From contig CAWGHH010000001.1 of assembly GCA_963822405.1 (NCBI GenBank), forward strand, positions 23,296 through 87,295: DNA of 64,000 nucleotides. Reading direction: 5' to 3'. The stretch is from Candidatus Uhrbacteria bacterium. Lineage in GTDB: Bacteria > Patescibacteriota > Patescibacteriia > UBA9934. Under the pieces are notes generated by a model. The model was not told where the DNA came from and did no database searches. It was given only the letters and a program-made list of their open reading frames with translations. Every line of letters starts with the position of its first letter. The stretch's first letter is position 1. Positions 1 to 64,000 of this stretch are shown piece after piece. Made by a program: the position numbers and the translations under genes.

Positions 1-450
1 CCCTTTTATAAGAAGAATTGAATTTACAAGTTCCTCAGTCTCCCGCATGCATGCATCGTAATCCGCATGCGTTCTGTACCACTCGAGCATCGTAAATTCT
101 ACGCTCCACCTCTCCCCCATCTTTTCAACATTTCGAAACACTGGTGTCAGCGTGTAGATCTTGTCGAGCCCCGCGCCGAGCAATTTCTTCATCGAATATT
201 CGGGGCTAGTGATCAAACCAGCTCTTGTCACCCTCACCCCTACCCTCTCCCCTTCGGTGAGAGGAAGAAGCGCACCAATCGTCCTGACATCAACCCCGAT
301 CGGATCAAGGTTCGGTTCCATGCCGGGGGACTTCACGAGGACGGGCGTGCGGACTTCTAAATAATTTTTAGATTGGAAAAAGGCGTGAACTTGGGAGATC
401 ACGCCATTCCATAATTCTGCACGAAGTATCAAATCGTCCTTACCGAGCAT
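1..450 (-). CDS. epmA: Elongation factor P lysine ligase EpmA/GenX-like protein (class II LysRS paralog), N-terminal part; CDS runs off the window start
   Basis: Minus-strand translation from the ATG at 448-450 gives MLGKDDLILRAELWNGVISQVHAFFQSKNYLEVRTPVL...SPEYSMKKLLGAGLDKIYTLTPVFRNVEKMGERWSVEFTMLEWY. This carries class II aaRS motifs 1-2 with no anticodon-binding domain. It is open to position 1 and lies 2 nt downstream of the rpsR stop. Confidence 0.5.
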   Translation of the reverse strand, partial: MLGKDDLILRAELWNGVISQVHAFFQSKNYLEVRTPVLVKSPGMEPNLDPIGVDVRTIGALLPLTEGERVGVRVTRAGLITSPEYSMKKLLGAGLDKIYTLTPVFRNVEKMGERWSVEFTMLEWYRTHADYDACMRETEELVNSILLIKG

Positions 451-452
451 GC

Positions 453-686
453 TTAAGCATTTACGAATGGGAGAAGACCAATGATTCTTGCGCGCTTGAT
501 TTCAACAGCAACTTTACGCTGATGAGCTGCACAAACGCCAGAGCGCTTGCGAGGAACAATCTTACCGAAGGAAGAAACTAGACGCTTCAACATGTCCGTG
601 TTCTTGTAGTCGATAACGATATCCTTGTTAACACAGAAGTAACAGTAACGAGCTGAAGTCTTTGGTTTGGTATTTGGAGGGTTCAT
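453..686 (-). CDS. rpsR: 30S ribosomal protein S18
   Basis: 77-aa ORF with the S18 signature CYFC...VSSFGKIVPRKRSGVCAAHQRKVAVEIKRARIIGLLPF. Confidence 0.9.
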   Translation of the reverse strand: MNPPNTKPKTSARYCYFCVNKDIVIDYKNTDMLKRLVSSFGKIVPRKRSGVCAAHQRKVAVEIKRARIIGLLPFVNA

Positions 687-689
687 AGA

Positions 690-1166
690 TTAAAACGGAA
701 TATCTTCTAACTTAATTTCATCATCCGGAGTTTGTGAGGGTTCAGAAGCAGCAATTGGCGCTTCTTCAAAGTTTGGTGAAGCAACGTATTCCGGCGAGGC
801 GGTGATAGGGGTCGACTTCGATGTCGACCCACCTGGACCGCCGAGCATGATCATGTTTTCGATCACGATTTCTGTGCGGTACTTCTTCACACCGTCCTGT
901 CCTTCCCAATCACGAGTTTGAATACGGCCATCAACGTACACTTTCTTGCCCTTAGTGAGGTACTGCGCGCAGATTTCTGCCAAGCGTCCCCAGGCAACTA
1001 CGTTGTGAAAATCCGCTTCTTCCTTCTTAATCCCCGCTTTGTCCGTATAGGCACGGTTCGTAGCCATTGAGAACGTGGTCACGGATTGTCCGCCAGTAGT
1101 CTTCCGCATCTCTGGATCCCGGGTCAGGTTTCCAATGAGCATTGCTTTGTTGAGTGAGGAAGCCAT
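690..1166 (-). CDS. ssb: Single-stranded DNA-binding protein
   Basis: OB-fold core (MLIGNLTRDPEMRKT...FHNVVAWGRLAEICAQYLTKGKKVYVDGRIQTRDWE), a Gly/Ser-rich linker and an acidic C-terminal tail DDEIKLEDIPF. It sits between rpsF and rpsR. Confidence 0.9.
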   Translation of the reverse strand: MASSLNKAMLIGNLTRDPEMRKTTGGQSVTTFSMATNRAYTDKAGIKKEEADFHNVVAWGRLAEICAQYLTKGKKVYVDGRIQTRDWEGQDGVKKYRTEIVIENMIMLGGPGGSTSKSTPITASPEYVASPNFEEAPIAASEPSQTPDDEIKLEDIPF

Positions 1167-1178
1167 AGGTTTTATCCT

Positions 1179-1658
1179 TTAGACATTCTTCATGATATCC
1201 GAGTCTAAGATCTGATCAAGCTTGTTTGAAAGTTCTTCTGTAGACAACTTCTTCACTGGAGCTTCAGCAACATGATGTTCCCGAGCTGGCTTGTCCTCTC
1301 GTTCGCTAGAACGACGACCTTCTGCCGTAAGTGGAGCAACGTAAGAAATGAGCTTGTAGGCGCCAGATGGGATTCCATCAGGACGACCAACAGTGATATG
1401 ACGAAGAACTTCTTCCGCTAGGCGGAGGTTCTGGTCAATCTTTAACATAGCAGACGCATCAGCGGCTACGTAGAAAAGCATGTATGTACCGTAACGCTCG
1501 CCCTCAATAACGTAGGCTAGCTTCTGCTTGCCCAAGTTAACTGTCTTCTCAATCTTTCCAGCACCTGCCTCAATAACCTTGGAAATCTCACCAGTGACTG
1601 CATCGATCTCGTTATCCGCATAACGGGACGGGATGACTGTCATGATCTCATAGATCAT
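1179..1658 (-). CDS. rpsF: 30S ribosomal protein S6 with extended C-terminus
   Basis: MIYEIMTVIPSRYADNEID...GERYGTYMLFYV, S6-like, first gene of the rpsF-ssb-rpsR arrangement. Confidence 0.8.
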   Translation of the reverse strand: MIYEIMTVIPSRYADNEIDAVTGEISKVIEAGAGKIEKTVNLGKQKLAYVIEGERYGTYMLFYVAADASAMLKIDQNLRLAEEVLRHITVGRPDGIPSGAYKLISYVAPLTAEGRRSSEREDKPAREHHVAEAPVKKLSTEELSNKLDQILDSDIMKNV

Positions 1659-1769
1659 AGGTCTTTGGTCGAGTTCTGCTCGACAGGTGCCAGTTGGAAC
1701 CTTTGGACAATATTTAGTGCCCGAAGATTAGCCGAAAAGGGGTTGTAAAGTCAAGAAGGAACTGCTAGC

Positions 1770-2966
1770 ATGGGCGAATCTATGCAATCCTTTGCCCTTC
1801 TCGGAGCACATCCGAACATCTCACTAGCTGAAATTCATGCCACAACTGGCTCTCAACCTTCTTGGAATGAAGGAGAATTTGCAGTGTTTGATGATGTTCA
1901 ATGGTCTTTTTCTGACCTGCAGAACCGTTTGGGCGGAGTCCAGAAGCTGGGCAGTGTTGTAGGCTCGATCACAAATATTGACACTAAAGAACTAGCCGCA
2001 TTCCTCGGCGCCGATCTAATTGAACAGAGCCCAGAAGGCAAATTGCACGTTGGTGTTAGCGTTTATGGCGAAGACGGTCAAAAGCTGGGTGATGTACGCG
2101 CCAAGCTCAAGAACCTTGGTTTTGATATTAAGAGCTATTTGAAAGAGGCTGGTCGAAGTGCTCGATACGTCATTTCCCGTGATCCAACCCTTTCAAGCGT
2201 AGTCATCAAGAACAACGATTTGCTCAAAAAGGGCGCGGAATTCGTTTTCATTATTCGAAAAGATGACATTTTGATCGGCAAGACGCTTGCAGTCCAGGAC
2301 GTCGATGTTTGGTCACACCGCGACATGGAACGCCCTCGCCGTAACGCCAAGCAGGGCATGTTGCCCCCAAAGCTGGCTCGCATGATGGTGAACTTGGCCG
2401 GCGGGAACATGAACGGCAAAGTTGTACTGGATCCATTTTGTGGCTCTGGCACCGTACTCATGGAAGCTGGTTTGCTTGGTGCTGACAGATTGATAGGCGG
2501 CGATATTGCAGCCATTGCTGTTGAAGACTCAAAAGCAAACCTCATTTGGATTCGTTCTGAGAACCCTTCCATGCCGGAAGCTGAACTTTACGTCTCTAAA
2601 GCTAGTGACGTCGCTTCAAAGATGGGTCCAGGAGAAGTAGACGCCATTATTACTGAAACCTATCTTGGTCGCCCTCGCCGCGGGGTAGAGTCAGTTGAGG
2701 AAGTACAAACAACTATTGACTACGTTGAAACTTTGTATCGCGAAAGCTTCTCTATTCTGAAAACCACCCTAAAACCTGATGGCGTTGTTGTTTTGACCGC
2801 ACCGTTCCATGTTGTCGATGACGAAATTATCGAACTCGATGGCGTGCGTATAATGGAAGAACTTGGCTACACCCATGTGCCAACTCCGTTTGATCCTCTC
2901 ATGTATCGCCACCAGAACCAATTAGTTGGTCGGAAGATTTTGATTTTCCGTCCAACCAAATCCTAG
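1770..2966 (+). CDS. Class I SAM-dependent RNA methyltransferase, THUMP/Trm11/RlmL-like
   Basis: Carries PPKLARMMVNLAG followed by motif I VLDPFCGSGTVLMEAG, typical of N2-guanine/N6-adenine RNA methyltransferases. The N-terminal roughly 200 aa could be THUMP-like. Confidence 0.55.
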   Translation: MGESMQSFALLGAHPNISLAEIHATTGSQPSWNEGEFAVFDDVQWSFSDLQNRLGGVQKLGSVVGSITNIDTKELAAFLGADLIEQSPEGKLHVGVSVYGEDGQKLGDVRAKLKNLGFDIKSYLKEAGRSARYVISRDPTLSSVVIKNNDLLKKGAEFVFIIRKDDILIGKTLAVQDVDVWSHRDMERPRRNAKQGMLPPKLARMMVNLAGGNMNGKVVLDPFCGSGTVLMEAGLLGADRLIGGDIAAIAVEDSKANLIWIRSENPSMPEAELYVSKASDVASKMGPGEVDAIITETYLGRPRRGVESVEEVQTTIDYVETLYRESFSILKTTLKPDGVVVLTAPFHVVDDEIIELDGVRIMEELGYTHVPTPFDPLMYRHQNQLVGRKILIFRPTKS

Positions 2967-2975
2967 GAGGCTTCC

Positions 2976-3191
2976 TTGGCTCAGCTAACGATCGGTGAGA
3001 TCGCACGCAACCCAACGACCTTCCTCCGAATGGTCGTACCTCTCTGCATTGAGCTCCCAACCGTCAGAAATGGTGACCGATATACCATTTTTCAAATTCT
3101 TTCGGATGCTGAATACTTAGTGGAAACCGAGGTGTACAGCGAAGACGAAATGAAGGAGATACTGGCCCTTCCTTTTGGCGATCGGTCTTAA
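2976..3191 (+). CDS. Small hypothetical protein, possibly the 5' part of a frameshifted gene together with 3175..3444
   Basis: 71-aa ORF with no recognisable motifs; it overlaps the next ORF by 17 nt in another frame. Confidence 0.2.
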   Translation: MAQLTIGEIARNPTTFLRMVVPLCIELPTVRNGDRYTIFQILSDAEYLVETEVYSEDEMKEILALPFGDRS

Positions 3192-3444
3192 ACCGTTCGA
3201 ACCAGAGCTACAAGTGCGTGTACTTGTCAGAGCCGTTGAACGGCAACTTCCAGGCATGGAAATATTCGCTCAGGAGTATCCGTTTATCGAGCGTCTCCAG
3301 GCCACAAAAAAGGTGCTCAAAACGTACCCGCACCCCTCAGACAAAGCGCTTCTGCGGGAAATCATCCACCTCATAAGGTGCCATGTACCGAACGCATACG
3401 GCAATCAACCGCCGCGCAGAACCCTATTCATTCCGCCGTTGTGA
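3175..3444 (+). CDS. Small hypothetical protein
   Basis: 89-aa ORF with no recognisable motifs. Confidence 0.2.
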   Translation: MAIGLKPFEPELQVRVLVRAVERQLPGMEIFAQEYPFIERLQATKKVLKTYPHPSDKALLREIIHLIRCHVPNAYGNQPPRRTLFIPPL

Positions 3445-3554
3445 CCGTCAACGCCCAGCCAAAAACTGGGCGTTAAGTTTATATAAAAAGCACCCGCCTA
3501 CACTGACCTACTGGTCTGTGTGGCGGGGCTAAGCTCCGTCTGAGCTCTGACGTG

Positions 3555-4541
3555 TTACTTGGCTTCGGCCGTGCGCAAGTCCGTAGCCAGGATGGCGCGT
3601 TCCACGGCTTCGGCCATGTCCCACGCATCCACGTTGGTACGGCGCCCGCGCCGTTCGCTCTTGCGAGTCTGCCAGGCAAGGAGGAAGCCGGACGAGTGGG
3701 CGAACCAACCGTTCCCGCCGCTACCGATCGTTTCGCCGGCGCGCTCGATCACCTCACGGATAAGCGGGTGATCCATGCGCGTGCGCTCACTGTCCTTCCG
3801 GCGGACCACGATGTTGTCCTTGTCCTCCACGATCACCACGGCGCGGATGCCGTAGTTGCGGAAGAGGACGAGCTGGACGAACTTGATCGGGTCAAAGCAC
3901 AAGGCGACCTTTCCTTCTTCCCGAATGATGATCTTCTGCTTCCTGATCGCTCGGGCCACGTTGGCCTCCGCGTTCATGTAAGCGATCTTCTGACGGACGT
4001 ACAAGCGCAGGTAGTCACGCGCGAAGCACACGAGCTGGTAGTCCGCCCACTCGGGGGACTCGCCAATGCTCTCCGCCTGCTCCCACATGATCCCAACCAT
4101 GATCCGGAAGGTCCCGATCAAGGAGTGATCTGTGATGAACTCGGCGTCGCTCTCGGTCAGGTTCGGGACGATCATGCGGATCCCTTCGGACCCGTACGCC
4201 TCCTGAGAGTCCAGGAACTGCGCGAGGGGCTTGAGCGCGTCCATGATGCGTTTGTCCTCGGCCAATGCGCCGTAGGTCTGGAGAACGGCCTCGAATGCCG
4301 AGTGTACCCGGCCTTCACCGTCTACCTCGCCCTTGAAACCCACACCGCCAGTGTTCAGATCGACTGCGACCTGCATGGGACCCATGTGCCCGTTCCACTC
4401 CGCGTCCATGAAATAGACCTCCGCGTCATTGAACTCGGGGACCAAGCTCATGAACAGGGCTACCGCGAAAGCAGAGTCCGCATTCACACCGCGATGGGTG
4501 TAGATGCGGGGCTGCGAGCTCGCGAGCCCGCTCGCCGACAT
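3555..4541 (-). CDS. Divergent MYG1/UPF0160-like metal-dependent hydrolase homolog
   Basis: The 328-aa minus-strand ORF sits in a GC-rich segment. Its N-terminus IYTHRGVNADSAFAVALF resembles the MYG1 motif THNGTFHCDEALACALL, and its C-terminus WFAHSSGF resembles FVHASGF. Several metal-ligand positions are not conserved. The overlapping 375-aa plus-strand ORF has the low-complexity L/R/V/D/H-rich composition of an antisense GC-rich ORF. Confidence 0.35.
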   Translation of the reverse strand: MSASGLASSQPRIYTHRGVNADSAFAVALFMSLVPEFNDAEVYFMDAEWNGHMGPMQVAVDLNTGGVGFKGEVDGEGRVHSAFEAVLQTYGALAEDKRIMDALKPLAQFLDSQEAYGSEGIRMIVPNLTESDAEFITDHSLIGTFRIMVGIMWEQAESIGESPEWADYQLVCFARDYLRLYVRQKIAYMNAEANVARAIRKQKIIIREEGKVALCFDPIKFVQLVLFRNYGIRAVVIVEDKDNIVVRRKDSERTRMDHPLIREVIERAGETIGSGGNGWFAHSSGFLLAWQTRKSERRGRRTNVDAWDMAEAVERAILATDLRTAEAK

Positions 4542-4714
4542 TCATCGGCCGTTCCTGCTCTGACATACATCACCTCGATTGCTGGGGTTTTCGAACTATT
4601 CCGCTGGCCAGCCTTCGCCGAACCAACCGCGAAGCATAGCAAAAATATGGCCCCTTGTCCATCCCCTTATAGGAGGTGAGACTTGCCAATTTCGCTAATC
4701 TTAGATAAAGTTAT

Positions 4715-5182
4715 TTGGCCTTTGGAGGTTCCATGCTCACCTTGATCGCCCTTTTGGGTCTTGCCGAGGCCGCTCCCCCAGTCACCCAGTCCTCGTACAT
4801 CCTGAACTCTGACGAGCTTACGCTCATCAAGTTCCTGGAACAGAACTGCACGGGAGGCGGTGGCGAACACCCCGGCACGTGCAAAATAGTCATCACGGAC
4901 GATGGCTGGGCCACCGTTACTCCGCCCACCGGAGAACCCATCGTCAATCGCTTGAACGGCGGAAACCCCATCCGCCACGACGGTTACGTCATGGGCTGCT
5001 CTGACCGCTCAGTCTCCGTGGTCTCGTGCACGATTGCCCTTAATCACGTCATGAGCAGTATCGACATGTCCATGGACGGCAAGCCGTTCATCAGCCTCAA
5101 GAACTTCAGGACCGGAACCGAGATCTCGTTCGAAACCGAGAATTACCTCGTCACCGACTCCGGTGTCCTCCAATCCATGTAG
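4715..5182 (+). CDS. Secreted hypothetical protein
   Basis: N-terminal signal peptide MLTLIALLGLAEAAP; no catalytic motifs; GC-rich. Confidence 0.45.
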   Translation: MAFGGSMLTLIALLGLAEAAPPVTQSSYILNSDELTLIKFLEQNCTGGGGEHPGTCKIVITDDGWATVTPPTGEPIVNRLNGGNPIRHDGYVMGCSDRSVSVVSCTIALNHVMSSIDMSMDGKPFISLKNFRTGTEISFETENYLVTDSGVLQSM

Positions 5183-5187
5183 CAGGC

Positions 5188-5236
5188 TCGCACGCCAGCT
5201 ACCAAAAACGCCGACCCCAAGGGCCGGCGTTCTTAT
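5188..5236. terminator. Bidirectional rho-independent terminator between convergent genes
   Basis: Hairpin aaaaacgccgacccc-aag-ggccggcgttcttattt, with an A-run before and a T-run after. Confidence 0.35.
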
Positions 5237-6313
5237 TTACGCCCCGATTCTGAAATGACAAACATCACCGTCTTGCATCACGTATTCCTTCCCCTCGATT
5301 CTAAGCTTTCCCTTATCTCTCGCCCCCGCTTCCCCGCCACACTCAACGAAATCTTGATACGAGATCACTTCTGCGCGAATAAAATTCTTTGTAAAATCTG
5401 TGTGAATTACACCGGCGGCTTCTGGTCCCTTGGCGCCTCGATGCACTGTCCACGCACGAGTTTCAACCTCGCCGGTTGTCAGGAAGGTGATGAGGTCCAG
5501 TAACTCATAACATTTCTTAATCACTTTATCTAGTCCGGATTCTTTCATGCCGAGCGCGTCGAGCATTTCTTTCGCTTCTGCCTCTGGTAGCCCTGCAAGT
5601 TCAGCCTCGATCTTTACTGAAATAGGAACCGCGAATCTTATTGGCCCGAGTGGCGACACCCAATTTGGATCTTTTGCTGACTCTTCATCAGAGTTAACAA
5701 TGTACAAAATAGGTTTGTTTGTTAGCAACTGGATTGTAGCCACCGCCTCCTTCTCCTCATCAGTTAACTCGACAGACAACGCCATCTTTCCCTGACTTAA
5801 AGCATCAAACCACTTCTGTAGCGCAGAAGCTTGTGGCGCAAGGTCAGGATTTTTTCCGCCCTTCATCTTATTATTAGCATTGTCGAGCAACTTCTGGACG
5901 GTCGCATGATCCGCCATGGCCAGTTCGAGCTCGATCACCTCGACATCCCTAGCCGGGTCGACGGAACCGTCAACGTGCATAACGTCCGGGTTCTCGAAAG
6001 AACGCACCACATGCACGATCATGTCCACTTCCCGGATATTCGCTAGAAACTTGTTACCAAGTCCTTCGCCCTTGTGCGCGCCCTTCACAAGACCGGCGAT
6101 ATCAACAAACTCAATAGCAGCCTTTATCTTCTTCGTGGTGTGCGAGATCTCGGCCAGTACATCGACGCGCGGGTCTGGCACTTCAACAACACCGACGTTA
6201 GGTTCGATGGTGCAGAAAGGAAAATTCGCGCAGTCTACCTGCTTTTTTGTAAGGGCTGTAAAAAGGGTTGACTTGCCCACATTCGGGAGGCCAACGATAC
6301 CGACGTTTAGCAT
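5237..6313 (-). CDS. ychF: Ribosome-binding ATPase YchF (Obg-family GTPase)
   Basis: G1 GLPNVGKST; [12 protein letters not shown]; DIAGLVKGA; C-terminal TGS domain [30 protein letters not shown]. Confidence 0.9.
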
Positions 6314-6353
6314 AGACTGGTTACAATAAGAGGCCAGGTTACCTGACTCGTAC

Positions 6354-7430
6354 CTACTTAGTCAAAATAAAGTCCTGCTTTTCTACCGGAATAACTTGTC
6401 CGTCTAAGGCTTTGCTAGCCAGCCCAGCAAAAATCTGCCTAATGGCCTCTTTTTCATTTTTAAGCTTTGCCGCCCTCTGCTCGTCGGACATCTTGCTCCA
6501 ATCCGCATCGTTATATGTCACCGGATTGTCTAAAGACTTTTTTAAATCCTTAATCACGCTTATTTTATTCTCTTTCAGAGCTCGTAAAATAGTCCTCATC
6601 CAGAGCTCATGGTCTTCCATGCCTCTTATTGAAACCTCTTCACCGGTTGGAGATTCTACTTTTTGGCCGTTACAATTTGGATTAAACCCGCCCAAATCTA
6701 CAACATCCATGAGTTTATAAATGGACAAGGTATTTCTTGATAACGGAACCAGCTCAGTCAAATTCGCAGATTCCGGGTTTCGAATGATCTTTGCTAAGGC
6801 CTCGAACCGATTCGCGGGAATATCGTTTCTAGGTTGGCTCACGTCTGCCTCGTCCTCCCTAACTGTAAAAATATATCGGGCATCTTGATTGATTAGTTCA
6901 CTAATCTGTTCGAGCTCGTTAGGTGTTAGCTCGACATCAAATGACAAATTTAATATTCTCACCCGATCACGATTAATTTTCTTCTGCAGACAAAGCTCAT
7001 TAATAAGCGCCGCTCCGGAATTCAAACCGGCTGTCAGCGAATAATTTTCAATCTGCAAAGGCACGAGGTCGAGCTCGGAAGTATTAGCACTGATTGCCTT
7101 AAGCGATTTTTCGGTCACGCCCGCGTCTTCTTTCTGATTGATACTCATGAGTACGCCTTGCAAGCCAGGAATCTTCTCCTTAAGTACCTTCATTTTTTCA
7201 GCGAACAACTTGATAGCATCCTCATCTTTGTTCCAACATCTAACAATCGCCACAACTATAGCCGAGGCTTCAGATTTCGCCTGTTCGAACTTAGTCTCAA
7301 GAACATTTGTTTGTTTCAAACCTAACTCAGACAAATGAATTCTCGGCCTAATACCACGCTCACCAGATTGCTCGATAGAACTAATCATTTCATCAACACC
7401 ACCCTTTCGCCTGGATTCGAATTCAACCAT
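6354..7430 (-). CDS. Hypothetical protein, last gene of the surface-protein operon
   Basis: 358-aa ORF with no recognisable motifs; same strand and tightly spaced after 7442..9799. Confidence 0.45.
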   Translation of the reverse strand: MVEFESRRKGGVDEMISSIEQSGERGIRPRIHLSELGLKQTNVLETKFEQAKSEASAIVVAIVRCWNKDEDAIKLFAEKMKVLKEKIPGLQGVLMSINQKEDAGVTEKSLKAISANTSELDLVPLQIENYSLTAGLNSGAALINELCLQKKINRDRVRILNLSFDVELTPNELEQISELINQDARYIFTVREDEADVSQPRNDIPANRFEALAKIIRNPESANLTELVPLSRNTLSIYKLMDVVDLGGFNPNCNGQKVESPTGEEVSIRGMEDHELWMRTILRALKENKISVIKDLKKSLDNPVTYNDADWSKMSDEQRAAKLKNEKEAIRQIFAGLASKALDGQVIPVEKQDFILTK

Positions 7431-7441
7431 ATGTACGCGGG

Positions 7442-9799
7442 CTAGGGAGTTATCGATGTTGGAGCCGGTATCGTTGTGTCAGCCGGCGGAACGGTAGGTT
7501 CGATTGGCTCGGGAATTACCGGCTTAACCGTTGTCTCGTTCTTTTGCAGCTTATCAAGCCTTGTCTTTACAGTTTCATTGTCTGGATTAGTTGCGACTAG
7601 TTCTTTTAGCAAGTTAATCGCTTTATCTTTCTTACTCTGTGCTTCGTAAGCCACCGAGAGGTACCACTTCACGTTGTCATTCTTTGGATCAAGCGCCAGA
7701 GCACGTTCAAGCTCAGTTGCCGCCAGGTCATTCTTGCCTTGGCGCAAGTAGAGAAGCGACAGCTGAATGCTGACACCGACATCTTTTGGACTAATAGCGC
7801 GAGTAACTTCCATGCTCTGCACAGCACCAGCGAGATCGCCTTTTCGCTCAGAAACGAATGACGAATAATACCGAGCCGAAGCATAATCACCCTTTAAGGC
7901 AATTGCTTTTGTAAGCGCGTCACCGGCTTTAGTTAGTGCTTCCGCCTGCGCGTCTTTAGCCTTCTTGGCGTCTGCCTCAACCTTTCCGTCAATTAACGGA
8001 TTCAGCAAATCAGAACGGACGATGTACGCTCGAGCTACATCAACTAAATATTTTGGGTTATTTGGCGCGAGTGAAGCAGCCTTTTCTGATGCACCTATAG
8101 CCTTACTATTTGCATCTGCCATCACAGAGGAAAATTCTCTATAAACGGTGGCCAACATTTGCCAGTTAGCAATGCTATTTGGCCCAATATTTACAGCAGC
8201 AATTGCCGAATTAACTGTCGCAGATGAATATCCTTGGAGAGCCGTAGGATCAGCCTTTGGATCAGCTGCCAAGGTGGACGTCTGGATCAACAAGGCGTTT
8301 GATAGGTTTCGATAGTATGAATCGTTGTGGGGGTTGAGCGTAGCAGCACTGTTCAAAAGCTTGATGACATCGGCTGCTGGTGCGCCTTCTTTATCTCGAG
8401 CCACAGCTTTGGCAAACGCCATTTCGGCGCCGTACCGAGTGATCGACAAGAACAGTGAAATCATGACGCCGACTGTCCCGAGCAAAGCAACAAAACTCGA
8501 CAATAAAGCTAGCCGAGGAGAATGTGCATGAGAAACTTCCTTACTTTGCGGTAAAGCAATAGCCGCTATCCAAGCTGTAAACAAGACCAAGATAAATAAT
8601 GTTGTCACAGTAAAGGAGAACATGAAAAAGGCAATAGCAATCGTCACCCAACCAATAACCGGAGGCAAAATTCTATCCCAATCAGGTTTAGTCGAAACAA
8701 CCGCTCGGAAGACGAATAGTATAAGCGCCAACGGAAATAATAGCGCGGCAATAATTCCTAGAATGCCGTAAGTAGCCAGCATAGTGAAGAACTCACTCAT
8801 GGCAGAACTAAAGCGCGTATCCCAGAACAAACTAGAATTCAGTTCCGCAGGCGAATACTGCGTGTAATCTATTCCGAATGTCCCCGGCCCTGAACCAATT
8901 AGTGGGTGTGCGGCCAAGGTTTGAGAAACCACGGTCATTGAAGACTTCAGGTTCAAGCTAACCTCCGGCGGGAATTTTCCATGCAACGGCGAAGGGATAA
9001 ATAGAAAAACAATCGCGAGCGCCAAAAATAGTCCAGGAATTGTTAAGACCGCCGTCTTTTGTAGCAATTCCGGTCGAGCAAACACGAAGGTAAACAGGAA
9101 AAGCGTTGTAGCGATAACCATCACCCACAACAACACTGAATCAAAGGCTATAAGCGCGAGCGCGGCCGTGAAAGCCGTGACTCCAAAGCTGATAGCGGTA
9201 ATTATTTGTTGTCGAGCTGAAGTTCGGCGACCGGTAGTGAGATACGTACTAACTCCGAACATTGTCATAGTCACCAAATAAACGGCAAAAGCAGTAGGCA
9301 CGCCGATAGTATTTTGGAATGGCGGAATAGATAGGCCAAAAAACGTCAAAAAAGACAAAAAGCCGGTTATCGCAGAACCTACCAGTAATGACGTGGTGAT
9401 GTCCCGTTGCAACTTCTCGTCTTCAAAGAAAACCGAGCCTAATAGCATCAAGAAGTACAACAGAACTCCCAAAAGTAAACTCGAGTGCTCCTGTCCACCC
9501 TCGCCCATGAAGCTAGTGGAAGGAGCCAGCGAGAAAGCACTAGATAGTGCCGCAATAGCTAAGAATACAATAGGTAAAAGCAAAACCGGATGTGTTTTTA
9601 CGTGGAGCGACTTGGTCAATGCCATGCCCAAAAATGATGTAGCCGCAATTCCCGTCCCCAAAATCACCAGAATGAACGATTTATTAAAGTCGAACACGTC
9701 CGTAGTCCACGGGAACATGACAAGCGGTACTAAAATTGCCGCTAGGCACCAAAGCACCCGAGAAATCTTCAGTAACATGAGGCCAATTTTGTGGGACAT
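7442..9799 (-). CDS. Polytopic membrane protein of the O-antigen ligase/polymerase type fused to C-terminal TPR repeats
   Basis: The N-terminal roughly 440 aa contain at least 10 predicted TM helices. The C-terminal roughly 300 aa are TPR-like (for example LSLLYLRQGKNDLAATELERALALDPKNDNVKWYLSVAYEA). The protein ends with a Pro/Thr-rich tail ...TTIPAPTSITP. Its start overlaps the stop of the upstream gene. Confidence 0.55.
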   Translation of the reverse strand: MSHKIGLMLLKISRVLWCLAAILVPLVMFPWTTDVFDFNKSFILVILGTGIAATSFLGMALTKSLHVKTHPVLLLPIVFLAIAALSSAFSLAPSTSFMGEGGQEHSSLLLGVLLYFLMLLGSVFFEDEKLQRDITTSLLVGSAITGFLSFLTFFGLSIPPFQNTIGVPTAFAVYLVTMTMFGVSTYLTTGRRTSARQQIITAISFGVTAFTAALALIAFDSVLLWVMVIATTLFLFTFVFARPELLQKTAVLTIPGLFLALAIVFLFIPSPLHGKFPPEVSLNLKSSMTVVSQTLAAHPLIGSGPGTFGIDYTQYSPAELNSSLFWDTRFSSAMSEFFTMLATYGILGIIAALLFPLALILFVFRAVVSTKPDWDRILPPVIGWVTIAIAFFMFSFTVTTLFILVLFTAWIAAIALPQSKEVSHAHSPRLALLSSFVALLGTVGVMISLFLSITRYGAEMAFAKAVARDKEGAPAADVIKLLNSAATLNPHNDSYYRNLSNALLIQTSTLAADPKADPTALQGYSSATVNSAIAAVNIGPNSIANWQMLATVYREFSSVMADANSKAIGASEKAASLAPNNPKYLVDVARAYIVRSDLLNPLIDGKVEADAKKAKDAQAEALTKAGDALTKAIALKGDYASARYYSSFVSERKGDLAGAVQSMEVTRAISPKDVGVSIQLSLLYLRQGKNDLAATELERALALDPKNDNVKWYLSVAYEAQSKKDKAINLLKELVATNPDNETVKTRLDKLQKNETTVKPVIPEPIEPTVPPADTTIPAPTSITP

Positions 9800-9802
9800 A
9801 TT

Positions 9803-12800
9803 TTATGGAGTGATTGTCGGATCAATAGGAGTCGGATCCACAGGGGAATCGACCGGCGCAACGGGGTCAGCTGGTACAGGATCGATCGTCGCGGGGTCAA
9901 CCGGGGCATCAATCGGTACCGTCAGATCAACTATTGGCGGATCAACGGGCATCGGGTCAACCGGAGCGGGGTCAACTACGCCAGCAACTACTGGTTCTGG
10001 TACAGGAACCGGAGTTGGTTCAGGTGCCGGTGTCACAAGTTGCGGCTCGTGGTCTTTCTCGTAGGCGATCACAAGCCAGTCGACCAAAATGCCGGTCGAT
10101 GCACCCGTGTCATGGATGATGAATCCCCCATTTGAACGATCGGTCACGTAAATCTGACCAGTTGCCCCAGCCGGCGTGACAAGAACTCTGTAAGAAGCAG
10201 TATTTGAAATGATCTGATTAAAGTGCACGTCTACATCAGAGAAGGTAACGGTAGCGATACCATTTTGCAATGTACTTGTCCCCGAGAGCTCAACCGTTCG
10301 CTCGGTGGTCGCTGCTGGATACGTGCTTACCAAGTCACCAGCAAATGATTTAACTTGCTTGATCACTGCGCCCTGTGTTGTGAAGTCACCGTTCTCGGCA
10401 ATTTTCCAGGCTCCACCAATCCCTTCCATCGAACCAACTGACAAAATGTTTCCACCATTCATGTTAAGCGCGCCAGAAAGGTCCAGTCCGTTCGACGAAG
10501 TAATTCCGGATACAGTGTTGCTAACATCCGGCGCCGCGTTCGTTCCACTGCCCGAATAATATGATGCACGAATGAATGCGACAACCTGACCAGCTCCGCT
10601 CGACCATGGCTCCATTGCGTAACCAAGAATCGGCCCAGCCTTAGTCGCTTTCATCGCCACACCCGGAGTCGACGAGGTGGTCAACGGATCGCCAATCGCG
10701 ACTGCGCCATTTTCGTCAGAAACATTCGTTGGCACTCGACCAGACAACGCGATTGGATAGCTTCCCGCCTTGTACTCACCGGCAAGGAAACCTGGACGCG
10801 TCGAAACGACACCAACGAGCTTCTCGTCGTACTTAGTTGTCCCCGACTTCTTTACACCTTGTGCGTGATCTGCAAATACAACTACTTCACCAGCCGCAAG
10901 AGTTTCATCCGATGGGAACATTTCAGCAAAATCATATGAACCAACATTCCAACCAGCGGCGTTTGTTTTCATGTAACCACCACCAACTGACGAATCGTAG
11001 AAAATGTATGCGTTTGTTTGGGTAAGTCCGCGATCTGATGGATACAAATTACCAGACACTAGAATATCACCGCTGTTTGTAATAGAAGCTATTTCGCCAC
11101 CAAGGTTATTCTCAAAGGCTAAACGATATTTGCTAAGCGAGTTGACCTTGGTTCGCAATCCCATGTTTACGTCGATCGAGGTTGCACCATCCCAACCGCT
11201 ACCAGCCAGCAATAAGGCGTGCGAACTCTGAGTCTGAGTCGATGCAGTGGCTCGGGCAAGAGAAGACAATTGAAGATCGCCACTGATTGCCAATGCCGAT
11301 CCGTCTGCAGCTAACATGTTTCCGCCGTACCAAGTGTTGTCGATAAATACCGTAATCGTTGTCATGCCAACGCCATTAAAGCTCGTTAGCGCGCGACCAA
11401 CTACGCGACCAGGAGCCGTTGCCTTCATGGCGTAACCGGGAGTTGAGGAAGCCGTTAGATAGTCGCCCGCAATAATAGGACCGTTCTCACTTGTCACATG
11501 AAGTGGAACTCGACCATCAAGTGCAATAGGCAAAGGGTGCGCGCCCTGGTCTCGAACATTCGTACCAATTGTTTCGTTAGGCGAGGTAGAAACAATGCCG
11601 AAAAGTAAATCAGCGGAAGTGGCACGTGTTAATACTGGCAGTGATTTTGTCACGGTTCCAGACAATATCTCACCGGTAAAAGCGTCACTCTCCTGCGCTT
11701 GATACGTAAACATTGATGACGTGAGCGCAACGATGTCTCCGTTCGTCGGAGTTCCGTCTGTCTCATACCATTCGGCGTAGTCAGCCGGTGCGCCAGAACA
11801 AACAACAAGTGCTCGGAACACCGCGGTAGTATCCGAGTTTGCACCAGAGTGACAGACACCGTTAGTGGTGGCCGTGCCGCCAAAGTTCATTGTAAAATCA
11901 CCAGCAGTTGTCACCTGCCAAGCGGTTCCGCCGATGATTGAGGCAGTTGTACCGGCCGTACTGTTTCCGATAGTAATGACGTCGGTAGTTGAAGCGTTCG
12001 TTGCGATGTTGATCGTGTCGCCACCATTGGATACAACTCCTCCAATATTTGTCGTCTTAGCACCACCACCATCGTTTAATCCTAGAACTGCCGTACCGGT
12101 AAGATCCGTGTTTGCGCCCCTAATCCATGCCGAACTTGATGCATGAAAACTACCAATAGTAATCGAGTCTGCGCTAGTCGCGTCCGTAGCAATCTGTATA
12201 GAATTCGCTCGATCTACATCTACCCCACCTATTTTAATGGTCGAGGAATCAGCCGCGGCATTCAAGAAATTAAAAGTAGCGGAGGTTGACGTAAAGTCTC
12301 CTCCATTCATGGCGATATCACCGGCGTTAGTGATTGACCAGTCATTACCACCAGTCAGAGTAAGGAGTGTAGATGCGTGTGAATTTCCGATAGCAATAGT
12401 GTCCGCAGTTGTGCCTTCTGTTGCTAAGTTTATTGTAGTTGCGGAGTCGGCAATAGAACCAACGGTAATAGTAGAGGAAGAAGTAGTCTCACCCATATAT
12501 ACTGTTCCTCCCTGTATACGAACGTTGTTGCCTCCGTAAAGATCCAGCGTAGATGAGGCATGCATGCTTCCGATGGTAACGTTGTCTGCCGAAGTAGCAT
12601 CTGTCGCTATTCGAACTTGGTTTGCACGATCGCTATCCACACCACCAATATCAATATTAGACGAGTTAGTCGCCAAATCAAGGAAATTAAAGGTGGCGGA
12701 TGTTGAAGTAATGTCTCCGCCGTTTAGCGCCAAATCATCAGCCGATGTAATTAATCCGGCACCGGAAACGCTCCAAGCAGTTCCGCCGGTCAGTGAAAGC

Positions 12801-14827
12801 GTCGTTGCAGCATTCGTATTCCCTACGCTTATGGTGTCCTGAAAAGCGGCTCCGGTGCCAATATTGATCGACGTCGCTATCCCCAAACCATCATTAATGC
12901 TTATCAACCCCGATTTTAAATTCATCACAGATGATGCATGCGCGCTGCCAATAGAAACCGTGTCCGCAGAGGTGGCATCAGTAGCGATGCTGATCGTGTT
13001 AGCTAAATCCGTTCCCACACCACCGATATCGATCGTTGGTGTATCACCGGTATTATCCAAAAAATTGAATCCGACTGTTGCAGAGGAAGTAATTGCTGAG
13101 AAAAATGGAGAGTTCAAGGCCAGACCGTTTGCCAACGTCAACAGACCGCTTGCGTCTAGCGACCAACTAGGTCCACCGATCAGTGCTAAAGTTGTAGCAA
13201 CGTTCGAGTTTCCAATGCTAATCGTATCTCCAGCCGTCGCATCTAGACCGATGTTGATCGTATCTGCATCTGAATAATTGGCAATGTCGATCGTGTCACA
13301 AGCAGCCGAGTTACAAAGAGACATGCTAGTCGCATTAGTATTTCCGATGGCGAGCACCCCAGCCGAAGCTTTGTCTAAGCTTGCAGACGTAAGATTCAAA
13401 AATGTACCCAAGCCGTTATTCGCTATGCTCCAATTAGCACTAGTCAAATCAATAGAGTCAGAAGCCTCACCGATAGAAATAGTGTTAGCATTAAAACTCG
13501 TTCCGATGCTTAGCGAAGCACAGGCAGGTGAGTTACAAAGCGTTAGAGAAGTAGCATTTACGCCACCGATTGTTAATGCTCCAGCGGCATTTGTATCCAG
13601 CCCTTGGTTAACCGCGATATTAATCGTTCCGGCAGATGAAACATCGAAATTTGTAAAATCAATGGCGCCAGTAGTTCCAATAATATTATTATCGCCGACC
13701 GATAAAGCGTTCGTGTAGTCAGTGTCAGTCGCAACTATAGCGGTCGTCGATGCGGCAGATGCGGAAAGGGTTAGCACGCCAGTCGATGAGATATTCCAAT
13801 CATCACCACCGGTGAGCGAAACGGTAGTTCCAGCATTTCCATTTCCCATGATAATCGTGTCCGCGCTGGTTCCGTTCGTGGCGATGTTGAGGTTATTCGC
13901 AATATCAACAATCGGACCAGATCCGCCAATGTTGATCGTGGCCGAATCTCCAGTGGCGTTCAATAGATTGAATGTCCCAGCCGTAGAAGTAAAATCTCCT
14001 CCGTTTAACGCAAGGTCGGCACTGCTAGTAATGTTGCTTGCGGTAGAAATAACATTCACTGAAGTTAAGATCAGGTCGCCCGATGTGTTGGTTGATAATG
14101 TTGCGCCAGGAATAGCGGCACCGGAATTATAAATACGGATAAGACCGTTAAGTGTACTGTCGGTTCCAAGGTTTAGCTCAGCAAGAGACTCATCAAAGAA
14201 AAACTTACCAGCGGCTGGCGTCACTCCACCAATAACAAAATCATCAGTCGCCGAAGTCAAATACGTATATGTACCACCGTCAGTAAACAACGAAGTAAAG
14301 GCGCTCGAGTCTAAACCGTCGAGGGTGTCAGCGTTTAAAGCGTAAGGCGCAGCGACAATCTGTTTTCGAGGTGAAAGTATTTCACCATTAACGGTAACTT
14401 CGAGATAGACGCCAGCATTGTTGCCAAAAACTGTATCAGCGATGGCGGCATAAGGAACGCCGGCGGCGGTATCACCAAGATTTTCTGAAAAAAGGCCATC
14501 AGTTAGCGTGACTGTTCGAGCCGCTGGGGCCACACAAGTAGCAGAAGCGTTTGACCACAAACATGTACCACCGGAAAGCGCATCATAAAACTCGAACTTC
14601 ATGCTCGCTGTTGTCGCCGCCACCGGCACGCCGTTAGTATTAAGAATTCTGCCTTGATAACTTGTAATGTTTGGGGCGCTTGCGGCATGCGTAGAAACGC
14701 CGAAAAACGCGGAGAGGGCCGCGAAGCCGATCAAAACGGGCACGAGGAGAAGCCTCGCAATTACTTGCGGGAATCCGTGGTGTGCACGTTGATTCATGTA
14801 GTTACTAAACTGTGTCGAGCGCCACAT
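9803..14827 (-). CDS. Giant secreted cell-surface protein (1674 aa) with tandem Thr/Ser/Ala/Gly/Asn-rich repeats
   Basis: Signal peptide/TM LLLVPVLIGFAALSAFFGVSTHAASA. At least 5 tandem roughly 100-aa repeats (LTGG..WS..G.L......ALNGGDITSTSATFNFLD.....S.I.IGGV..DRAN...IATDATSAD..TIGS.HASS). Two C-terminal roughly 60-aa repeats (GRVP..V.ENG....GD.LT.SSTPG.AMKAT). Pro/Asp/Val-rich C-terminal tail ending ...DPTPIDPTITP. No internal stops over 5 kb. Confidence 0.7.
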   Translation of the reverse strand: MWRSTQFSNYMNQRAHHGFPQVIARLLLVPVLIGFAALSAFFGVSTHAASAPNITSYQGRILNTNGVPVAATTASMKFEFYDALSGGTCLWSNASATCVAPAARTVTLTDGLFSENLGDTAAGVPYAAIADTVFGNNAGVYLEVTVNGEILSPRKQIVAAPYALNADTLDGLDSSAFTSLFTDGGTYTYLTSATDDFVIGGVTPAAGKFFFDESLAELNLGTDSTLNGLIRIYNSGAAIPGATLSTNTSGDLILTSVNVISTASNITSSADLALNGGDFTSTAGTFNLLNATGDSATINIGGSGPIVDIANNLNIATNGTSADTIIMGNGNAGTTVSLTGGDDWNISSTGVLTLSASAASTTAIVATDTDYTNALSVGDNNIIGTTGAIDFTNFDVSSAGTINIAVNQGLDTNAAGALTIGGVNATSLTLCNSPACASLSIGTSFNANTISIGEASDSIDLTSANWSIANNGLGTFLNLTSASLDKASAGVLAIGNTNATSMSLCNSAACDTIDIANYSDADTINIGLDATAGDTISIGNSNVATTLALIGGPSWSLDASGLLTLANGLALNSPFFSAITSSATVGFNFLDNTGDTPTIDIGGVGTDLANTISIATDATSADTVSIGSAHASSVMNLKSGLISINDGLGIATSINIGTGAAFQDTISVGNTNAATTLSLTGGTAWSVSGAGLITSADDLALNGGDITSTSATFNFLDLATNSSNIDIGGVDSDRANQVRIATDATSADNVTIGSMHASSTLDLYGGNNVRIQGGTVYMGETTSSSTITVGSIADSATTINLATEGTTADTIAIGNSHASTLLTLTGGNDWSITNAGDIAMNGGDFTSTSATFNFLNAAADSSTIKIGGVDVDRANSIQIATDATSADSITIGSFHASSSAWIRGANTDLTGTAVLGLNDGGGAKTTNIGGVVSNGGDTINIATNASTTDVITIGNSTAGTTASIIGGTAWQVTTAGDFTMNFGGTATTNGVCHSGANSDTTAVFRALVVCSGAPADYAEWYETDGTPTNGDIVALTSSMFTYQAQESDAFTGEILSGTVTKSLPVLTRATSADLLFGIVSTSPNETIGTNVRDQGAHPLPIALDGRVPLHVTSENGPIIAGDYLTASSTPGYAMKATAPGRVVGRALTSFNGVGMTTITVFIDNTWYGGNMLAADGSALAISGDLQLSSLARATASTQTQSSHALLLAGSGWDGATSIDVNMGLRTKVNSLSKYRLAFENNLGGEIASITNSGDILVSGNLYPSDRGLTQTNAYIFYDSSVGGGYMKTNAAGWNVGSYDFAEMFPSDETLAAGEVVVFADHAQGVKKSGTTKYDEKLVGVVSTRPGFLAGEYKAGSYPIALSGRVPTNVSDENGAVAIGDPLTTSSTPGVAMKATKAGPILGYAMEPWSSGAGQVVAFIRASYYSGSGTNAAPDVSNTVSGITSSNGLDLSGALNMNGGNILSVGSMEGIGGAWKIAENGDFTTQGAVIKQVKSFAGDLVSTYPAATTERTVELSGTSTLQNGIATVTFSDVDVHFNQIISNTASYRVLVTPAGATGQIYVTDRSNGGFIIHDTGASTGILVDWLVIAYEKDHEPQLVTPAPEPTPVPVPEPVVAGVVDPAPVDPMPVDPPIVDLTVPIDAPVDPATIDPVPADPVAPVDSPVDPTPIDPTITP

Positions 14828-17255
14828 TCACCGTTAATGGTGCGGGCTCTTTCTTATCCCGGTAATCAATAGGGCGAACAATTTTTTCCGCAAACCCCGT
14901 TTTAGAGAAGCTTACGTAATACTCGTTCGGACCTAAAAGGAAAGAATAACGGCCACGGTTATCCGTGAGCGTAGACTCGACAAGTTTATTATACCGCGGT
15001 TCGAAGAGCCGCACGACAACATTCCCCAGGGGAGCTTTTCCAACAGTCGCATCAACGATTCCCCAGCCCTTCGGCTTCTTCGGAGTGGCCAATCGAATAG
15101 AAATTAACAAGGTAACAATTTGCACACCAAGACCGATTCCAGAAAACACCCCCGGCAATGTAACGAACACGAAAAATGAGAGCAAAACACCAGTTGGCGC
15201 AGCAACCTTTTGAAGAGTGCGCAAAAATCGTTTCATTTTTAGTCTGTGTTCACCTTGATGCGCCGGCGCTTCAGACGGATCCATTGGAATATTCGCCGCA
15301 ATAGTCGCGTCTTTTTCGCTGACGGTTATGAGCTGCGAAGTATAAACATCAAGAAATACTCCGTCATCCTTAATGCCGGCCGAATAAACACTTGGAAAAA
15401 TGAATCCCCCTTTAGCGACCTTAAGTTTGTAGACGCCCGGCTCTGGCACGAATAGAAAATACTTTCCTTCAGCATTAGAAACCGCTGACTTAATCAGTCG
15501 GTTATCCGAGACTCGATATAGCCTAACTACCGCGAGCTCAACAGGGATCTTCGTCACTGCGTTATACACTACACCGTAAGCCTTTCGTTTTCGACGATTA
15601 AAAAGCAATAATGGCGAGGTGATTAGGTATTGGAGATACGCGCCAAGGTTAAAACTCGAGGCCAAGACTATAGTTGAGGAAGCCGCTACCGCAGCCGTTA
15701 CTGGCGCCGCCACAGTAGCCGTTGCCTGTGCTTCTGGCGACGAAAGAACCTCATTAATTGCGGCCACCGCCTGAGTAGCAGCCACACTTACCGCAGTCAC
15801 CGTCTTCGCAACTTGTGGGGGCAAGACAGCAAGAATAGGCGAAGGTTCAGGAGTCACAATCGGGACAACAACTTCGGCAGTTCGTCGAAGCTCGATCGAT
15901 CCTGACAAGACATGGTCCCGTGATGCAGTAGAAATTGTAGCGGTTTCATATCCATCACGTTCCGCGACTAACGTATAGCTTCCATCCGGTACATACCAAC
16001 CAAAAGTTCCATTAATCGTTGTGCGCTGTGGATTAGATTCGCCAAAAGAAGACGCATTCCATAACGTTTGTGCGCCGGAATATACAGTGACTATTACATT
16101 TTCTACTGGTCGTCGCACGCCATTTACTATTTCATAAACTAAACCGTAAGAACTTGGTTGTACCGCGACTGGAACAACTTTAGTCCCCCCACTTTTTCGA
16201 GTCACAACTACATTGAGCACGTCGCTTCCAGTCGGAGCCTGAATTAACCCCTGGTAAGTATCCGGGGATATTTGCGACAAAATATAATTGGCGTCGCCAA
16301 TCACTACCATCACCGCACTAACATCCGTCGGGTTCGTCACAGACACGCGCACAACCGGCGTAGTTCCGGGCAACACACTAATCTGACCACCGACGAGCGA
16401 TAGTGGGATACCTCCAGCTGTTACCGTAACTGAAACATCAATATCGGTTGGAAGTGCACTTCCACCAGATGGCGGAGTTGATGGCGTCGGTGCAGGCGAA
16501 GGACTCGGTGGAGTCGGGGTTGGAGTAGGTTCCGGTGTGGGGGTTGGGGTTGGCTCAGGAGTTGGCGTTGGTGGAGGTTCTGGAGGAACAACCGGAGGTT
16601 CAGGTGGCGGTTCTGGCGGTGGTGCCGGTGGCGGCCCAGAAGGTGGAGGCACTGGGATAACTTCCGTGATCACGGATCCCGACACCCCAGACGTCGAGGC
16701 ACTAATAATCGGTAAAGGAATCGAGCCCCTATTCAATGATGTCCCGGCTAAATCAATATAATACGTACCTGCAGTAGATGGATTAGTAATCTTATTCGCC
16801 CCCGTTCCAGATGATGACGCGTTTGTTCCGATCTCAATTCCCACCACATGACCGGCAATGATCGAGCCTCCATCACCAGCACAAACAGTGATCGTGAACA
16901 CGTTCACCACTCGATCCACAGACATCTGTTCGACTCCCGTACAATCAGCCGCCGTGGTTCGGTCAACGCCATTGTCAGTCACGTCAACATCATCTTCAAT
17001 AATAGAGGAAGCCGTGAATCCGCTTGGGAACGTTAATATAACCGTCTCTCCTTCATCCCATGCATCAGGACTAGCTAACGTGAATAAAAACGAGTGATTC
17101 GACGGCTGACTAATGACTATCGTACTTGGCTGATCGGAAAGATTTGTGACCACGTCAGTGACCGCCTGTACGTTCGAAATAGGAAAAACACCCATCAAAA
17201 AAAGGGTGATAATACAAAACATCGCGGCACGCTGCAAAAAAAATCTCACAGGCAA
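14805..17255 (-). CDS. Surface protein with a Pro/Thr-rich linker and carboxypeptidase-regulatory-like (CarboxypepD_reg/Cna-B-like) beta-sandwich domains
   Basis: Signal peptide; a roughly 70-aa PT/PE linker (PPPEPPPEPPVVPPEPPPTPTPEPTPTPTPEPTPTPTPPSPSP); three segments with CarboxypepD_reg-type motifs (YSGAQ...DGSYTLVAERDGYETA; AEGKYFLFVPEPGVYKLKVAKGGF; NRGRYSFLLGPNEYYVSFSKTGF); interspersed hydrophobic helices. It overlaps the start of the 1674-aa gene by 23 nt. Confidence 0.6.
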   Translation of the reverse strand: MPVRFFLQRAAMFCIITLFLMGVFPISNVQAVTDVVTNLSDQPSTIVISQPSNHSFLFTLASPDAWDEGETVILTFPSGFTASSIIEDDVDVTDNGVDRTTAADCTGVEQMSVDRVVNVFTITVCAGDGGSIIAGHVVGIEIGTNASSSGTGANKITNPSTAGTYYIDLAGTSLNRGSIPLPIISASTSGVSGSVITEVIPVPPPSGPPPAPPPEPPPEPPVVPPEPPPTPTPEPTPTPTPEPTPTPTPPSPSPAPTPSTPPSGGSALPTDIDVSVTVTAGGIPLSLVGGQISVLPGTTPVVRVSVTNPTDVSAVMVVIGDANYILSQISPDTYQGLIQAPTGSDVLNVVVTRKSGGTKVVPVAVQPSSYGLVYEIVNGVRRPVENVIVTVYSGAQTLWNASSFGESNPQRTTINGTFGWYVPDGSYTLVAERDGYETATISTASRDHVLSGSIELRRTAEVVVPIVTPEPSPILAVLPPQVAKTVTAVSVAATQAVAAINEVLSSPEAQATATVAAPVTAAVAASSTIVLASSFNLGAYLQYLITSPLLLFNRRKRKAYGVVYNAVTKIPVELAVVRLYRVSDNRLIKSAVSNAEGKYFLFVPEPGVYKLKVAKGGFIFPSVYSAGIKDDGVFLDVYTSQLITVSEKDATIAANIPMDPSEAPAHQGEHRLKMKRFLRTLQKVAAPTGVLLSFFVFVTLPGVFSGIGLGVQIVTLLISIRLATPKKPKGWGIVDATVGKAPLGNVVVRLFEPRYNKLVESTLTDNRGRYSFLLGPNEYYVSFSKTGFAEKIVRPIDYRDKKEPAPLTVNVALDTV
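16470..16670. repeat. Low-complexity GGT/GGA/GGC microsatellite-like tract encoding the PT/PE linker
   Basis: ggttggggttgg / ggtggcggttctggcggtggtgccggtggcgg reiterations, which are potential slipped-strand indel sites. Confidence 0.4.
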
Positions 17256-17258
17256 TCA

Positions 17259-18119
17259 TTAAGTGCGACGCCGCACTAAACTGATTATACCAAGAAGGAC
17301 GAGTGCCAATGCTAACACCGCACCGAAAATAACAATCGGCGGAATAAACGTAACAAATGTCTGGGCGAGTTTTGCATCACCGTCCCAGAGTTCAAACCTA
17401 TACGACCCAAGTAAAAACTTTGAAAATCCAGTTTTTGCCGGCCAATTTAGCGAAACCCCACGAATGGTTCCTGGTGGTAAATGTTTTGGCTCATTAGAAA
17501 GCTGACCCCGGCCAACTTCACGACCAAATGGCCCGATTATTCGGACTTCATTCGGTAAAATTATCGTCTCTTCGCCATCATTTTGAAATACTGCTGATAT
17601 CATCGTGCTTTTTCCAAAGGTAACTGCTGGAGTGGCGGCGAATGAGTCAATAATCATTGACCGCGTCATCCGACCAGGAACATGAATAAACAACATCGAA
17701 GCCACAGAGGCTTGAACATTACCAACAGACGTCGAGTTCCCCTTCTCAGTGACAAGAATTACCACTGTCGGAGATTGTGCATCGACCCCTGTCGGCAAGC
17801 TCACCGATATATCGATCGTCCGCGAAGAGTGCGGTTCGAGTATGAACGTGCTGGGCAATGCAGAAATTGCCGTTTTCAAGTCTCCAGCTAACGCAGTAAA
17901 GGAGATTTCTTCGGCCTGTTTTCCAAAAACTGCTTCAACAAAAGAAATATCGTAATTCCTCAGTAAATCAGTATCGTTTTTTACTAAAATCGTTGCTGTC
18001 GCCTTTTCGCCGGGCATCACCGTTAGATCTGAAGCACTGGGTTCAATAGTCGCCCCAAACGCAAACAGTGGCGTCGCAAAAGATGTGATCAAGGTCAACA
18101 AGACTGCAAATCGACGCAT
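17259..18119 (-). CDS. Small surface protein with an N-terminal signal peptide and a C-terminal TM anchor followed by basic residues (CscA/DUF916-DUF3324-like architecture)
   Basis: N-terminal signal peptide MRRFAVLLTLITSFATPLFAFGA; C-terminus IVIFGAVLALALVLLGIISLVRRRT. Confidence 0.5.
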   Translation of the reverse strand: MRRFAVLLTLITSFATPLFAFGATIEPSASDLTVMPGEKATATILVKNDTDLLRNYDISFVEAVFGKQAEEISFTALAGDLKTAISALPSTFILEPHSSRTIDISVSLPTGVDAQSPTVVILVTEKGNSTSVGNVQASVASMLFIHVPGRMTRSMIIDSFAATPAVTFGKSTMISAVFQNDGEETIILPNEVRIIGPFGREVGRGQLSNEPKHLPPGTIRGVSLNWPAKTGFSKFLLGSYRFELWDGDAKLAQTFVTFIPPIVIFGAVLALALVLLGIISLVRRRT

Positions 18120-18120
18120 A

Positions 18121-19041
18121 TTAATAGTTCCCTACGAACACGAAAGTTAGCGTTTGCGAATATGAACCATTCGGCTGAGTATCGTTAACCCCAACCTTCA
18201 GTGTCAAAAAATCTCGCGCCTTTAGCGAATTATCAGTTCTACTCGCCACCTCCTGAAGTACGCCCGTGATCGGCGCATCCTGAGTATCGAATGTCGAACC
18301 AGCCAACGAAACATCGGACGATCGGGCTCCATATTCGTTAGCGTTGGCCGTAACTGTTCCATCGGATACATCCGGGATCGTTCCCGCGCTGCCAGATAAA
18401 TCCTGATTTTCAAACATATACACGCTATAGCCGCTCGAAACGTCAGCCGCAGCGTCCCAACCCACAATTCCCGTATTCACAACGGATGTCGAAAATGCCC
18501 CAAAAGGCAAAGAGGTGCCACTTAGTTTGTAAACAAAGTCATTTGAACCGTCGATCACCGGCGCCACGCCTCCGTCTTTCAGCTCGTCAACGGTCAATGT
18601 CGAGCCTCCAACTACGGTTATTCGGCCAATTCCAGAAACCTGCAAGGCGCCCAGGTCCTGAATCACCGCAATATAGTCCCCAACTGAATACCCGGCGACG
18701 GAAGTGACGGTTACAACATTGCTGACCAAGAAGGTGGCGGCAACCTGACTAGATGAATCCTGGGAAAAAACTGAAAAAGAAACCGTTGGATCGTAAATTC
18801 CCGCTCTAAAACCCGCATCTTCCCGGTAAGTTGCCGACGAACTTATCCCCAACGTCGTGCCAAAGTTATCCCGAACCTTGTATGAAGCCGAATTACTCGT
18901 ATCCCCTCCTCCGGGTCCAATTGAGTCCCACTGAATTTGGTAATTGCCTGAGGACATATTTGACTCAGCATGAAAAGTGGCTGAGGTTAGCCAAATAGCT
19001 ATCAGGCCAAAACACAAATTTAAAAATTTAAGGGTCTTCAT
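18121..19041 (-). CDS. Secreted Ser/Thr/Gly-rich protein, first gene of the surface operon
   Basis: Signal peptide MKTLKFLNLCFGLIAIWLTSATFHA; predicted beta-rich; ends LTFVFVGNY. Confidence 0.5.
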   Translation of the reverse strand: MKTLKFLNLCFGLIAIWLTSATFHAESNMSSGNYQIQWDSIGPGGGDTSNSASYKVRDNFGTTLGISSSATYREDAGFRAGIYDPTVSFSVFSQDSSSQVAATFLVSNVVTVTSVAGYSVGDYIAVIQDLGALQVSGIGRITVVGGSTLTVDELKDGGVAPVIDGSNDFVYKLSGTSLPFGAFSTSVVNTGIVGWDAAADVSSGYSVYMFENQDLSGSAGTIPDVSDGTVTANANEYGARSSDVSLAGSTFDTQDAPITGVLQEVASRTDNSLKARDFLTLKVGVNDTQPNGSYSQTLTFVFVGNY

Positions 19042-19093
19042 ACCTCCTTATGAACACTATAAGTACTCAGGAACTTTTCCACAAGCAAAAAGC

Positions 19094-19303
19094 TGTGGAT
19101 AACCCTTCTTTTTTTGTCTACACTAGCGTAGCCAAACCTATTAACTCTCTATCCACAGCTTATCCCCAACCATGTGTAATGATTTACAGATAATGATTTC
19201 ATTACAGAGCAACTAGCCTCCATTGGTTAATATGCAGCTTTGTTTTTGCCCTCCGAATCATCACACATGCAACTTATACACACGAGTACACAGTTTATCC
19301 CCA
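19094..19303. promoter_or_regulatory. Cluster of four DnaA-box-like 9-mers plus an inverted/direct repeat operator-like element, upstream of the surface operon
   Basis: TGTGGATAA at 19094-19102 is a perfect reverse complement of TTATCCACA. cTATCCACA at 19149-19157, TTATCCcCA at 19160-19168 and TTATCCcCA at 19295-19303 are 1-mismatch boxes. An inverted repeat TGTAATGA-N16-TCATTACA at 19173-19204 contains a direct repeat TAATGATTT x2. Confidence 0.35.
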
Positions 19304-19561
19304 GACCTCGTTTCATATGTTTCGTACATTTACCGAACGATAGATCAATATTACAAAAAACACCCCGTTAGAGGCGTCTCACTCGAATGCAGTTGATTAT
19401 AGATCGAAAAACACCGAAATTACACGAAACAATAAAACCCTCTAAAATGCGTCCTGGCTAGGAGCAGGCGCGGCGCAGGACGAGACGTACTTAATGGTAC
19501 GTAGAGTCCGAGCCCAGTGCCAGCGACAACGCCAGGGCGAATTTTAGTGGGTTTTATATAC

Positions 19562-19637
19562 TGGTGGACCAATGGGGATTCGAACCCCAGGCCTCGGCAA
19601 TGCGAATGCCGCGCTCTACCAACTGAGCTATTGGCCC
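19562..19637 (-). tRNA. tRNA-Ala (anticodon CGC)
   Basis: The reverse complement folds as GGGCCAA TA GCTCAGTTGGTAGAGC G CGGCA TTCGCAT TGCCG AGGCC TGGGG TTCGAAT CCCCA TTGGTCC A CCA. It has the G3:U70 Ala identity pair and an encoded CCA. Confidence 0.8.
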
Positions 19638-19638
19638 A

Positions 19639-19714
19639 TGGTGCCCTCACCTGGAATCGAACCAGGATCTAAGGCTTAGGAAGCCCCTGTTCTATCCAAT
19701 TGAACTATGAGGAC
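19639..19714 (-). tRNA. tRNA-Arg (anticodon CCU)
   Basis: The reverse complement folds as GTCCTCA TA GTTCAATTGGATAGAAC A GGGGC TTCCTAA GCCTT AGATC CTGGT TCGATTC CAGG TGAGGGC A CCA. It lies 1 nt from tRNA-Ala. Confidence 0.75.
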
Positions 19715-19843
19715 TTGCCTTTTCGCACAAGATTATGGCTAATCTTAGCTCTTTCTAATCACTAGTGTCGCAAAACACTTTTACTTCGTGGTATACTGTT
19801 AGCTCGCTAAAAAAGTATAAGAGATTGAACCATCTAGGTCAAT

Positions 19844-20947
19844 ATGCAAAACCTACTTCTACCCCTAATAATCGCATTACTTCTCATTGTTGTTGGTCTC
19901 CTTGTGGTCGTTGTCCGCAAGTCTCTCGCATCAAACACCGCTGGCACTGACGATCTCGCTCGCCGGCTCCAGGAAATGCGCGAGGAACTACAACGCACCC
20001 AATTTGAATCGCGTCAGGAGATCCAGGTGCACCTCACACGCGTCAACGATCAGGTCTACAAAGGAATGTCCGACTCGCAGAGATCACAGCAGGTGCAACA
20101 CGAACATACATCAAAAATCATTCAAGACATTACGAACCGACTCGCCTCACTCGACACGACCAATAAACAGGTTCTCGACTTTTCGGCACAACTCAAGCAG
20201 CTACAAGACATTCTGAAGAACCCAAAGCAACGCGGAATCGTCGGCGAATATTTTCTAGAGACCGCCTTGAAGAATGTTTTGCCACCAGATCATTATCAAA
20301 TGCAGTATAAATTTCAAAACGGCGAAATTGTCGACGCGGCGATATTTATCGAAGGAAAAATTATTCCGATCGATGCAAAATTTAGTTTAGAAAACTACAA
20401 TCGACTCTCAACCGAAACAAATCCGCAAGAAAAAGAAAAACTCGAAAAGTTATTTGTTGGAGACCTCAAACTTCGCATTCAAGAGACGTCAAAATACATT
20501 CGGCCGAACGAAGGAACCATGGATTTTGCTTTCATGTTCATCCCACACGAAGCGGTCTATTATGATCTACTTGTAAACAAAGTCGGCGCAGTGGCAGACG
20601 AGACAGACAGCTTGATCGCCCGTGCCGCCAGCAAGTATCGCGTTATCATCGTGTCGCCAACGTCGTTCTTCGCCTATCTACAAACAGTATTACAAGGCCT
20701 GCGAGCGTTGAAGATTCAAGAAGACGCGCAAATAATTCAGCAACAGGTTGGCGAGCTCGGCAAACACGTTCGAGCTTACGCCGACTACCACGGTAAGGTC
20801 GCGAAAAACCTCGCAACAACCGTAAATCAATTCAACCTATCCGGCGGGGAACTGAAAAAAATCGTAAAAGACGTGTCGAAGATTACTCAAACAGACATCG
20901 TCGAAGCATTAGAAATAGAGGTCGTCGACAAACCTGCACTTGAATAA
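19844..20947 (+). CDS. rmuC: DNA recombination protein RmuC
   Basis: N-terminal TM helix, long coiled-coil region, then the conserved RmuC C-terminal nuclease-like core FDFAFMFIPHEAVYYDLL...YRVIIVSPTSFFAYLQTV. Confidence 0.8.
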   Translation: MQNLLLPLIIALLLIVVGLLVVVVRKSLASNTAGTDDLARRLQEMREELQRTQFESRQEIQVHLTRVNDQVYKGMSDSQRSQQVQHEHTSKIIQDITNRLASLDTTNKQVLDFSAQLKQLQDILKNPKQRGIVGEYFLETALKNVLPPDHYQMQYKFQNGEIVDAAIFIEGKIIPIDAKFSLENYNRLSTETNPQEKEKLEKLFVGDLKLRIQETSKYIRPNEGTMDFAFMFIPHEAVYYDLLVNKVGAVADETDSLIARAASKYRVIIVSPTSFFAYLQTVLQGLRALKIQEDAQIIQQQVGELGKHVRAYADYHGKVAKNLATTVNQFNLSGGELKKIVKDVSKITQTDIVEALEIEVVDKPALE

Positions 20948-21041
20948 GCTCGAATGAGTGAGACAAAACAAAATCCCCGCGAGGAATGCTTAGTCGGCAA
21001 TCCGACGACATTCCGAACGGGGGTTTGTTTTGTGGAACGAA

Positions 21042-21308
21042 TTATTTCTTCGCCTTATTGAGCGCGAGCATTGTTCGGCTCTTTACGCGATCAACGGTGT
21101 TACGTTTCATGAGGTTCTGAGTAACGGCCTTGTCTAGCATCTGGCCGAGATCGGTCATGAGCTTCGTGGCTTCATCGAACTTCTTCGCTTCGACAAGCTT
21201 ACGGAGTGTGCGACGAGTATAAGCAATCTTAGCTTTAGCATCAGAGTTACGAGCACCACGAACCTTTGACTTACGGAGTGCTTTTTCTGCGTTCTTGAGA
21301 ATTGGCAT
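21042..21308 (-). CDS. rpsT: 30S ribosomal protein S20
   Basis: MPILKNAEKALRKSKVRGARNSDAKAKIAYTRRTLRKL...MLALNKAKK, characteristic S20. Confidence 0.85.
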   Translation of the reverse strand: MPILKNAEKALRKSKVRGARNSDAKAKIAYTRRTLRKLVEAKKFDEATKLMTDLGQMLDKAVTQNLMKRNTVDRVKSRTMLALNKAKK

Positions 21309-21492
21309 AGTGTATTAAAACGGCATAGCCGTCCTTACAGCGCATTGGCGCCGTAGCAATCCGGCTAAGCCGGACCAGTAAATTAGTGCGGGAACTATAG
21401 TGAAAAAAGGGAGGGAAGTCAAGAAAATGAAAACCCCCACCTCTGGCCGCCCGTTGGGCCGGAAGTGGGGGATATGATGTTCTGATATCAGC

Positions 21493-23658
21493 TCAACTTC
21501 CTGGACCTCTGCGGGGTTTTCCGAGAAAATCAAACCAATCGATCCAGCCAATACCAGTGTAGGCCCGCTGAGGCTCGCGGGGCAATCGAGTGTCTTCGTC
21601 GCAAGAGCTACGATACTCATGTCTTGTTCTAGGAGCAGGGAGACACAGCTGAATGGCAGCCTTGGCTTCTTCGATCGTTTCGTACCTATCGTACTTATCC
21701 TGTGGCGGCTTTGTTTGACCGAGAAAATCGCACCAATCAACCCAACCTTTTCCGGCGTAGGTTGTATTGGGATTACTATGCAACCGAGGATCTTGTTTGT
21801 AGACTTTATCGTAGTCCCTTCCCACCTTCGGTACCGGATTCAACAGCTGCACGGCCGCCTTGGCCTCTTCGATCGTTCTGTATTTCTCCTGCGGTCTTGT
21901 CTGACCGAGAAAGTCATACCAATTGATCCAACCTGTATCAGCATAATGTTCATTGGGCGTGACGGGCAACCGAGGATCTTGTTTGTAGACTTTATCGTAG
22001 TCCCTTCCCACCTTCGGTACCGGATTCAACAGCTGCACGGCCGCCTTGGCCTCTTCGATCGTTCTGTATTTCTCCTGCGGTCTTGTCTGACCGAGAAAGT
22101 CATACCAATTGATCCAACCTTTTCCGGCGAATGTTTGACGGGGATTAGACGGCAACCGAGGATCATTCATGTAGACGTCCGAATACTCCGGCTCCGACTT
22201 CGGTACCTGATTCAACAGCTGCACGGCCGCCTTGGCTTCTTCGATCGTTTCGTACTTCTCCTGCGGCCTTGTTTGGCCGAGAAAGTCATACCAATCGATC
22301 CAACCACATTCAGCGTAGATCTTTTGAGGTCCAGACGGCAACCGAGGATCATTCATGTAGACGTCCGAATACTCCGGCCCCGACTTCGGTACCGAGTTCA
22401 ACAGTTGCACAGCCACCTTTGCCTCATGGTAGCTGTAGAAAGGAACACTGAGTCGTTCAAGTACCTCGATGAGATCTCGAACATCCTCACTAAACTCAAT
22501 CATCCAACCCGTGTCGCTCACCACGATTCCCTCGGGTTTTTCGGCTTCACCAATGTGTTTGGTGATTTCGAGCTTGAGTTCGTTGACGGCGATGATGCGG
22601 TCGCAGTTGGCAACGAAGTCGAGGACGGTGATGCGGTGCTTGAGGGGAGTCTTGCGCGTTCCGCGTCCGAGTTGCTGAAGCCAGACCGTCATGCTGTCCG
22701 TTGACCGCAAGAACAGAATGAGCTCGGCATCAGGGATGTCTACGCCCTCGTTCAACTTATCGACAACGAAGATGGTTTTGAGCACTCCATCACGAAAGTC
22801 CTGGAGCGTCTGCGCCATCACTTTGATAGGCAGCTTAGAGTGGTACGGCTTCGCATTCGGGAATTGCGCCAGCACCATATCAAGATGCGTAAGCGAGTTA
22901 CAGAAGATGATGGTCTTCTTCACTCCCTCACCCTCAGTCCTGGCAATGCGCGCAATCTCCTCAAGGCGTTCCTCAAGGAAAATCGTGTCGTCAATTTGCC
23001 GGCGGCTGACGGTTCGATCGCCACCCGTAATCTTACGGATGAGCTCGCGCAGCTTCTTGATGCTGATGTTGTCCGTCATCACCTTGTAATCCACTTGCGC
23101 CAACCAACCGTCCGCAATGCCGCGGGCAAGCGGGTAGCTGTAGACTTCCTCTCCAAAGATGTCGCGAATGTCCTGACCGTCCATACGGTCTGGCGTCGCG
23201 GTCATCCCAAGGAGGAACTTGGGCGTGAAGTGCTCGATCACTTTCTTGTACTGCACCGCCTGCCCGTGGTGGGCCTCGTCAACAATGATGTACGTGAAAG
23301 CGTCCGGCAGAAACTCGTCCAGCATGTTCAACATGGTCTGGAAGGTGACGAAGAGAATCTGCGCGTCGGTATTTTCCGTTTCCGCACTCGTGATGATCCC
23401 CGTTCGGCGAGAACCATCAAATGCTTCGTCGAACTCCTTCCGCGCTTGACGAAGAATATCCGTCGTGTGGGCAAGAAAAAGCAACTGCTCGTTATCCTTC
23501 AAGTGTGTACGTGAGAACCGAGCTGACACCACAGTCTTTCCAAGGCCGGTTGCAAGCACAATAAGCGCGCTCTTGATCTCTTTGGCAACCATGACATCGA
23601 GCGTTTCGAGCACATCGAGCTGGTAGGGACGAAGAAGCTTTTCCGCAGTGATGCTCAT
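21493..23658 (-). CDS. Superfamily-2 helicase (type III restriction res-subunit/DEAD-like ATPase) with five C-terminal tandem repeats of about 63 aa
   Basis: N-terminus: Walker A ATGLGKT, DEAH box IIVDEAHH, motif III GMTATP, motif VI QQLGRGTR. C-terminus: 5 repeats TIEEAKAAVQLLN.VPK...Y..VY..DPRLP..P...YA..GWI.WYDFLGQTRPQEKY. Confidence 0.7.
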   Translation of the reverse strand: MSITAEKLLRPYQLDVLETLDVMVAKEIKSALIVLATGLGKTVVSARFSRTHLKDNEQLLFLAHTTDILRQARKEFDEAFDGSRRTGIITSAETENTDAQILFVTFQTMLNMLDEFLPDAFTYIIVDEAHHGQAVQYKKVIEHFTPKFLLGMTATPDRMDGQDIRDIFGEEVYSYPLARGIADGWLAQVDYKVMTDNISIKKLRELIRKITGGDRTVSRRQIDDTIFLEERLEEIARIARTEGEGVKKTIIFCNSLTHLDMVLAQFPNAKPYHSKLPIKVMAQTLQDFRDGVLKTIFVVDKLNEGVDIPDAELILFLRSTDSMTVWLQQLGRGTRKTPLKHRITVLDFVANCDRIIAVNELKLEITKHIGEAEKPEGIVVSDTGWMIEFSEDVRDLIEVLERLSVPFYSYHEAKVAVQLLNSVPKSGPEYSDVYMNDPRLPSGPQKIYAECGWIDWYDFLGQTRPQEKYETIEEAKAAVQLLNQVPKSEPEYSDVYMNDPRLPSNPRQTFAGKGWINWYDFLGQTRPQEKYRTIEEAKAAVQLLNPVPKVGRDYDKVYKQDPRLPVTPNEHYADTGWINWYDFLGQTRPQEKYRTIEEAKAAVQLLNPVPKVGRDYDKVYKQDPRLHSNPNTTYAGKGWVDWCDFLGQTKPPQDKYDRYETIEEAKAAIQLCLPAPRTRHEYRSSCDEDTRLPREPQRAYTGIGWIDWFDFLGKPRRGPGS
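21782..22119. repeat. Perfect 152-bp direct repeat (186-bp period) inside the helicase C-terminal repeat array
   Basis: The sequence aaccgaggatcttgtttgtagactttatcgtagtcccttcccaccttcggtaccggattcaacagctgcacggccgccttggcctcttcgatcgttctgtatttctcctgcggtcttgtctgaccgagaaagtcataccaattgatccaacct occurs at 21782-21933 and again at 21968-22119. The whole array, about 21600-22450, is made of diverged copies. Confidence 0.7.
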
Positions 23659-23752
23659 GACACACTCCTAAATCAAATTGTGAAGGAATTTCTGGGACTA
23701 TTTGAAGCGACAGAACAGAGATATTTACCATCAAAAGAGTGATTTCGTCAAT

Positions 23753-24811
23753 CTAAATTAGCCATTCACTAACTAGTCGATCAACCGAAATGGCCGGTTT
23801 GATGCCAGATTTCATGGCCAGGTCCAGTTTTTGGGCGAGGGCGTGGGTTTTGGCAAGGTCGATGGCGGCCCAGGAACGAACCTCGGCCAGGAGCTTTTGG
23901 GCAACAAATGGGTGAATAGCTAGTAGGGAAGCGATGTCTTGTTTTTGAGCCTTAGGATTGTCGTCGAGAACTGAACGAGCCTGAATAAGTAGACGAATTT
24001 GGCGAAGAAGCATGCCGAACAAGGCAAAATCGTCGCCACCTGCTTTACGCTCGCTGAATAACTTGTCGAGTGCCTTGCGCGGGACAGGCGAGGCAAGCGC
24101 GTCCATAAAGCCAAAAATGTCGGCCTCGTAATCCGCGCGCACGAGTAAATCAACCATTTCCATTGTTACCGGTTCATGTCGAGCGTATGCCGAAAGTTTT
24201 TCTAGCTCGCCACCAGTTCGCCAGGCGTCATCTTTGGTTCGTCGTAATATCTCATCGAGTACCGACGGCGTGATAGTAAGACCGAGCTTGACCACACGCT
24301 CACGCGCCCAAGCAATTAGTTCGGCGCCGGCTAAACGCGGAAGGGGATATGTGTGCACGTTCGGGAGAATCGATAATGTCTTGCCGAGTTCTTTCTTGGA
24401 AAAGTTTTCAACCGACAAATCATCTGAAAAAATTACAACGCTAGACTCTGGCGCTCGCTCGAACCCCGCAATCCACGGCTTCGCTTCCGCCTTTGTTACA
24501 GACTCGACCAAACCAGTGATAATAATTAGTCGTTTCTCAGATAAAAATGGCGAGGCCTGAACCGCATTTAAAATCTTCCCAGGCTCAAGATCAGACTTCG
24601 CCGTAATCACAAACTCATCGACATTCATTGCCGCTGGGTCATATTTTTCCAAGAATTTCTTTTTGAGATCGTCGACGCGTTCTTTTACGCGTAAGTGATC
24701 GTCACCGTAAACAAAGAGGAGCATACAGGGAGGGCCGACATAGAAGTCGGCCCATACAATACACCACGTTTGACCCTTCATGGGAAGACGGAGTAACGTT
24801 TCGCGGTGCAT
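23753..24811 (-). CDS. holA: DNA polymerase III delta subunit
   Basis: N-terminal region (LLFVYGDDHLRVKERVDDLKKKF...) and clamp-loader C-terminal helical domains fit the delta subunit. The likely true start is the internal Met of MLLFVYG. holA neighbouring rpsT is a conserved arrangement. Confidence 0.65.
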   Translation of the reverse strand: MHRETLLRLPMKGQTWCIVWADFYVGPPCMLLFVYGDDHLRVKERVDDLKKKFLEKYDPAAMNVDEFVITAKSDLEPGKILNAVQASPFLSEKRLIIITGLVESVTKAEAKPWIAGFERAPESSVVIFSDDLSVENFSKKELGKTLSILPNVHTYPLPRLAGAELIAWARERVVKLGLTITPSVLDEILRRTKDDAWRTGGELEKLSAYARHEPVTMEMVDLLVRADYEADIFGFMDALASPVPRKALDKLFSERKAGGDDFALFGMLLRQIRLLIQARSVLDDNPKAQKQDIASLLAIHPFVAQKLLAEVRSWAAIDLAKTHALAQKLDLAMKSGIKPAISVDRLVSEWLI

Positions 24812-25427
24812 GTCTGGAGGGAACTTGAGCTCAACACCGCGGCAGCTTGTACATAATCGGGAAACCCGTCGGAAGGTGATGATTGTTCTCTATGCGCTCG
24901 GCATGGATCTCAAAACCATTTGGGAAGTCATGGAAAGCATTGGCGCTGATCCAAAACAAATTCGACGGGATCTCAAGCACGTTAGAAATGCTTTGACCCC
25001 CGGAACGGATCCATATCGCGTTTTGCTTTTCACTCTGGCACTCGTGACCATGGAAGAAAAGTATCAGAACATGGCCAACGGTGAAGTGATTTTGTTCAAA
25101 GAAGCCCTGGAAGTATGGTGCGAGATCGACAAAGTGATCACCGGCTCGATCTGGGCATTGCACGCCCTCTTGATTGAGCATGAGATCGGCCTGGGCGAGG
25201 GAGTAGCGCCAGACTTTTTCGTTCACGAGGTATTCAAGGTGTTCCTTGATCCAACAACTGACCTGGAAGATCTCCCCGGCGACGAAGATGAATTTGATGA
25301 TTTCATCGTGAGTGCGGTTGTGAAGTTCGTAAACGCGCTCATAACGCCTGAGAACGTGAATGATCGCGAAGTAGACAATAGCCCGTTTGGCGGCAAGGGC
25401 TGGGGAGCTGCTGAAGGCGAAGGATAA
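24780..25427 (+). CDS. Hypothetical protein with an acidic C-terminus (true start probably MIVLYALG, about 24879)
   Basis: ORF only; no recognisable motifs. Confidence 0.35.
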   Translation: MGRRSNVSRCMSGGNLSSTPRQLVHNRETRRKVMIVLYALGMDLKTIWEVMESIGADPKQIRRDLKHVRNALTPGTDPYRVLLFTLALVTMEEKYQNMANGEVILFKEALEVWCEIDKVITGSIWALHALLIEHEIGLGEGVAPDFFVHEVFKVFLDPTTDLEDLPGDEDEFDDFIVSAVVKFVNALITPENVNDREVDNSPFGGKGWGAAEGEG

Positions 25428-25451
25428 CCGAATCGGGACTCGCAGACGCCT

Positions 25452-26012
25452 GTGGCACAGCCCGGGCGTCGATATTTTTTGGTAAACTGTGCGTATATGA
25501 ATCCAATCGTCGCCTTAGTTGGCCCTTCCGGGGCTGGCAAAACTAGCCTAATAGATCGAGCTGTGGCGGCCATGCCAGACAGATTTGATCGAGTCATCTC
25601 ATTCACTACTCGAGCAAAAAGAACCGAAGCAGATTCTTTGTATTACGAATTTGTCTCGCGCGAAGAAGTGGAAAAACGTAAAGCCGACGGCATTGTCGTG
25701 CAACTGGTCGAGTTCAACGGAAATTATTACGGAACTGATAAACCGCATGTTGAAGGTGTACTCAAAAACAAAATCGGCATTCTCGCTGTTATTGAACAAG
25801 GGATTCAAACTTACATCGACGCCGGAATTCCTATTGTCGTCGTGAAAATCGAACCGGTCGGTTACAAAACTCGGGAAGGTCGAGCCGAGGCCGACAAATT
25901 ACGCGAGCAAATTCCGATCAAAATAGATAAAACGATTATAAATAATTTCAGCGAAGGGGGACTTGAGCGCGCCACCCATGAGCTCGTTGAATTCTTGCGA
26001 ACTTGCGAATAA
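25452..26012 (+). CDS. Guanylate-kinase-like P-loop nucleotide kinase (paralog 1)
   Basis: Walker A VGPSGAGKTS, then FTTRAKRTEADSLYYEFVSREEVE...FNGNYYGT, which matches the GMP-kinase TTR..R..E..G..Y.FVS...F......F.GN.YGT pattern. Confidence 0.55.
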   Translation: MAQPGRRYFLVNCAYMNPIVALVGPSGAGKTSLIDRAVAAMPDRFDRVISFTTRAKRTEADSLYYEFVSREEVEKRKADGIVVQLVEFNGNYYGTDKPHVEGVLKNKIGILAVIEQGIQTYIDAGIPIVVVKIEPVGYKTREGRAEADKLREQIPIKIDKTIINNFSEGGLERATHELVEFLRTCE

Positions 26013-26048
26013 TTTGATAGAACACTCCAGCCATATAGGGAGTGTCAC

Positions 26049-26615
26049 ATGAAGACCAACGAAGAATCGAGGTCCAATGAATCGTTCATCATTGCGCTTG
26101 TGGGAGGAAGCGGAGCAGGCAAGAGCGTAATCGCCGAAGGAGTGACGGAGAAACAACCTTGGCGGTTTGGCCTGTTGCCCGGCTTCATGACTCGGTCGTT
26201 TCGCAAGGGCGAAGACAAACTGAACCTGGAAATCGTTCCCCACAAAGAAGGCCGCAAACGATTCGAAGCGTTCAAGGCAGGGGACACCAGCCTGTTCGTA
26301 AACGTATCCGAATGTACGGGAACGTATTACGGGAATACGCGGTTGACCGTTGATACGTTTTTGAAGCGGCGCCTCGCTATCAAAGACCTGAACGTAGACG
26401 GCGTGATCAACCTCCGGAAGGCTGGCTACCGCGTGGACGTAGTGTTCGTACAGCCAACTGGTCACACCCCACGTCCGGGTCGGGAAAAGATCGATCTCCT
26501 CGAGGCCGCTCGATATCCGAGTCTCGAACCAAAATTTACGGTGTTCACAGATCACCGCAATCGACGGTTCGATCCGACTCGCTGCATTCAACGCATTCTG
26601 GGAGAGTACAGCTAA
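26049..26615 (+). CDS. Guanylate-kinase-like P-loop kinase (paralog 2, divergent)
   Basis: VGGSGAGKS; FMTRSFRKGEDKL; CTGTYYGNT. Same fold family as the upstream gene but only distantly related to it. Confidence 0.5.
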   Translation: MKTNEESRSNESFIIALVGGSGAGKSVIAEGVTEKQPWRFGLLPGFMTRSFRKGEDKLNLEIVPHKEGRKRFEAFKAGDTSLFVNVSECTGTYYGNTRLTVDTFLKRRLAIKDLNVDGVINLRKAGYRVDVVFVQPTGHTPRPGREKIDLLEAARYPSLEPKFTVFTDHRNRRFDPTRCIQRILGEYS

Positions 26616-26703
26616 AAAAGGGCCCGCGTCGGTACGTCGACGCCGGCCTTCTCTATTTTTTACTCGAGCTCGCCCCAACGTTTCCAATTCTGGTATCAAT
26701 GAC

Positions 26704-27455
26704 TCAAGAAAGCTTCTTCAGATGAGATGACTTGAGAAGCGATTTCATCTGAATAATGGCAGTGTCGTTCAGCGCCATCAGTCGATCAGATTGCACCAAG
26801 CCTCTGCGAATGAACTCCGCGTTCAAGCTTTCAAGGTTCGCCAAACACACGAGTTGCACCACATCAGCGTGATCACGAACGTTGCCAGGAAGCTTCCGGT
26901 TCTTATCGCGCCATTCTTTTGCAGTAAATCCAAAAAGCGCCTTATTCAAGACATCAGCTTCGGATGCGTAAATTTGCATCGCAGCCGCCTTTGATATTTT
27001 TGCGGGAATGATATGTTCCTTGATTGCATCGGTATGGATGCGATAATTCACTTTTGCTAGCATGCGCTTAGTATCCCAGCCTAATGCAAGACGTTCCCCC
27101 TCCTCTTCTTTCATCCGTTGGAACTCTTTGATCAAGTAGAGCCGAAACTCTACGTTAATCCAAGCGGCAAATTCAAATGCGATGTCCTTATGAGCAAAGG
27201 TTCCGCTGTTATATCGGCCCCGTTTAGAAATAATCCCTTTTGCCTGAGTCGCCGTGATCCACCTACTCGGTGTCAGCGAAAATCCGTTTGATCCGGCCTC
27301 ACTTCTAAACCCATCGAATTCGATGGGTTAAAAACCGGATTTTCGAAACACTTTACCAAGTCTTCGCCAATAAAATAATTATGTGGCAACCAAAAACACC
27401 CGTCGCCATACTTATTGAGGATGAGTACCTCGCAAAGATGATGAAGAGTGTGTTT
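26704..27455 (-). pseudogene. Bro-N/KilA-N domain (phage antirepressor-like) gene remnant, frameshifted and without an ATG start
   Basis: The frame of 26704..27135 extends stop-to-stop to 27327 as ...SKRGRYNSGTFAHKDIAFEFAAWINVEFRLYLIKEFQRMKEEE, the Bro-N core motif. The preceding N-terminal part (...NKYGDGCFWLPHNYFIGEDLVKCFENPVF...) lies in a different frame at 27273-27452. No ATG is present, and the tracked ORF starts at TTG. Confidence 0.4.
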
Positions 27456-27526
27456 GGACTTTTATGGAGTAGAGCGAAATGAGAATCCAATAGCCCACCT
27501 CTAGACCCCTCACCTACGTTCGGGGA

Positions 27527-30163
27527 CTATTCAAGTTCACCCCATCTTTTTCCAACCTCGACATCAACCAGTAATGGAACCTCAAGCGACACAACTCCTG
27601 ACATAATCTTTGGAATTTCTTTTTTTGCTTTCTCGACGTCTTCTTCATGAACCTCAAAAACTAATTCGTCGTGCACTTGCAGAAGCATCTTTACTCGAAG
27701 ACCGGATTTGCGAATCCACTCGTCCATTTTGATCATTGCCATTTTGATAATATCGGCGTTTGAACCTTGGACTGGCATATTCATCGCCATTCTTTCGGAG
27801 GCAGCGACGAGTTGAGGGATGCCGGATTGAATGTCGGGCAAATAGCGGCGTCGACCAAACATAGTTTCAACATATCCATCTACTCGCGCTTTCATTTTCG
27901 ATGCGTCGATGAAGGCTGCGATACCGGGATGTACTACAAAGTACTTTTCAATAAACTGTTTAGCTTCCTCGTAACTCATTTTTGTTCGCCGACCAAGGGC
28001 GCGTGCCCCAACTCCGTACAAAATACTAAAGTTCGTCGCTTTTGCATGTTCGCGCTGTTCTTTTGTCACGGCTGACTCGTCGATGCCGTAAATCTCAGCC
28101 GCCGTGCGTTTGTGAATGTCAGCGCCATCATGGAAGGCTCGCAAAAACGACTCGTCCTTACTCATAACTGCGGCGAGTCGAAGTTCGATCTGCGAATAGT
28201 CGGCCGCGATCAAGTCATAACCAGGATCTGAAATAAATGCTTTACGAATTTCACGTCCAAGTTCGGAGCGCACCGGAATATTCTGCATGTTCGGGTTGGT
28301 CGAACTCAACCGACCAGTCGCTGCGACGGTTTGGTTGTAAGTAGTGTGGATTCGACCATCTTTGCCAACAAGTTGGGGCAGGGAATCGGCATAGGTTGAC
28401 TTCAGCTTCGCAATCTCTCGATACTCGCCCATGAGTGGAACAATTTCGTGCTCGTCTTCCAGCTTTTCGAGTTCTTGAGCGGCCGTCGAGTAACCCGTCT
28501 TCGTCTTCTTAATCCCCTTGGTCGGCAACCCAAGGTCGATGAATAGAATCTCGGCCAGCTGAGAAGGGGAGTTAACATTAAATTCTTTACCGGCAAGTTT
28601 GTGAATCTGCTTGGTGAGTTTGTCGATCGTTTTCTCAAATTGATCAGCCAGACTCGTCAGCTTTTCCTTGTCGACCAGTATTCCGTCGAGTTCCATTTTA
28701 AACAGAACCGGAATCAGTGGCATCTCGACTTCCTCGAACAACTTTAACATTTTCTCCTCAACTAATTTCTTCTGAAGAGATTCTTTTAATGGAAAGAGTA
28801 GGGGAACAATTTCACTTATCGTCGCTGTTTCTTCTAGCTGTAACCCGAGATTCTCGTTGAGTACCTCAGCGAATGCAAGTTCACGACCACCTGGCGCAAG
28901 GAGATACGCGGCCACCATGGTGTCAAAAATTGCTTTCTTACGTAGTGACTCGAGCACCTCAATTCCTTGCCTAGCAAATACATGATAAATAGCTTTCAGA
29001 TCATGACCGACGATCATATCCGCTCGTGACAGAACCTCGACTACTTGTTGCAACTCAGTTGCGTTAACAGAATTCGACTTCCAAAATGAAGAACCATCCG
29101 TCAGGATTAACGCCCCCACAGACTCGCCGAACAGATCTTGTTGTTTCTCCTCTAGAAGAATTCCGATCTGTTTCAAATCCAATTCGAACATGCTACCAAC
29201 AGATTTCATTGCACCGGATTTCGCACCCTTCCCCCTCTTAGGGGGAGCAGAGGGGGTCGATGAGATGGTTGGGGTGAGGGTTGCATTCTCATACTTCTTT
29301 ATCAACGTTCGAAACTCAAGATCGCGGAACATCTTCAATAACAGCTCTTTGTCTGGCGTGGTTCTTGTTGCGGACTCGTAAGAAAATTCTTTCAAGGGAA
29401 CGTCACGAACAACGGTCACTAACCGACGCATGAGCTCGACGGTCTTCTCCTGGCCCGAAAACTTTCTTACGAACTTCTCTGGAAGTGATTCTGTTTTCAT
29501 CGCTTCCATGATTCCGTTAACCGAACCATACGCTTTCAATAATTCGAGCGCGCCTTTCTCTCCGATACCCGCTATACCCGGCAAATTATCTGAGGTATCA
29601 CCGATAAGTGTCTTATAATCAATCAATCCGCTCGGCTCAAGTCCGTAGCGTGCCTTCACTGCAGCCTCGTCATAAATTTTTACCTCAGACAAACCTTTCA
29701 CAAAGAAAACAACTTTCGTATTTGGCGAAACAAGCTGCAGTGAGTCAAGATCACCGGTCACGATCAATGTTTCGAGGTCTCCTCTGTCTTCATTCATCTG
29801 TGAAATAGTTCCAATAATGTCATCGGCCTCAAAACCCTTAACATCGAGCGACGGGATTCCGTAGGCTCGAAGAATTTCCTGTATAATAGGAATTTGCGCG
29901 TAGAGTTCATCAGCTTTTTTCTCACGGTGAGCCTTATACGGTGCGTATTCAGCGTTACGAAATGTTCCACCGGGCAAGTCCCACGCCACGGTCATGTAGT
30001 CTGGATGAAAAGTCGACAACATTTTCTCAATCACGTTTGTAAAACCGTAAGCAGCATTCACAACTCGACCATCAGCGGTAGTCAAAGGGGGAATAGCGTG
30101 CCAGGCGCGGTGCAACAAAGCGTTACCATCAAGCACTAAAAATATTTTCTTCTGGTTTGACAT
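27527..30163 (-). CDS. polA: DNA polymerase I
   Basis: 878 aa. 5'-3' exonuclease N-terminus (LVLDGNALLHRAWHA...GFEADDIIGT). Central domain and polymerase palm/fingers (RRxxKxxNFGxxYG as RTKMSYEEAKQFIEKYF; LLQVHDELVFEV). Confidence 0.9.
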   Translation of the reverse strand: MSNQKKIFLVLDGNALLHRAWHAIPPLTTADGRVVNAAYGFTNVIEKMLSTFHPDYMTVAWDLPGGTFRNAEYAPYKAHREKKADELYAQIPIIQEILRAYGIPSLDVKGFEADDIIGTISQMNEDRGDLETLIVTGDLDSLQLVSPNTKVVFFVKGLSEVKIYDEAAVKARYGLEPSGLIDYKTLIGDTSDNLPGIAGIGEKGALELLKAYGSVNGIMEAMKTESLPEKFVRKFSGQEKTVELMRRLVTVVRDVPLKEFSYESATRTTPDKELLLKMFRDLEFRTLIKKYENATLTPTISSTPSAPPKRGKGAKSGAMKSVGSMFELDLKQIGILLEEKQQDLFGESVGALILTDGSSFWKSNSVNATELQQVVEVLSRADMIVGHDLKAIYHVFARQGIEVLESLRKKAIFDTMVAAYLLAPGGRELAFAEVLNENLGLQLEETATISEIVPLLFPLKESLQKKLVEEKMLKLFEEVEMPLIPVLFKMELDGILVDKEKLTSLADQFEKTIDKLTKQIHKLAGKEFNVNSPSQLAEILFIDLGLPTKGIKKTKTGYSTAAQELEKLEDEHEIVPLMGEYREIAKLKSTYADSLPQLVGKDGRIHTTYNQTVAATGRLSSTNPNMQNIPVRSELGREIRKAFISDPGYDLIAADYSQIELRLAAVMSKDESFLRAFHDGADIHKRTAAEIYGIDESAVTKEQREHAKATNFSILYGVGARALGRRTKMSYEEAKQFIEKYFVVHPGIAAFIDASKMKARVDGYVETMFGRRRYLPDIQSGIPQLVAASERMAMNMPVQGSNADIIKMAMIKMDEWIRKSGLRVKMLLQVHDELVFEVHEEDVEKAKKEIPKIMSGVVSLEVPLLVDVEVGKRWGELE

Positions 30164-31137
30164 ATAGGGTTCAGTTTGTGAACATCATACGCGACTCTAT
30201 GGAAAACTTCGATGTATTGATTGTAGGTGCTAGTTTTTCTGGGCTAACCTTGGCACATCATCTCCCTAAACACCTAAAAGTGCTGATTGTTGACGCTAAA
30301 CCAGCCGCCGGCAGCACCGTTGAATCAACCGGCCTCATAACTACGAAGACTCGCGCCGAGTTCTCATCGTTCTTCGCGATAGACCGCTATATCACAAACC
30401 CAATTAGCGCAATCTGTGTAGTTGCTCCAGGCTTTTCCGACTATTTCGTCTCGACTGTTCGTGAACCGTGGATTTATCAGACAGACACAAAAGCACTCAT
30501 CGCCGCACTCGCCGCATCTCTACCACCGAACGTAACTTTGAAGATGGCGACGGCATTCTTGACGACGAACAAGCCAACGAACCCAACTTCAGCAACCATT
30601 CGAACTGTCGGTTCAGAACCAGAAGCAATAACAATTAAGTTCCTGGTTGGCGCAGATGGTGGGCGCTCTAAAGTTGCGTCGACGAATCCGTCACTAAGCA
30701 GAAACTCAAAGTTTCTCTTTGGTTACGAACAAGTATTCTTCGGCGACGTCTTACTTGGTCCAAAACCAGAGGAAACAATTTTTCATTATTGGTTTGGCGA
30801 ATTTTCACTCGGTTATGGCGGATGGTTGTCGCCAACAGTTGTTGATGGCCGCAAAGCATTCCGCATCGGCTTAGCTAAACTCATGAAAGATAGAGGTGAA
30901 GCAAAAACACAAATGGAATTGTTCATGGCTAAGCTGGTCGAACTCGGTCATATTAAAGTCGAAGGCGAAATCACGGCTCCCGGCTATGTTTTCGGCTCGC
31001 ATATTCCCATTGGCGGACCTCGTTTGAAGATCGCCGACGGAAACATGCTCTTAATCGGCGATGCCGCTGGATTCTGTGGTGCGTTTGCCGCCGACGGCAT
31101 CAAGGGCTCGGTAATCTCCGGCAAAGAAGCGGCGTAG
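30157..31137 (+). CDS. FAD-dependent oxidoreductase of the geranylgeranyl-reductase family, N-terminal roughly 75% (interrupted)
   Basis: Rossmann motif DVLIVGASFSGL; GDAAGF near the C-terminus. The ORF ends at a TAG after ...GSVISGKEAA, but the protein continues in the +1 frame. Confidence 0.6.
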   Translation: MTYRVQFVNIIRDSMENFDVLIVGASFSGLTLAHHLPKHLKVLIVDAKPAAGSTVESTGLITTKTRAEFSSFFAIDRYITNPISAICVVAPGFSDYFVSTVREPWIYQTDTKALIAALAASLPPNVTLKMATAFLTTNKPTNPTSATIRTVGSEPEAITIKFLVGADGGRSKVASTNPSLSRNSKFLFGYEQVFFGDVLLGPKPEETIFHYWFGEFSLGYGGWLSPTVVDGRKAFRIGLAKLMKDRGEAKTQMELFMAKLVELGHIKVEGEITAPGYVFGSHIPIGGPRLKIADGNMLLIGDAAGFCGAFAADGIKGSVISGKEAA

Positions 31138-31138
31138 A

Positions 31139-31450
31139 GTCATCGCGCATTACCTCGACGGCCGAACGGAAGCCTTGAAAAAGTTTAGAAAGCGCATGAA
31201 CGAACACGGCGGAATCATGAAGTACTATGTCCGCCAAATGGGCTACCGCGCTATTTGGGACATGATGAAAACGGACAGATCATTCAGAGCAATGTATGAC
31301 ATCATTGCCAGCGAACACGAAACATTCCTGGAACAATTCTGTGACAGTAAAGATCGCCACCGCTCTCTAGTCTGGACCGTTCTCAAACCCCAACACTTCG
31401 AAAAACTCAGCAAGTACGCGTGGTATATCCTGTGCGACCTAGTAAAGTAG
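31139..31450 (+). CDS. C-terminal part of the same geranylgeranyl-reductase-like gene in a shifted frame
   Basis: Frame-2 translation (R)VIAHYLDGRTEALKKFRKRMNEHGGIMKYYVRQ... continues the expected GGR C-terminal helical domain directly after GKEAA. The combined length of about 430 aa is typical for the family. Confidence 0.4.
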   Translation, partial: VIAHYLDGRTEALKKFRKRMNEHGGIMKYYVRQMGYRAIWDMMKTDRSFRAMYDIIASEHETFLEQFCDSKDRHRSLVWTVLKPQHFEKLSKYAWYILCDLVK

Positions 31451-31512
31451 CCGAAAACTCTTGATTTTTCGGCCAATATCTGCTACTGTATCTGCGGTTA
31501 TGCACTTTTGAT

Positions 31513-31587
31513 GCCCTAGTAGCTCAATGGATAGAGCAGGGCTCTTCTAAGGCCTTGATGTTGGTTCGATTCCAACCTGGGGCACCA
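31513..31587 (+). tRNA. tRNA-Arg (anticodon UCU)
   Basis: GCCCTAG TA GCTCAATGGATAGAGC A GGGCT CTTCTAA GGCCT TGATG TTGGT TCGATTC CAACC TGGGGC A CCA. Confidence 0.75.
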
Positions 31588-31642
31588 ATAGCACATAACA
31601 AAAAATACGGTCAGGCATTTGCCGAACCGTATTTTTGTATAT

Positions 31643-32293
31643 TTACTCTATGTAGTAACCCGTTCCCCAAGTCATGCCTACGCCACCGGTCTCCTCATTT
31701 TGCGACCAAGTCGCTGGATCAGAATCTACTACTGTATACGTTCCTGGTTCGAGTGTTACGTCCGGCGAAGCTGCCCAATAAACACTTGGTGCACCGCCTT
31801 GGCCATCCGAAGTAGTGACCGCCCAAGGACCAAAAATCTTTCCGTTAGAGTCTTTTAGGCCGAGTGTTCCGCCCGGCGAGCCCTTTGCGTCATTCCAATG
31901 ATAGGTCGTCAAAGTCTTAAGCTGAGCTTTTTTCTCGAGTGTGAAGATGGCCGATGTTCCGCCATTAAACACCGCCATTATGCTGCCGATATTGAATAGC
32001 TCGACTGAAGCCTTATCAGTGGTCGACGCTGGTTCCTCGTACTTCAAAACTTCGCCGGTTGTCACTTCTGCCTTCTTCTGACTTTCCTCATACTGCAAGT
32101 CACTCAACCTTGTCGTTTTCCCATTTTCATCCTCAATAAATATTTGATCCGTCGACTTATTTGGATTCTCTTTCGCATACTCTTCTGCGGCTGCTCGCGT
32201 ACTGCGATAGACCTCATCGCATCCCGCCGTTATTAAAAAAGCGGACACGGCTCCAATTACTAACAAACCCTTACCAAAAGAAAATTTGTTCAT
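31643..32293 (-). CDS. Putative lipoprotein
   Basis: Signal peptide with lipobox LITAGC; otherwise unknown. Confidence 0.5.
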   Translation of the reverse strand: MNKFSFGKGLLVIGAVSAFLITAGCDEVYRSTRAAAEEYAKENPNKSTDQIFIEDENGKTTRLSDLQYEESQKKAEVTTGEVLKYEEPASTTDKASVELFNIGSIMAVFNGGTSAIFTLEKKAQLKTLTTYHWNDAKGSPGGTLGLKDSNGKIFGPWAVTTSDGQGGAPSVYWAASPDVTLEPGTYTVVDSDPATWSQNEETGGVGMTWGTGYYIE

Positions 32294-32362
32294 AAGTTAC
32301 CTCAAGTATAGCTAACTGCATCAAAAAAATAAAAAACCTTCCATATAATGAAAGGTTTTTTA

Positions 32363-32438
32363 TGGGGTGGCTAACGGGAATCGAACCCGTACTAAAGGCA
32401 CCACAAGCCTTTGTGATAACCGTTTCACTATAGCCACC
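32363..32438 (-). tRNA. tRNA-His (anticodon GUG) with an encoded G-1
   Basis: The reverse complement is G-GTGGCTA TA GTGAAACGGTTATCAC A AAGGC TTGTGGT GCCTT TAGTA CGGGT TCGATTC CCGT TAGCCAC C CCA. The extra 5' G can pair with the discriminator C73. Confidence 0.75.
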
Positions 32439-32516
32439 ATAATCCGAACGCACACAACCGTATCATGAATCTATTGGAAAATCAAGCCTCTTTCGTGGTA
32501 CAAATGCACAATCCCT

Positions 32517-33143
32517 ATGAATACCGTCCAAAAATCCGAACTCATCTCCCTCGCTCGCTCGATTATAAGTAGCACCGACCCGTCGCACGACATATTACAC
32601 GCCCTTCGAGTCCTTAAACTCGTCGAACGGATAGGGGAGGCGGAAGGAGCGAATCTCGACGTTTTGATTCCAGCGGCGCTGTTTCATGACGCGATTAGTT
32701 ATCCGAAGAATGACCCAAGAAGCAAGTTATCGTCTATTGAAAGTGGCGAGCTCGTAACCAAGATCCTTGGCGAGCTTGAGTGGTATCCAGTAGAACTAAT
32801 CCCAAAAGTCTCAGCCGCAATTACAAAATGTTCATTCTCGAAGAATTTACCAAAAGACAACCTCGAAGAATATATTTTGCAGGATGCGGACATGATGGAA
32901 GTTTTAGGCGCGCTCGCCGTTGCTCGCATCTTTTCTACCGGTGGCCGAATATCCCGAGAGTTCTACCATGAAACCGATCCTCTCGGGATTAATCGAGCAC
33001 CCGGATACAACAACCTCGATATGCTAACCACCAGATGCATGGCTGCGTACGATCGGCTTCACACCAAAACCGCACAGGAAATAGGGAAGTCGCGACTCGA
33101 ATTTTTGAAAACGTTTAAGAAACAGTTTATTGATGAGATTTGA
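32517..33143 (+). CDS. HD-superfamily metal-dependent phosphohydrolase
   Basis: His...His-Asp motif: SHDILHALRV ... ALFHDAISYP ... QDADMMEVLG. Confidence 0.55.
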   Translation: MNTVQKSELISLARSIISSTDPSHDILHALRVLKLVERIGEAEGANLDVLIPAALFHDAISYPKNDPRSKLSSIESGELVTKILGELEWYPVELIPKVSAAITKCSFSKNLPKDNLEEYILQDADMMEVLGALAVARIFSTGGRISREFYHETDPLGINRAPGYNNLDMLTTRCMAAYDRLHTKTAQEIGKSRLEFLKTFKKQFIDEI

Positions 33144-33188
33144 CGGCTGTGAACTTCCCAGGCACTCTCTCGCGTCGACCATAATCAA

Positions 33189-33752
33189 ATGGTCGCCGAA
33201 TTACTCGCTTTGGAGGTTCCCATGTTCGCATTGTTCCTGCTTGGTTCCGCGTTCGCCGGTGACGCATTTGTTCAGCTCCAGGCTGATACTGCGGTTGCTC
33301 TGGCTGATAGAGTTGTCGACGAGCGCGTCAAAGTGCTCATCGAGAAACCACTCAACGAAAAAGTGAGTTTGAGCGTCTTCACGCTCGTGAGTCCGGCATA
33401 TGGCGAGCTGATCGTCGGTCCGACACTTCACGTCCAGAAACTGGCACTCAATGTCAGTATTGGGATCGAAACCGCGGACATGCCACTCCGTGGTGAAGTG
33501 TACATTTTGTGGGCTAATGATCGCTACACGTTCCTCGCCTCCGCTGAAACCGGTGGCTCCGGTCCTTGGTACGTCGGGTATGCTATCCGCACTATCGGAC
33601 ATCTCACCGTCGGCGTGTTGACGCAGAGGTTCGACGGTATCGGGCCACGAATCGGCGTCACGTCACACGGCTTCGAGCTGTGGACCTCGCCGATGTACGA
33701 CTACGAAGACGGTACAACGAACATCGTCTCCGGCATCAGCTGGATTCCGTGA
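33189..33752 (+). CDS. Secreted hypothetical protein, at the start of a GC-rich island
   Basis: Signal peptide MFALFLLGSAFAG (an internal start at about 33222); beta-rich composition. A competing antisense ORF 33201..33602 is shorter and looks like junk. Confidence 0.35.
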   Translation: MVAELLALEVPMFALFLLGSAFAGDAFVQLQADTAVALADRVVDERVKVLIEKPLNEKVSLSVFTLVSPAYGELIVGPTLHVQKLALNVSIGIETADMPLRGEVYILWANDRYTFLASAETGGSGPWYVGYAIRTIGHLTVGVLTQRFDGIGPRIGVTSHGFELWTSPMYDYEDGTTNIVSGISWIP

Positions 33753-33873
33753 CATACAGGCAACGCTCGCGTTCCCCACAAAGCCCTGACCGCAATCGTC
33801 GGGGTTTTTCTTTTGCATTGAATAAAGACCGACCCCATCCGAGCGTGCTCGGGCGGGGTCGTTAGGTAAAATT

Positions 33874-34638
33874 CTATTTCGCTCGCACGATGTGGCACGG
33901 CCAGCAGTCATAACCACCCGTAGAAGCGGTGGACACGTAGATCGTGTATGTGGAATCCGACCGTGGCTCAAACCGCTGGTTCATCGGATCTGCGTCGCAC
34001 GTTCGGTAGTCATGTTGGAAATTCAACGTCATTTTCCGAGCACCGGCAACAATGCTGGTCGTCGTCGAGGTGATGAGCGCCCTACACTCAGGTGGGTGTG
34101 ACGGATTCCCCCTCAACAAGTCTTGCATGACTACAAACAGCATGGCCGCCGACGGAACACGCAACCGAATCTTGTACTCTCGCTCGTAGGTCCTGAGGAC
34201 CGTCTCGAGGTTCTCCGTAGCCCCGAAACCGATTCCCTTAACCGGCAAGCAGAAGATGATGTCACCCTCATGAACCATCTCGTCGCCCACGAGCGGCGAA
34301 TGTTCACCCGCAATCCGCGGACCGTCACCGGCCTCCAGGTCACGAGCCGAAGCCGCATGGAGAAATGACCGATCCTTCAGAACTCGCCAAGCCACGTTAC
34401 CGTCCCAACCCAGGATTTTGGCCGGCACGGCATACTTTCGGTACATGGCCTTCAGATGGTCCGGTACGGATTCGAGAGAAAGCGGAGTCGCCCATGGGGC
34501 AGAAACCAACTCTTCCCGAAAGTTCTCGGCCCACCTCCTCACGTCTGCCGGGTGCTGAACGATCAGGAGCAAATCCCTATCATCCGTCTCCCTCAGAAAC
34601 TCAGCCAACTCCCGAGGCGTTACATACTCACGTCCCAT
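33874..34638 (-). CDS. Hypothetical protein, GC-rich island
   Basis: 254-aa ORF with no motif recognised. Confidence 0.35.
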   Translation of the reverse strand: MGREYVTPRELAEFLRETDDRDLLLIVQHPADVRRWAENFREELVSAPWATPLSLESVPDHLKAMYRKYAVPAKILGWDGNVAWRVLKDRSFLHAASARDLEAGDGPRIAGEHSPLVGDEMVHEGDIIFCLPVKGIGFGATENLETVLRTYEREYKIRLRVPSAAMLFVVMQDLLRGNPSHPPECRALITSTTTSIVAGARKMTLNFQHDYRTCDADPMNQRFEPRSDSTYTIYVSTASTGGYDCWPCHIVRAK

Positions 34639-34760
34639 GACTACTCCTTCTGTCCGTGTTCGGACTACAAACGGCTTGTGCCGCAGGGAAGGCGGATTGA
34701 GTCCGGCTTCAAAAATAATTTATCAACTTTCACAAATATTGGCAAACATAAGCTAATTTC

Positions 34761-36287
34761 TTGACACTGCTCAAAATTTGGCCAACAATCGCCCTAGTTC
34801 ATTCGAACTGGGAGGTTTCCATGGATCAGCCGTTTGTTCTTTGTGGCACGATCAATGACCGTCTTCATGGTGGAGTTAGCATCACCAAAGAAGAACGCGG
34901 GATCATCAATCATCGCAGTTTTCTTCGACTTCACAACATTCGCCAGCTCGGTAATCTGTATCTAGTGTTCCCATCGGCAACCCACACCCGTTTCGAGCAC
35001 TCGATCGGAGTGATGGATCTGGCGGATCGGCTGTTCTTGGGTGCTAAACTCGAAAGCAAAAAGTCCGCTGACTCGCTGGCGCCGCTCGACACGGCTGGGC
35101 CGGGCGTAGGAGTGCGATTGTATGAGCTCGACAGCAAGGTCGAAGAACAGTTGCGTCGAACACTACGAATTTGCGCACTGGCTCATGACCTTGGCCACGG
35201 GCCGTTCTCACACAACTTCGAGCCCTTCACGCCAAAGGTGGAGGAAATTGCGAAGTTACTTGAAGACCCACGTCTAGCAGTCCTTCTGCCGTACCGTGAA
35301 GCGGTGTTGGCGGCGGACAAGCACGGTCGCGTCAAACACGAGGCGATCTCCGTCATTCTGTTCACCATGCTCTGGCTCGACAACTGCCCGGGCGACAGTG
35401 AAATGCCCGCGGCTTTGGCATCAGTACTTTTGGGCGCCAAGCCTGAAGGTGCGGCGCCCGAACTCAAGCCGTGGATTCCGTTCATTCGAGACATCGTCAG
35501 CTCGGCGCCGATTGACGCTGACCGCATGGACTACTTGGAACGGGATTCGCGGGGAGTCGGAACCAGCTACGGGCTCTTCGACCATTCACGGATCTTCAAG
35601 TCAGTGGTGTGCGCAAAAAGTATTGATGACGATTCGTTCCGGCTCGGCTGGCGCGAAAATGGCCTGGCAACGATTGACCACTTCGTCCATGCCCGCTACC
35701 AGATGTTCCGGCAGATCTACGTTCACAAGACGTACCGCGCCATGGAACTTATGCTGGACGAGATCGGTCGGGAAGTAGATACGAACAACTTGTCCCTCGT
35801 GGACACGTCGTCCGTAGACGCACTTGTGAATTCCTATGAACGCCTGACTGATGACCACTTCGTCAGCCTGATCTCCGGGAATACCCCGAGTGATTTGCAG
35901 AAGAACGCGAAGGTCATGAAGCTTGGGCGGGCCTTCAAGAACCGACAGCTGTGGAAACGAGTGGTCGAGTGTGATCTGCGAGATGACGTGGAACACATTC
36001 GCGAAGAACTGAAGAAGAACCACCCGGAAGCAATCCTCATCGCGGACAGTCGGCCACTGAACGCCATGAAGGACATGAAAAAAGCGACCTACCTCATGAG
36101 GAAGACCGCGAACGATCGGTACGTGTACGCCGGCGCCGAAGCCTGGCTTGAGGCCTCAGTGATCCTCAAGGCACTCACCACAACGCCAGAGTCAGCAACT
36201 CGCATCTACCTGGCGCAAACGGGTGAGTCAGACCTCTTGCAGCAATTGCGCCACGAAGCAACCGCCATCATCCTCCGAAAACGTTAG
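34761..36287 (+). CDS. SAMHD1/dGTPase-family HD-domain dNTP triphosphohydrolase-like protein
   Basis: PFVLCGTINDRLHGGVSITKEERGIINHRSFLRLHNIRQLGNLYLVFPSATHTRFEHSIGV aligns almost position-for-position with the SAMHD1 block [50 protein letters not shown]. Further down, LAHDLGHGPFSH (HD motif) and DADRMDYLERDS. The true start is probably the internal Met of MDQPFV at about 34821. Confidence 0.65.
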   Translation: MTLLKIWPTIALVHSNWEVSMDQPFVLCGTINDRLHGGVSITKEERGIINHRSFLRLHNIRQLGNLYLVFPSATHTRFEHSIGVMDLADRLFLGAKLESKKSADSLAPLDTAGPGVGVRLYELDSKVEEQLRRTLRICALAHDLGHGPFSHNFEPFTPKVEEIAKLLEDPRLAVLLPYREAVLAADKHGRVKHEAISVILFTMLWLDNCPGDSEMPAALASVLLGAKPEGAAPELKPWIPFIRDIVSSAPIDADRMDYLERDSRGVGTSYGLFDHSRIFKSVVCAKSIDDDSFRLGWRENGLATIDHFVHARYQMFRQIYVHKTYRAMELMLDEIGREVDTNNLSLVDTSSVDALVNSYERLTDDHFVSLISGNTPSDLQKNAKVMKLGRAFKNRQLWKRVVECDLRDDVEHIREELKKNHPEAILIADSRPLNAMKDMKKATYLMRKTANDRYVYAGAEAWLEASVILKALTTTPESATRIYLAQTGESDLLQQLRHEATAIILRKR

Positions 36288-36335
36288 CACTGCGCAAAGC
36301 CCCGACGGCACTCGTCGGGGCTTATCTTTTTACTT

Positions 36336-37181
36336 TTACTTTTTCTTCCTCGGCAACAGTTTCACTTTCTTCTGCACAAGTTTATGAATGTGTTCTTCGG
36401 CCGGAAGGTCCTCTGGCATAGTTCCATCGAGCTTTTCGATCGTCTCGCGAACAATACGACCAACCCGGCGGTGCGTGGCACTTGCCATTTCTTCGTTCCG
36501 GATATTGTCTTTCTTGAGAAGGGCGTCTGTCTGAGTAATGCGGAATAAATTCGCCGCAAGCTCCTCCGAGCCCGCATAATCAAGTAGATCGCCTTTCGCA
36601 ATTCCTTTCTTTTTCTTGATTTGTTCTTGGGTCAGATTATAAAGACCCAAATAACCCGCATTATTGAACTTCCCAAAATTTTCAACGCCCGCAGCCTTAG
36701 CGGTCTTCGCCAGCCGTACATTTTTATGAGAAACATCTTGTCGAATGAACATTCGCTTACCGTCATCATCAAGCATCTCAAACAACTCTTGTTTGCGAGT
36801 CTGCACGGCGAAATAGGTTTGCGCAAAAGCGATCTCAGGTTTTCGTGGATCGCCGTTTTGGGCGACGAGATAACAAGCAAAACGAGAGAGATGATAATCG
36901 AGCAGTTTTCTCTTTGTATTTGAACCGATATCAACCATTTTACCGGCGCCGGTAAAATGGTCTTCGATTGCCTGTTGCGTAGACACGCAAACAGCCTTCG
37001 CTCGAAGAATTGCTTCTTGAAACTTCTGCCACTTGGCATACCCAAGTAAAGGCATCAGCTCTCTCGCCTCCCAATATTCAAAACCGTTCTCGTCGACTTT
37101 CTTGATCGACTCGAAATCCTTATGTAGCGAAACCGGCACAATGTTATTGTTCGGCATATGTTCGTATAGTAGCATAAACAA
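36336..37181 (-). CDS. dinD: DNA-damage-inducible protein D-like (DinD; Bro-N-related N-terminus)
   Basis: [38 protein letters not shown] and [15 protein letters not shown] closely match E. coli DinD ([52 protein letters not shown]). Confidence 0.7.
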   Translation of the reverse strand: [281 protein letters not shown]

Positions 37182-37211
37182 AAACCGACCTCACGGCCGG
37201 TCTGTGCAAAA

Positions 37212-38141
37212 CTATTTTGCCTTCTTCTTATCATGAAACTCTTTGTACACGCGTCCGAGTTCCTTATCCGTAATGTGCGTGTAAACCTGCGTCGTCGTAA
37301 TCGACTCATGGCCGAGGAGGGATTGCACCGCGCGGATGTCGGCGCCGTTGCGTAGGAGGTCGGTCGCGTAGGTGTGACGCAATGTGTGTGGGGTGACACG
37401 CTTAGTGATGCCGGCCAGGCGGGCGTAGCGGTCGACGATGCGTTGCACCGAGCGGGGAGTGAGCGGATGAGAAGTGGTCGATGAGTGCCGAGCGCGGTCG
37501 TGTCGAACAAATAAGAATGGGGAAGTGTCTTTGCGATGATCGAGATATGCTTTGATCGCTCGTCGGGCATCCTCCGACAAATATACAACGCGATGTTTCT
37601 TGCCTTTACCGAGCACCGTGAACTCGTCGCGCTTCAGATTGATGTTATCGATCTTCAAGGTCGATGCCTCAGACACACGCGTGCCGGTCGAAAAGAGCAG
37701 CTCGAGCAACGCCTTGTCACGGTAACCAACAATTGTCGGGTCACTTAGAGGACCAGCTCGAAAACGCTCGAACTCCTCAGACTCGAGGAAACTCACGTTA
37801 CGAGTGCCCTGTTTGGCAAGCTCGATTTTCTCCGCGGCCATACTCTTCACATCACGCTTGGCGAGGTACTTAAGGAATGATCGAAGAGCGATTAAGTGAT
37901 AGTTCTGCGTATTCTTCTTCAAGTTTGTCTCTTCTCGACCAGAAATGTCCCGATTTAGGTGCAAACGGTAATTTCGCACCATCTCCATCGTAATTTCCTG
38001 TGGATTAGGGTGCTTTGCCCAATCCGAAAACCTGGTTAAGTAAAAATGGTAGTTCTTAATTGTCTTATCAGACCGTCCGCGTTCAATTTCAAGATATTCA
38101 AGGAATTCTTTAATATATTTGGCAAGTATATTCTTTGGCAT
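37212..38141 (-). CDS. xerC: Tyrosine recombinase, XerC/XerD family
   Basis: N-terminal SAM-like domain. Catalytic residues in order: R (LLFSTGTRVSE), K (LGKGKK), HxxR (HTLRHTYAT) and the Tyr nucleophile (LLGHESITTTQVYTH). Confidence 0.75.
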   Translation of the reverse strand: MPKNILAKYIKEFLEYLEIERGRSDKTIKNYHFYLTRFSDWAKHPNPQEITMEMVRNYRLHLNRDISGREETNLKKNTQNYHLIALRSFLKYLAKRDVKSMAAEKIELAKQGTRNVSFLESEEFERFRAGPLSDPTIVGYRDKALLELLFSTGTRVSEASTLKIDNINLKRDEFTVLGKGKKHRVVYLSEDARRAIKAYLDHRKDTSPFLFVRHDRARHSSTTSHPLTPRSVQRIVDRYARLAGITKRVTPHTLRHTYATDLLRNGADIRAVQSLLGHESITTTQVYTHITDKELGRVYKEFHDKKKAK

Positions 38142-38440
38142 AGGGGAGGTTGTGTCGTAAATTATACACCACTCAGTGTGCGGACAACTGGTTGACTATT
38201 CCTATAATTTGGCTTACTCTACCTGTTCTGCGACTAAAACCCGCAGTACACACGCTCTTTTTCACCCCTCAGCATCTTCGGAGCCACCGTGGCTTTGCCT
38301 CCCCGCCGCAGAAACCCAGACATTGAACGCTGGCTATCGCTCTACCACCTTGGTGGAGAAGACGGGCTCTCGCTCGTCACCAGATCTCCAATCGAATTCC
38401 CCCTTGAGTTCACCGCCACCAACATCCCGCCGGAGGTTAT

Positions 38441-38652
38441 CGATGAAAAACAGGATTCCAAACGATCCAAGTGAAGTCGGATACGGTACTGACGTGCCCC
38501 GCGATAGGGCATCTGATCTCCCGCCGCCCCCTCCAAGCCGGCCGGAAGTCTCGCCCTGCGATGGAAACGTGATCGTCGCGAAAAGTCCCGACGGCAGCGT
38601 CATGTACACCGGTTTCCGCGACTCCGACGGACTCGACGAGCTGTTCGTGTAG
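38441..38652 (+). CDS. Small Pro-rich hypothetical protein (70 aa) in a GC-rich patch
   Basis: MKNRIPNDPSEVGYGTDVPRDRASDLPPPPPSRPEV... (internal start of the tracked ORF 38176..38652). Confidence 0.25.
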
Positions 38653-38653
38653 C

Positions 38654-38833
38654 ATGGAAGCAAAAGACAAAGCCGTTCTCTTCAATCCGGCACTTTCCGA
38701 AGACAAGGCGAATGCCATTAAAGCCTGGATGAAAGCCACGTATCCACCAGAGGAAACGAAGGCTCCGGCAAAAACCACGCCAGACTCTGTATTCGCCAGC
38801 CCTTACGGACCGCCGGACGGTGACGCCTACTAA
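38654..38833 (+). CDS. Small hypothetical protein (59 aa)
   Basis: MEAKDKAVLFNPALSEDKANAIKAWMKATYPPEETKAPAKTTPDSVFASPYGPPDGDAY. Its ATG lies 1 nt after the previous stop. Confidence 0.2.
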   Translation: MEAKDKAVLFNPALSEDKANAIKAWMKATYPPEETKAPAKTTPDSVFASPYGPPDGDAY

Positions 38834-38857
38834 AGAAGCCGCCCGCGTGCGACTTAT

Positions 38858-38898
38858 GACCTTTAACCCTGTACCTAACGGTATAGGGTTCTTTTTTT
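38858..38898 (+). terminator. Rho-independent terminator
   Basis: aaccctgtacctaacggtatagggttcttttttt. Confidence 0.4.
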
Positions 38899-39012
38899 GA
38901 CACTTTACCCCTTTTACTCTATTCTTCCCCTGCATTCTTTTATATAGCGTTAGCCCCGGTTTATGGCTTGAGCAAGCCGTTTACTGAGACGATCGCATGA
39001 ATCCATATTGAT

Positions 39013-39279
39013 ATGCTCGACAAGACAAAGAAAGAGAAGCTCATTAAGAAGTTTCGTACGCATGAGTCTGATACAGGTTCACCACAGGTCCAGATCGCTA
39101 TCCTTACGGAAGAGGTCAAAGAGCTGACGAACCACTTAAAGACCCACCGCAAGGACTTTAGCTCCCGCCGTGGACTAGTGAAGAAGGTTGCAGAACGCCG
39201 CCGTCTTCTCAAGTACTTGGAGCGCGAGAACGAAGCAGCGTACCGCACAATTCTTGAGGAACTTGGATTGAAGAAATAA
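39013..39279 (+). CDS. rpsO: 30S ribosomal protein S15
   Basis: MLDKTKKEKLIKKFRTHESDTGSPQVQIAILTEEVKELTNHLKTHRKDFSSRRGL... Confidence 0.9.
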   Translation: MLDKTKKEKLIKKFRTHESDTGSPQVQIAILTEEVKELTNHLKTHRKDFSSRRGLVKKVAERRRLLKYLERENEAAYRTILEELGLKK

Positions 39280-39345
39280 ATTGAACCCGACCTCGCACCG
39301 TTGGTGTGAGGTCGGTTTTCAAAACTTAATCACTTTTCATTACCT

Positions 39346-40014
39346 ATGTTAGATTTTTCGAATCGACGGGTTGGCGTCTTCATAGACGTTCAAAACATGT
39401 ACTACAGTGCGCGCAACATTTACGGCAGCAAGGTTAATTACGGAAACATAGTTAAGGCAGCGGCCGGAAATCAGAAACTTATTCGGGCGGTTGCGTATAC
39501 CATTTCGACCAAGACAGGAGATGAATTGCCATTTTTCGAAGCCTTGCACAAGTCTGGCATCGAAGTAAACACCAAAGAACTTCTAGAATACGAGTCAGGT
39601 CAGAAGAAAGGGGATTGGGACGTGGGCATCACGGTCGACATCATCCGCATGCTTGATACGCTCGACGTCGTGGTCATCGTTTCTGGTGACGGAGATTACG
39701 TGCCACTTGGCGAATACATCAAGAACAAGGGTCGAGTATTCCATGTTGTAAGTTTCCGCGAGTCGACCTCTGGCAAACTTGTCGAAGAAGCCGACATCTA
39801 CACAAACTTGTCTGATAACTTGAACGAATTCCTGATCCGTGATGCAAAATATCGCCCAGCCCAGCAACGTGTTGGATCGACAACTGACACGTTTGACGAT
39901 GTGATTGCAGAACAGAGTGAAAATCAGTTCAAGGGCACAGCGCGAACGCCGGTCGCACCACTGACCCCCACCAACGCACCAAAGCGCCGAGGGAGACCAG
40001 TAAAATCAGCGTAG
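39346..40014 (+). CDS. NYN-domain (LabA-like) protein with a basic C-terminal tail
   Basis: VGVFIDVQNMYYS ... VVIVSGDGDYVPL PIN-like acidic residues; C-terminus PKRRGRPVKSA. Followed by a GTCGAC-core hairpin terminator at 40012-40036. Confidence 0.6.
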   Translation: MLDFSNRRVGVFIDVQNMYYSARNIYGSKVNYGNIVKAAAGNQKLIRAVAYTISTKTGDELPFFEALHKSGIEVNTKELLEYESGQKKGDWDVGITVDIIRMLDTLDVVVIVSGDGDYVPLGEYIKNKGRVFHVVSFRESTSGKLVEEADIYTNLSDNLNEFLIRDAKYRPAQQRVGSTTDTFDDVIAEQSENQFKGTARTPVAPLTPTNAPKRRGRPVKSA

Positions 40015-40072
40015 GGGTCGACCTCTGTGTCGACCAACAATAAAGAACGTAGAAGGGTAAAATAAAATATAT

Positions 40073-42295
40073 ATGCAAACATCGCACTCGATTGATCTTG
40101 GAGGAAAAAAGTTAACAATTGAAACGGGTAAGTTTGCTAAGGCTGCAAACGGTAGCTGTACCGTTCGTTACGGAGACACCGTCGTGCTCGTCACGGCTGT
40201 TATGAGTAAGGATGCTCGCCCAGGCTTGGGATTCTTCCCTCTCATGGTCGAGTTTGAGGAGAAGCTGTACGCCGCTGGCCGTATCAAGGGCTCAAGATTC
40301 ATCAAGCGCGAAGGCCGACCAACTGATGAAGCTGTTCTGGCTGCTCGTTTTATTGATCGTGCTATTCGCCCGTTGTTCGACCACAGAATGTCCAATGACG
40401 TACAGGTTATTGTCACCGTGTTGGCCTTCGACGGCGAGCATGACGCTGACATCCCTGGATTTATTGGCGCCGCCTGCGCACTCCACATGTCTGACATTCC
40501 ATGGAACGGCCCGATTGCCGTTACTCGCGTAAACAAAGATGCCCAAGGCAAGTTTATTGCGAACGGTACTTATGCCGATCGCGAGTTGTCGAGATTTGAC
40601 GTTGATGTAGCCGGCACGCCAGACAAAGTCATCATGCTAGAAGCTGGTTGTGACCAAGCTCCAGAACAAGAAATTATTGACGCTATCGTTTTTGGCCAGA
40701 AGCAACTTGGCCCAGTGATCGAGTTAATCGAAAAGGTTCGCGCTGAAGTAGGCAAGCCAAAGCTAGACCTTTTCACTCCAAAGAGTGACGATGCTAAACG
40801 CGTAGTCGAAAAAACTGCCGACGTAAATGCTATCCTCGCACCATTCGCCGCAAAAACTATTGACGAGCTGTTCTTTGGCGCGCCAAAAGCCACAAAGTCG
40901 GAACGCTATGCGGCAAAAGATGAGCTCAAGAAACGCGTTGTCGCCTTCTTAACTGAACAAGGCCAGGACGAAGAGGGAATCATCATCGGCAAAGGCTTGC
41001 TGAGCGAAATACTCGACGCCGAAATTGGCCGAAACATTATTGAAGGTGGCAAGCGCGTTGACGGCCGAGGACTCGACGAGATCCGCGAGCTAACAAGTGA
41101 AGCAGGTTTGTTGCCATGCGTTCACGGTTCCGGTTTATTCTCACGCGGCGAAACCCAGGTTCTCTCGGTGGTTACCCTCGGCGCACCTGGCGACAAGCAG
41201 ACACTCGACGGCATGGAACTAGTTGGCGAACGCCGCTTCATGCACCACTACAATTTCCCTCCATTCTCAGTTGGTGAAGCGAAGCCATTGCGCGGAACTG
41301 GCCGACGTGAAGTTGGTCATGGCGCACTGGCTGAAAAAGCTTTAGCCTTCATGATTCCAGATAAGGAGCTCTTCCCGTACACCGTGCGCGTAGTTTCTGA
41401 AGTTCTTGGTTCGAATGGTTCAAGCTCTATGGGTTCAACTTGCGGTACTTCACTCGCGCTTATGGACGCCGGTGTGCCAATCAAGGCAGCCGTTGCCGGT
41501 CTAGCCATGGGACTCGCGTCTGATGGAAAACGTTTTCAAGTCATCACCGACTTGCAGGATCTTGAAGACGGCGAGGGCGGAATGGACTTCAAAATTACCG
41601 GTACCCGAACTGGCGTCACCGCTATTCAGCTCGACACAAAAACCGATGGTATCCCTCACAACGTAGTAGTCGAGGCCGTTACCAAGGCGCAAATTGCTCG
41701 CATGAAGATCCTCGACGTAATGGCTTCAGCAATTGCCGAACCTCGCGCCGAGCTCTCACCGAATGCTCCAAGAATCATCACTATCAACATCAACCCAGAC
41801 AAGATTCGGGAGGTAATTGGTTCGGGTGGTAAAACAATCAACGAGATTATCGAAAAAACCGGTGTGTCCGATATCGATATCGAACAGACTGGCTTAGTCA
41901 TGATCACTTCGCCAGACGCAGAGTCTGCCCAGAAGGCGTATGATTGGATCTATAACCTAACCCGTGATCTTGAAGTAGGCGAGGTTTTCCACGGCGAAGT
42001 TGTCAGACTCATGGACTTCGGCGCCTTTGTCCAGGTACTTCCTGGAAAGGACGGCCTAGTTCACGTGTCCGAAATGGCACCATGGCGCGTAGAAAAGGTA
42101 ACTGACGTAGTAAACGTTGGCGATAAAGTACACGTAAAGGTCATTGAGATCGACGAAAAGGGACGCGTCAACTTGTCCATGAAGGCCGCTGAGGGCAACG
42201 TCTACACAGACGAAATGAAAGCCAAAGCCGGCACCGGCAGCGCCCCTTCCGGCCGCCGACCAGACTCAAAACCACAGGGAAAGCGTTACGACTAA
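40073..42295 (+). CDS. pnp: Polyribonucleotide nucleotidyltransferase (PNPase)
   Basis: Two RNase PH domains, then a KH domain (IGSGGKTINEI) and an S1 domain (GEVFHGEVVRLMDFGAFV) at the C-terminus. Confidence 0.9.
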   Translation: MQTSHSIDLGGKKLTIETGKFAKAANGSCTVRYGDTVVLVTAVMSKDARPGLGFFPLMVEFEEKLYAAGRIKGSRFIKREGRPTDEAVLAARFIDRAIRPLFDHRMSNDVQVIVTVLAFDGEHDADIPGFIGAACALHMSDIPWNGPIAVTRVNKDAQGKFIANGTYADRELSRFDVDVAGTPDKVIMLEAGCDQAPEQEIIDAIVFGQKQLGPVIELIEKVRAEVGKPKLDLFTPKSDDAKRVVEKTADVNAILAPFAAKTIDELFFGAPKATKSERYAAKDELKKRVVAFLTEQGQDEEGIIIGKGLLSEILDAEIGRNIIEGGKRVDGRGLDEIRELTSEAGLLPCVHGSGLFSRGETQVLSVVTLGAPGDKQTLDGMELVGERRFMHHYNFPPFSVGEAKPLRGTGRREVGHGALAEKALAFMIPDKELFPYTVRVVSEVLGSNGSSSMGSTCGTSLALMDAGVPIKAAVAGLAMGLASDGKRFQVITDLQDLEDGEGGMDFKITGTRTGVTAIQLDTKTDGIPHNVVVEAVTKAQIARMKILDVMASAIAEPRAELSPNAPRIITININPDKIREVIGSGGKTINEIIEKTGVSDIDIEQTGLVMITSPDAESAQKAYDWIYNLTRDLEVGEVFHGEVVRLMDFGAFVQVLPGKDGLVHVSEMAPWRVEKVTDVVNVGDKVHVKVIEIDEKGRVNLSMKAAEGNVYTDEMKAKAGTGSAPSGRRPDSKPQGKRYD

Positions 42296-42299
42296 ATGT

Positions 42300-42323
42300 A
42301 AGGGTTTGGCGGCGCCAAACCCA
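42300..42323 (+). terminator. Palindromic terminator element AAGGGTTTGGCGGCGCCAAACCC
   Basis: Perfect hairpin 5 nt after the pnp stop. A near-identical element follows the PBP1A gene at 60464-60486. Confidence 0.45.
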
Positions 42324-42339
42324 TACGCCCCCTACGCCA

Positions 42340-43563
42340 ATGCAATCCCTACACATACCCATCCAAGATAACCCAACCCGCCAAAAAATCTGGCGGGTTG
42401 TGGTATTTGTGGCTCCACTTCTGGCCACTTCTATGATTTCCGCCTTAGCTTTTCGCGCATACACCGTCCTAGACACACTTTCTTCTTTTGCGCCCGCCAG
42501 CGCCGAGCTCGGAATCAGAATCATCAAAACTCCAAGCACTGCAAACGTTTTAGAGGATAAATTTCACGGAACGACACTCTTTCCAAACGCACCTTTTACC
42601 CTCGACGAAATTTCTGAGTGGTCAAAACGAGGAAGCGAAGTATTCTTGAATGAAACCGGCATTGTCGGTGTCGCGATTGCCGGCAAGGTACCCGAGGACA
42701 CGCTAACCGAATCTCGAGCCCTTGGTTTTATCGTAAAGCAACGCTTTGGTGGCACATATATTGGAACTGAGGAACCGGCGACAATCAAACTAGCTGTTCG
42801 CCTTCCTATAGCCACCATGTTGCCCTGGTATAACGGCGAGGCATACTCGGCTAAAAACCATATCTCTGCCCCTCTGCGTCTAAACGAACAGTCGCTAACG
42901 ATCAGTGGGCTCGGTCGAACAGGTGGTTCAAGCGCTACAACCACCGACCAATCATTAGCCAACGTCAGCATTTCATCAGAAGAGGCGCAAAACCTCTTAG
43001 GCTTTGATGTTCCTCTAATTTTTCCTGGCTTACGAGCTCTCGAAGAACAAATGATCGAACATGGATTTTCAATGTCCCTTGGTCAAGATTCAGAAGGAAC
43101 GCCTTACTCGTTTAACATTCCAGGCGGGAATCTCTCTCGAGAAGACCTAGAAAACGGGGTCAGCGAACTATATTACACAAGCAGTCTAATCACGGTTCCG
43201 TTCAAGGATGTCTACACTAGCCTGGACGAACTGGTCTCAAACTCAACGGCCAAGCCGGTAACAACAAGCGATCCGTCGGCAACTATTACAACAATTGGCG
43301 ACAATACGGGCACACTGGTTCGAGCCGCAGAAACCACGCACGGCCTGATTTTAACCAATAGAGCAGTAAACATTGGAGATTCTTCGACCAACGGAACCGG
43401 CAGCAGCACCTGCTTGGCACGCGCCAATCAGTGGGTTTCGTTTATAGGCCTAAATGGACTCCTTCCAGCACGTTTGTCCACGCCAGGCATGACAATCATC
43501 CAAAAACTGCTCTCAAGCCAAGAAATTGCTTTTTCGAACCACCGAACTCGGGTCTGCTGGTGA
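42340..43563 (+). CDS. Hypothetical membrane-anchored protein
   Basis: N-terminal TM IWRVVVFVAPLLATSMISALAF; Ser/Thr-rich; no motifs. Confidence 0.4.
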   Translation: MQSLHIPIQDNPTRQKIWRVVVFVAPLLATSMISALAFRAYTVLDTLSSFAPASAELGIRIIKTPSTANVLEDKFHGTTLFPNAPFTLDEISEWSKRGSEVFLNETGIVGVAIAGKVPEDTLTESRALGFIVKQRFGGTYIGTEEPATIKLAVRLPIATMLPWYNGEAYSAKNHISAPLRLNEQSLTISGLGRTGGSSATTTDQSLANVSISSEEAQNLLGFDVPLIFPGLRALEEQMIEHGFSMSLGQDSEGTPYSFNIPGGNLSREDLENGVSELYYTSSLITVPFKDVYTSLDELVSNSTAKPVTTSDPSATITTIGDNTGTLVRAAETTHGLILTNRAVNIGDSSTNGTGSSTCLARANQWVSFIGLNGLLPARLSTPGMTIIQKLLSSQEIAFSNHRTRVCW

Positions 43564-43739
43564 TAAAGTGTGGATAAGTGGTGAGTTATGCACACTTTTT
43601 GTATTCGATAGCTGAATACCTATGGTGTTACCTTATGCACAGCTGGAAGGAATTTCGCTAACGTCAGCAGTTGATAACTAATATACAAAATGTACTCAGG
43701 GTTTATACTAGTTATGTAATCGTTCTTTCCACAAAACCT

Positions 43740-44075
43740 ACCTACGCCCTTCCTGGGTGTGGGAATGACAGGGGTAAGTTCCCGAAGCCCCAAAACTCTT
43801 CGGGAGGTACCTCACTTGCACTCCTCCTCTTTTGGAAAAACGAATGACCACGGAAGCAATGCGTAGCAATTCGTGAACCCAAAAGAGGGGTAGGGCAGGC
43901 GTCAGTCAGGCTTGAAGGACAGGAGGACATGAGTTATTGAGTAAAGCGCGATGAGGACAACTCGCCGGCTTCACCCAATATCACATGCCTGGGTCCCCAG
44001 GCTGCCCGGGGGCTCAACCGCAGGGAGATGCAATGCACCGCCCATTCGCGACCGCGCCCCCTTTTCAATTTGCAG
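43740..44075 (+). ncRNA. Candidate structured non-coding RNA (about 340 nt, GC-rich, ORF-free) ending in an intrinsic-terminator-like hairpin; identity unresolved
   Basis: No plausible ORF in any frame. Nested hairpins: cccgaag-N10-cttcggg and ggagg-N15-cctcc. A long 3' stem gggggctcaacc...gcgcccccTTTTcaattt. An AT-rich promoter-like stretch with TATACT lies upstream at about 43704. Searches by eye for RNase P P4, the tmRNA 3' tRNA-like end and SRP domain IV motifs were negative. Confidence 0.2.
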
Positions 44076-44111
44076 TAGATCAAGTATTGTGGTCGAAAGC
44101 ACTATTTTTTT

Positions 44112-44495
44112 ATGGCCAAAGCTCTTTCCGCAAAATTTATTGAAGAGATGAAAGGTCTTCTCGGAGTTGAGAAGACTAAGCTTGATAAAGAGCTGTCTCA
44201 ATTTACACACCGTGATCCAAAAAATCCTGGTGTTTTGATTACAGAATACAAAGACGTTGGCAGCGACGAGGGTGAAAACGCCTATGAAGTCGCCCAGTTC
44301 AGCGATAACCTTTCCCTTGAACAGGAGCTTGAATCTGCCCTCAAGGACGTAAACTCGGCCATCAAAGCCATGGACAAGGGCGCCTACGGAACGTGCAAAT
44401 ACTGTCAGCAGCAGATCAGCGAAGCTCGCCTACGCATTCGTCCAACCTCAACTTCCTGCGTAGCCTGCAAGAAAACGCTCACTCAGGAACTTTAG
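44112..44495 (+). CDS. DksA/TraR-family C4 zinc-finger protein (YteA-like)
   Basis: C-terminal CKYC...N17...CVAC zinc finger preceded by a coiled-coil region. Confidence 0.55.
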   Translation: MAKALSAKFIEEMKGLLGVEKTKLDKELSQFTHRDPKNPGVLITEYKDVGSDEGENAYEVAQFSDNLSLEQELESALKDVNSAIKAMDKGAYGTCKYCQQQISEARLRIRPTSTSCVACKKTLTQEL

Positions 44496-44496
44496 T

Positions 44497-44961
44497 ATGA
44501 CTCGCGCCCAGTTCTTTACTGGCGCAGGGGTAGTGTTCGTCTTGTCCGTGATAGACGCGCTAGCCAAATGGTGGGCGATTGGTTACGCGGTTCCAGCAAA
44601 CTCCAACACAATTCCCGCTGTCTTCGCGTTTGCACTCCACAAAAATCCCGGCATTGCTTTTGACATCCCTGTGCCGTTTTACATTATCCTGCCTCTGACT
44701 CTAGCTATCATAATTTTATTTGGTAGCTATTTTGGACGAGCGTCATTCATCGAAAACAAACTTACCGAATCTCTCGCTTGCCTCATGGTTTGTCTAGGGG
44801 CACTCGGTAACTTTCTAGATAGATTTGTTAATGGTTTTACTACAGATTACCTCATAATTTTTCACACTTCGGCTATAAACATTTCAGACTTATTGATTCT
44901 CATCGGAATGATTGGTTTCTTGTGGTACCATAAGAGCAACCCCCAGATCGAGAAAATTTAA
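44497..44961 (+). CDS. lspA: Lipoprotein signal peptidase (signal peptidase II)
   Basis: Four TM segments with conserved NPGIAF, GALGNFLDR and TTDYLIIF blocks. Confidence 0.7.
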   Translation: MTRAQFFTGAGVVFVLSVIDALAKWWAIGYAVPANSNTIPAVFAFALHKNPGIAFDIPVPFYIILPLTLAIIILFGSYFGRASFIENKLTESLACLMVCLGALGNFLDRFVNGFTTDYLIIFHTSAINISDLLILIGMIGFLWYHKSNPQIEKI

Positions 44962-44987
44962 ATTAAAACTCCCCATACTATTTTTGT

Positions 44988-46556
44988 ATGGGTTTTGCTT
45001 TTGTAAGTGCAGCTACGGTATTTGGACTTGAGGCAGTTCATGTTGAGGTCGAGGCCGACATCTCAAAAGGTTTGCCGAAGTTTCATGTCGTTGGTTTACC
45101 AGACACAGCTACCAGCGAGGCGCGTGAACGCGTACGATCAGCGATTAAAAATAGCGGCTTACGATTTCCGCGCCCAGTAATCACCGTAAATCTCGCACCG
45201 GCTAGCCTAAAAAAGCACGGTGCGGCTTATGATTTACCAATTGCCCTTGGCATTCTAATTGCTGATGGAACAATTCCGCCAAAGGCACTGGATAAAATTC
45301 TCGTGCTGGGCGAATTGGCTCTTGATGGTCGAATCCGAACGACCACCGGCGTATTACCCTGCGTCATGATGGCCAAGAAAACTGGCTTTACTGGTGTAAT
45401 CGTCCCCGAGGAAAACGCTCCCGAAGCCTCACTCATAGAAGGCATGAACGTTTATCCAGTTAAAAACTTAATGTCCCTAGTTAAGCAACTCGTGGATGGC
45501 GAACTTCTCCCTCTTTCCAAGAGGGAGTTAGAGGGAGTCGGTGGGTGGTCGCGCCCGAGCTCCTGCGAGGGAACCCGCATCAGGATGGGCACCGACTTCT
45601 CTGACATTGCCGGCCAATCACAAGCCAAACGCGCGCTTGAAATTGCGGCGTCTGGCGGGCACAACGTGCTCTTGATCGGGTCGCCGGGAAGCGGCAAAAC
45701 GCTTTTAGCGCGTTCGCTGCCTGGCATTCTCCCGCCACTTTCGTTCGACGAGGCACTCGAAATCACTGCAATCCATTCGGTTCACGGTAGCCTCGACAAA
45801 GACGAAGTGCTTTTACGTGATCGACCGTTCCGCTCACCACATCACAGCGCAAGTGGCGTGGCGCTCGTAGGTGGCGGCGGAAATCCTAAACCCGGCGAAA
45901 TTACGCTCGCGCACAGAGGCGTGCTATTTCTTGACGAGTTTCCAGAGTTTCCGCGCCACGCGCTCGAACATCTACGACAACCCCTAGAAGAAGGCCGAGT
46001 AACAGTTTCACGCGCCGCCGGTAGCGTGGTATTTCCCGCCAGGTTTATGCTCGTGGCCGCCATGAACCCATGCCCGTGCGGTTACGCTTTCGACCAAGAG
46101 CGCAGATGCGTTTGTACAAAATTCGTCAAAGAAAGGTATCGCCAAAAAATTTCCGGGCCTCTACTTGATCGAATCGATCTAATCGTCGAAGTTCCGAGGC
46201 TACCTCTATCGTCCTTCAGCGAAGTAGTTCGCGAAAACTCGCAAACGGTGTGCGATCGAGTGACTCGCGCGCGGGAAATAGCTCGACAAAGATATGAACA
46301 AATACACATAAGTACAAATGCCGAGCTTGGGGCGAGCACACTCAAACATTTTTGCGTACTCAATGATGATGATTTGGCGTTCTTTCAAAAAGCCGCTGAG
46401 TCACTCAGGCTATCCGCTCGCGCATACACACGAATCCTTAAGGTCGCCCGCACAATTGCTGACCTAAACGAAATGCCCACGATTGAACGCGGGCATCTCA
46501 TGGAGGCTCTTCAGTTTAGATCAACGCTTACCGGAGATAATCAAGAGGATTCTTAA
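44988..46556 (+). CDS. comM: Mg-chelatase-like AAA+ ATPase ComM/YifB
   Basis: N-terminal ChlI-like domain, Walker A GSPGSGKT, arginine finger and C-terminal Mg-chelatase subunit domain; 522 aa. Confidence 0.8.
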   Translation: MGFAFVSAATVFGLEAVHVEVEADISKGLPKFHVVGLPDTATSEARERVRSAIKNSGLRFPRPVITVNLAPASLKKHGAAYDLPIALGILIADGTIPPKALDKILVLGELALDGRIRTTTGVLPCVMMAKKTGFTGVIVPEENAPEASLIEGMNVYPVKNLMSLVKQLVDGELLPLSKRELEGVGGWSRPSSCEGTRIRMGTDFSDIAGQSQAKRALEIAASGGHNVLLIGSPGSGKTLLARSLPGILPPLSFDEALEITAIHSVHGSLDKDEVLLRDRPFRSPHHSASGVALVGGGGNPKPGEITLAHRGVLFLDEFPEFPRHALEHLRQPLEEGRVTVSRAAGSVVFPARFMLVAAMNPCPCGYAFDQERRCVCTKFVKERYRQKISGPLLDRIDLIVEVPRLPLSSFSEVVRENSQTVCDRVTRAREIARQRYEQIHISTNAELGASTLKHFCVLNDDDLAFFQKAAESLRLSARAYTRILKVARTIADLNEMPTIERGHLMEALQFRSTLTGDNQEDS

Positions 46557-47838
46557 ACTTGCCGTTTACAATAACTTCGAAGTGCAAGTGAGTTCCAGTT
46601 GAATTTCCAGTTGAGCCACAACGACCAAGGGGAACGCCGGTAGTAATCTGCTGACCGGACTTCACGTATAGCTGGTGGAAGTGACCATAGCGCGTCACAA
46701 TGCCGTTGCCGTGGTTAATTTCGACCACGTTTCCGTAGCCACGTTTTGTGCCGGCGAACTGTACAATTCCATCAGCCGCGGCGTAGTTATCATTTGTGCT
46801 TGTGCCATCAGCATGACCGTTACAATCAATGTCTAAACCAGTGTGCGTCCACGAAAGACCGCGAACAACGTATTTCAAATCAGTTGGCCACAGCATCTTA
46901 CCAACCGCCGGTTTAGCACCAGAGGTACCCGAAGATGAAGGCGTGCTCGTAAAAATGTCCTTCACGGCAACCGTTCTGACAACTGGCTTTGGAGCTGGCG
47001 CTTGGAATTCACCGCCAGGAATTATTAGTTTAGTGCCGAGCGTTAAAGCCGAACCACTAGCTAGTTTGTTATAGGCCAATACGTCCGTAGCAGCTACACC
47101 GTACTTTTTAGCAATGGCAATGATCGAATCTCCGCTCTTCACGGTGTGAGTCACCCCAGAAACTGGCAGAATTTCTAGCGAATCTCCCGGCTTAATCAGG
47201 GAACGCACGGTTAGGTTATTCGACCACAATAGTGTGTTCAAGGTGATGCCGAACTTATGCGCAATAGTGGAAAGGGTGTCGCCGTTACCAACCATGTAAG
47301 CTACTACGCCTTCTCTTGGGGCAAGTGTATCGGCAGTTGTCGAGCTCACCGAGCCTTGTGACAGAATACCCTCGCCTAAAACTAAACTGGTCGGCACAAA
47401 AGTGCTTTCCGTATTCAAGCGAATAAATGGCCTAAGCGTACTTTCGTCTATAACTTGCGAAGCCACTGGACGGGAGTAGTCAGCATACTGATCAATAACC
47501 TGAACGTCCTGGTCAGTAACAATCGCGTACAACAAGCTCTTCTCCCCAAAGTTTTGCGCCTCAGCTCGAGCCTGGGTAAATTGTAAATTTCCTCCGACGG
47601 CCACAAAAACTACTAAAATCACGGCGCCGTGAATGGTATAGCGATTAGAAAGAAAAAACATGAAGCGGTTCTTGGCTGGCCTGTACCAAGTGCTGAGCCG
47701 TTTCTGCAAAGCGAATAAAACACCGTATACCGGCAAAATAGCCACGTGAAGAAGTGCCCTGGCAAGTGGCGAAAACAAGCGTCCAAAGAATCTACCAACA
47801 GACAATATACCCCGCTTAGCAGTTACCAGTAGCCCCAC
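46528..47838 (-). CDS. M23-family metallo-endopeptidase with two LysM domains and an N-terminal membrane anchor
   Basis: LysM: YMVGNGDTLSTIAHKFGITLNTLLWSNN and HTVKSGDSIIAIAKKYGVAATDVLAYNKL. M23: HTGLDIDCNGH...GYGNVVEINHGNGIVTRYGHF...GSTGNSTGTHLHFEV. Confidence 0.8.
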   Translation of the reverse strand: MGLLVTAKRGILSVGRFFGRLFSPLARALLHVAILPVYGVLFALQKRLSTWYRPAKNRFMFFLSNRYTIHGAVILVVFVAVGGNLQFTQARAEAQNFGEKSLLYAIVTDQDVQVIDQYADYSRPVASQVIDESTLRPFIRLNTESTFVPTSLVLGEGILSQGSVSSTTADTLAPREGVVAYMVGNGDTLSTIAHKFGITLNTLLWSNNLTVRSLIKPGDSLEILPVSGVTHTVKSGDSIIAIAKKYGVAATDVLAYNKLASGSALTLGTKLIIPGGEFQAPAPKPVVRTVAVKDIFTSTPSSSGTSGAKPAVGKMLWPTDLKYVVRGLSWTHTGLDIDCNGHADGTSTNDNYAAADGIVQFAGTKRGYGNVVEINHGNGIVTRYGHFHQLYVKSGQQITTGVPLGRCGSTGNSTGTHLHFEVIVNGKFKNPLDYLR

Positions 47839-47981
47839 AAAAATGAGGCCAAGACGGATTAAAAATGGCGAAGGTTGGCGCGTAATAATAGAATTTAGTT
47901 GCTCACTCAGTATACCTCATTTAAGTTGACTAAACAAGAAGAATCTATATAATCTCGGGCATCAAATAACCTTCTCCTTTT

Positions 47982-48953
47982 ATGTCTCACAAAGTTGAAA
48001 CTCTAGAAAAGAATCGCGTCAAACTCACTATTACTATTCCGGCTGATGAAGTGGTTGAGGGAATGCACCACGCTGCTGACCGCGTGTCTGAAGAATCAAC
48101 AATTCCTGGATTCCGTCCTGGAAAAGCTCCCTACGAAACCGTTGTTAAGCGTATGGGTGAGATGAAATTGCTTGAGGCGGCCACTGAAGAACTTATCCGC
48201 AACGCCTTTGTAAAAGCCATGATCGAAGAAGATCTTTCAACTGTCGGCCAACCATATTTTGCTGTAGAAAAGATGGCGCCGGGAAATGATTTAGTGTTTA
48301 CCGCCGAGATGTCCCTAATGCCTACAGTAACTAAACTCGCCGATTACAAAGCTCTAACCGTCAAAGCAGAGTCTGCTGAAGCGACTCCCGAGATGGTAGA
48401 AAAAGCGAAATCCGATTTGTTAACCATGCGCATGAAAGAAACTCGCGCCGAAGCTGGCAAAGAATTGGTAAAAGGGGACAAGGCCGTAGTTAATCTCGGG
48501 ATGAAAAAGGATGGCGTAGTGCTTGAAGGTGGTGAGGCTCAAAACCACGCAGTCTACACAAATGAACCACATTACATCCCAGGCTTTGTCGAGGCCATTC
48601 TGGGCGCTAAAGAAGGCGAAGAGCGCTCGTTCAAACTCAAGTTCCCAAGCGATCATTACCAGAAGCACATTGCCGGCCAAGACGTAGACTTCAATGTAAA
48701 GCTAAATGAAATCTTCGCGATCCAACTTCCTGATTACAATGACGAATTCGCAAAATCTGTTGGCATCGGTTCAGTTGAAGAGCTAAACAAAAAGCTAACC
48801 GAAAACTTGAACGTAGAAAAGGCCGCCGAAGAATCTCGTCGCCAAGAGAAAACTGTACTTGAATTACTCGCCGAGAAGTCTACGTTCGATGAGTTCAGCG
48901 ATCTCCTTGTAAACCAAGAAATTGATAAAATGGTCGAGGAACTAAAACAGTGA
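47982..48953 (+). CDS. tig: Trigger factor, N-terminal ribosome-binding and PPIase domains; interrupted by an in-frame TGA
   Basis: Signature GFRPGKAP near the N-terminus and an FKBP-type PPIase segment. The ORF ends ...VEELKQ followed by TGA. Confidence 0.8.
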   Translation: MSHKVETLEKNRVKLTITIPADEVVEGMHHAADRVSEESTIPGFRPGKAPYETVVKRMGEMKLLEAATEELIRNAFVKAMIEEDLSTVGQPYFAVEKMAPGNDLVFTAEMSLMPTVTKLADYKALTVKAESAEATPEMVEKAKSDLLTMRMKETRAEAGKELVKGDKAVVNLGMKKDGVVLEGGEAQNHAVYTNEPHYIPGFVEAILGAKEGEERSFKLKFPSDHYQKHIAGQDVDFNVKLNEIFAIQLPDYNDEFAKSVGIGSVEELNKKLTENLNVEKAAEESRRQEKTVLELLAEKSTFDEFSDLLVNQEIDKMVEELKQ

Positions 48954-48968
48954 GCCTTTGATCAGGGC

Positions 48969-49271
48969 ATGGAGTGGGAAAAGTACATGTCGTCTATTGG
49001 CAAGTCACTGACCGAAATGAAACTAGACTTCACGCCTCAGGCCATCACTCGCCTAAAAGTCGCCCTTGTCTTGAACGAGGTAGCGAAGCTCGAGAAAATC
49101 ACTCCTTCTGCTGACGAAATCGACAAGGAGGTAGACGAAGTCGCCAAAACCGTTGGCGAAAACAAAGAAGCCAAAGAATACGTCTTTTCCCCAGCCTTCC
49201 GCGACCGCATTGAACACCAAGTAAAAAACCGCAAAGTAGTGCAGTTCTTAAACGGAATGATGGTGAAATAA
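48969..49271 (+). CDS. tig: Trigger factor C-terminal domain, in the same frame as 47982..48953 after the TGA
   Basis: MEWEKYMSSIGKSLTEMKLDFTPQAITRLKVALVLNEVAKLEKITPSADEIDKEV matches the trigger factor C-terminal arm. 47982, 48954 and 48969 are all in one frame, and the total length of about 428 aa is canonical for trigger factor. Confidence 0.6.
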   Translation: MEWEKYMSSIGKSLTEMKLDFTPQAITRLKVALVLNEVAKLEKITPSADEIDKEVDEVAKTVGENKEAKEYVFSPAFRDRIEHQVKNRKVVQFLNGMMVK

Positions 49272-49413
49272 CCATCGCGGTAGGGGTCGACCCATGCGTC
49301 GACCCGATCCTGAACGAAAGCGAAGGATCCAGAGGTGGTGCCATTGGAACGGCTCTCGACGCATGTCGGGGGCTTTTTCATTTGCCAAAACCTCATATTT
49401 CTGCTAATCTTCC

Positions 49414-49962
49414 TTGTCGATTCGTAACCCGAAACCGACTGGAGTAACCATGTACCCAAACTTTGAACGCTTAAAAGCGATCGAAAACGAATTCCTCCGC
49501 ACCGCGATCTACACCGCCACCGGAGAAGAAAGGGAACGGCTCGAGAAAGCGTTCCCTGAGTACTACGTCTCGATCCTGAACGATATTCGCATTCCTGCCT
49601 CGATCCTGCGCAAAAACGCACGTCAACGGCAGCTCGATGCAGGAAACGGTGATGATGGGTGTACGAAGCTCTGGACCGAAATCGGCTGGAGCGAAGACCT
49701 GGCATGCTTGGATGTTCCGCTCAAGAAGTGGGGAGTTGAAACATCTCGGCTACCCGACGAAATCTGGAGTCAGCTCGCGGGCCAGGAAGTCAGGGGCGGA
49801 ATCGAAGTTGAATACATGGGACAGAAGTTCCTACTCGTCTTCTTCTGTGATGAAAACGGCCCCGGTCTCGACCTTGGCGATCACTTCCCGGAAAAACGAG
49901 AGCCAGAATGGAACGACTGGTACACCTTCGTCCACTCCCGCTTCATCGATCTCACCTCGTAG
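49414..49962 (+). CDS. Hypothetical protein in a GC-rich patch
   Basis: 182-aa ORF with a likely start at MYPNFERL; no motifs. Confidence 0.35.
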   Translation: MSIRNPKPTGVTMYPNFERLKAIENEFLRTAIYTATGEERERLEKAFPEYYVSILNDIRIPASILRKNARQRQLDAGNGDDGCTKLWTEIGWSEDLACLDVPLKKWGVETSRLPDEIWSQLAGQEVRGGIEVEYMGQKFLLVFFCDENGPGLDLGDHFPEKREPEWNDWYTFVHSRFIDLTS

Positions 49963-50015
49963 TCGGCACCGCCGACCAACACCGCCCGTCCGGACTAACC
50001 ATCTGACGGGCGTTT

Positions 50016-50231
50016 TCATTTGCTGAAGTCTTCTTCGCCCAACTCGGACTGTCGTAATATTGATCGAAAGGTACCGTACGGAACTTCTTTCCCATGAGTT
50101 GGGACAATAACCGTCAAAGTCGGTCTGCCAATTTTCCGATACTTAGCGTGTGAACCATTTTGAGAAACAAACAAAAAACCGTTCAGCTCGAGAACCTTCA
50201 GGATCACTCGAAGAAGAACGGGTTTAGGCAT
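50016..50231 (-). CDS. hicA: HicA-family toxin (mRNA interferase)
   Basis: 71 aa; LKVLELNGFLFVSQNGSHAKYRK...TLTVIVPTHGKEVPYGTFRSILRQ matches the HicA/YcfA fold pattern (G.H..............P.H...L..GTL..IL.Q). Confidence 0.6.
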   Translation of the reverse strand: MPKPVLLRVILKVLELNGFLFVSQNGSHAKYRKIGRPTLTVIVPTHGKEVPYGTFRSILRQSELGEEDFSK

Positions 50232-50438
50232 GTGCTACGGCCAGGATTTGAATCTCTGCGCGCTGTACGGTCGGCCGTTTCAATGGTCGGTCGGCAAAAT
50301 ATAAATCCAAGGCCTCGCCCAAATTTTTCAAAGCCAACTTTTTCGTCTTTCCAAAACTCGCCACGTCAACATCCAAACACTGGGAAACAAAGTATTTCCC
50401 TTCTTTATATACAACCGACGTGAATTCGACATCTTTCA
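50224..50438 (-). CDS. hicB: HicB-family antitoxin (UPF0150)
   Basis: The start MKDVEF is preceded by a strong RBS AAGGAGAT. FTSVVYKEGKYFVSQCLDVDVASFGKTKKLALKNLGEALDLYF has the HicB N-terminal pattern. It overlaps the hicA start by 8 nt. The tracked 108-aa ORF probably over-extends at the 5' end. Confidence 0.5.
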
Positions 50439-50548
50439 TATCTCCTTGATCATACAACGCCGGCCAAAATTTGCCAAAAGCCCAAAATAATGCGAATATC
50501 TCGCCGCGAATCGTCGCATAGGTTGAACGACTACAGCTGGAGGCTTCC

Positions 50549-50872
50549 ATGACTACTCAGGTACTTTCCTTGAGCACGAACCGAGCAAATTCGAGTCGAA
50601 ACCTGGTAGGCAGACTTTCGTTCTTACTGGCTGGAGTCAAGCCAATCCATGACCCGGCAACCTCATCCGTGGGCATCTGGAATATTGGATTGAATAGCGA
50701 ATGGCAGATCATTCGATCGGCAGATGAACCAAGGCCACCGATCCAAAGCTATCTGCTTCTCTACACCGGCAATGATCCCGGAATGATCAGCGATACGTTT
50801 AGAACCGCGCTGGCCGTCACGATCAAGGCTCTAGTTCCGGGCGTAGATACGTGCGCTCTGATCGACAAATAA
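50549..50872 (+). CDS. Hypothetical protein
   Basis: 107-aa ORF, weak. Confidence 0.2.
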   Translation: MTTQVLSLSTNRANSSRNLVGRLSFLLAGVKPIHDPATSSVGIWNIGLNSEWQIIRSADEPRPPIQSYLLLYTGNDPGMISDTFRTALAVTIKALVPGVDTCALIDK

Positions 50873-51022
50873 CCAGCCTTCTTTCGCGCCCGTCCGGACT
50901 CATCATCCGGCGGGCGGATTCATTTTCAGAACTTTTTCAACTTTACAGCTTTTTCAACTTTTTCCCCGGCGGAGCTGGGTCCGGCTATGCCGGAAACTTT
51001 CTTTACGATACAATTTCTGTAT

Positions 51023-51874
51023 ATGAGATTAGGCGCGCATGTATCGGCAGCGGGAGGTTTATGGAAAGCGGGGATTTATGGCGAGGAACTCGGGTGCGAG
51101 GTAATTCAGATATTCGGCCGACCACCACAGAGTTTTGCGGTTAAGCCTATAACTGATGAAGAAGCAGAAAAATTTAAAGCGTCGATGTTGAAACACAAGA
51201 TACAGGACGTCTACATGCACGCCCCGTATTTGATTAACTTGGCCTCACCAAACAATCACGTTTATCACGGTTCGATTAACACTATTCGCCAAGAACTTGA
51301 ACGCGGTACTCAGCTTGGCGTCAAAGCAGTCATGTTTCATCCCGGTTCAGCTCGAACAGTCGGTCAGGAGAAGGGGATCGAGATGGTCAGCGAGGCCCTA
51401 AACAAAATCCTCGATGGCTACGAAGGCTCCTGCCAATTACTCGTCGAGATCTCCGCTGGTGCAGGCGATGTGATGGGAGACACGTTTGAAGAAATCGCCG
51501 AATTCATTGACGGCGCAGAACGACACGCAGACATTGGCGTCTGCTTTGATACGCAACATGCATTCGCCTCCAGCTATGATTTGCGAACCGCCAAGGATGT
51601 CGACAAAACCTTTAAGCTGTTTGATAAAACTATCGGCCTAGACAAGCTCGTCGCGTCGCATTGCAATGACTCGAAGGTAGTCTTTGAATCGCACAAAGAT
51701 CGCCATGAGCATCTCGGCTTAGGATTAATGGGCGTCGAGGCATTTAAGGCCATCGTCCAGCACCCCCTCTTACAAAACATCGACCTAATTCTCGAAACGC
51801 CCTACTCCGGTGGCGGCGGAAACGATCCCGACCGCGTCAAAGACATGGCACTGTTAAAGAGTTTTCGGAAGTAG
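51023..51874 (+). CDS. nfo: Endonuclease IV (AP endonuclease, TIM-barrel)
   Basis: MRLGAHVSAAGG...HAPYLINLAS...MFHPGS...VEISAGAG...GVCFDTQHAFASSYDL...HCNDSK...RHEHLGLGLMG...LILETP; all Nfo metal-binding blocks are present. Confidence 0.85.
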   Translation: MRLGAHVSAAGGLWKAGIYGEELGCEVIQIFGRPPQSFAVKPITDEEAEKFKASMLKHKIQDVYMHAPYLINLASPNNHVYHGSINTIRQELERGTQLGVKAVMFHPGSARTVGQEKGIEMVSEALNKILDGYEGSCQLLVEISAGAGDVMGDTFEEIAEFIDGAERHADIGVCFDTQHAFASSYDLRTAKDVDKTFKLFDKTIGLDKLVASHCNDSKVVFESHKDRHEHLGLGLMGVEAFKAIVQHPLLQNIDLILETPYSGGGGNDPDRVKDMALLKSFRK

Positions 51875-51876
51875 AT

Positions 51877-52167
51877 ATGCAACTCTCGGTTAAAGTAAAA
51901 CCAAACGCAAAAGTGACCAAGGTGGTTCGCTGGCTAGACGAGAAGACGGTCGAGATCGCGATTCACGCGCCACCAAAAGAGGGGAAGGCAAATGCGGAAC
52001 TTATTCGGTTCCTGGCAGACAAGCTCGACACGTCAAAAACCTCGATTAATATTGTGTCTGGCTCAATGGCCAAACTAAAACGCGTTGAATTACCCTCGGC
52101 GTACGGATTTGGCGGCGCCAAATCGCTACGCCAAATTCTTGCCGAAGACCAACCTCGCCTTTTGTAA
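51877..52167 (+). CDS. DUF167/YggU-family protein
   Basis: 96 aa; LSVKVKPNAKVTKVV.....EIAIHAPPKEGKANAELIRFLADKL pattern of the UPF0235 family. Confidence 0.55.
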   Translation: MQLSVKVKPNAKVTKVVRWLDEKTVEIAIHAPPKEGKANAELIRFLADKLDTSKTSINIVSGSMAKLKRVELPSAYGFGGAKSLRQILAEDQPRLL

Positions 52168-53062
52168 TATGGATCAAAACGAAGCTCGGGCATCTTATGA
52201 AGCGGAAATGCAAACGCGTAGGCACTTGGCCGAAAACCTTCCAGAAGCAATCGAAAACGCCATGGAGATAGAGGGATTTCTAGCAGCTGACGAAAAAGGT
52301 GCGCTCATGGGCTTGGCACTTGATGTAAAACCAGCCGTCTTTATTGCTACCGCCGGAGATCTAGAGGCCGTGAAGGAAGAACTAATAAGGTGGGGTTCAA
52401 ACTTTCAGCTGGTTGGGGATTTGGTTGTAAACAAAAGAGCGCTTTTAAAATCAATGGCCGAACAAAGTGATGTAGCCGAAGAATTTGGCTGGGACTTTAC
52501 GAAATCGCTCGAAGAAAATCTTGCCAAAGTTAGTACGAACGAAACGGGTCCAAACCAATATCGAGCACTAACTGGTCTGGTTCTCGGGTATCCCGAAAAG
52601 GCCGTTCGTGATTTTGCACGTGCTAACGAACTGTTAAAGGCGGGCATACCGAGACCTTACGACTTCTTTAATGTGGGCTCTAACACTGGAAGCGAACAAA
52701 GACTGAGCTTGGACAACTGGGACGCAGAAGATATCCAATTACTCAAAAAAATGTCACGAGCAGATCGCGAAGTCACAGAAAGTAACCGGAAACTTTTACG
52801 TGAAGAACGAGTAGTCGCCGACCGAGAATACAGGTCTCAAATGATCAAAGAAAATGCTCAACTACTGCGCGGTTGGTATAAGAAATACTTTAATGCCTCA
52901 CCTGAAGACGCAAATTTTCTCTTGTCACTCCATGGCGTGATCATATCAACTCCAGACGGCAAACCAGTCTACACCTACGTCGAATCATCACAAGGCGATT
53001 CAGCTGACACGGCGGATCTACGAATGAAGGTTGGCAAGGCATTTCACGAAGTTGGCCTTTAA
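52085..53062 (+). CDS. Hypothetical protein (likely start MDQNEARAS, about 52169)
   Basis: ORF only. Confidence 0.4.
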   Translation: MNYPRRTDLAAPNRYAKFLPKTNLAFCNMDQNEARASYEAEMQTRRHLAENLPEAIENAMEIEGFLAADEKGALMGLALDVKPAVFIATAGDLEAVKEELIRWGSNFQLVGDLVVNKRALLKSMAEQSDVAEEFGWDFTKSLEENLAKVSTNETGPNQYRALTGLVLGYPEKAVRDFARANELLKAGIPRPYDFFNVGSNTGSEQRLSLDNWDAEDIQLLKKMSRADREVTESNRKLLREERVVADREYRSQMIKENAQLLRGWYKKYFNASPEDANFLLSLHGVIISTPDGKPVYTYVESSQGDSADTADLRMKVGKAFHEVGL

Positions 53063-53063
53063 A

Positions 53064-53444
53064 CTAAGGCTTGTCGATGCCACCCTCTGTCCATGGGTGA
53101 CACCGAAGAATTCGATGAGCACCACGCGCGCAACCAATGACTACGCCATTTTTCAAAATTGCTTGGCGAGTATATTCAGAACAGCTCGGATAAAACGGGC
53201 AATAACCGTGCGGGTAAAGTATTTTCAAAGGACCGTGGTCAAAGGACACGGTTTTTTGATACATGATGATCGGAATAGTCGCGACGTATCGAACACCATT
53301 ACGACAATAGCCCAGATTTTTTGAAATTGCCTTCAAGGCGCTGTGATTTTTCTGTATAGTCGAGATCAAGCGCTCCTTTGCCGACGAGGAGAACGATGTC
53401 ATAACCTGTTTGCATTCTAGGGAGTAAAGCCTTAGCAATCTCAC
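53064..53444 (-). CDS. yidD: Membrane protein insertion efficiency factor YidD
   Basis: C-terminal core YPHGYCPFYPSCSEYTRQAILKNGVVIGCARGAHRILRCHPWTEGGIDKP; the true start is probably an internal Met. It overlaps the rnpA 3' end as in many genomes. Confidence 0.6.
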   Translation of the reverse strand: MRLLRLYSLECKQVMTSFSSSAKERLISTIQKNHSALKAISKNLGYCRNGVRYVATIPIIMYQKTVSFDHGPLKILYPHGYCPFYPSCSEYTRQAILKNGVVIGCARGAHRILRCHPWTEGGIDKP

Positions 53445-53640
53445 GATATTGTCTCTTTACCCAATTACGATCAACCGCTTTCTTACTAACTTTGGTGCCG
53501 ACAACTACAGTGATTCGAGTGAGCTCGAGTTTGTTCTTTGTATATTTAATTCCGCACACCGCGTCAAAAACGCCCTTCTTTGCCTTGAGGACATCAGAGA
53601 TATCTTTGTCTTTTCTTAGGCGATGTTGTTTTTTTAGCAT
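53299..53640 (-). CDS. rnpA: Ribonuclease P protein component
   Basis: MLKKQHRLRKDKDISDVL...TVVVGTKVSKKAVDRNWVKRQYREIAKAL RnpA signature. Confidence 0.75.
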   Translation of the reverse strand: MLKKQHRLRKDKDISDVLKAKKGVFDAVCGIKYTKNKLELTRITVVVGTKVSKKAVDRNWVKRQYREIAKALLPRMQTGYDIVLLVGKGALDLDYTEKSQRLEGNFKKSGLLS

Positions 53641-53681
53641 ATAAAGAAAACCCGCCGGATGGCGGATTTTTTTAACGTGGG

Positions 53682-53824
53682 CGCTTCTTTAGCGTCAACT
53701 TCTTGCGTCCCTTGAGACGACGTCGTGCAAGCACGTTGCGTCCGTCCTTGGTCTTCATCCGCTGGCGGAAACCATGGACTTTAGCGCGACGCTTCTTCTT
53801 TGGTTGATATGTTCGTTTAGGCAT
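53682..53824 (-). CDS. rpmH: 50S ribosomal protein L34
   Basis: Translated by hand because it is under the 60-aa cutoff of the ORF track: [51 protein letters not shown] hairpin and T-run, aaaacccgccggatggcggattttttt, lie between rpmH and rnpA. Confidence 0.75.
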
Positions 53825-53958
53825 AGAAAAGTAGCCAGAGGATAGCGAAGTTCCGTGGAACCGTCAACTCTCTACAAGATGATACATCATTTTTAGTCTT
53901 CGTCCCACCTCTCGACACAATATTTACACTCGGGGTCGAGGCGAAAACTTACCCCCAA

Positions 53959-54025
53959 ATTATCCCGAGTTATCCACAGTTGTGCAGATTCCCCAATGCT
54001 TGCAATAGTTTGTGGGCTGTGGATA
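53959..54025. promoter_or_regulatory. DnaA boxes upstream of dnaA (autoregulatory/oriC-associated)
   Basis: TTATCCACA is perfect at 53969-53977. TTATCCcgA lies at 53959-53967, and TGTGGATAt (reverse orientation) at 54017-54025. Confidence 0.45.
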
Positions 54026-54071
54026 TATTCGTTATCATTCGGCCATCGTCTATTCCTAAACGCCTCGCGCT

Positions 54072-55475
54072 ATGGAAATTGGTACTCCCATGGATACTCA
54101 TGAGCTCTGGCAAGCAGTCCTTGCCCATGTAGAGCTTAAGATAAGCCGTGCGCATTTTAGCACTTGGTTTAAGAATACATTTATTTGTGATTATCAGCCT
54201 GGCATGTACGTTATTGGCGTGCCAAACAGCCTTTCGCAGACCTGGCTCGAAAAGAAATTCAACAAAGAGATTCTCGAGGCGCTACAAACGTTAACCCCGA
54301 ACCCGATTAGAAGTTTGAAGTGCCGAATTGAAGCAAAACCAGCGGCTTATCAGCCTATTCAGATTGTTACCCCAAAGATTCCTGGCGCCGAGGATTACGG
54401 ATTTACTACTACAGATGGAGGCGCACCGAGCTTGCCACCAACTGGAAACATTACTGTAAATCCAGGCTACTCGTTCCACACTTTCGTTGTCGGGAAGCAA
54501 AACGAGCTTGCGCACGCAGCGTCACAGGCCGTCGCTTCACAGCCAGGAGGCACTTACAATCCGCTCTTTATATATGGTGGCGTAGGACTCGGCAAAACCC
54601 ACCTATTACACGCCATCGCCAATGAAATCCGTCGAAAGTGGCAGGGCGCACGCATCATGTACGTGACCTGCGAGCACTTCACTAACGATTTTATTCACTC
54701 GGTTCGCACTGGTAAGGGCAAGGAGTTTAAGGATCGCTACCGTAATGTCGATCTTCTTCTAATCGACGACATCCAGTTCATCACCGGCAAAGAGGGAACA
54801 CAGGAAGAGTTCTTTCACACCTTCAACACTCTTCACCAGGACAACAAGCAAATCGTCATCTCGTCGGACAGACCGCCAAAATCTATCGCTGGTCTCGAAA
54901 AACGCCTGCAGTCACGCCTCGAGTGGGGCATGTTGGTCGACGTTGGTACTCCCGACCTCGAGACTCGCATCGCTATTCTCGAAAAGAAGTGTATTGAAAA
55001 GGCTTTCCCGCTACCAAAGGACGTTTTACAGTACGTTGCGTCGACGGTCTTCTCAAACGTTCGTGAACTCGAGGGTGCGCTCAACAAAATTATCGCCGTA
55101 CACCAGTTTAGGAACATCGAACCAACGCTCGAAACGATCAAACCGATCATTTCCAGCTTCGAATCAGAAAATGTTAAAAAAACTGTTACTCCTCGCCAGG
55201 TTATCATCGTCGTCGCGGCCTACTTCGACATTCAGATCGAGGACGTGCTTGGTAAGAGTCGTGAGAAACGACTCGCATTCCCTCGCCAAATCATCATGTT
55301 CTTGCTGCGTGAGGAAATGAAGAGCTCGTATCCAACCATCGGTGCAGAACTCGGTGGTCGAGATCACACTACGGCCATGCACGCACACTCGAAGATCAAA
55401 AATATGATCGACTCGGATGACAAGCTACAAAAAGATCTAGAGCTGATCAAACAAAAACTCTACACGGGAGCCTAA
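54072..55475 (+). CDS. dnaA: Chromosomal replication initiator protein DnaA
   Basis: AAA+ Walker A GGVGLGKTHL, Walker B LLLIDDIQF, sensor motifs, and a C-terminal DNA-binding domain (REKRLAFPRQIIMFLLREEMKSSYPTIGAELGGRDHTTAMHA). Confidence 0.9.
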   Translation: MEIGTPMDTHELWQAVLAHVELKISRAHFSTWFKNTFICDYQPGMYVIGVPNSLSQTWLEKKFNKEILEALQTLTPNPIRSLKCRIEAKPAAYQPIQIVTPKIPGAEDYGFTTTDGGAPSLPPTGNITVNPGYSFHTFVVGKQNELAHAASQAVASQPGGTYNPLFIYGGVGLGKTHLLHAIANEIRRKWQGARIMYVTCEHFTNDFIHSVRTGKGKEFKDRYRNVDLLLIDDIQFITGKEGTQEEFFHTFNTLHQDNKQIVISSDRPPKSIAGLEKRLQSRLEWGMLVDVGTPDLETRIAILEKKCIEKAFPLPKDVLQYVASTVFSNVRELEGALNKIIAVHQFRNIEPTLETIKPIISSFESENVKKTVTPRQVIIVVAAYFDIQIEDVLGKSREKRLAFPRQIIMFLLREEMKSSYPTIGAELGGRDHTTAMHAHSKIKNMIDSDDKLQKDLELIKQKLYTGA

Positions 55476-55733
55476 AGTGGATGAAGTGTGCATAAGTAGG
55501 TGGATATGGGGATGGATAAGTATGGGGATAGAGTTGCGGACAAAACGTGGACAGAGTAGAAAGGTTAGGAGCGTGACAAGTTATCCCACACTCTCTCACA
55601 ATTGTTATCAGCTTTGCTCCACAGGGTAAAAAGCTGAAACGCTTTGAAGGACGGGGACTTCACACGTTATCCACTTCATCCACAGACTCACTGTTACTAC
55701 TAGTTATCTTATTTATATATATCAGAAGCATCT
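55476..55733. other. Putative chromosomal replication origin (oriC) between dnaA and dnaN
   Basis: DnaA-box-like 9-mers: TTATCCACt at 55667-55675, TcATCCACA at 55676-55684, TTATCCCACA at 55581-55590, and reverse-orientation GTGGATat/GGATAAG around 55478-55520. An AT-rich unwinding element tagttatcttatttatatatatcag lies at about 55700-55725. Confidence 0.6.
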
Positions 55734-56867
55734 GTGAAACTCTCCTGTACAAGAGAAAACATTCATCAGGGACTGACCATCGTGAGTCATATAAGTGGGA
55801 AGAGTGCCAACCTGCCAATCTTGAATAACGTTCTACTGAGAGCAGATGTGGCCGGACTCAAGCTAACGGCGACTAACCTGGACATGACCGTTACTTGTTC
55901 TGTTAGAAGTAAGGTCGATCAACCAGGCGAATACACCGTTCCCGCCAAATTAATCGCTGATTACGTTTCGTTGCTACCGGACGAACGGGTGGATTTGGAT
56001 CTTTTGGATGCAACCCTCTCGGTTGTGTGTGGAACGTCGAAGACAAAGATCAATGGTTTGGCGCCTAGCGAGTTTCCTTTGGTGCCTTCAGTGACTGGTG
56101 GGGTGAAATTCACCGTTCCTGTAGCTCCGTTTGATGCCGCGCTGGCCCAGACACTCTTTTCTGTATCGACTAGTGAGGCCAGACAGGTTTTGACTGGTGC
56201 TTATCTCGAGTTCGACGGCAATAAAAAGATTCTGACTATTGCCGCCACGGATTCCTACAGACTTGGCGAGCGCCAGATAACCCTAACTGGGGATATCATG
56301 GGGGAAAGAAAGGTAGTTGTCCCCAGCAGAACTTTAGCTGAACTTCGCCGTATCTTTGGAGTCTTGCGTGACGCCGTCGAAATCCCGGAAACACTCGAAA
56401 TCGAAATCACGGACAATCAAGTTGCTTTCCGCTATGGGAGCGTCGAGCTCTCGAGCAGGACGATCGACGGAGTTTATCCCGACTATCGACAGATTATCCC
56501 CAAGACAAGCGCCACCGAGATCATTGTAAATAAGGCGGTATTCGGCCAGGCTGTTCGTCGCGCTAGCTTATTCTCTAAGGCCGGGCTGTTCGATGTGAAG
56601 CTCGAGGTTAAGGCTGGCGTGAACGAGATCGTGCTTTCGGCAACTGATGCTGGTCGCGGAGACCACACCGTTGCAGTCGAAGGAGAAGTAACCGGAATCG
56701 ATAACTCGGTAACCCTGAACTTCCGCTATTTACTCGACGGCATCAACGCGATGACGAGCGAAAAAGTAATCGTGAAGATCATTGATGCTACAAATCCTTG
56801 TCTGCTAGTTCCGTACGAACAACCAGACGAGAAATACCTGTACATCGTGATGCCAATTAGGCAGTAA
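55734..56867 (+). CDS. dnaN: DNA polymerase III beta sliding clamp
   Basis: GTG start; 377 aa; three-domain clamp with LLRADVAGLKLTATNLDM, GAYLEFDGNKKILTIAATDSYRL and C-terminal LVPYEQPDEKYLYIVMPIR. Confidence 0.9.
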   Translation: MKLSCTRENIHQGLTIVSHISGKSANLPILNNVLLRADVAGLKLTATNLDMTVTCSVRSKVDQPGEYTVPAKLIADYVSLLPDERVDLDLLDATLSVVCGTSKTKINGLAPSEFPLVPSVTGGVKFTVPVAPFDAALAQTLFSVSTSEARQVLTGAYLEFDGNKKILTIAATDSYRLGERQITLTGDIMGERKVVVPSRTLAELRRIFGVLRDAVEIPETLEIEITDNQVAFRYGSVELSSRTIDGVYPDYRQIIPKTSATEIIVNKAVFGQAVRRASLFSKAGLFDVKLEVKAGVNEIVLSATDAGRGDHTVAVEGEVTGIDNSVTLNFRYLLDGINAMTSEKVIVKIIDATNPCLLVPYEQPDEKYLYIVMPIRQ

Positions 56868-56903
56868 TCAATCATAAAATCCCGGTTTCCCGGGATTTTA
56901 TAT

Positions 56904-57473
56904 TTACTTTGTTTTGTAGACTACGATCTTTACTGTCTTGCGACCAAAGTGGCGCGCGGCAGAGAGATCATCCATCCAGATGTCCATATTGTTCTTGTAG
57001 CGCGTATTCATACGGTCTTCGACAATGAAGACCTTATCACCGAAAAGTTCCGGCATTTTGATACGAGTACCGAACGGGATCTGGTTAGTGGCAACCACAC
57101 CGTCACGCACGTGCGTCTGGGACGCAGTGATGAACGGGGTAGAGTCACATTCCTCAACACGGGACGTGTAGGCAGAAACCTGCATATAGCGGATTGCTAC
57201 ACCTTCACGGTCCTTGTTTTCAGGAAGAACACCGTAATCCTTGGTTTCATTCTGCATGGCAGACACCTGAAGGGCTACGGTTTTATCCGCAAATGCCCCA
57301 AGGTTTGTGGTAGCGTCTACGCTTAACGGCAGGGCAAAATAGCCAAGCGCCAAGACCATAACGGCTACTACACCGGATTCAACCGGGGATGCCTTGATGT
57401 AGGTAGGAATGTTGCGGATAGTGTTGATCATAAGACGTCTATAATAGCAGAAAATGAGCTTTCTGTCAAGCAA
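56904..57473 (-). CDS. 3D-domain protein (MltA/YuiC-like cell-wall-binding or lytic domain) with an N-terminal membrane anchor
   Basis: C-terminal YTSRVEECDSTPFITASQTHVRDGVVATNQIPFGTRIKMPELFGDKVFIVEDRMNTRYKNNMDIWM matches the 3D (three-Asp) domain. Confidence 0.55.
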   Translation of the reverse strand: MLDRKLIFCYYRRLMINTIRNIPTYIKASPVESGVVAVMVLALGYFALPLSVDATTNLGAFADKTVALQVSAMQNETKDYGVLPENKDREGVAIRYMQVSAYTSRVEECDSTPFITASQTHVRDGVVATNQIPFGTRIKMPELFGDKVFIVEDRMNTRYKNNMDIWMDDLSAARHFGRKTVKIVVYKTK

Positions 57474-57570
57474 AAAAGCCTATTTTATAGCTAAGATTAG
57501 CCAAAGTATAAGGGCGGTCTTTTGTCGAAAACTCACAGCTCGGGTATGATATCCGGCAAGACCGATCTTT

Positions 57571-60456
57571 ATGCATAAATATTCCCAGGGACAGTTAAAA
57601 AACGGCCTCAAGGGCATTGCGGACAGACTCAAGAGGGGCTGGCGAGGAATGAACAAAAAAACGCTCCTGAAAAACCTATTTTTAGCCTGTTTAGCCTTTG
57701 GCCTTTTTTGCATTATCCTCGTTGCTGGCACTTTCGCTTGGTATGCAAAGGATTTGCCCAATCCGAACGGCTTGGCGAGTCGCCAGGTGTCACAATCAAC
57801 TAAGATTTATGACCGTACTGGGACTCATTTGCTGTATCAGATTGCTTTGAACGGCAAGCGTACACTAGTCACCATCGACCAAATACCGGCGTACGTTAAG
57901 AACGCAACTATTACCGCCGAAGATAGAACTTTCTACGAGCACGGCGGATTTAGTCTTCGCGGATATGTACGTATTGCCTGGCATTATCTCTTGTCGTTTG
58001 GTCGAGTTAAAGAGGGTGCTTCGACCATCACTCAACAGCTAGTAAAGAACACCATTCTTTCAAACGAAGTGACAATTTCTAGAAAACTCAAAGAGCTCAT
58101 CTTGTCAGTCGCGCTTGAGCGAATGTATACCAAAGACCAGATTTTGCAGATGTATTTAAACGAGATCGCCTACGGTTCGGCAAACTACGGCATTGAGGCA
58201 GCTTCTGAACAATACTTTGGTAAGCAAGCCAAGGATCTGACCCTTGCTCAAAGCGCAACATTAGCGGCTATTCCACAGAGACCGAATGCATTTATTAACC
58301 ATCCAGACTTGCTTAAGGAGCGTCGCGATTGGATTTTGAATGGCATGGTGGACGAGGGGTACGCAACTCGGGAAGAAGCTGACGCCGCGCTCAAAGAAGA
58401 GACGCCGGTGAATACAGTTGTTAGCAATTTAACGGTTGCGCCTCACTTTGTTCTTTGGGTGAAGGGGTTGCTTGAAGATAAATACTCGCCTCGACTTGTG
58501 GAGACGGGTGGTTTGAAGATCATCACTACACTCGACTATGACAAGGAGGTGTTGGCCGAAAAAGCAGTGAAAGACGGAGTAGATACAAACGGCAAGCTAT
58601 ATAATTTCTCTGATGCCGGGTTGCTGTCGCTCGACCCAAAAACCGGCCAGATCCTGGCCATGGTTGGCTCGCCAGACTTTAATAACGTTGAAAATGACGG
58701 ACAGGTCAACGTAACTATTCAGCCTCTTCAGCCTGGTTCAAGCATTAAGCCGATCGTTTACGCCGCGGCGTTTGAGAAGGGCTACACGCCAAACACCTTG
58801 GTTTGGGATGACCTAACTACATTCCAAACACCCACCGGTCCATATAGCCCAAAAAACTACGACATACATAATCAGGAACGAGGCCTCATTTCACTTCGTA
58901 AAGCGCTGCAGGGTTCGTTAAACATCCCGGCGGTTAAGGTTTTGTATCTAGTCGGTATCGATAACGCTGTTCGATTTGCGAACAGACTTGGATATTCAAC
59001 CCTTGATCCCGCGAAAACTGGTTTGTCGATGGTACTTGGAGGTGCAGAGGTGAAGATGACGGAGCATGCCGCTGCCTACGCGGTCTTTGCGAACGGCGGA
59101 ACGTATCACGAACCAACGGGAATTCTGCGCGTCGAGAACCCAGACGGCTCTGTGCTTGAAGAGTGGAAGGATGAGGAGCACCAAGGAGAACGTGTTATCG
59201 ACTCGAACTTGGCTGCGACGATCAGTAATGTTTTATCTGACAATGACGCTCGATCTTATGTTTTCGGCTCTAATAATTGGCTGGTAGTTACTGGTCGATC
59301 AGTTGCCGCCAAAACCGGAACGACTAACGAATACAAAGACGCTTGGACAATGGGTTACACCCCTTCACTCGTAGCTGGCGTGTGGGTTGGAAATGCGGAC
59401 GGCACGAAGATGAAGCGAGCTGACGGTTCGCAGGTAGCGGCGCCAATCTGGAATGCGTACATGAAGGGCGCGTTAAATGGCACGCCCGTGGAGGCATTTC
59501 CGAAGGCGGATATTCCTCTTACCGGCAAAGACATACTGGATGGAAAAATGGCTGGTACGCCGGTGACGATAGATACGGCTAGCGGAAAACTCGCGACCGA
59601 GCTAACTCCAGATCGTTTCCGTAAAGAAGTTTTGTGCGGTTCGTATCACGACATTTTACAGTTCGTTGATAAGGATAATCCGACCGGACCGGTTCCAGAA
59701 CATCCAGAAAAAGATCCAAACTATAAAGTTTGGGAAGCTAATCTTCTCGACTACATCGCTAGACATAACGCCGATCTAAAAGATGGCGAGAAGCCACTTG
59801 AGAACTGCACCGCGCCAACAGAATATGACGATGTGCATACGCTAGCTAACAAGCCGGGAATGTCCATGATGTTCCCCTTGAATGATTATTCCGTAGGGCG
59901 ATCATTCGCTACGCAGATAGCGGTCGAACTACACAGATCGTTCTCCAGAATTGAATACACGGTGGACGGTGTCTATGTTGCGACTTCGTTTTCAACTAGC
60001 GGCGCAACGATAGTCCTGCCAGGCTGGGTTCAGCAGGGAAGTCATTCGTTCGCGGCTACAGTTTATGACGACGTAGATAACAACTCGACCGCGACGGCAA
60101 TTATCAATGTGCTCGACGCGGGTAGCCAAGGCTCTTTCACGATCACAAATCCATTCAACGGACAGACGATCGAAAAGTCCTTTCCAACATATGCCGTGGT
60201 CGTTGAGGTGCCTCACGCGAGCGATTACACTGCGCTCATAGTTACCGCGCGTAATATCTGGACTGGAGCAACTGTTCCAGTCGGGACCATCTCTTCGCCA
60301 CCTTCTATTGCGTCGATCGGCTGGACATTGCCAGCCCCTGGTGACTACACTCTGGAGGCAGAGGCAATTAGCGCGACAGGACAAACCCTCACCGCAACCC
60401 CAGTGAAAGTGCTTGTCCGTGATCCGCTACCGACGTCGATAGTACCTACCCCGTAA
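57571..60456 (+). CDS. mrcA: Class A penicillin-binding protein (PBP1A: glycosyltransferase plus transpeptidase) with an extra C-terminal beta-rich domain
   Basis: The likely start is MNKKTLLKNLF at about 57649, followed by a TM anchor. GT51 motifs (EDRTFYEHGG; GASTITQQLVKN; RKLKELIL). Transpeptidase motifs (SIKP; SLN; KTGTT). About 230 extra C-terminal residues. Confidence 0.85.
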   Translation: MHKYSQGQLKNGLKGIADRLKRGWRGMNKKTLLKNLFLACLAFGLFCIILVAGTFAWYAKDLPNPNGLASRQVSQSTKIYDRTGTHLLYQIALNGKRTLVTIDQIPAYVKNATITAEDRTFYEHGGFSLRGYVRIAWHYLLSFGRVKEGASTITQQLVKNTILSNEVTISRKLKELILSVALERMYTKDQILQMYLNEIAYGSANYGIEAASEQYFGKQAKDLTLAQSATLAAIPQRPNAFINHPDLLKERRDWILNGMVDEGYATREEADAALKEETPVNTVVSNLTVAPHFVLWVKGLLEDKYSPRLVETGGLKIITTLDYDKEVLAEKAVKDGVDTNGKLYNFSDAGLLSLDPKTGQILAMVGSPDFNNVENDGQVNVTIQPLQPGSSIKPIVYAAAFEKGYTPNTLVWDDLTTFQTPTGPYSPKNYDIHNQERGLISLRKALQGSLNIPAVKVLYLVGIDNAVRFANRLGYSTLDPAKTGLSMVLGGAEVKMTEHAAAYAVFANGGTYHEPTGILRVENPDGSVLEEWKDEEHQGERVIDSNLAATISNVLSDNDARSYVFGSNNWLVVTGRSVAAKTGTTNEYKDAWTMGYTPSLVAGVWVGNADGTKMKRADGSQVAAPIWNAYMKGALNGTPVEAFPKADIPLTGKDILDGKMAGTPVTIDTASGKLATELTPDRFRKEVLCGSYHDILQFVDKDNPTGPVPEHPEKDPNYKVWEANLLDYIARHNADLKDGEKPLENCTAPTEYDDVHTLANKPGMSMMFPLNDYSVGRSFATQIAVELHRSFSRIEYTVDGVYVATSFSTSGATIVLPGWVQQGSHSFAATVYDDVDNNSTATAIINVLDAGSQGSFTITNPFNGQTIEKSFPTYAVVVEVPHASDYTALIVTARNIWTGATVPVGTISSPPSIASIGWTLPAPGDYTLEAEAISATGQTLTATPVKVLVRDPLPTSIVPTP

Positions 60457-60463
60457 CCAGCGT

Positions 60464-60486
60464 AAGGGTTTGGCGATGCCAAACCC
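60464..60486 (+). terminator. Palindromic terminator element AAGGGTTTGGCGATGCCAAACCC (second copy of the 42300 element)
   Basis: Perfect hairpin 8 nt after the PBP1A stop. Confidence 0.45.
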
Positions 60487-60500
60487 ACAACACCAAACAT

Positions 60501-61058
60501 ATGAAAAAACTGCTGATTGGATTGATTGGAATAATGCTTGTTGGTGCCGGCTGTATCCCTGTTGCCAATAAACCTGTAGAGGGAAAATGGCAGCTGGCCT
60601 TTGATCTACCATCTGGTTGGATAATGGTCGAGCCATATGATGTGCCGAGCGAAGGCAAAATCAAGCCTCTCAACGAAGGCGTACGACGAGATGATTCAGA
60701 GGTGTATCTGCAGAGCTCAAACACGCCAATTTGTCTCACAACTGGGGGCGCGTGTGCCGAAGGCTCAATTGTGAACACGGGCAACTTAATTTACGTTACG
60801 ATTCTTGACCCGCACAGAAGTTTTGACGCTAGCAAGCTAACGGATCTGAAGAATGGTTTTTACTTGAAGCCAGCCCCAGCTGAGCCTACAGGTGGTCCAG
60901 CGGCCATAGCTCGTGAAATGTATTATCTAAAGACAGATAAGGGCGTCTATCAGTTTGAATACATGGGTGACGCAAACACCATCAAAAATATTATTCTGTC
61001 TGCTAAGTTAGTTGCTCACTTTACAGACGTTCCAGTTGTTGAAGTGCAGACGAAGTAG
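60501..61058 (+). CDS. Putative lipoprotein
   Basis: Signal peptide with lipobox LVGAGC. Confidence 0.5.
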   Translation: MKKLLIGLIGIMLVGAGCIPVANKPVEGKWQLAFDLPSGWIMVEPYDVPSEGKIKPLNEGVRRDDSEVYLQSSNTPICLTTGGACAEGSIVNTGNLIYVTILDPHRSFDASKLTDLKNGFYLKPAPAEPTGGPAAIAREMYYLKTDKGVYQFEYMGDANTIKNIILSAKLVAHFTDVPVVEVQTK

Positions 61059-61061
61059 CCA

Positions 61062-61126
61062 CAAAACAAAACACCCGTGTTGCTTCGAAAATGGAGTCGG
61101 ATTACCTCCTGGCATTTTCTCAGCAA
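61062..61126. terminator. Long perfect hairpin, a bidirectional terminator
   Basis: aacaaaacacccgtgttgc-N27-gcaacacgggtgttttgttttg. Confidence 0.5.
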
Positions 61127-61152
61127 CACGGGTGTTTTGTTTTGTATTTTGA

Positions 61153-61228
61153 TGGAGGCCGCGGCCGGGGTTGAACCGGCGCATAGAGGTTTTGCAGACC
61201 ACCGCGTTAACCACTTCGCCACGCGGCC
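61153..61228 (-). tRNA. tRNA-Cys (anticodon GCA)
   Basis: The reverse complement is GGCCGCG TG GCG AAGTGGTTAA CGC G GTGGT CTGCAAA ACCTC TATGC GCCGG TTCAACC CCGGC CGCGGCC U CCA. U73 is the discriminator, a Cys identity element. Confidence 0.75.
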
Positions 61229-61254
61229 ACGAACGAAAAGAAATGTAGCAGATA

Positions 61255-63081
61255 GTGCGCTATAATTCAACCGTTATGCCGAACAAGGAGGAGAAGTCTT
61301 TCGGCTGGAGGGATGCGTGGGGGATGCTTTCGGGTTCCTTCAGGGGGCCCGGCGGTTATTACGCCGGGGTTTTGTTGTTGATATTTATCGCTGCGGTTGG
61401 GCAGGTCGCGGAGCCTCTTTTGTATGGCAAGATCGTCGACGGCATTGTTAGTGCCGTAGCCGTAAATGGCTTGTCGAGTTTGGTCCAGGATCTGACTTAC
61501 TTTGTCCTTCTGTGGGCCGTCGCTGCCATTCTTGGCTCGGCCGCTAAAGAATTTAGTCAGTGGCTAAGCTTCAAAGCTGGCAATAAAGTTTGGGATCAAT
61601 TTTCAAGTTTCGCCCTAAAAAGAATTCTCGATTGGGATCCTGAGCGTTTTGGTCGAGTGTCCCTAGGCGCGCTCGCGAAGAGGCTCGATCGTGCCGGCGA
61701 GGCTTCTTGGGAAGTGGCGGCTCGTACAGTTGTTGACGTTGTGCCGACGATTATTACTTTCGTCGTATTTTTCATTGTCGGTCTGGTTCTCGATTGGCGC
61801 ATGACCTTGGTTTCTTTGGCGACTGTACCGATTCTTTTCGGTCTCACATTCTTTGCTTACAAGTGGGCAGACAAGCGGCAGGAACAGCTAAACGAAGCCT
61901 GGGAGGAGGTTTCACGCAAGCTGTATGAAATCGTGGCGAACATCATTCCGATTAAGGCATTCGTGGCAGAGCGTCGAATGTTGCGCGAATACAACACATT
62001 GGTCGACGTCGGGTTAGCTCGACAAACAAAACTGAATACAGTTTGGACCACGCTCGACTTTTTGAACTCGGCGACTCGGTTCGTGGCGCGGTTTCTCACT
62101 CTTGGTGCCGGTATTTTGTTCATATCGCAGGGCACGTTGACGCTTGGTGTGCTCGTCGCCTTTCTCGGCATGATGTCTTACATCTTGGCGCCGTTCGACT
62201 ACTTGCTCGCGAATATTCTGCGCCGATCAAGCGAGGCGAAGAGCGCATTTTCACGTTTGCACGACGATTGGTACGCCGAAAGGAAAGTCGCCGAGATTGC
62301 TAAACCAAAACATCTCAAAGATTTGAAGGGCGAGTTAGTTTTCGACAAAATTTCTTATCGCTACAAGGGCTCTTCGAATGATGTCTTATCGAACGTTTCC
62401 CTTCACGTTAAGGCCGGAACAAGCTTAGCCATTGTCGGTCCTTCGGGCGGCGGCAAGAGCACGCTTGTGCGCATGATTAACCGTTTCCTCGATCCGACTT
62501 CGGGAGCACTTTACCTCGACGGTATCAATGTGAAGGACGCTGACATCGATGAACTTCGTCGTTCCGTTGGCGTCGTGCATCAGGACACGGTGATGTTCAA
62601 CGAGAGCATTTTCGAAAACATTAAATTCGCAAAGCCTTCCGCAACAAAGGATGATGTTATTGCCGCATGTAAAAAAGCACAGGCGCATGAGTTTATTACT
62701 CGAATGACGAACGGCTACGACACCATCGTCGGCGAACGAGGCGCACGATTATCCGGTGGCGAACGCCAGCGTCTTGCCCTTGCCCGCGTGTTCCTCGCCG
62801 ACGCGCCGATCCTCATCCTTGACGAGTCAACGAGCGCGCTCGACTCAGAAACCGAAGCAAAATTACAAACCGCGCTGACCTCGGCCATGAAAGGCAGAAC
62901 AACCGTCATCATTGCGCATAGACTCTCGACCGTTTACATGGCGGAACAAATCGCCGTTATCGAAAGGGAAGTGTCGTTGAACTCGGAACGCATGATGAGT
63001 TGCTCGCAGAGGGAGGGTTGTATGAGAAGCTTTGGAGATTGCAGAGCGGGGGATACTTGCCGGAGTAGCACGTCATTTTGA
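61255..63081 (+). CDS. ABC exporter, fused permease-ATPase (MsbA/multidrug type); 3' end frameshifted
   Basis: Six-TM N-terminal domain. Walker [11 protein letters not shown]-loop, signature [13 protein letters not shown], Walker B ILILDES, H-loop IAHRLS. The last roughly 35 codons of the tracked frame are junk; the authentic C-terminus ([34 protein letters not shown], stop at 63066-63068) is in the -1 frame. Confidence 0.8.
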
Positions 63082-63092
63082 TCCTCCCCCCT

Positions 63093-63120
63093 TACCCCCT
63101 CCACTTCGTGGAGGGGGAGA
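63093..63120 (+). terminator. Hairpin cccctccac-ttcg-tggagggg downstream of the ABC exporter
   Basis: 9-bp GC-rich stem with a tetraloop; only a weak T-run follows. Confidence 0.3.
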
Positions 63121-63229
63121 AGTGCATCGGCCCCCGAGCGTAGGTGAGGGGGCTAGAGGTGGTGGATTGGACTTTTTATTAATATCGCAGTAATATTTTC
63201 GGTCCACAAACTTATAGCTTGGAGGGGAA

Positions 63230-64000
63230 ATGGACAGGAGGAATAGGGGCTGGATCACTGTCGCAACGTTTGTGCTCGGTTTATTCGCGGTGCTTTGGTT
63301 ATCTGTTACTGATAGCCGAAAGATCGGGAGTCCGATGGTCGAACGGGCGCCGGATTTGCCTAAAACTGCGGAGAACGCAAATAAGCCGAGGCCGGTTGTG
63401 CGGGAATCGGTCGGGATCAATGTCCAGATGTTGGCGGTAGAAGGAGAAGTGGTGGTGCGTACGCCAGAGCAGGTTAGGTTGGCCGCGTTCGTAGATGAGG
63501 TGCTCACGCCGTTGGCGTCAGAGATTGCCTCCAGTTATCCGATTGATAGTTTGCGCGCTGAGTTCAGAAGTGTGCTCATCAATAAAGTGCAGATGAGCTG
63601 GGTATTGAGTAATTACGTTTTGAGCGCGGATGTCATGGCTCGGTGTGTTGGCCCGGGAGCCGGTCACGGCGAGATTGAAGTCTACATTCCCAAAATGGAA
63701 CGGGAATATAGGAACCTGGATCGCGATACCTTCACCGATATCTTTGTTGCAGTGCTTTTGCACGAGTATCGGCACTTCCAAACCGCGGGGTGTAGTAAAG
63801 ACAGGGCAAGGGAGTCGGCCGACCAGAATGAGTCTGAAACTTGGTGGTGGGAGTGCGATCACGTATTTGCTCAGATGCGGGCGCACGGTCGCCTGCAAAA
63901 TCTGCCACCAACCAATGGCTCGGCTCATGGTCTCGCGGCATATGACGCTTCTCACGGCGACATAAACGCTCCCGAGTGGAAAGCGTTCATGGACGCGAAG
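63230..64000 (+). CDS. Membrane-anchored protein with an HEXXH motif (putative zinc metallopeptidase-like); 3' end beyond the window
   Basis: Missing from the ORF track because no stop occurs within the window. The RBS ggagggg precedes the ATG. MDRRNRGWITVATFVLGLFAVLWL TM segment, then VAVLLHEYRHF (HEXXH). The frame is open to position 64000. Confidence 0.4.
   Translation, partial: MDRRNRGWITVATFVLGLFAVLWLSVTDSRKIGSPMVERAPDLPKTAENANKPRPVVRESVGINVQMLAVEGEVVVRTPEQVRLAAFVDEVLTPLASEIASSYPIDSLRAEFRSVLINKVQMSWVLSNYVLSADVMARCVGPGAGHGEIEVYIPKMEREYRNLDRDTFTDIFVAVLLHEYRHFQTAGCSKDRARESADQNESETWWWECDHVFAQMRAHGRLQNLPPTNGSAHGLAAYDASHGDINAPEWKAFMDAK

Follow-up and report, generated by a model that had tools for sequence, protein, structure and literature searches.

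A predicted SAMHD1/EF1143-class dNTP triphosphohydrolase encoded in a variable slot of a Patescibacteria genome

Introduction

HD-domain dNTP triphosphohydrolases are a well-known enzyme family, and their occurrence in bacteria is unsurprising. In Firmicutes, genes of the EF1143 type appear to be resident on the chromosome. The best structure and sequence matches to the HD protein described here are EF1143, a dNTPase of Enterococcus faecalis (PDB 2o6i, 3irh and 4lrl), and Aq_1910 (PDB 2hek). Like it, they are bacterial proteins made of a single HD-domain chain of ~450–490 residues without a SAM domain. Regulation of the dNTP pool has been proposed for EF1143, for TT1383 of Thermus and for the Dgt of Caulobacter. 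Depletion of dNTPs also has precedents as a defence. Human SAMHD1 provides the antiviral one. The bacterial ones are the defensive dGTPases, namely the Sp-dGTPase described by Tal et al., CloA from the Clover system and Vdg of Vibrio. Like our protein, these are HD-superfamily dNTP triphosphohydrolases, and they work, alone or as part of a gene pair, as nucleotide-depletion defences encoded in variable regions. They form hexamers or octamers, whereas the nearest structural relatives of our protein form tetramers.

Here, we analysed a window of 64 kb (the whole stretch of DNA under study) from a Patescibacteria genome. A sequence-only reading of this window had described a GC-rich segment as a horizontally acquired defence islet encoding a SAMHD1-like protein. 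The HD gene is accessory cargo in a variable slot of the genome, which is bordered by tRNA-His on the left and by the conserved core genes xerD-rpsO-NYN-pnp on the right. The slot resembles tRNA-linked genomic islets and recombination hot spots in its adjoining tRNA gene, its atypical composition, and its presence or absence and differing cargo from genome to genome, but it has neither an island-specific integrase nor flanking direct repeats.

Results

Organisation of the locus

The features of the slot and its borders are as follows:

32363..32437, minus strand: tRNA-His(GTG), conserved left anchor of the slot (ARAGORN, Rfam)
32517..33143, plus strand: YedJ-like HD phosphohydrolase, 208 aa, variable cargo; host-like, GC3 0.51
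33189..33752, plus strand: secreted-looking small protein, first gene of the GC-rich block; GC3 0.65
33780..33808, plus strand: terminator-like hairpin that follows the 176-aa gene and is a degenerate copy of the one at 36297
33874..34638, minus strand: 254-aa ORFan, second gene of the block, transcribed divergently from the HD gene; GC3 0.67
34761..34789, plus strand: sigma-70-like promoter of the HD gene, TTGACA-17-AACAAT, 10 of 12 consensus positions
34797..34808, plus strand: leader motif GTTCATTCGAAC, possible operator; family consensus roughly GTTCNTTCAC
34821..36287, plus strand: predicted SAMHD1/EF1143-class HD-domain dNTP triphosphohydrolase, 488 aa, third gene of the block; GC3 0.67
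36297..36323, no strand assigned: hairpin with a 12-bp stem between the convergent HD and DinD genes, terminator-like on both strands
36336..37181, minus strand: DinD-like Bro-N protein, 281 aa, variable cargo; host-like composition, GC3 0.49
37212..38141, minus strand: XerC/D-type tyrosine recombinase, conserved right anchor

The flanking genes named in the sequence-only reading (tRNA-His, an HD hydrolase, DinD, XerC/D and small ORFs) are all there, the HD hydrolase being the YedJ-like protein, as are the secreted-looking protein, the 254-aa ORF and the HD protein within the block. The length of the last had to be changed, from 508 to 488 residues. The longer version uses a TTG start that overlaps the -35 box, and the real start is the ATG at 34821 behind GGGAGG, which is also found in public gene calls and in all homologues.

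A full-length enzyme of the SAMHD1/EF1143 class

The similarity to SAMHD1, first noticed in the N-terminal 60 residues, is real and extends over the full length of the protein, as seen by phmmer, profile and fold. The protein matches PF01966 and, weakly, PF19276. Its best phmmer matches in the PDB were Aq_1910 (1.5e-25), EF1143 (8e-23) and SAMHD1 (~1e-22). A profile of its family matched SAMHD1-clade structures only (4e-72 to 1e-42) and retrieved no Dgt-type structure at E ≤ 0.001; positions 5–483 of this profile align with SAMHD1 in a single stretch (E = 1e-57), and the catalytic core aligns whole. The AF2 model (pLDDT 95.3) had EF1143 and SAMHD1 as best Foldseek matches (TM 0.61–0.70, probability 1.00). 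The protein differs from SAMHD1 by the absence of the SAM domain, and from EF1143 and Aq_1910 by ~40 additional residues that follow the first HD helix (region 72–110); in structural alignment it is only ~21% identical to the latter two.

The metal and catalytic residues are the same as those of EF1143 and Aq_1910. The metal quartet H60, H122, D123 and D234, equivalent to H167, H206, D207 and D311 of SAMHD1, is invariant in 65 homologues. The catalytic H126, H131, H173 and E174 (SAMHD1 H210, H215, H233 and E234) and the substrate residues R57, R292 and Y300 are invariant or nearly so in the same set. Together with R235, Y238 and D242, these substrate residues correspond to conserved positions of SAMHD1 (R164, R366 and Y374, and K312, Y315 and D319, respectively), an arginine standing in place of K312. 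The equivalent of SAMHD1 L150 is also kept. The predicted 488-aa product is thus an intact, full-length enzyme of the SAMHD1/EF1143 class with all catalytic residues present. As predicted for SAMHD1-like chemistry, it very probably converts dNTPs into deoxynucleosides and inorganic triphosphate at a His/Asp-bound metal centre, acting as an allosterically controlled oligomer.

The trigger of this control may differ from that of SAMHD1. The guanine-specific allosteric site 1 (D137, Q142 and R145) is a mark of SAMHD1-type regulation, not of the fold. The triad is replaced by N30, L35 and H38 in our protein and in P0002, the D/Q/R state being absent, and activation by GTP or dGTP as in SAMHD1 is therefore doubtful. 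D, Q and R are present in 37, 37 and 44 of the 65 homologues, respectively.

Composition and gene content of the GC-rich block

The segment from about 33.15 to 36.3 kb had been described as richer in GC than its flanks, and the windowed calculation confirmed that composition is not uniform. The GC content of 33189–36287 is 0.554, against 0.491 in the remainder of the window (z = 2.97 relative to all 3.1-kb windows), and among these windows only a patch at ~3.0–6.3 kb matches it. GC3 is 0.65–0.67 in the block, against 0.52 ± 0.07 in the reference of 50 long ORFs (mean 0.524, sd 0.069). The block consists of exactly three genes on both strands, and the shift ends at gene boundaries, with host-like genes on either side. 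Since both junctions are common to two independent assemblies (99.95% identity over 12.1 kb), the block is not a chimera.

The first gene encodes 187 residues from its first start, or 176 (ATG 33222) in public assemblies. This protein has no Pfam match and falls in only eight protein clusters, of which the named ones all belong to the Patescibacteria group; a 48% identical homologue, also GC3-rich (0.71), adjoins xerD in L006/L007. The 254-aa ORFan has a GAAGGAG 6 nt ahead of its ATG. No homologue of it was found among 5.8 billion clustered proteins, nor, with phmmer, among 1.84 billion representatives, and there was no match in Pfam, PADLOC, PHROG or NCBIfam; its single-sequence AF2 model was unusable (pLDDT 35). 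The secreted-looking protein and the ORFan arrived from a source similar to that of the HD gene.

The two other cargo genes belong to the host-like class. The 208-aa HD protein (PF01966, 2.4e-8; NF007515, 1.5e-30, under the cut-off of that model) is found neither in the relatives L004 and L006 nor in 80 syntenic loci. The DinD-like protein (PF02498) matches NF008573 above its cut-off (4e-97, 325 bits) and the PADLOC candidate PDC-S13 (2.7e-103). A frameshifted copy, ~70–74% identical, is found in L003, and the gene is absent from the other relatives. The XerC/D listed earlier among the flanks belongs to the conserved core and is no island integrase. Close relatives have it at 90–95% identity, and its linkage to rpsO-NYN-pnp recurs in about half of the 80 further loci, namely those whose length allows it to be seen. 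At the other border, tRNA-His lies beside tRNA-Arg in L004 and L006.

A mobile gene in a variable slot

Unlike the EF1143-type genes, the HD gene is rare, patchy and horizontally moved. It is present in the sister genome L003 and absent from L004 and L006/L007, whose core proteins are 82–91% identical to those of the window (rpsO and NYN are higher), and from all of the 80 further syntenic metagenome loci; hence it is not a Dgt paralogue conserved at this position. At ≥40% identity, we found only ~15 clusters in 5.8 billion proteins. The sole match in the GTDB representative set was a 29% identical homologue in a Bdellovibrionales MAG, and plasmids held no close homologue (23–32% identity only). 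A more distant genome, L012, encodes a 45% identical homologue ~3 kb from xerD. Homologues are GC3-richer than their flanks in L003, L014, L177 and L178, and GC3-poorer in L015, near HNH and type I HsdR genes.

Cargo genes of two composition classes are intermingled in the slot. In L003, a PemK toxin-antitoxin pair and an IS transposase end are found there as well, and other relatives carry bestrophin-like, ECF sigma, M23 peptidase and unknown genes. We found no att-like repeats (none exceeded 19 nt or stood in a flanking position) and no integrase proper to the islet, the adjacent XerC/D being core. A prophage remnant was discarded: PHROG 35128 and 13 "phage" records matched at only 28–34% identity, and the best of these records is a gene lying outside the integrase among host-type genes, probably the host flank of a Klebsiella prophage record. 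Matches in IMG/VR were giant-virus genes at 23–33% identity. Composition and absence from relatives support horizontal acquisition of the HD gene, most likely from a higher-GC relative.

The conservation of the regulatory elements supports its arrival as a complete unit that brought along promoter, leader and terminator. The promoter is conserved in L003 and L178, and the -35 box also in L177, L012, L010 and L014. The leader motif lies upstream of seven of ten HD homologues, and matches to it occur twice in the window (0.46 expected). Promoter and leader are conserved among homologues that are only ~45% identical as proteins. A riboswitch or structured leader was rejected, since Rfam detected only tRNAs in the window and the leaders of six homologues had no fold in common.

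The hairpin downstream (AAGCCCCGACGG-N4-CGTCGGGGCTT) is confined to the variable slot within the 64-kb window, and identical copies lie behind cargo genes in L003 (twice) and in L006. One hairpin behind different cargo genes, beside a tyrosine recombinase, suggested integron-like cassettes. We rejected this because a 12-bp stem, a loop of 3–4 nt and a T-run make an ordinary intrinsic terminator and not an attC site, and because the recombinase is a core Xer.

Defence or nucleotide pool homeostasis

The defence label of the sequence-only reading is supported less than its account of composition and enzyme class; a role in phage defence is plausible. The HD protein lies outside the experimentally proven defensive dGTPase family, as judged by the profiles of that family: it scores 23 bits with the PADLOC dGTPase profile PDLC02374 (1.1e-5, residues 48–154 only) and 20.3 bits with TIGR01353 (cut-off 152.35). 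It aligns directly with SAMHD1 and is therefore of a different clade from the defensive dGTPases. In the literature searched, we found no bacterial member of the EF1143/SAMHD1 clade with a published defence phenotype. The only neighbour with a defence flavour is the DinD/Bro-N gene, and the alternative slot cargo of the relatives has no PADLOC match. A known defence system adjoins the homologue in one of ten independent contexts (the type I HsdR and HNH genes). The neighbours of the ten homologues have nothing in common, and those of the HD gene lack an NTase domain, and thus a partner of the Clover type. The comparison with L003 revealed no arms-race signal (dN/dS 0.11).

By mobility and precedent, we tentatively give the HD gene a role in dNTP-depletion defence. 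On its own, the gene would defend by nucleotide depletion, in the manner of SAMHD1 and the bacterial dGTPases but outside the proven bacterial family, and the enzyme would limit the dNTP supply to replicating phage DNA, to the benefit of the cell. Also in favour of this role are the match of the adjacent DinD/Bro-N protein to PDC-S13 and, in the slot of L003, the PemK pair and the IS transposase end. We lean slightly to this role over dNTP pool homeostasis.

Homeostasis is nearly as likely, and neither role reaches an even chance. The enzyme would be an accessory regulator that trims or balances dNTPs outside replication and returns deoxynucleosides to salvage, in a genome-reduced symbiont living on scavenged nucleotides, and its transfer would mean no more than that a useful metabolic gene has spread among Patescibacteria. 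Among solved structures, its closest bacterial relatives are dNTPases that regulate the pool. In four high-GC genomes, homologues at 38–45% identity have native composition and lie among housekeeping genes (FtsH/S1; RNase Y/TruB/IF-2; a UMP-kinase-like gene; ProRS); the homologue of L014 also lies among such genes (TGT/ClpB/RecJ), where its composition is foreign. Some neighbours are nucleotide-related (an AA_kinase/UMP-kinase-like protein in L012, a HAD-type DxDGV protein in L016), and the rest of the slot cargo is not defence-like. Purifying selection has kept the gene since the split between the window and L003 (dS ~0.9–1.6). Yet with so few clusters, and absent from all 80 syntenic relatives, the gene is very rare and patchy for housekeeping. 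Its repeated transfer as a lone gene, out of keeping with the composition of five recipient genomes, and the homologue beside HNH and type I restriction genes also fit homeostasis poorly.

Could the HD protein and the divergent ORFan form a two-gene unit, with the ORFan as regulator, sensor or antitoxin-like brake, as CloB with CloA? Clover shows that a dNTPase can have a regulatory partner, and the two genes have identical GC3, a common divergent promoter region of 182 bp (34639–34820) and, for the ORFan, a strong ribosome-binding site. We nevertheless regard such a unit as improbable: the ORFan has no homologue and therefore no co-occurrence, it contains no nucleotidyltransferase or other domain, L003 has the IS transposase end, not the 254-aa gene, upstream of the conserved promoter, and the other HD homologues have no shared neighbour.

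It is equally improbable that the composition shift reflects gene-specific codon bias or chance in an old resident lost from relatives, as further GC-rich patches in the window, the L012 homologue near xerD, and a GC3 of 0.63–0.67 in both window and L003 despite near-saturated synonymous sites (dS 1.6; odd for an ameliorating import) might suggest, given that the shift spans three adjacent genes on both strands and stops at their boundaries, that outgroups at several depths lack the gene (in L017 and L019, the nearest of the 80 loci, polA follows xerD after 0.85–1.5 kb), and that the HD gene mismatches its flanks in four other genomes.

Discussion

The finding is modest whether the enzyme serves defence or homeostasis. 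If it regulates the pool, the HD gene is one more accessory metabolic gene of an ordinary kind, and the locus is chiefly of value as a clean example of a recombination hot spot, lying next to xerD and tRNA-His in a genome that is streamlined.

A more specific proposal, which we consider rather unlikely, is that a dNTPase of the SAMHD1-proper clade might serve ultra-small CPR/Patescibacteria as a mobile single-gene anti-phage nucleotide-depletion module. A cassette of promoter, leader, gene and terminator would then be spreading from high-GC to mid-GC lineages, with a non-guanine allosteric trigger (N/L/H for D/Q/R) and, maybe, the ORFan as a lineage-specific regulator. If this were true, the SAMHD1 lineage itself would have had an antiviral use as far back as bacteria.

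To our knowledge, few immune genes are known from CPR bacteria, and a defensive role of the HD gene would add one more. The dGTPase defences known from bacteria are related to SAMHD1 only distantly; if the HD gene serves defence, it would provide a bacterial antiviral enzyme in the same clade as the human protein.

Composition and gene order of the GC-rich block

The window is part of a metagenome-assembled genome of the Patescibacteria (CPR), and the protein cluster of its XerC/D includes a member named as Patescibacteria group. The region from 33189 to 36287 has a GC content of 0.554 against 0.491 elsewhere in the window (z = 2.97 among all 3.1-kb windows, its sole equal being a stretch at about 3.0-6.3 kb). 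The signal is sharper at synonymous positions than in overall GC, the three ORFs having GC3 of 0.65, 0.67 and 0.67 compared with 0.524 ± 0.069 in 50 long ORFs, and the shift ends at gene boundaries (GC3 of 0.51 in HD208, the neighbouring YedJ-like protein, and 0.49 in DinD). The sequence-only reading, which saw a segment at 33.15-36.3 kb richer in GC than its flanks, was thus correct on this point.

Gene order around the GC-rich block (window coordinates, left to right)
27527-30163, minus strand: polA
30157-31137 and 31175-31450: FAD oxidoreductase, split in the window
31513-31587: tRNA-Arg
31643-32293, minus strand: 216-aa lipoprotein-like ORF
32363-32437, minus strand: tRNA-His
Next: 208-aa YedJ-like HD protein (HD208)
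Next: 176/187-aa secreted-looking protein, first of the three GC-rich ORFs
Next, minus strand: 254-aa ORF
34821-36287, plus strand: large HD protein, 488 aa from ATG 34821
Next, minus strand: DinD, convergent with the HD gene
Next, minus strand: XerC/D
Then: small ORFs, rpsO, NYN protein, PNPase

A second, independent assembly (Logan) reproduces the junctions, matching the window over 12.1 kb at 99.95% identity, which speaks against an assembly chimera: the block is real. The two assemblies differ by a 4-nt indel at 26642-26645, by one SNP in the 176-aa gene (33684), and by an extra G at 31134 in the window that splits the FAD oxidoreductase ORF. This gene is intact elsewhere (a single 423-aa ORF in locus L001, about 416 aa in relatives), and the split reflects an assembly error or else a frameshift at strain level. 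The tRNA-Arg and tRNA-His genes, separated in the window by the 216-aa ORF, are adjacent in the related genomes L004 and L006, which makes the gap between them a second small variable slot.

A GC-rich patch of orphan small ORFs had also been proposed to the right of XerC/D. This was overstated, as GC at 38150-38950 is only about 0.51. The DNA of this xerD-rpsO spacer is unlike that of L004, L006 and the sister genome L003 save for ~100 nt at each end, and its small ORFs are probably non-coding because their codon-position GC is odd (GC2 of 0.57). A second, stronger GC-rich patch lies at ~3000-6300, with GC up to 0.62. Its two ORFs (3552-4679 and 4715-5182) had no Pfam match, one with GC1 of 0.79 and the other with GC3 of 0.77, and the patch may be another foreign insert. 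Elsewhere in the window, a 721-aa helicase (21493-23658, minus strand; ResIII, SWI2/SNF2 and Helicase_C domains) carries four C-terminal copies of the PF14882 "integrase repeat unit" and has a GC3 of 0.63, above the window norm. A 1674-aa ORF without Pfam match (9803-14827, minus strand) precedes the gene of an 816-aa protein that has CarboxypepD_reg-like domains; both are probably giant surface proteins.

The other two genes of the block are poorly characterised. The 176-aa protein has no known domain and belongs to a tiny family of eight clusters, whose named members are all from the Patescibacteria group; a 48% homologue, also GC3-rich, adjoins xerD in L006, and an 82% homologue (P0133) is encoded on a 36-kb JGI contig. 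A strong ribosome-binding site precedes the 254-aa ORF, whose composition is coding-like. Two exhaustive searches gave no homologue, and neither a domain nor a usable structure model was obtained; the ORF is a true ORFan, with nothing to link its function to that of the HD gene.

The HD protein is a SAMHD1/EF1143-class enzyme

The HD protein had been read as 508 aa long. The protein is there, but its length is 488 aa, starting at ATG 34821 behind a GGGAGG ribosome-binding site, a start common to all homologues and to public gene calls. The TTG at 34761 that opened the longer reading belongs to a promoter, TTGACA-17-AACAAT, as part of its -35 box. The intergenic region in front of the gene spans 182 bp.

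The assignment to SAMHD1-like HD triphosphohydrolases was borne out by several analyses. Direct alignments matched Aq_1910 (1.5e-25), EF1143 (8e-23) and SAMHD1 (about 1e-22). A profile of 65 homologues searched against the PDB matched only the SAMHD1/EF1143 clade (4e-72 to 1e-42), with no Dgt-type chain at E ≤ 0.001, and aligned to SAMHD1 in a single stretch (positions 5-483). AlphaFold modelled the protein with high confidence (pLDDT 95.3, pTM 0.94), and the top structural matches of the model are EF1143 and SAMHD1 (TM 0.61-0.70). In the homologue alignment the metal ligands (H60, H122, D123, D234), the catalytic histidines and glutamate (H126, H131, H173, E174) and the residues that bind substrate (R57, R235, Y238, D242, R292, Y300) vary little or not at all, and the enzyme should therefore be active. 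Its reaction is very probably the conversion of dNTP to dN plus PPPi. SAMHD1 reads guanine with the allosteric triad D137/Q142/R145, whereas the HD protein and its 75% identical relative have N30/L35/H38 instead; most other homologues keep the D/Q/R triad. Judging from these residues, regulation probably differs from that of SAMHD1 in detail.

Horizontal acquisition of the HD gene

In the closest genome, L003 (PNPase 96.6%, XerD 95.4%, NYN 95%, rpsO 97.7% identity), the HD gene and DinD occupy the same position. Both are absent from the next relatives, L004 and L006/L007 (PolA 82-84%, XerD about 90%), whose tRNA-His-to-xerD intervals hold other cargo. One has a bestrophin-like gene there; in the other the interval contains an ECF sigma factor, a 460-aa protein, an M23 peptidase and unknowns. 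With XerD as a guide (54-81% identity), we sampled 80 more metagenome loci. The xerD-rpsO-NYN-pnp block is kept in about half of them, namely the loci of sufficient length to show it. Within 10 kb, not one of the 80 carries the HD gene, DinD, HD208, or either the 176-aa or the 254-aa gene. In L017 and L019, the nearest of them, polA comes only 0.85-1.5 kb after xerD. The HD protein is rare, with only about 15 clusters at ≥ 40% identity in a collection of 5.8 billion proteins; homologues of any identity that were detected number about 640.

The composition of homologues elsewhere often departs from that of their flanks. The HD gene is richer in GC3 than its flanks in L003 (0.63, flanks 0.44-0.55), in L014, where it lies between TGT and ClpB (0.75, flanks 0.45-0.48), in L177 (0.84, flanks 0.54) and in L178 (0.76, flanks 0.57-0.62), and poorer in L015 (0.56, flanks 0.76-0.80). 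Homologues of 38-45% identity in four high-GC genomes (L008, L010, L012, L016; GC3 of 0.8-0.95) match flank composition. The XerD-syntenic loci include high-GC genomes (up to 0.65), which makes a higher-GC relative a plausible donor. In L015 (2006-4234) a 37% homologue is directly followed by a CYTH (triphosphate-tunnel) protein gene, both GC3-poor relative to their flanks, with HNH and type I HsdR genes nearby; the CYTH enzyme could remove the dNTPase product PPPi. In L178 (732-5530) a 45% homologue adjoins Ku and LigD, the non-homologous end-joining genes, in divergent orientation.

The region upstream of the HD gene is conserved beyond expectation from protein identity, which is only about 45% in homologues. 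A TTGACA-17-AAYAWT promoter with the leader GTTCNTTCAC recurs in the window (34761-34808), L003 (~175-270) and L178 (~3960-4010), and is partly kept upstream of the gene in L177, L012, L008 and L010, which suggests that the gene travels together with its own control region. The leader motif in the window is a palindrome, GTTCATTCGAAC, which may be an operator for some regulator; no RNA fold common to the leaders of six homologues was found, and the leader of L003 is broken by a 45-nt CCTGCC/GGCAGG palindromic insert. A GC-rich terminator hairpin, AAGCCCCGACGG-N4-CGTCGGGGCTT, follows unrelated slot cargo genes in three genomes, with no copy outside the slot in the 64-kb window. The hairpin could be the mark of a shared donor, or it could move with the cargo.

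Copies of the terminator hairpin
Window: 36297-36323 and 33781-33807
L003: 1764-1788 and 4044-4068
L006: ~2540-2570

No direct repeats flank the block, no mobile-element machinery is visible at the slot, and the recombinase beside it is the core Xer of the lineage, not an island integrase. With its mosaic cargo, the slot acts like a hot spot for recombination. Horizontal acquisition, as first proposed, is well supported by the presence/absence pattern, the rarity of the gene, the mismatch with flanks elsewhere and the conserved upstream region.

A comparison of the window with L003 gives a dN/dS of 0.11 (dS 1.6) for the HD gene, 0.02-0.04 (dS 0.8-1.1) for core genes and 0.16 (dS 1.8) for u407, a poorly conserved syntenic gene. 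The HD gene is therefore under purifying selection, without arms-race signal, and the 75% identity of the two HD proteins fits with orthology and a relaxed constraint. Its GC3 remains at 0.63-0.67 in both genomes though synonymous divergence is near saturation; separate imports of related alleles, or a gene-specific bias, are possible. The u407 gene encodes a 407-aa protein after PNPase (window 42340-43563, L003 10236-11459) that is 63% identical between the genomes, where core proteins reach 95-98%, and is a fast-evolving resident.

Defence or dNTP pool homeostasis

The block had been interpreted as a horizontally acquired defence islet. The acquisition stands, and membership of the proven bacterial family of defensive dGTPases is ruled out: the PADLOC dGTPase model gave 23 bits over about 100 residues, and TIGR01353 gave 20 bits for a cut-off of 152. 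Tal et al. report that direct alignment of their defensive dGTPases to SAMHD1 was not possible, and Clover requires an NTase partner in addition to its dNTPase. We found no paper in which a bacterial member of the EF1143/SAMHD1 clade is shown to have a defence phenotype.

The enzyme may nonetheless act in defence by depleting dNTPs, a tentative reading that we hold at a little under even. In its favour, the gene belongs to the accessory genome, is rare and has moved repeatedly between genomes; its convergent DinD/Bro-N neighbour is full-length (NCBIfam, 325 bits) and matches the PADLOC candidate PDC-S13 at 2.7e-103; the slot of L003 also holds a PemK toxin-antitoxin pair and an IS transposase end; and the L015 homologue keeps company with CYTH, HNH and HsdR genes. 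Against it, the contexts of homologues are mostly housekeeping and share no conserved partner gene, DinD is frameshifted in L003, none of ten alternative slot cargo proteins of relatives matched any PADLOC model, and the homologues that seemed phage-borne are giant-virus genes or probable host flank. The enzyme might instead serve dNTP pool homeostasis or salvage, which we consider only slightly less likely. A defence role of the islet is a reasonable, if unproven, reading. The HD protein is a new addition to a known enzyme family, in a genomic setting that is interesting but not extraordinary.
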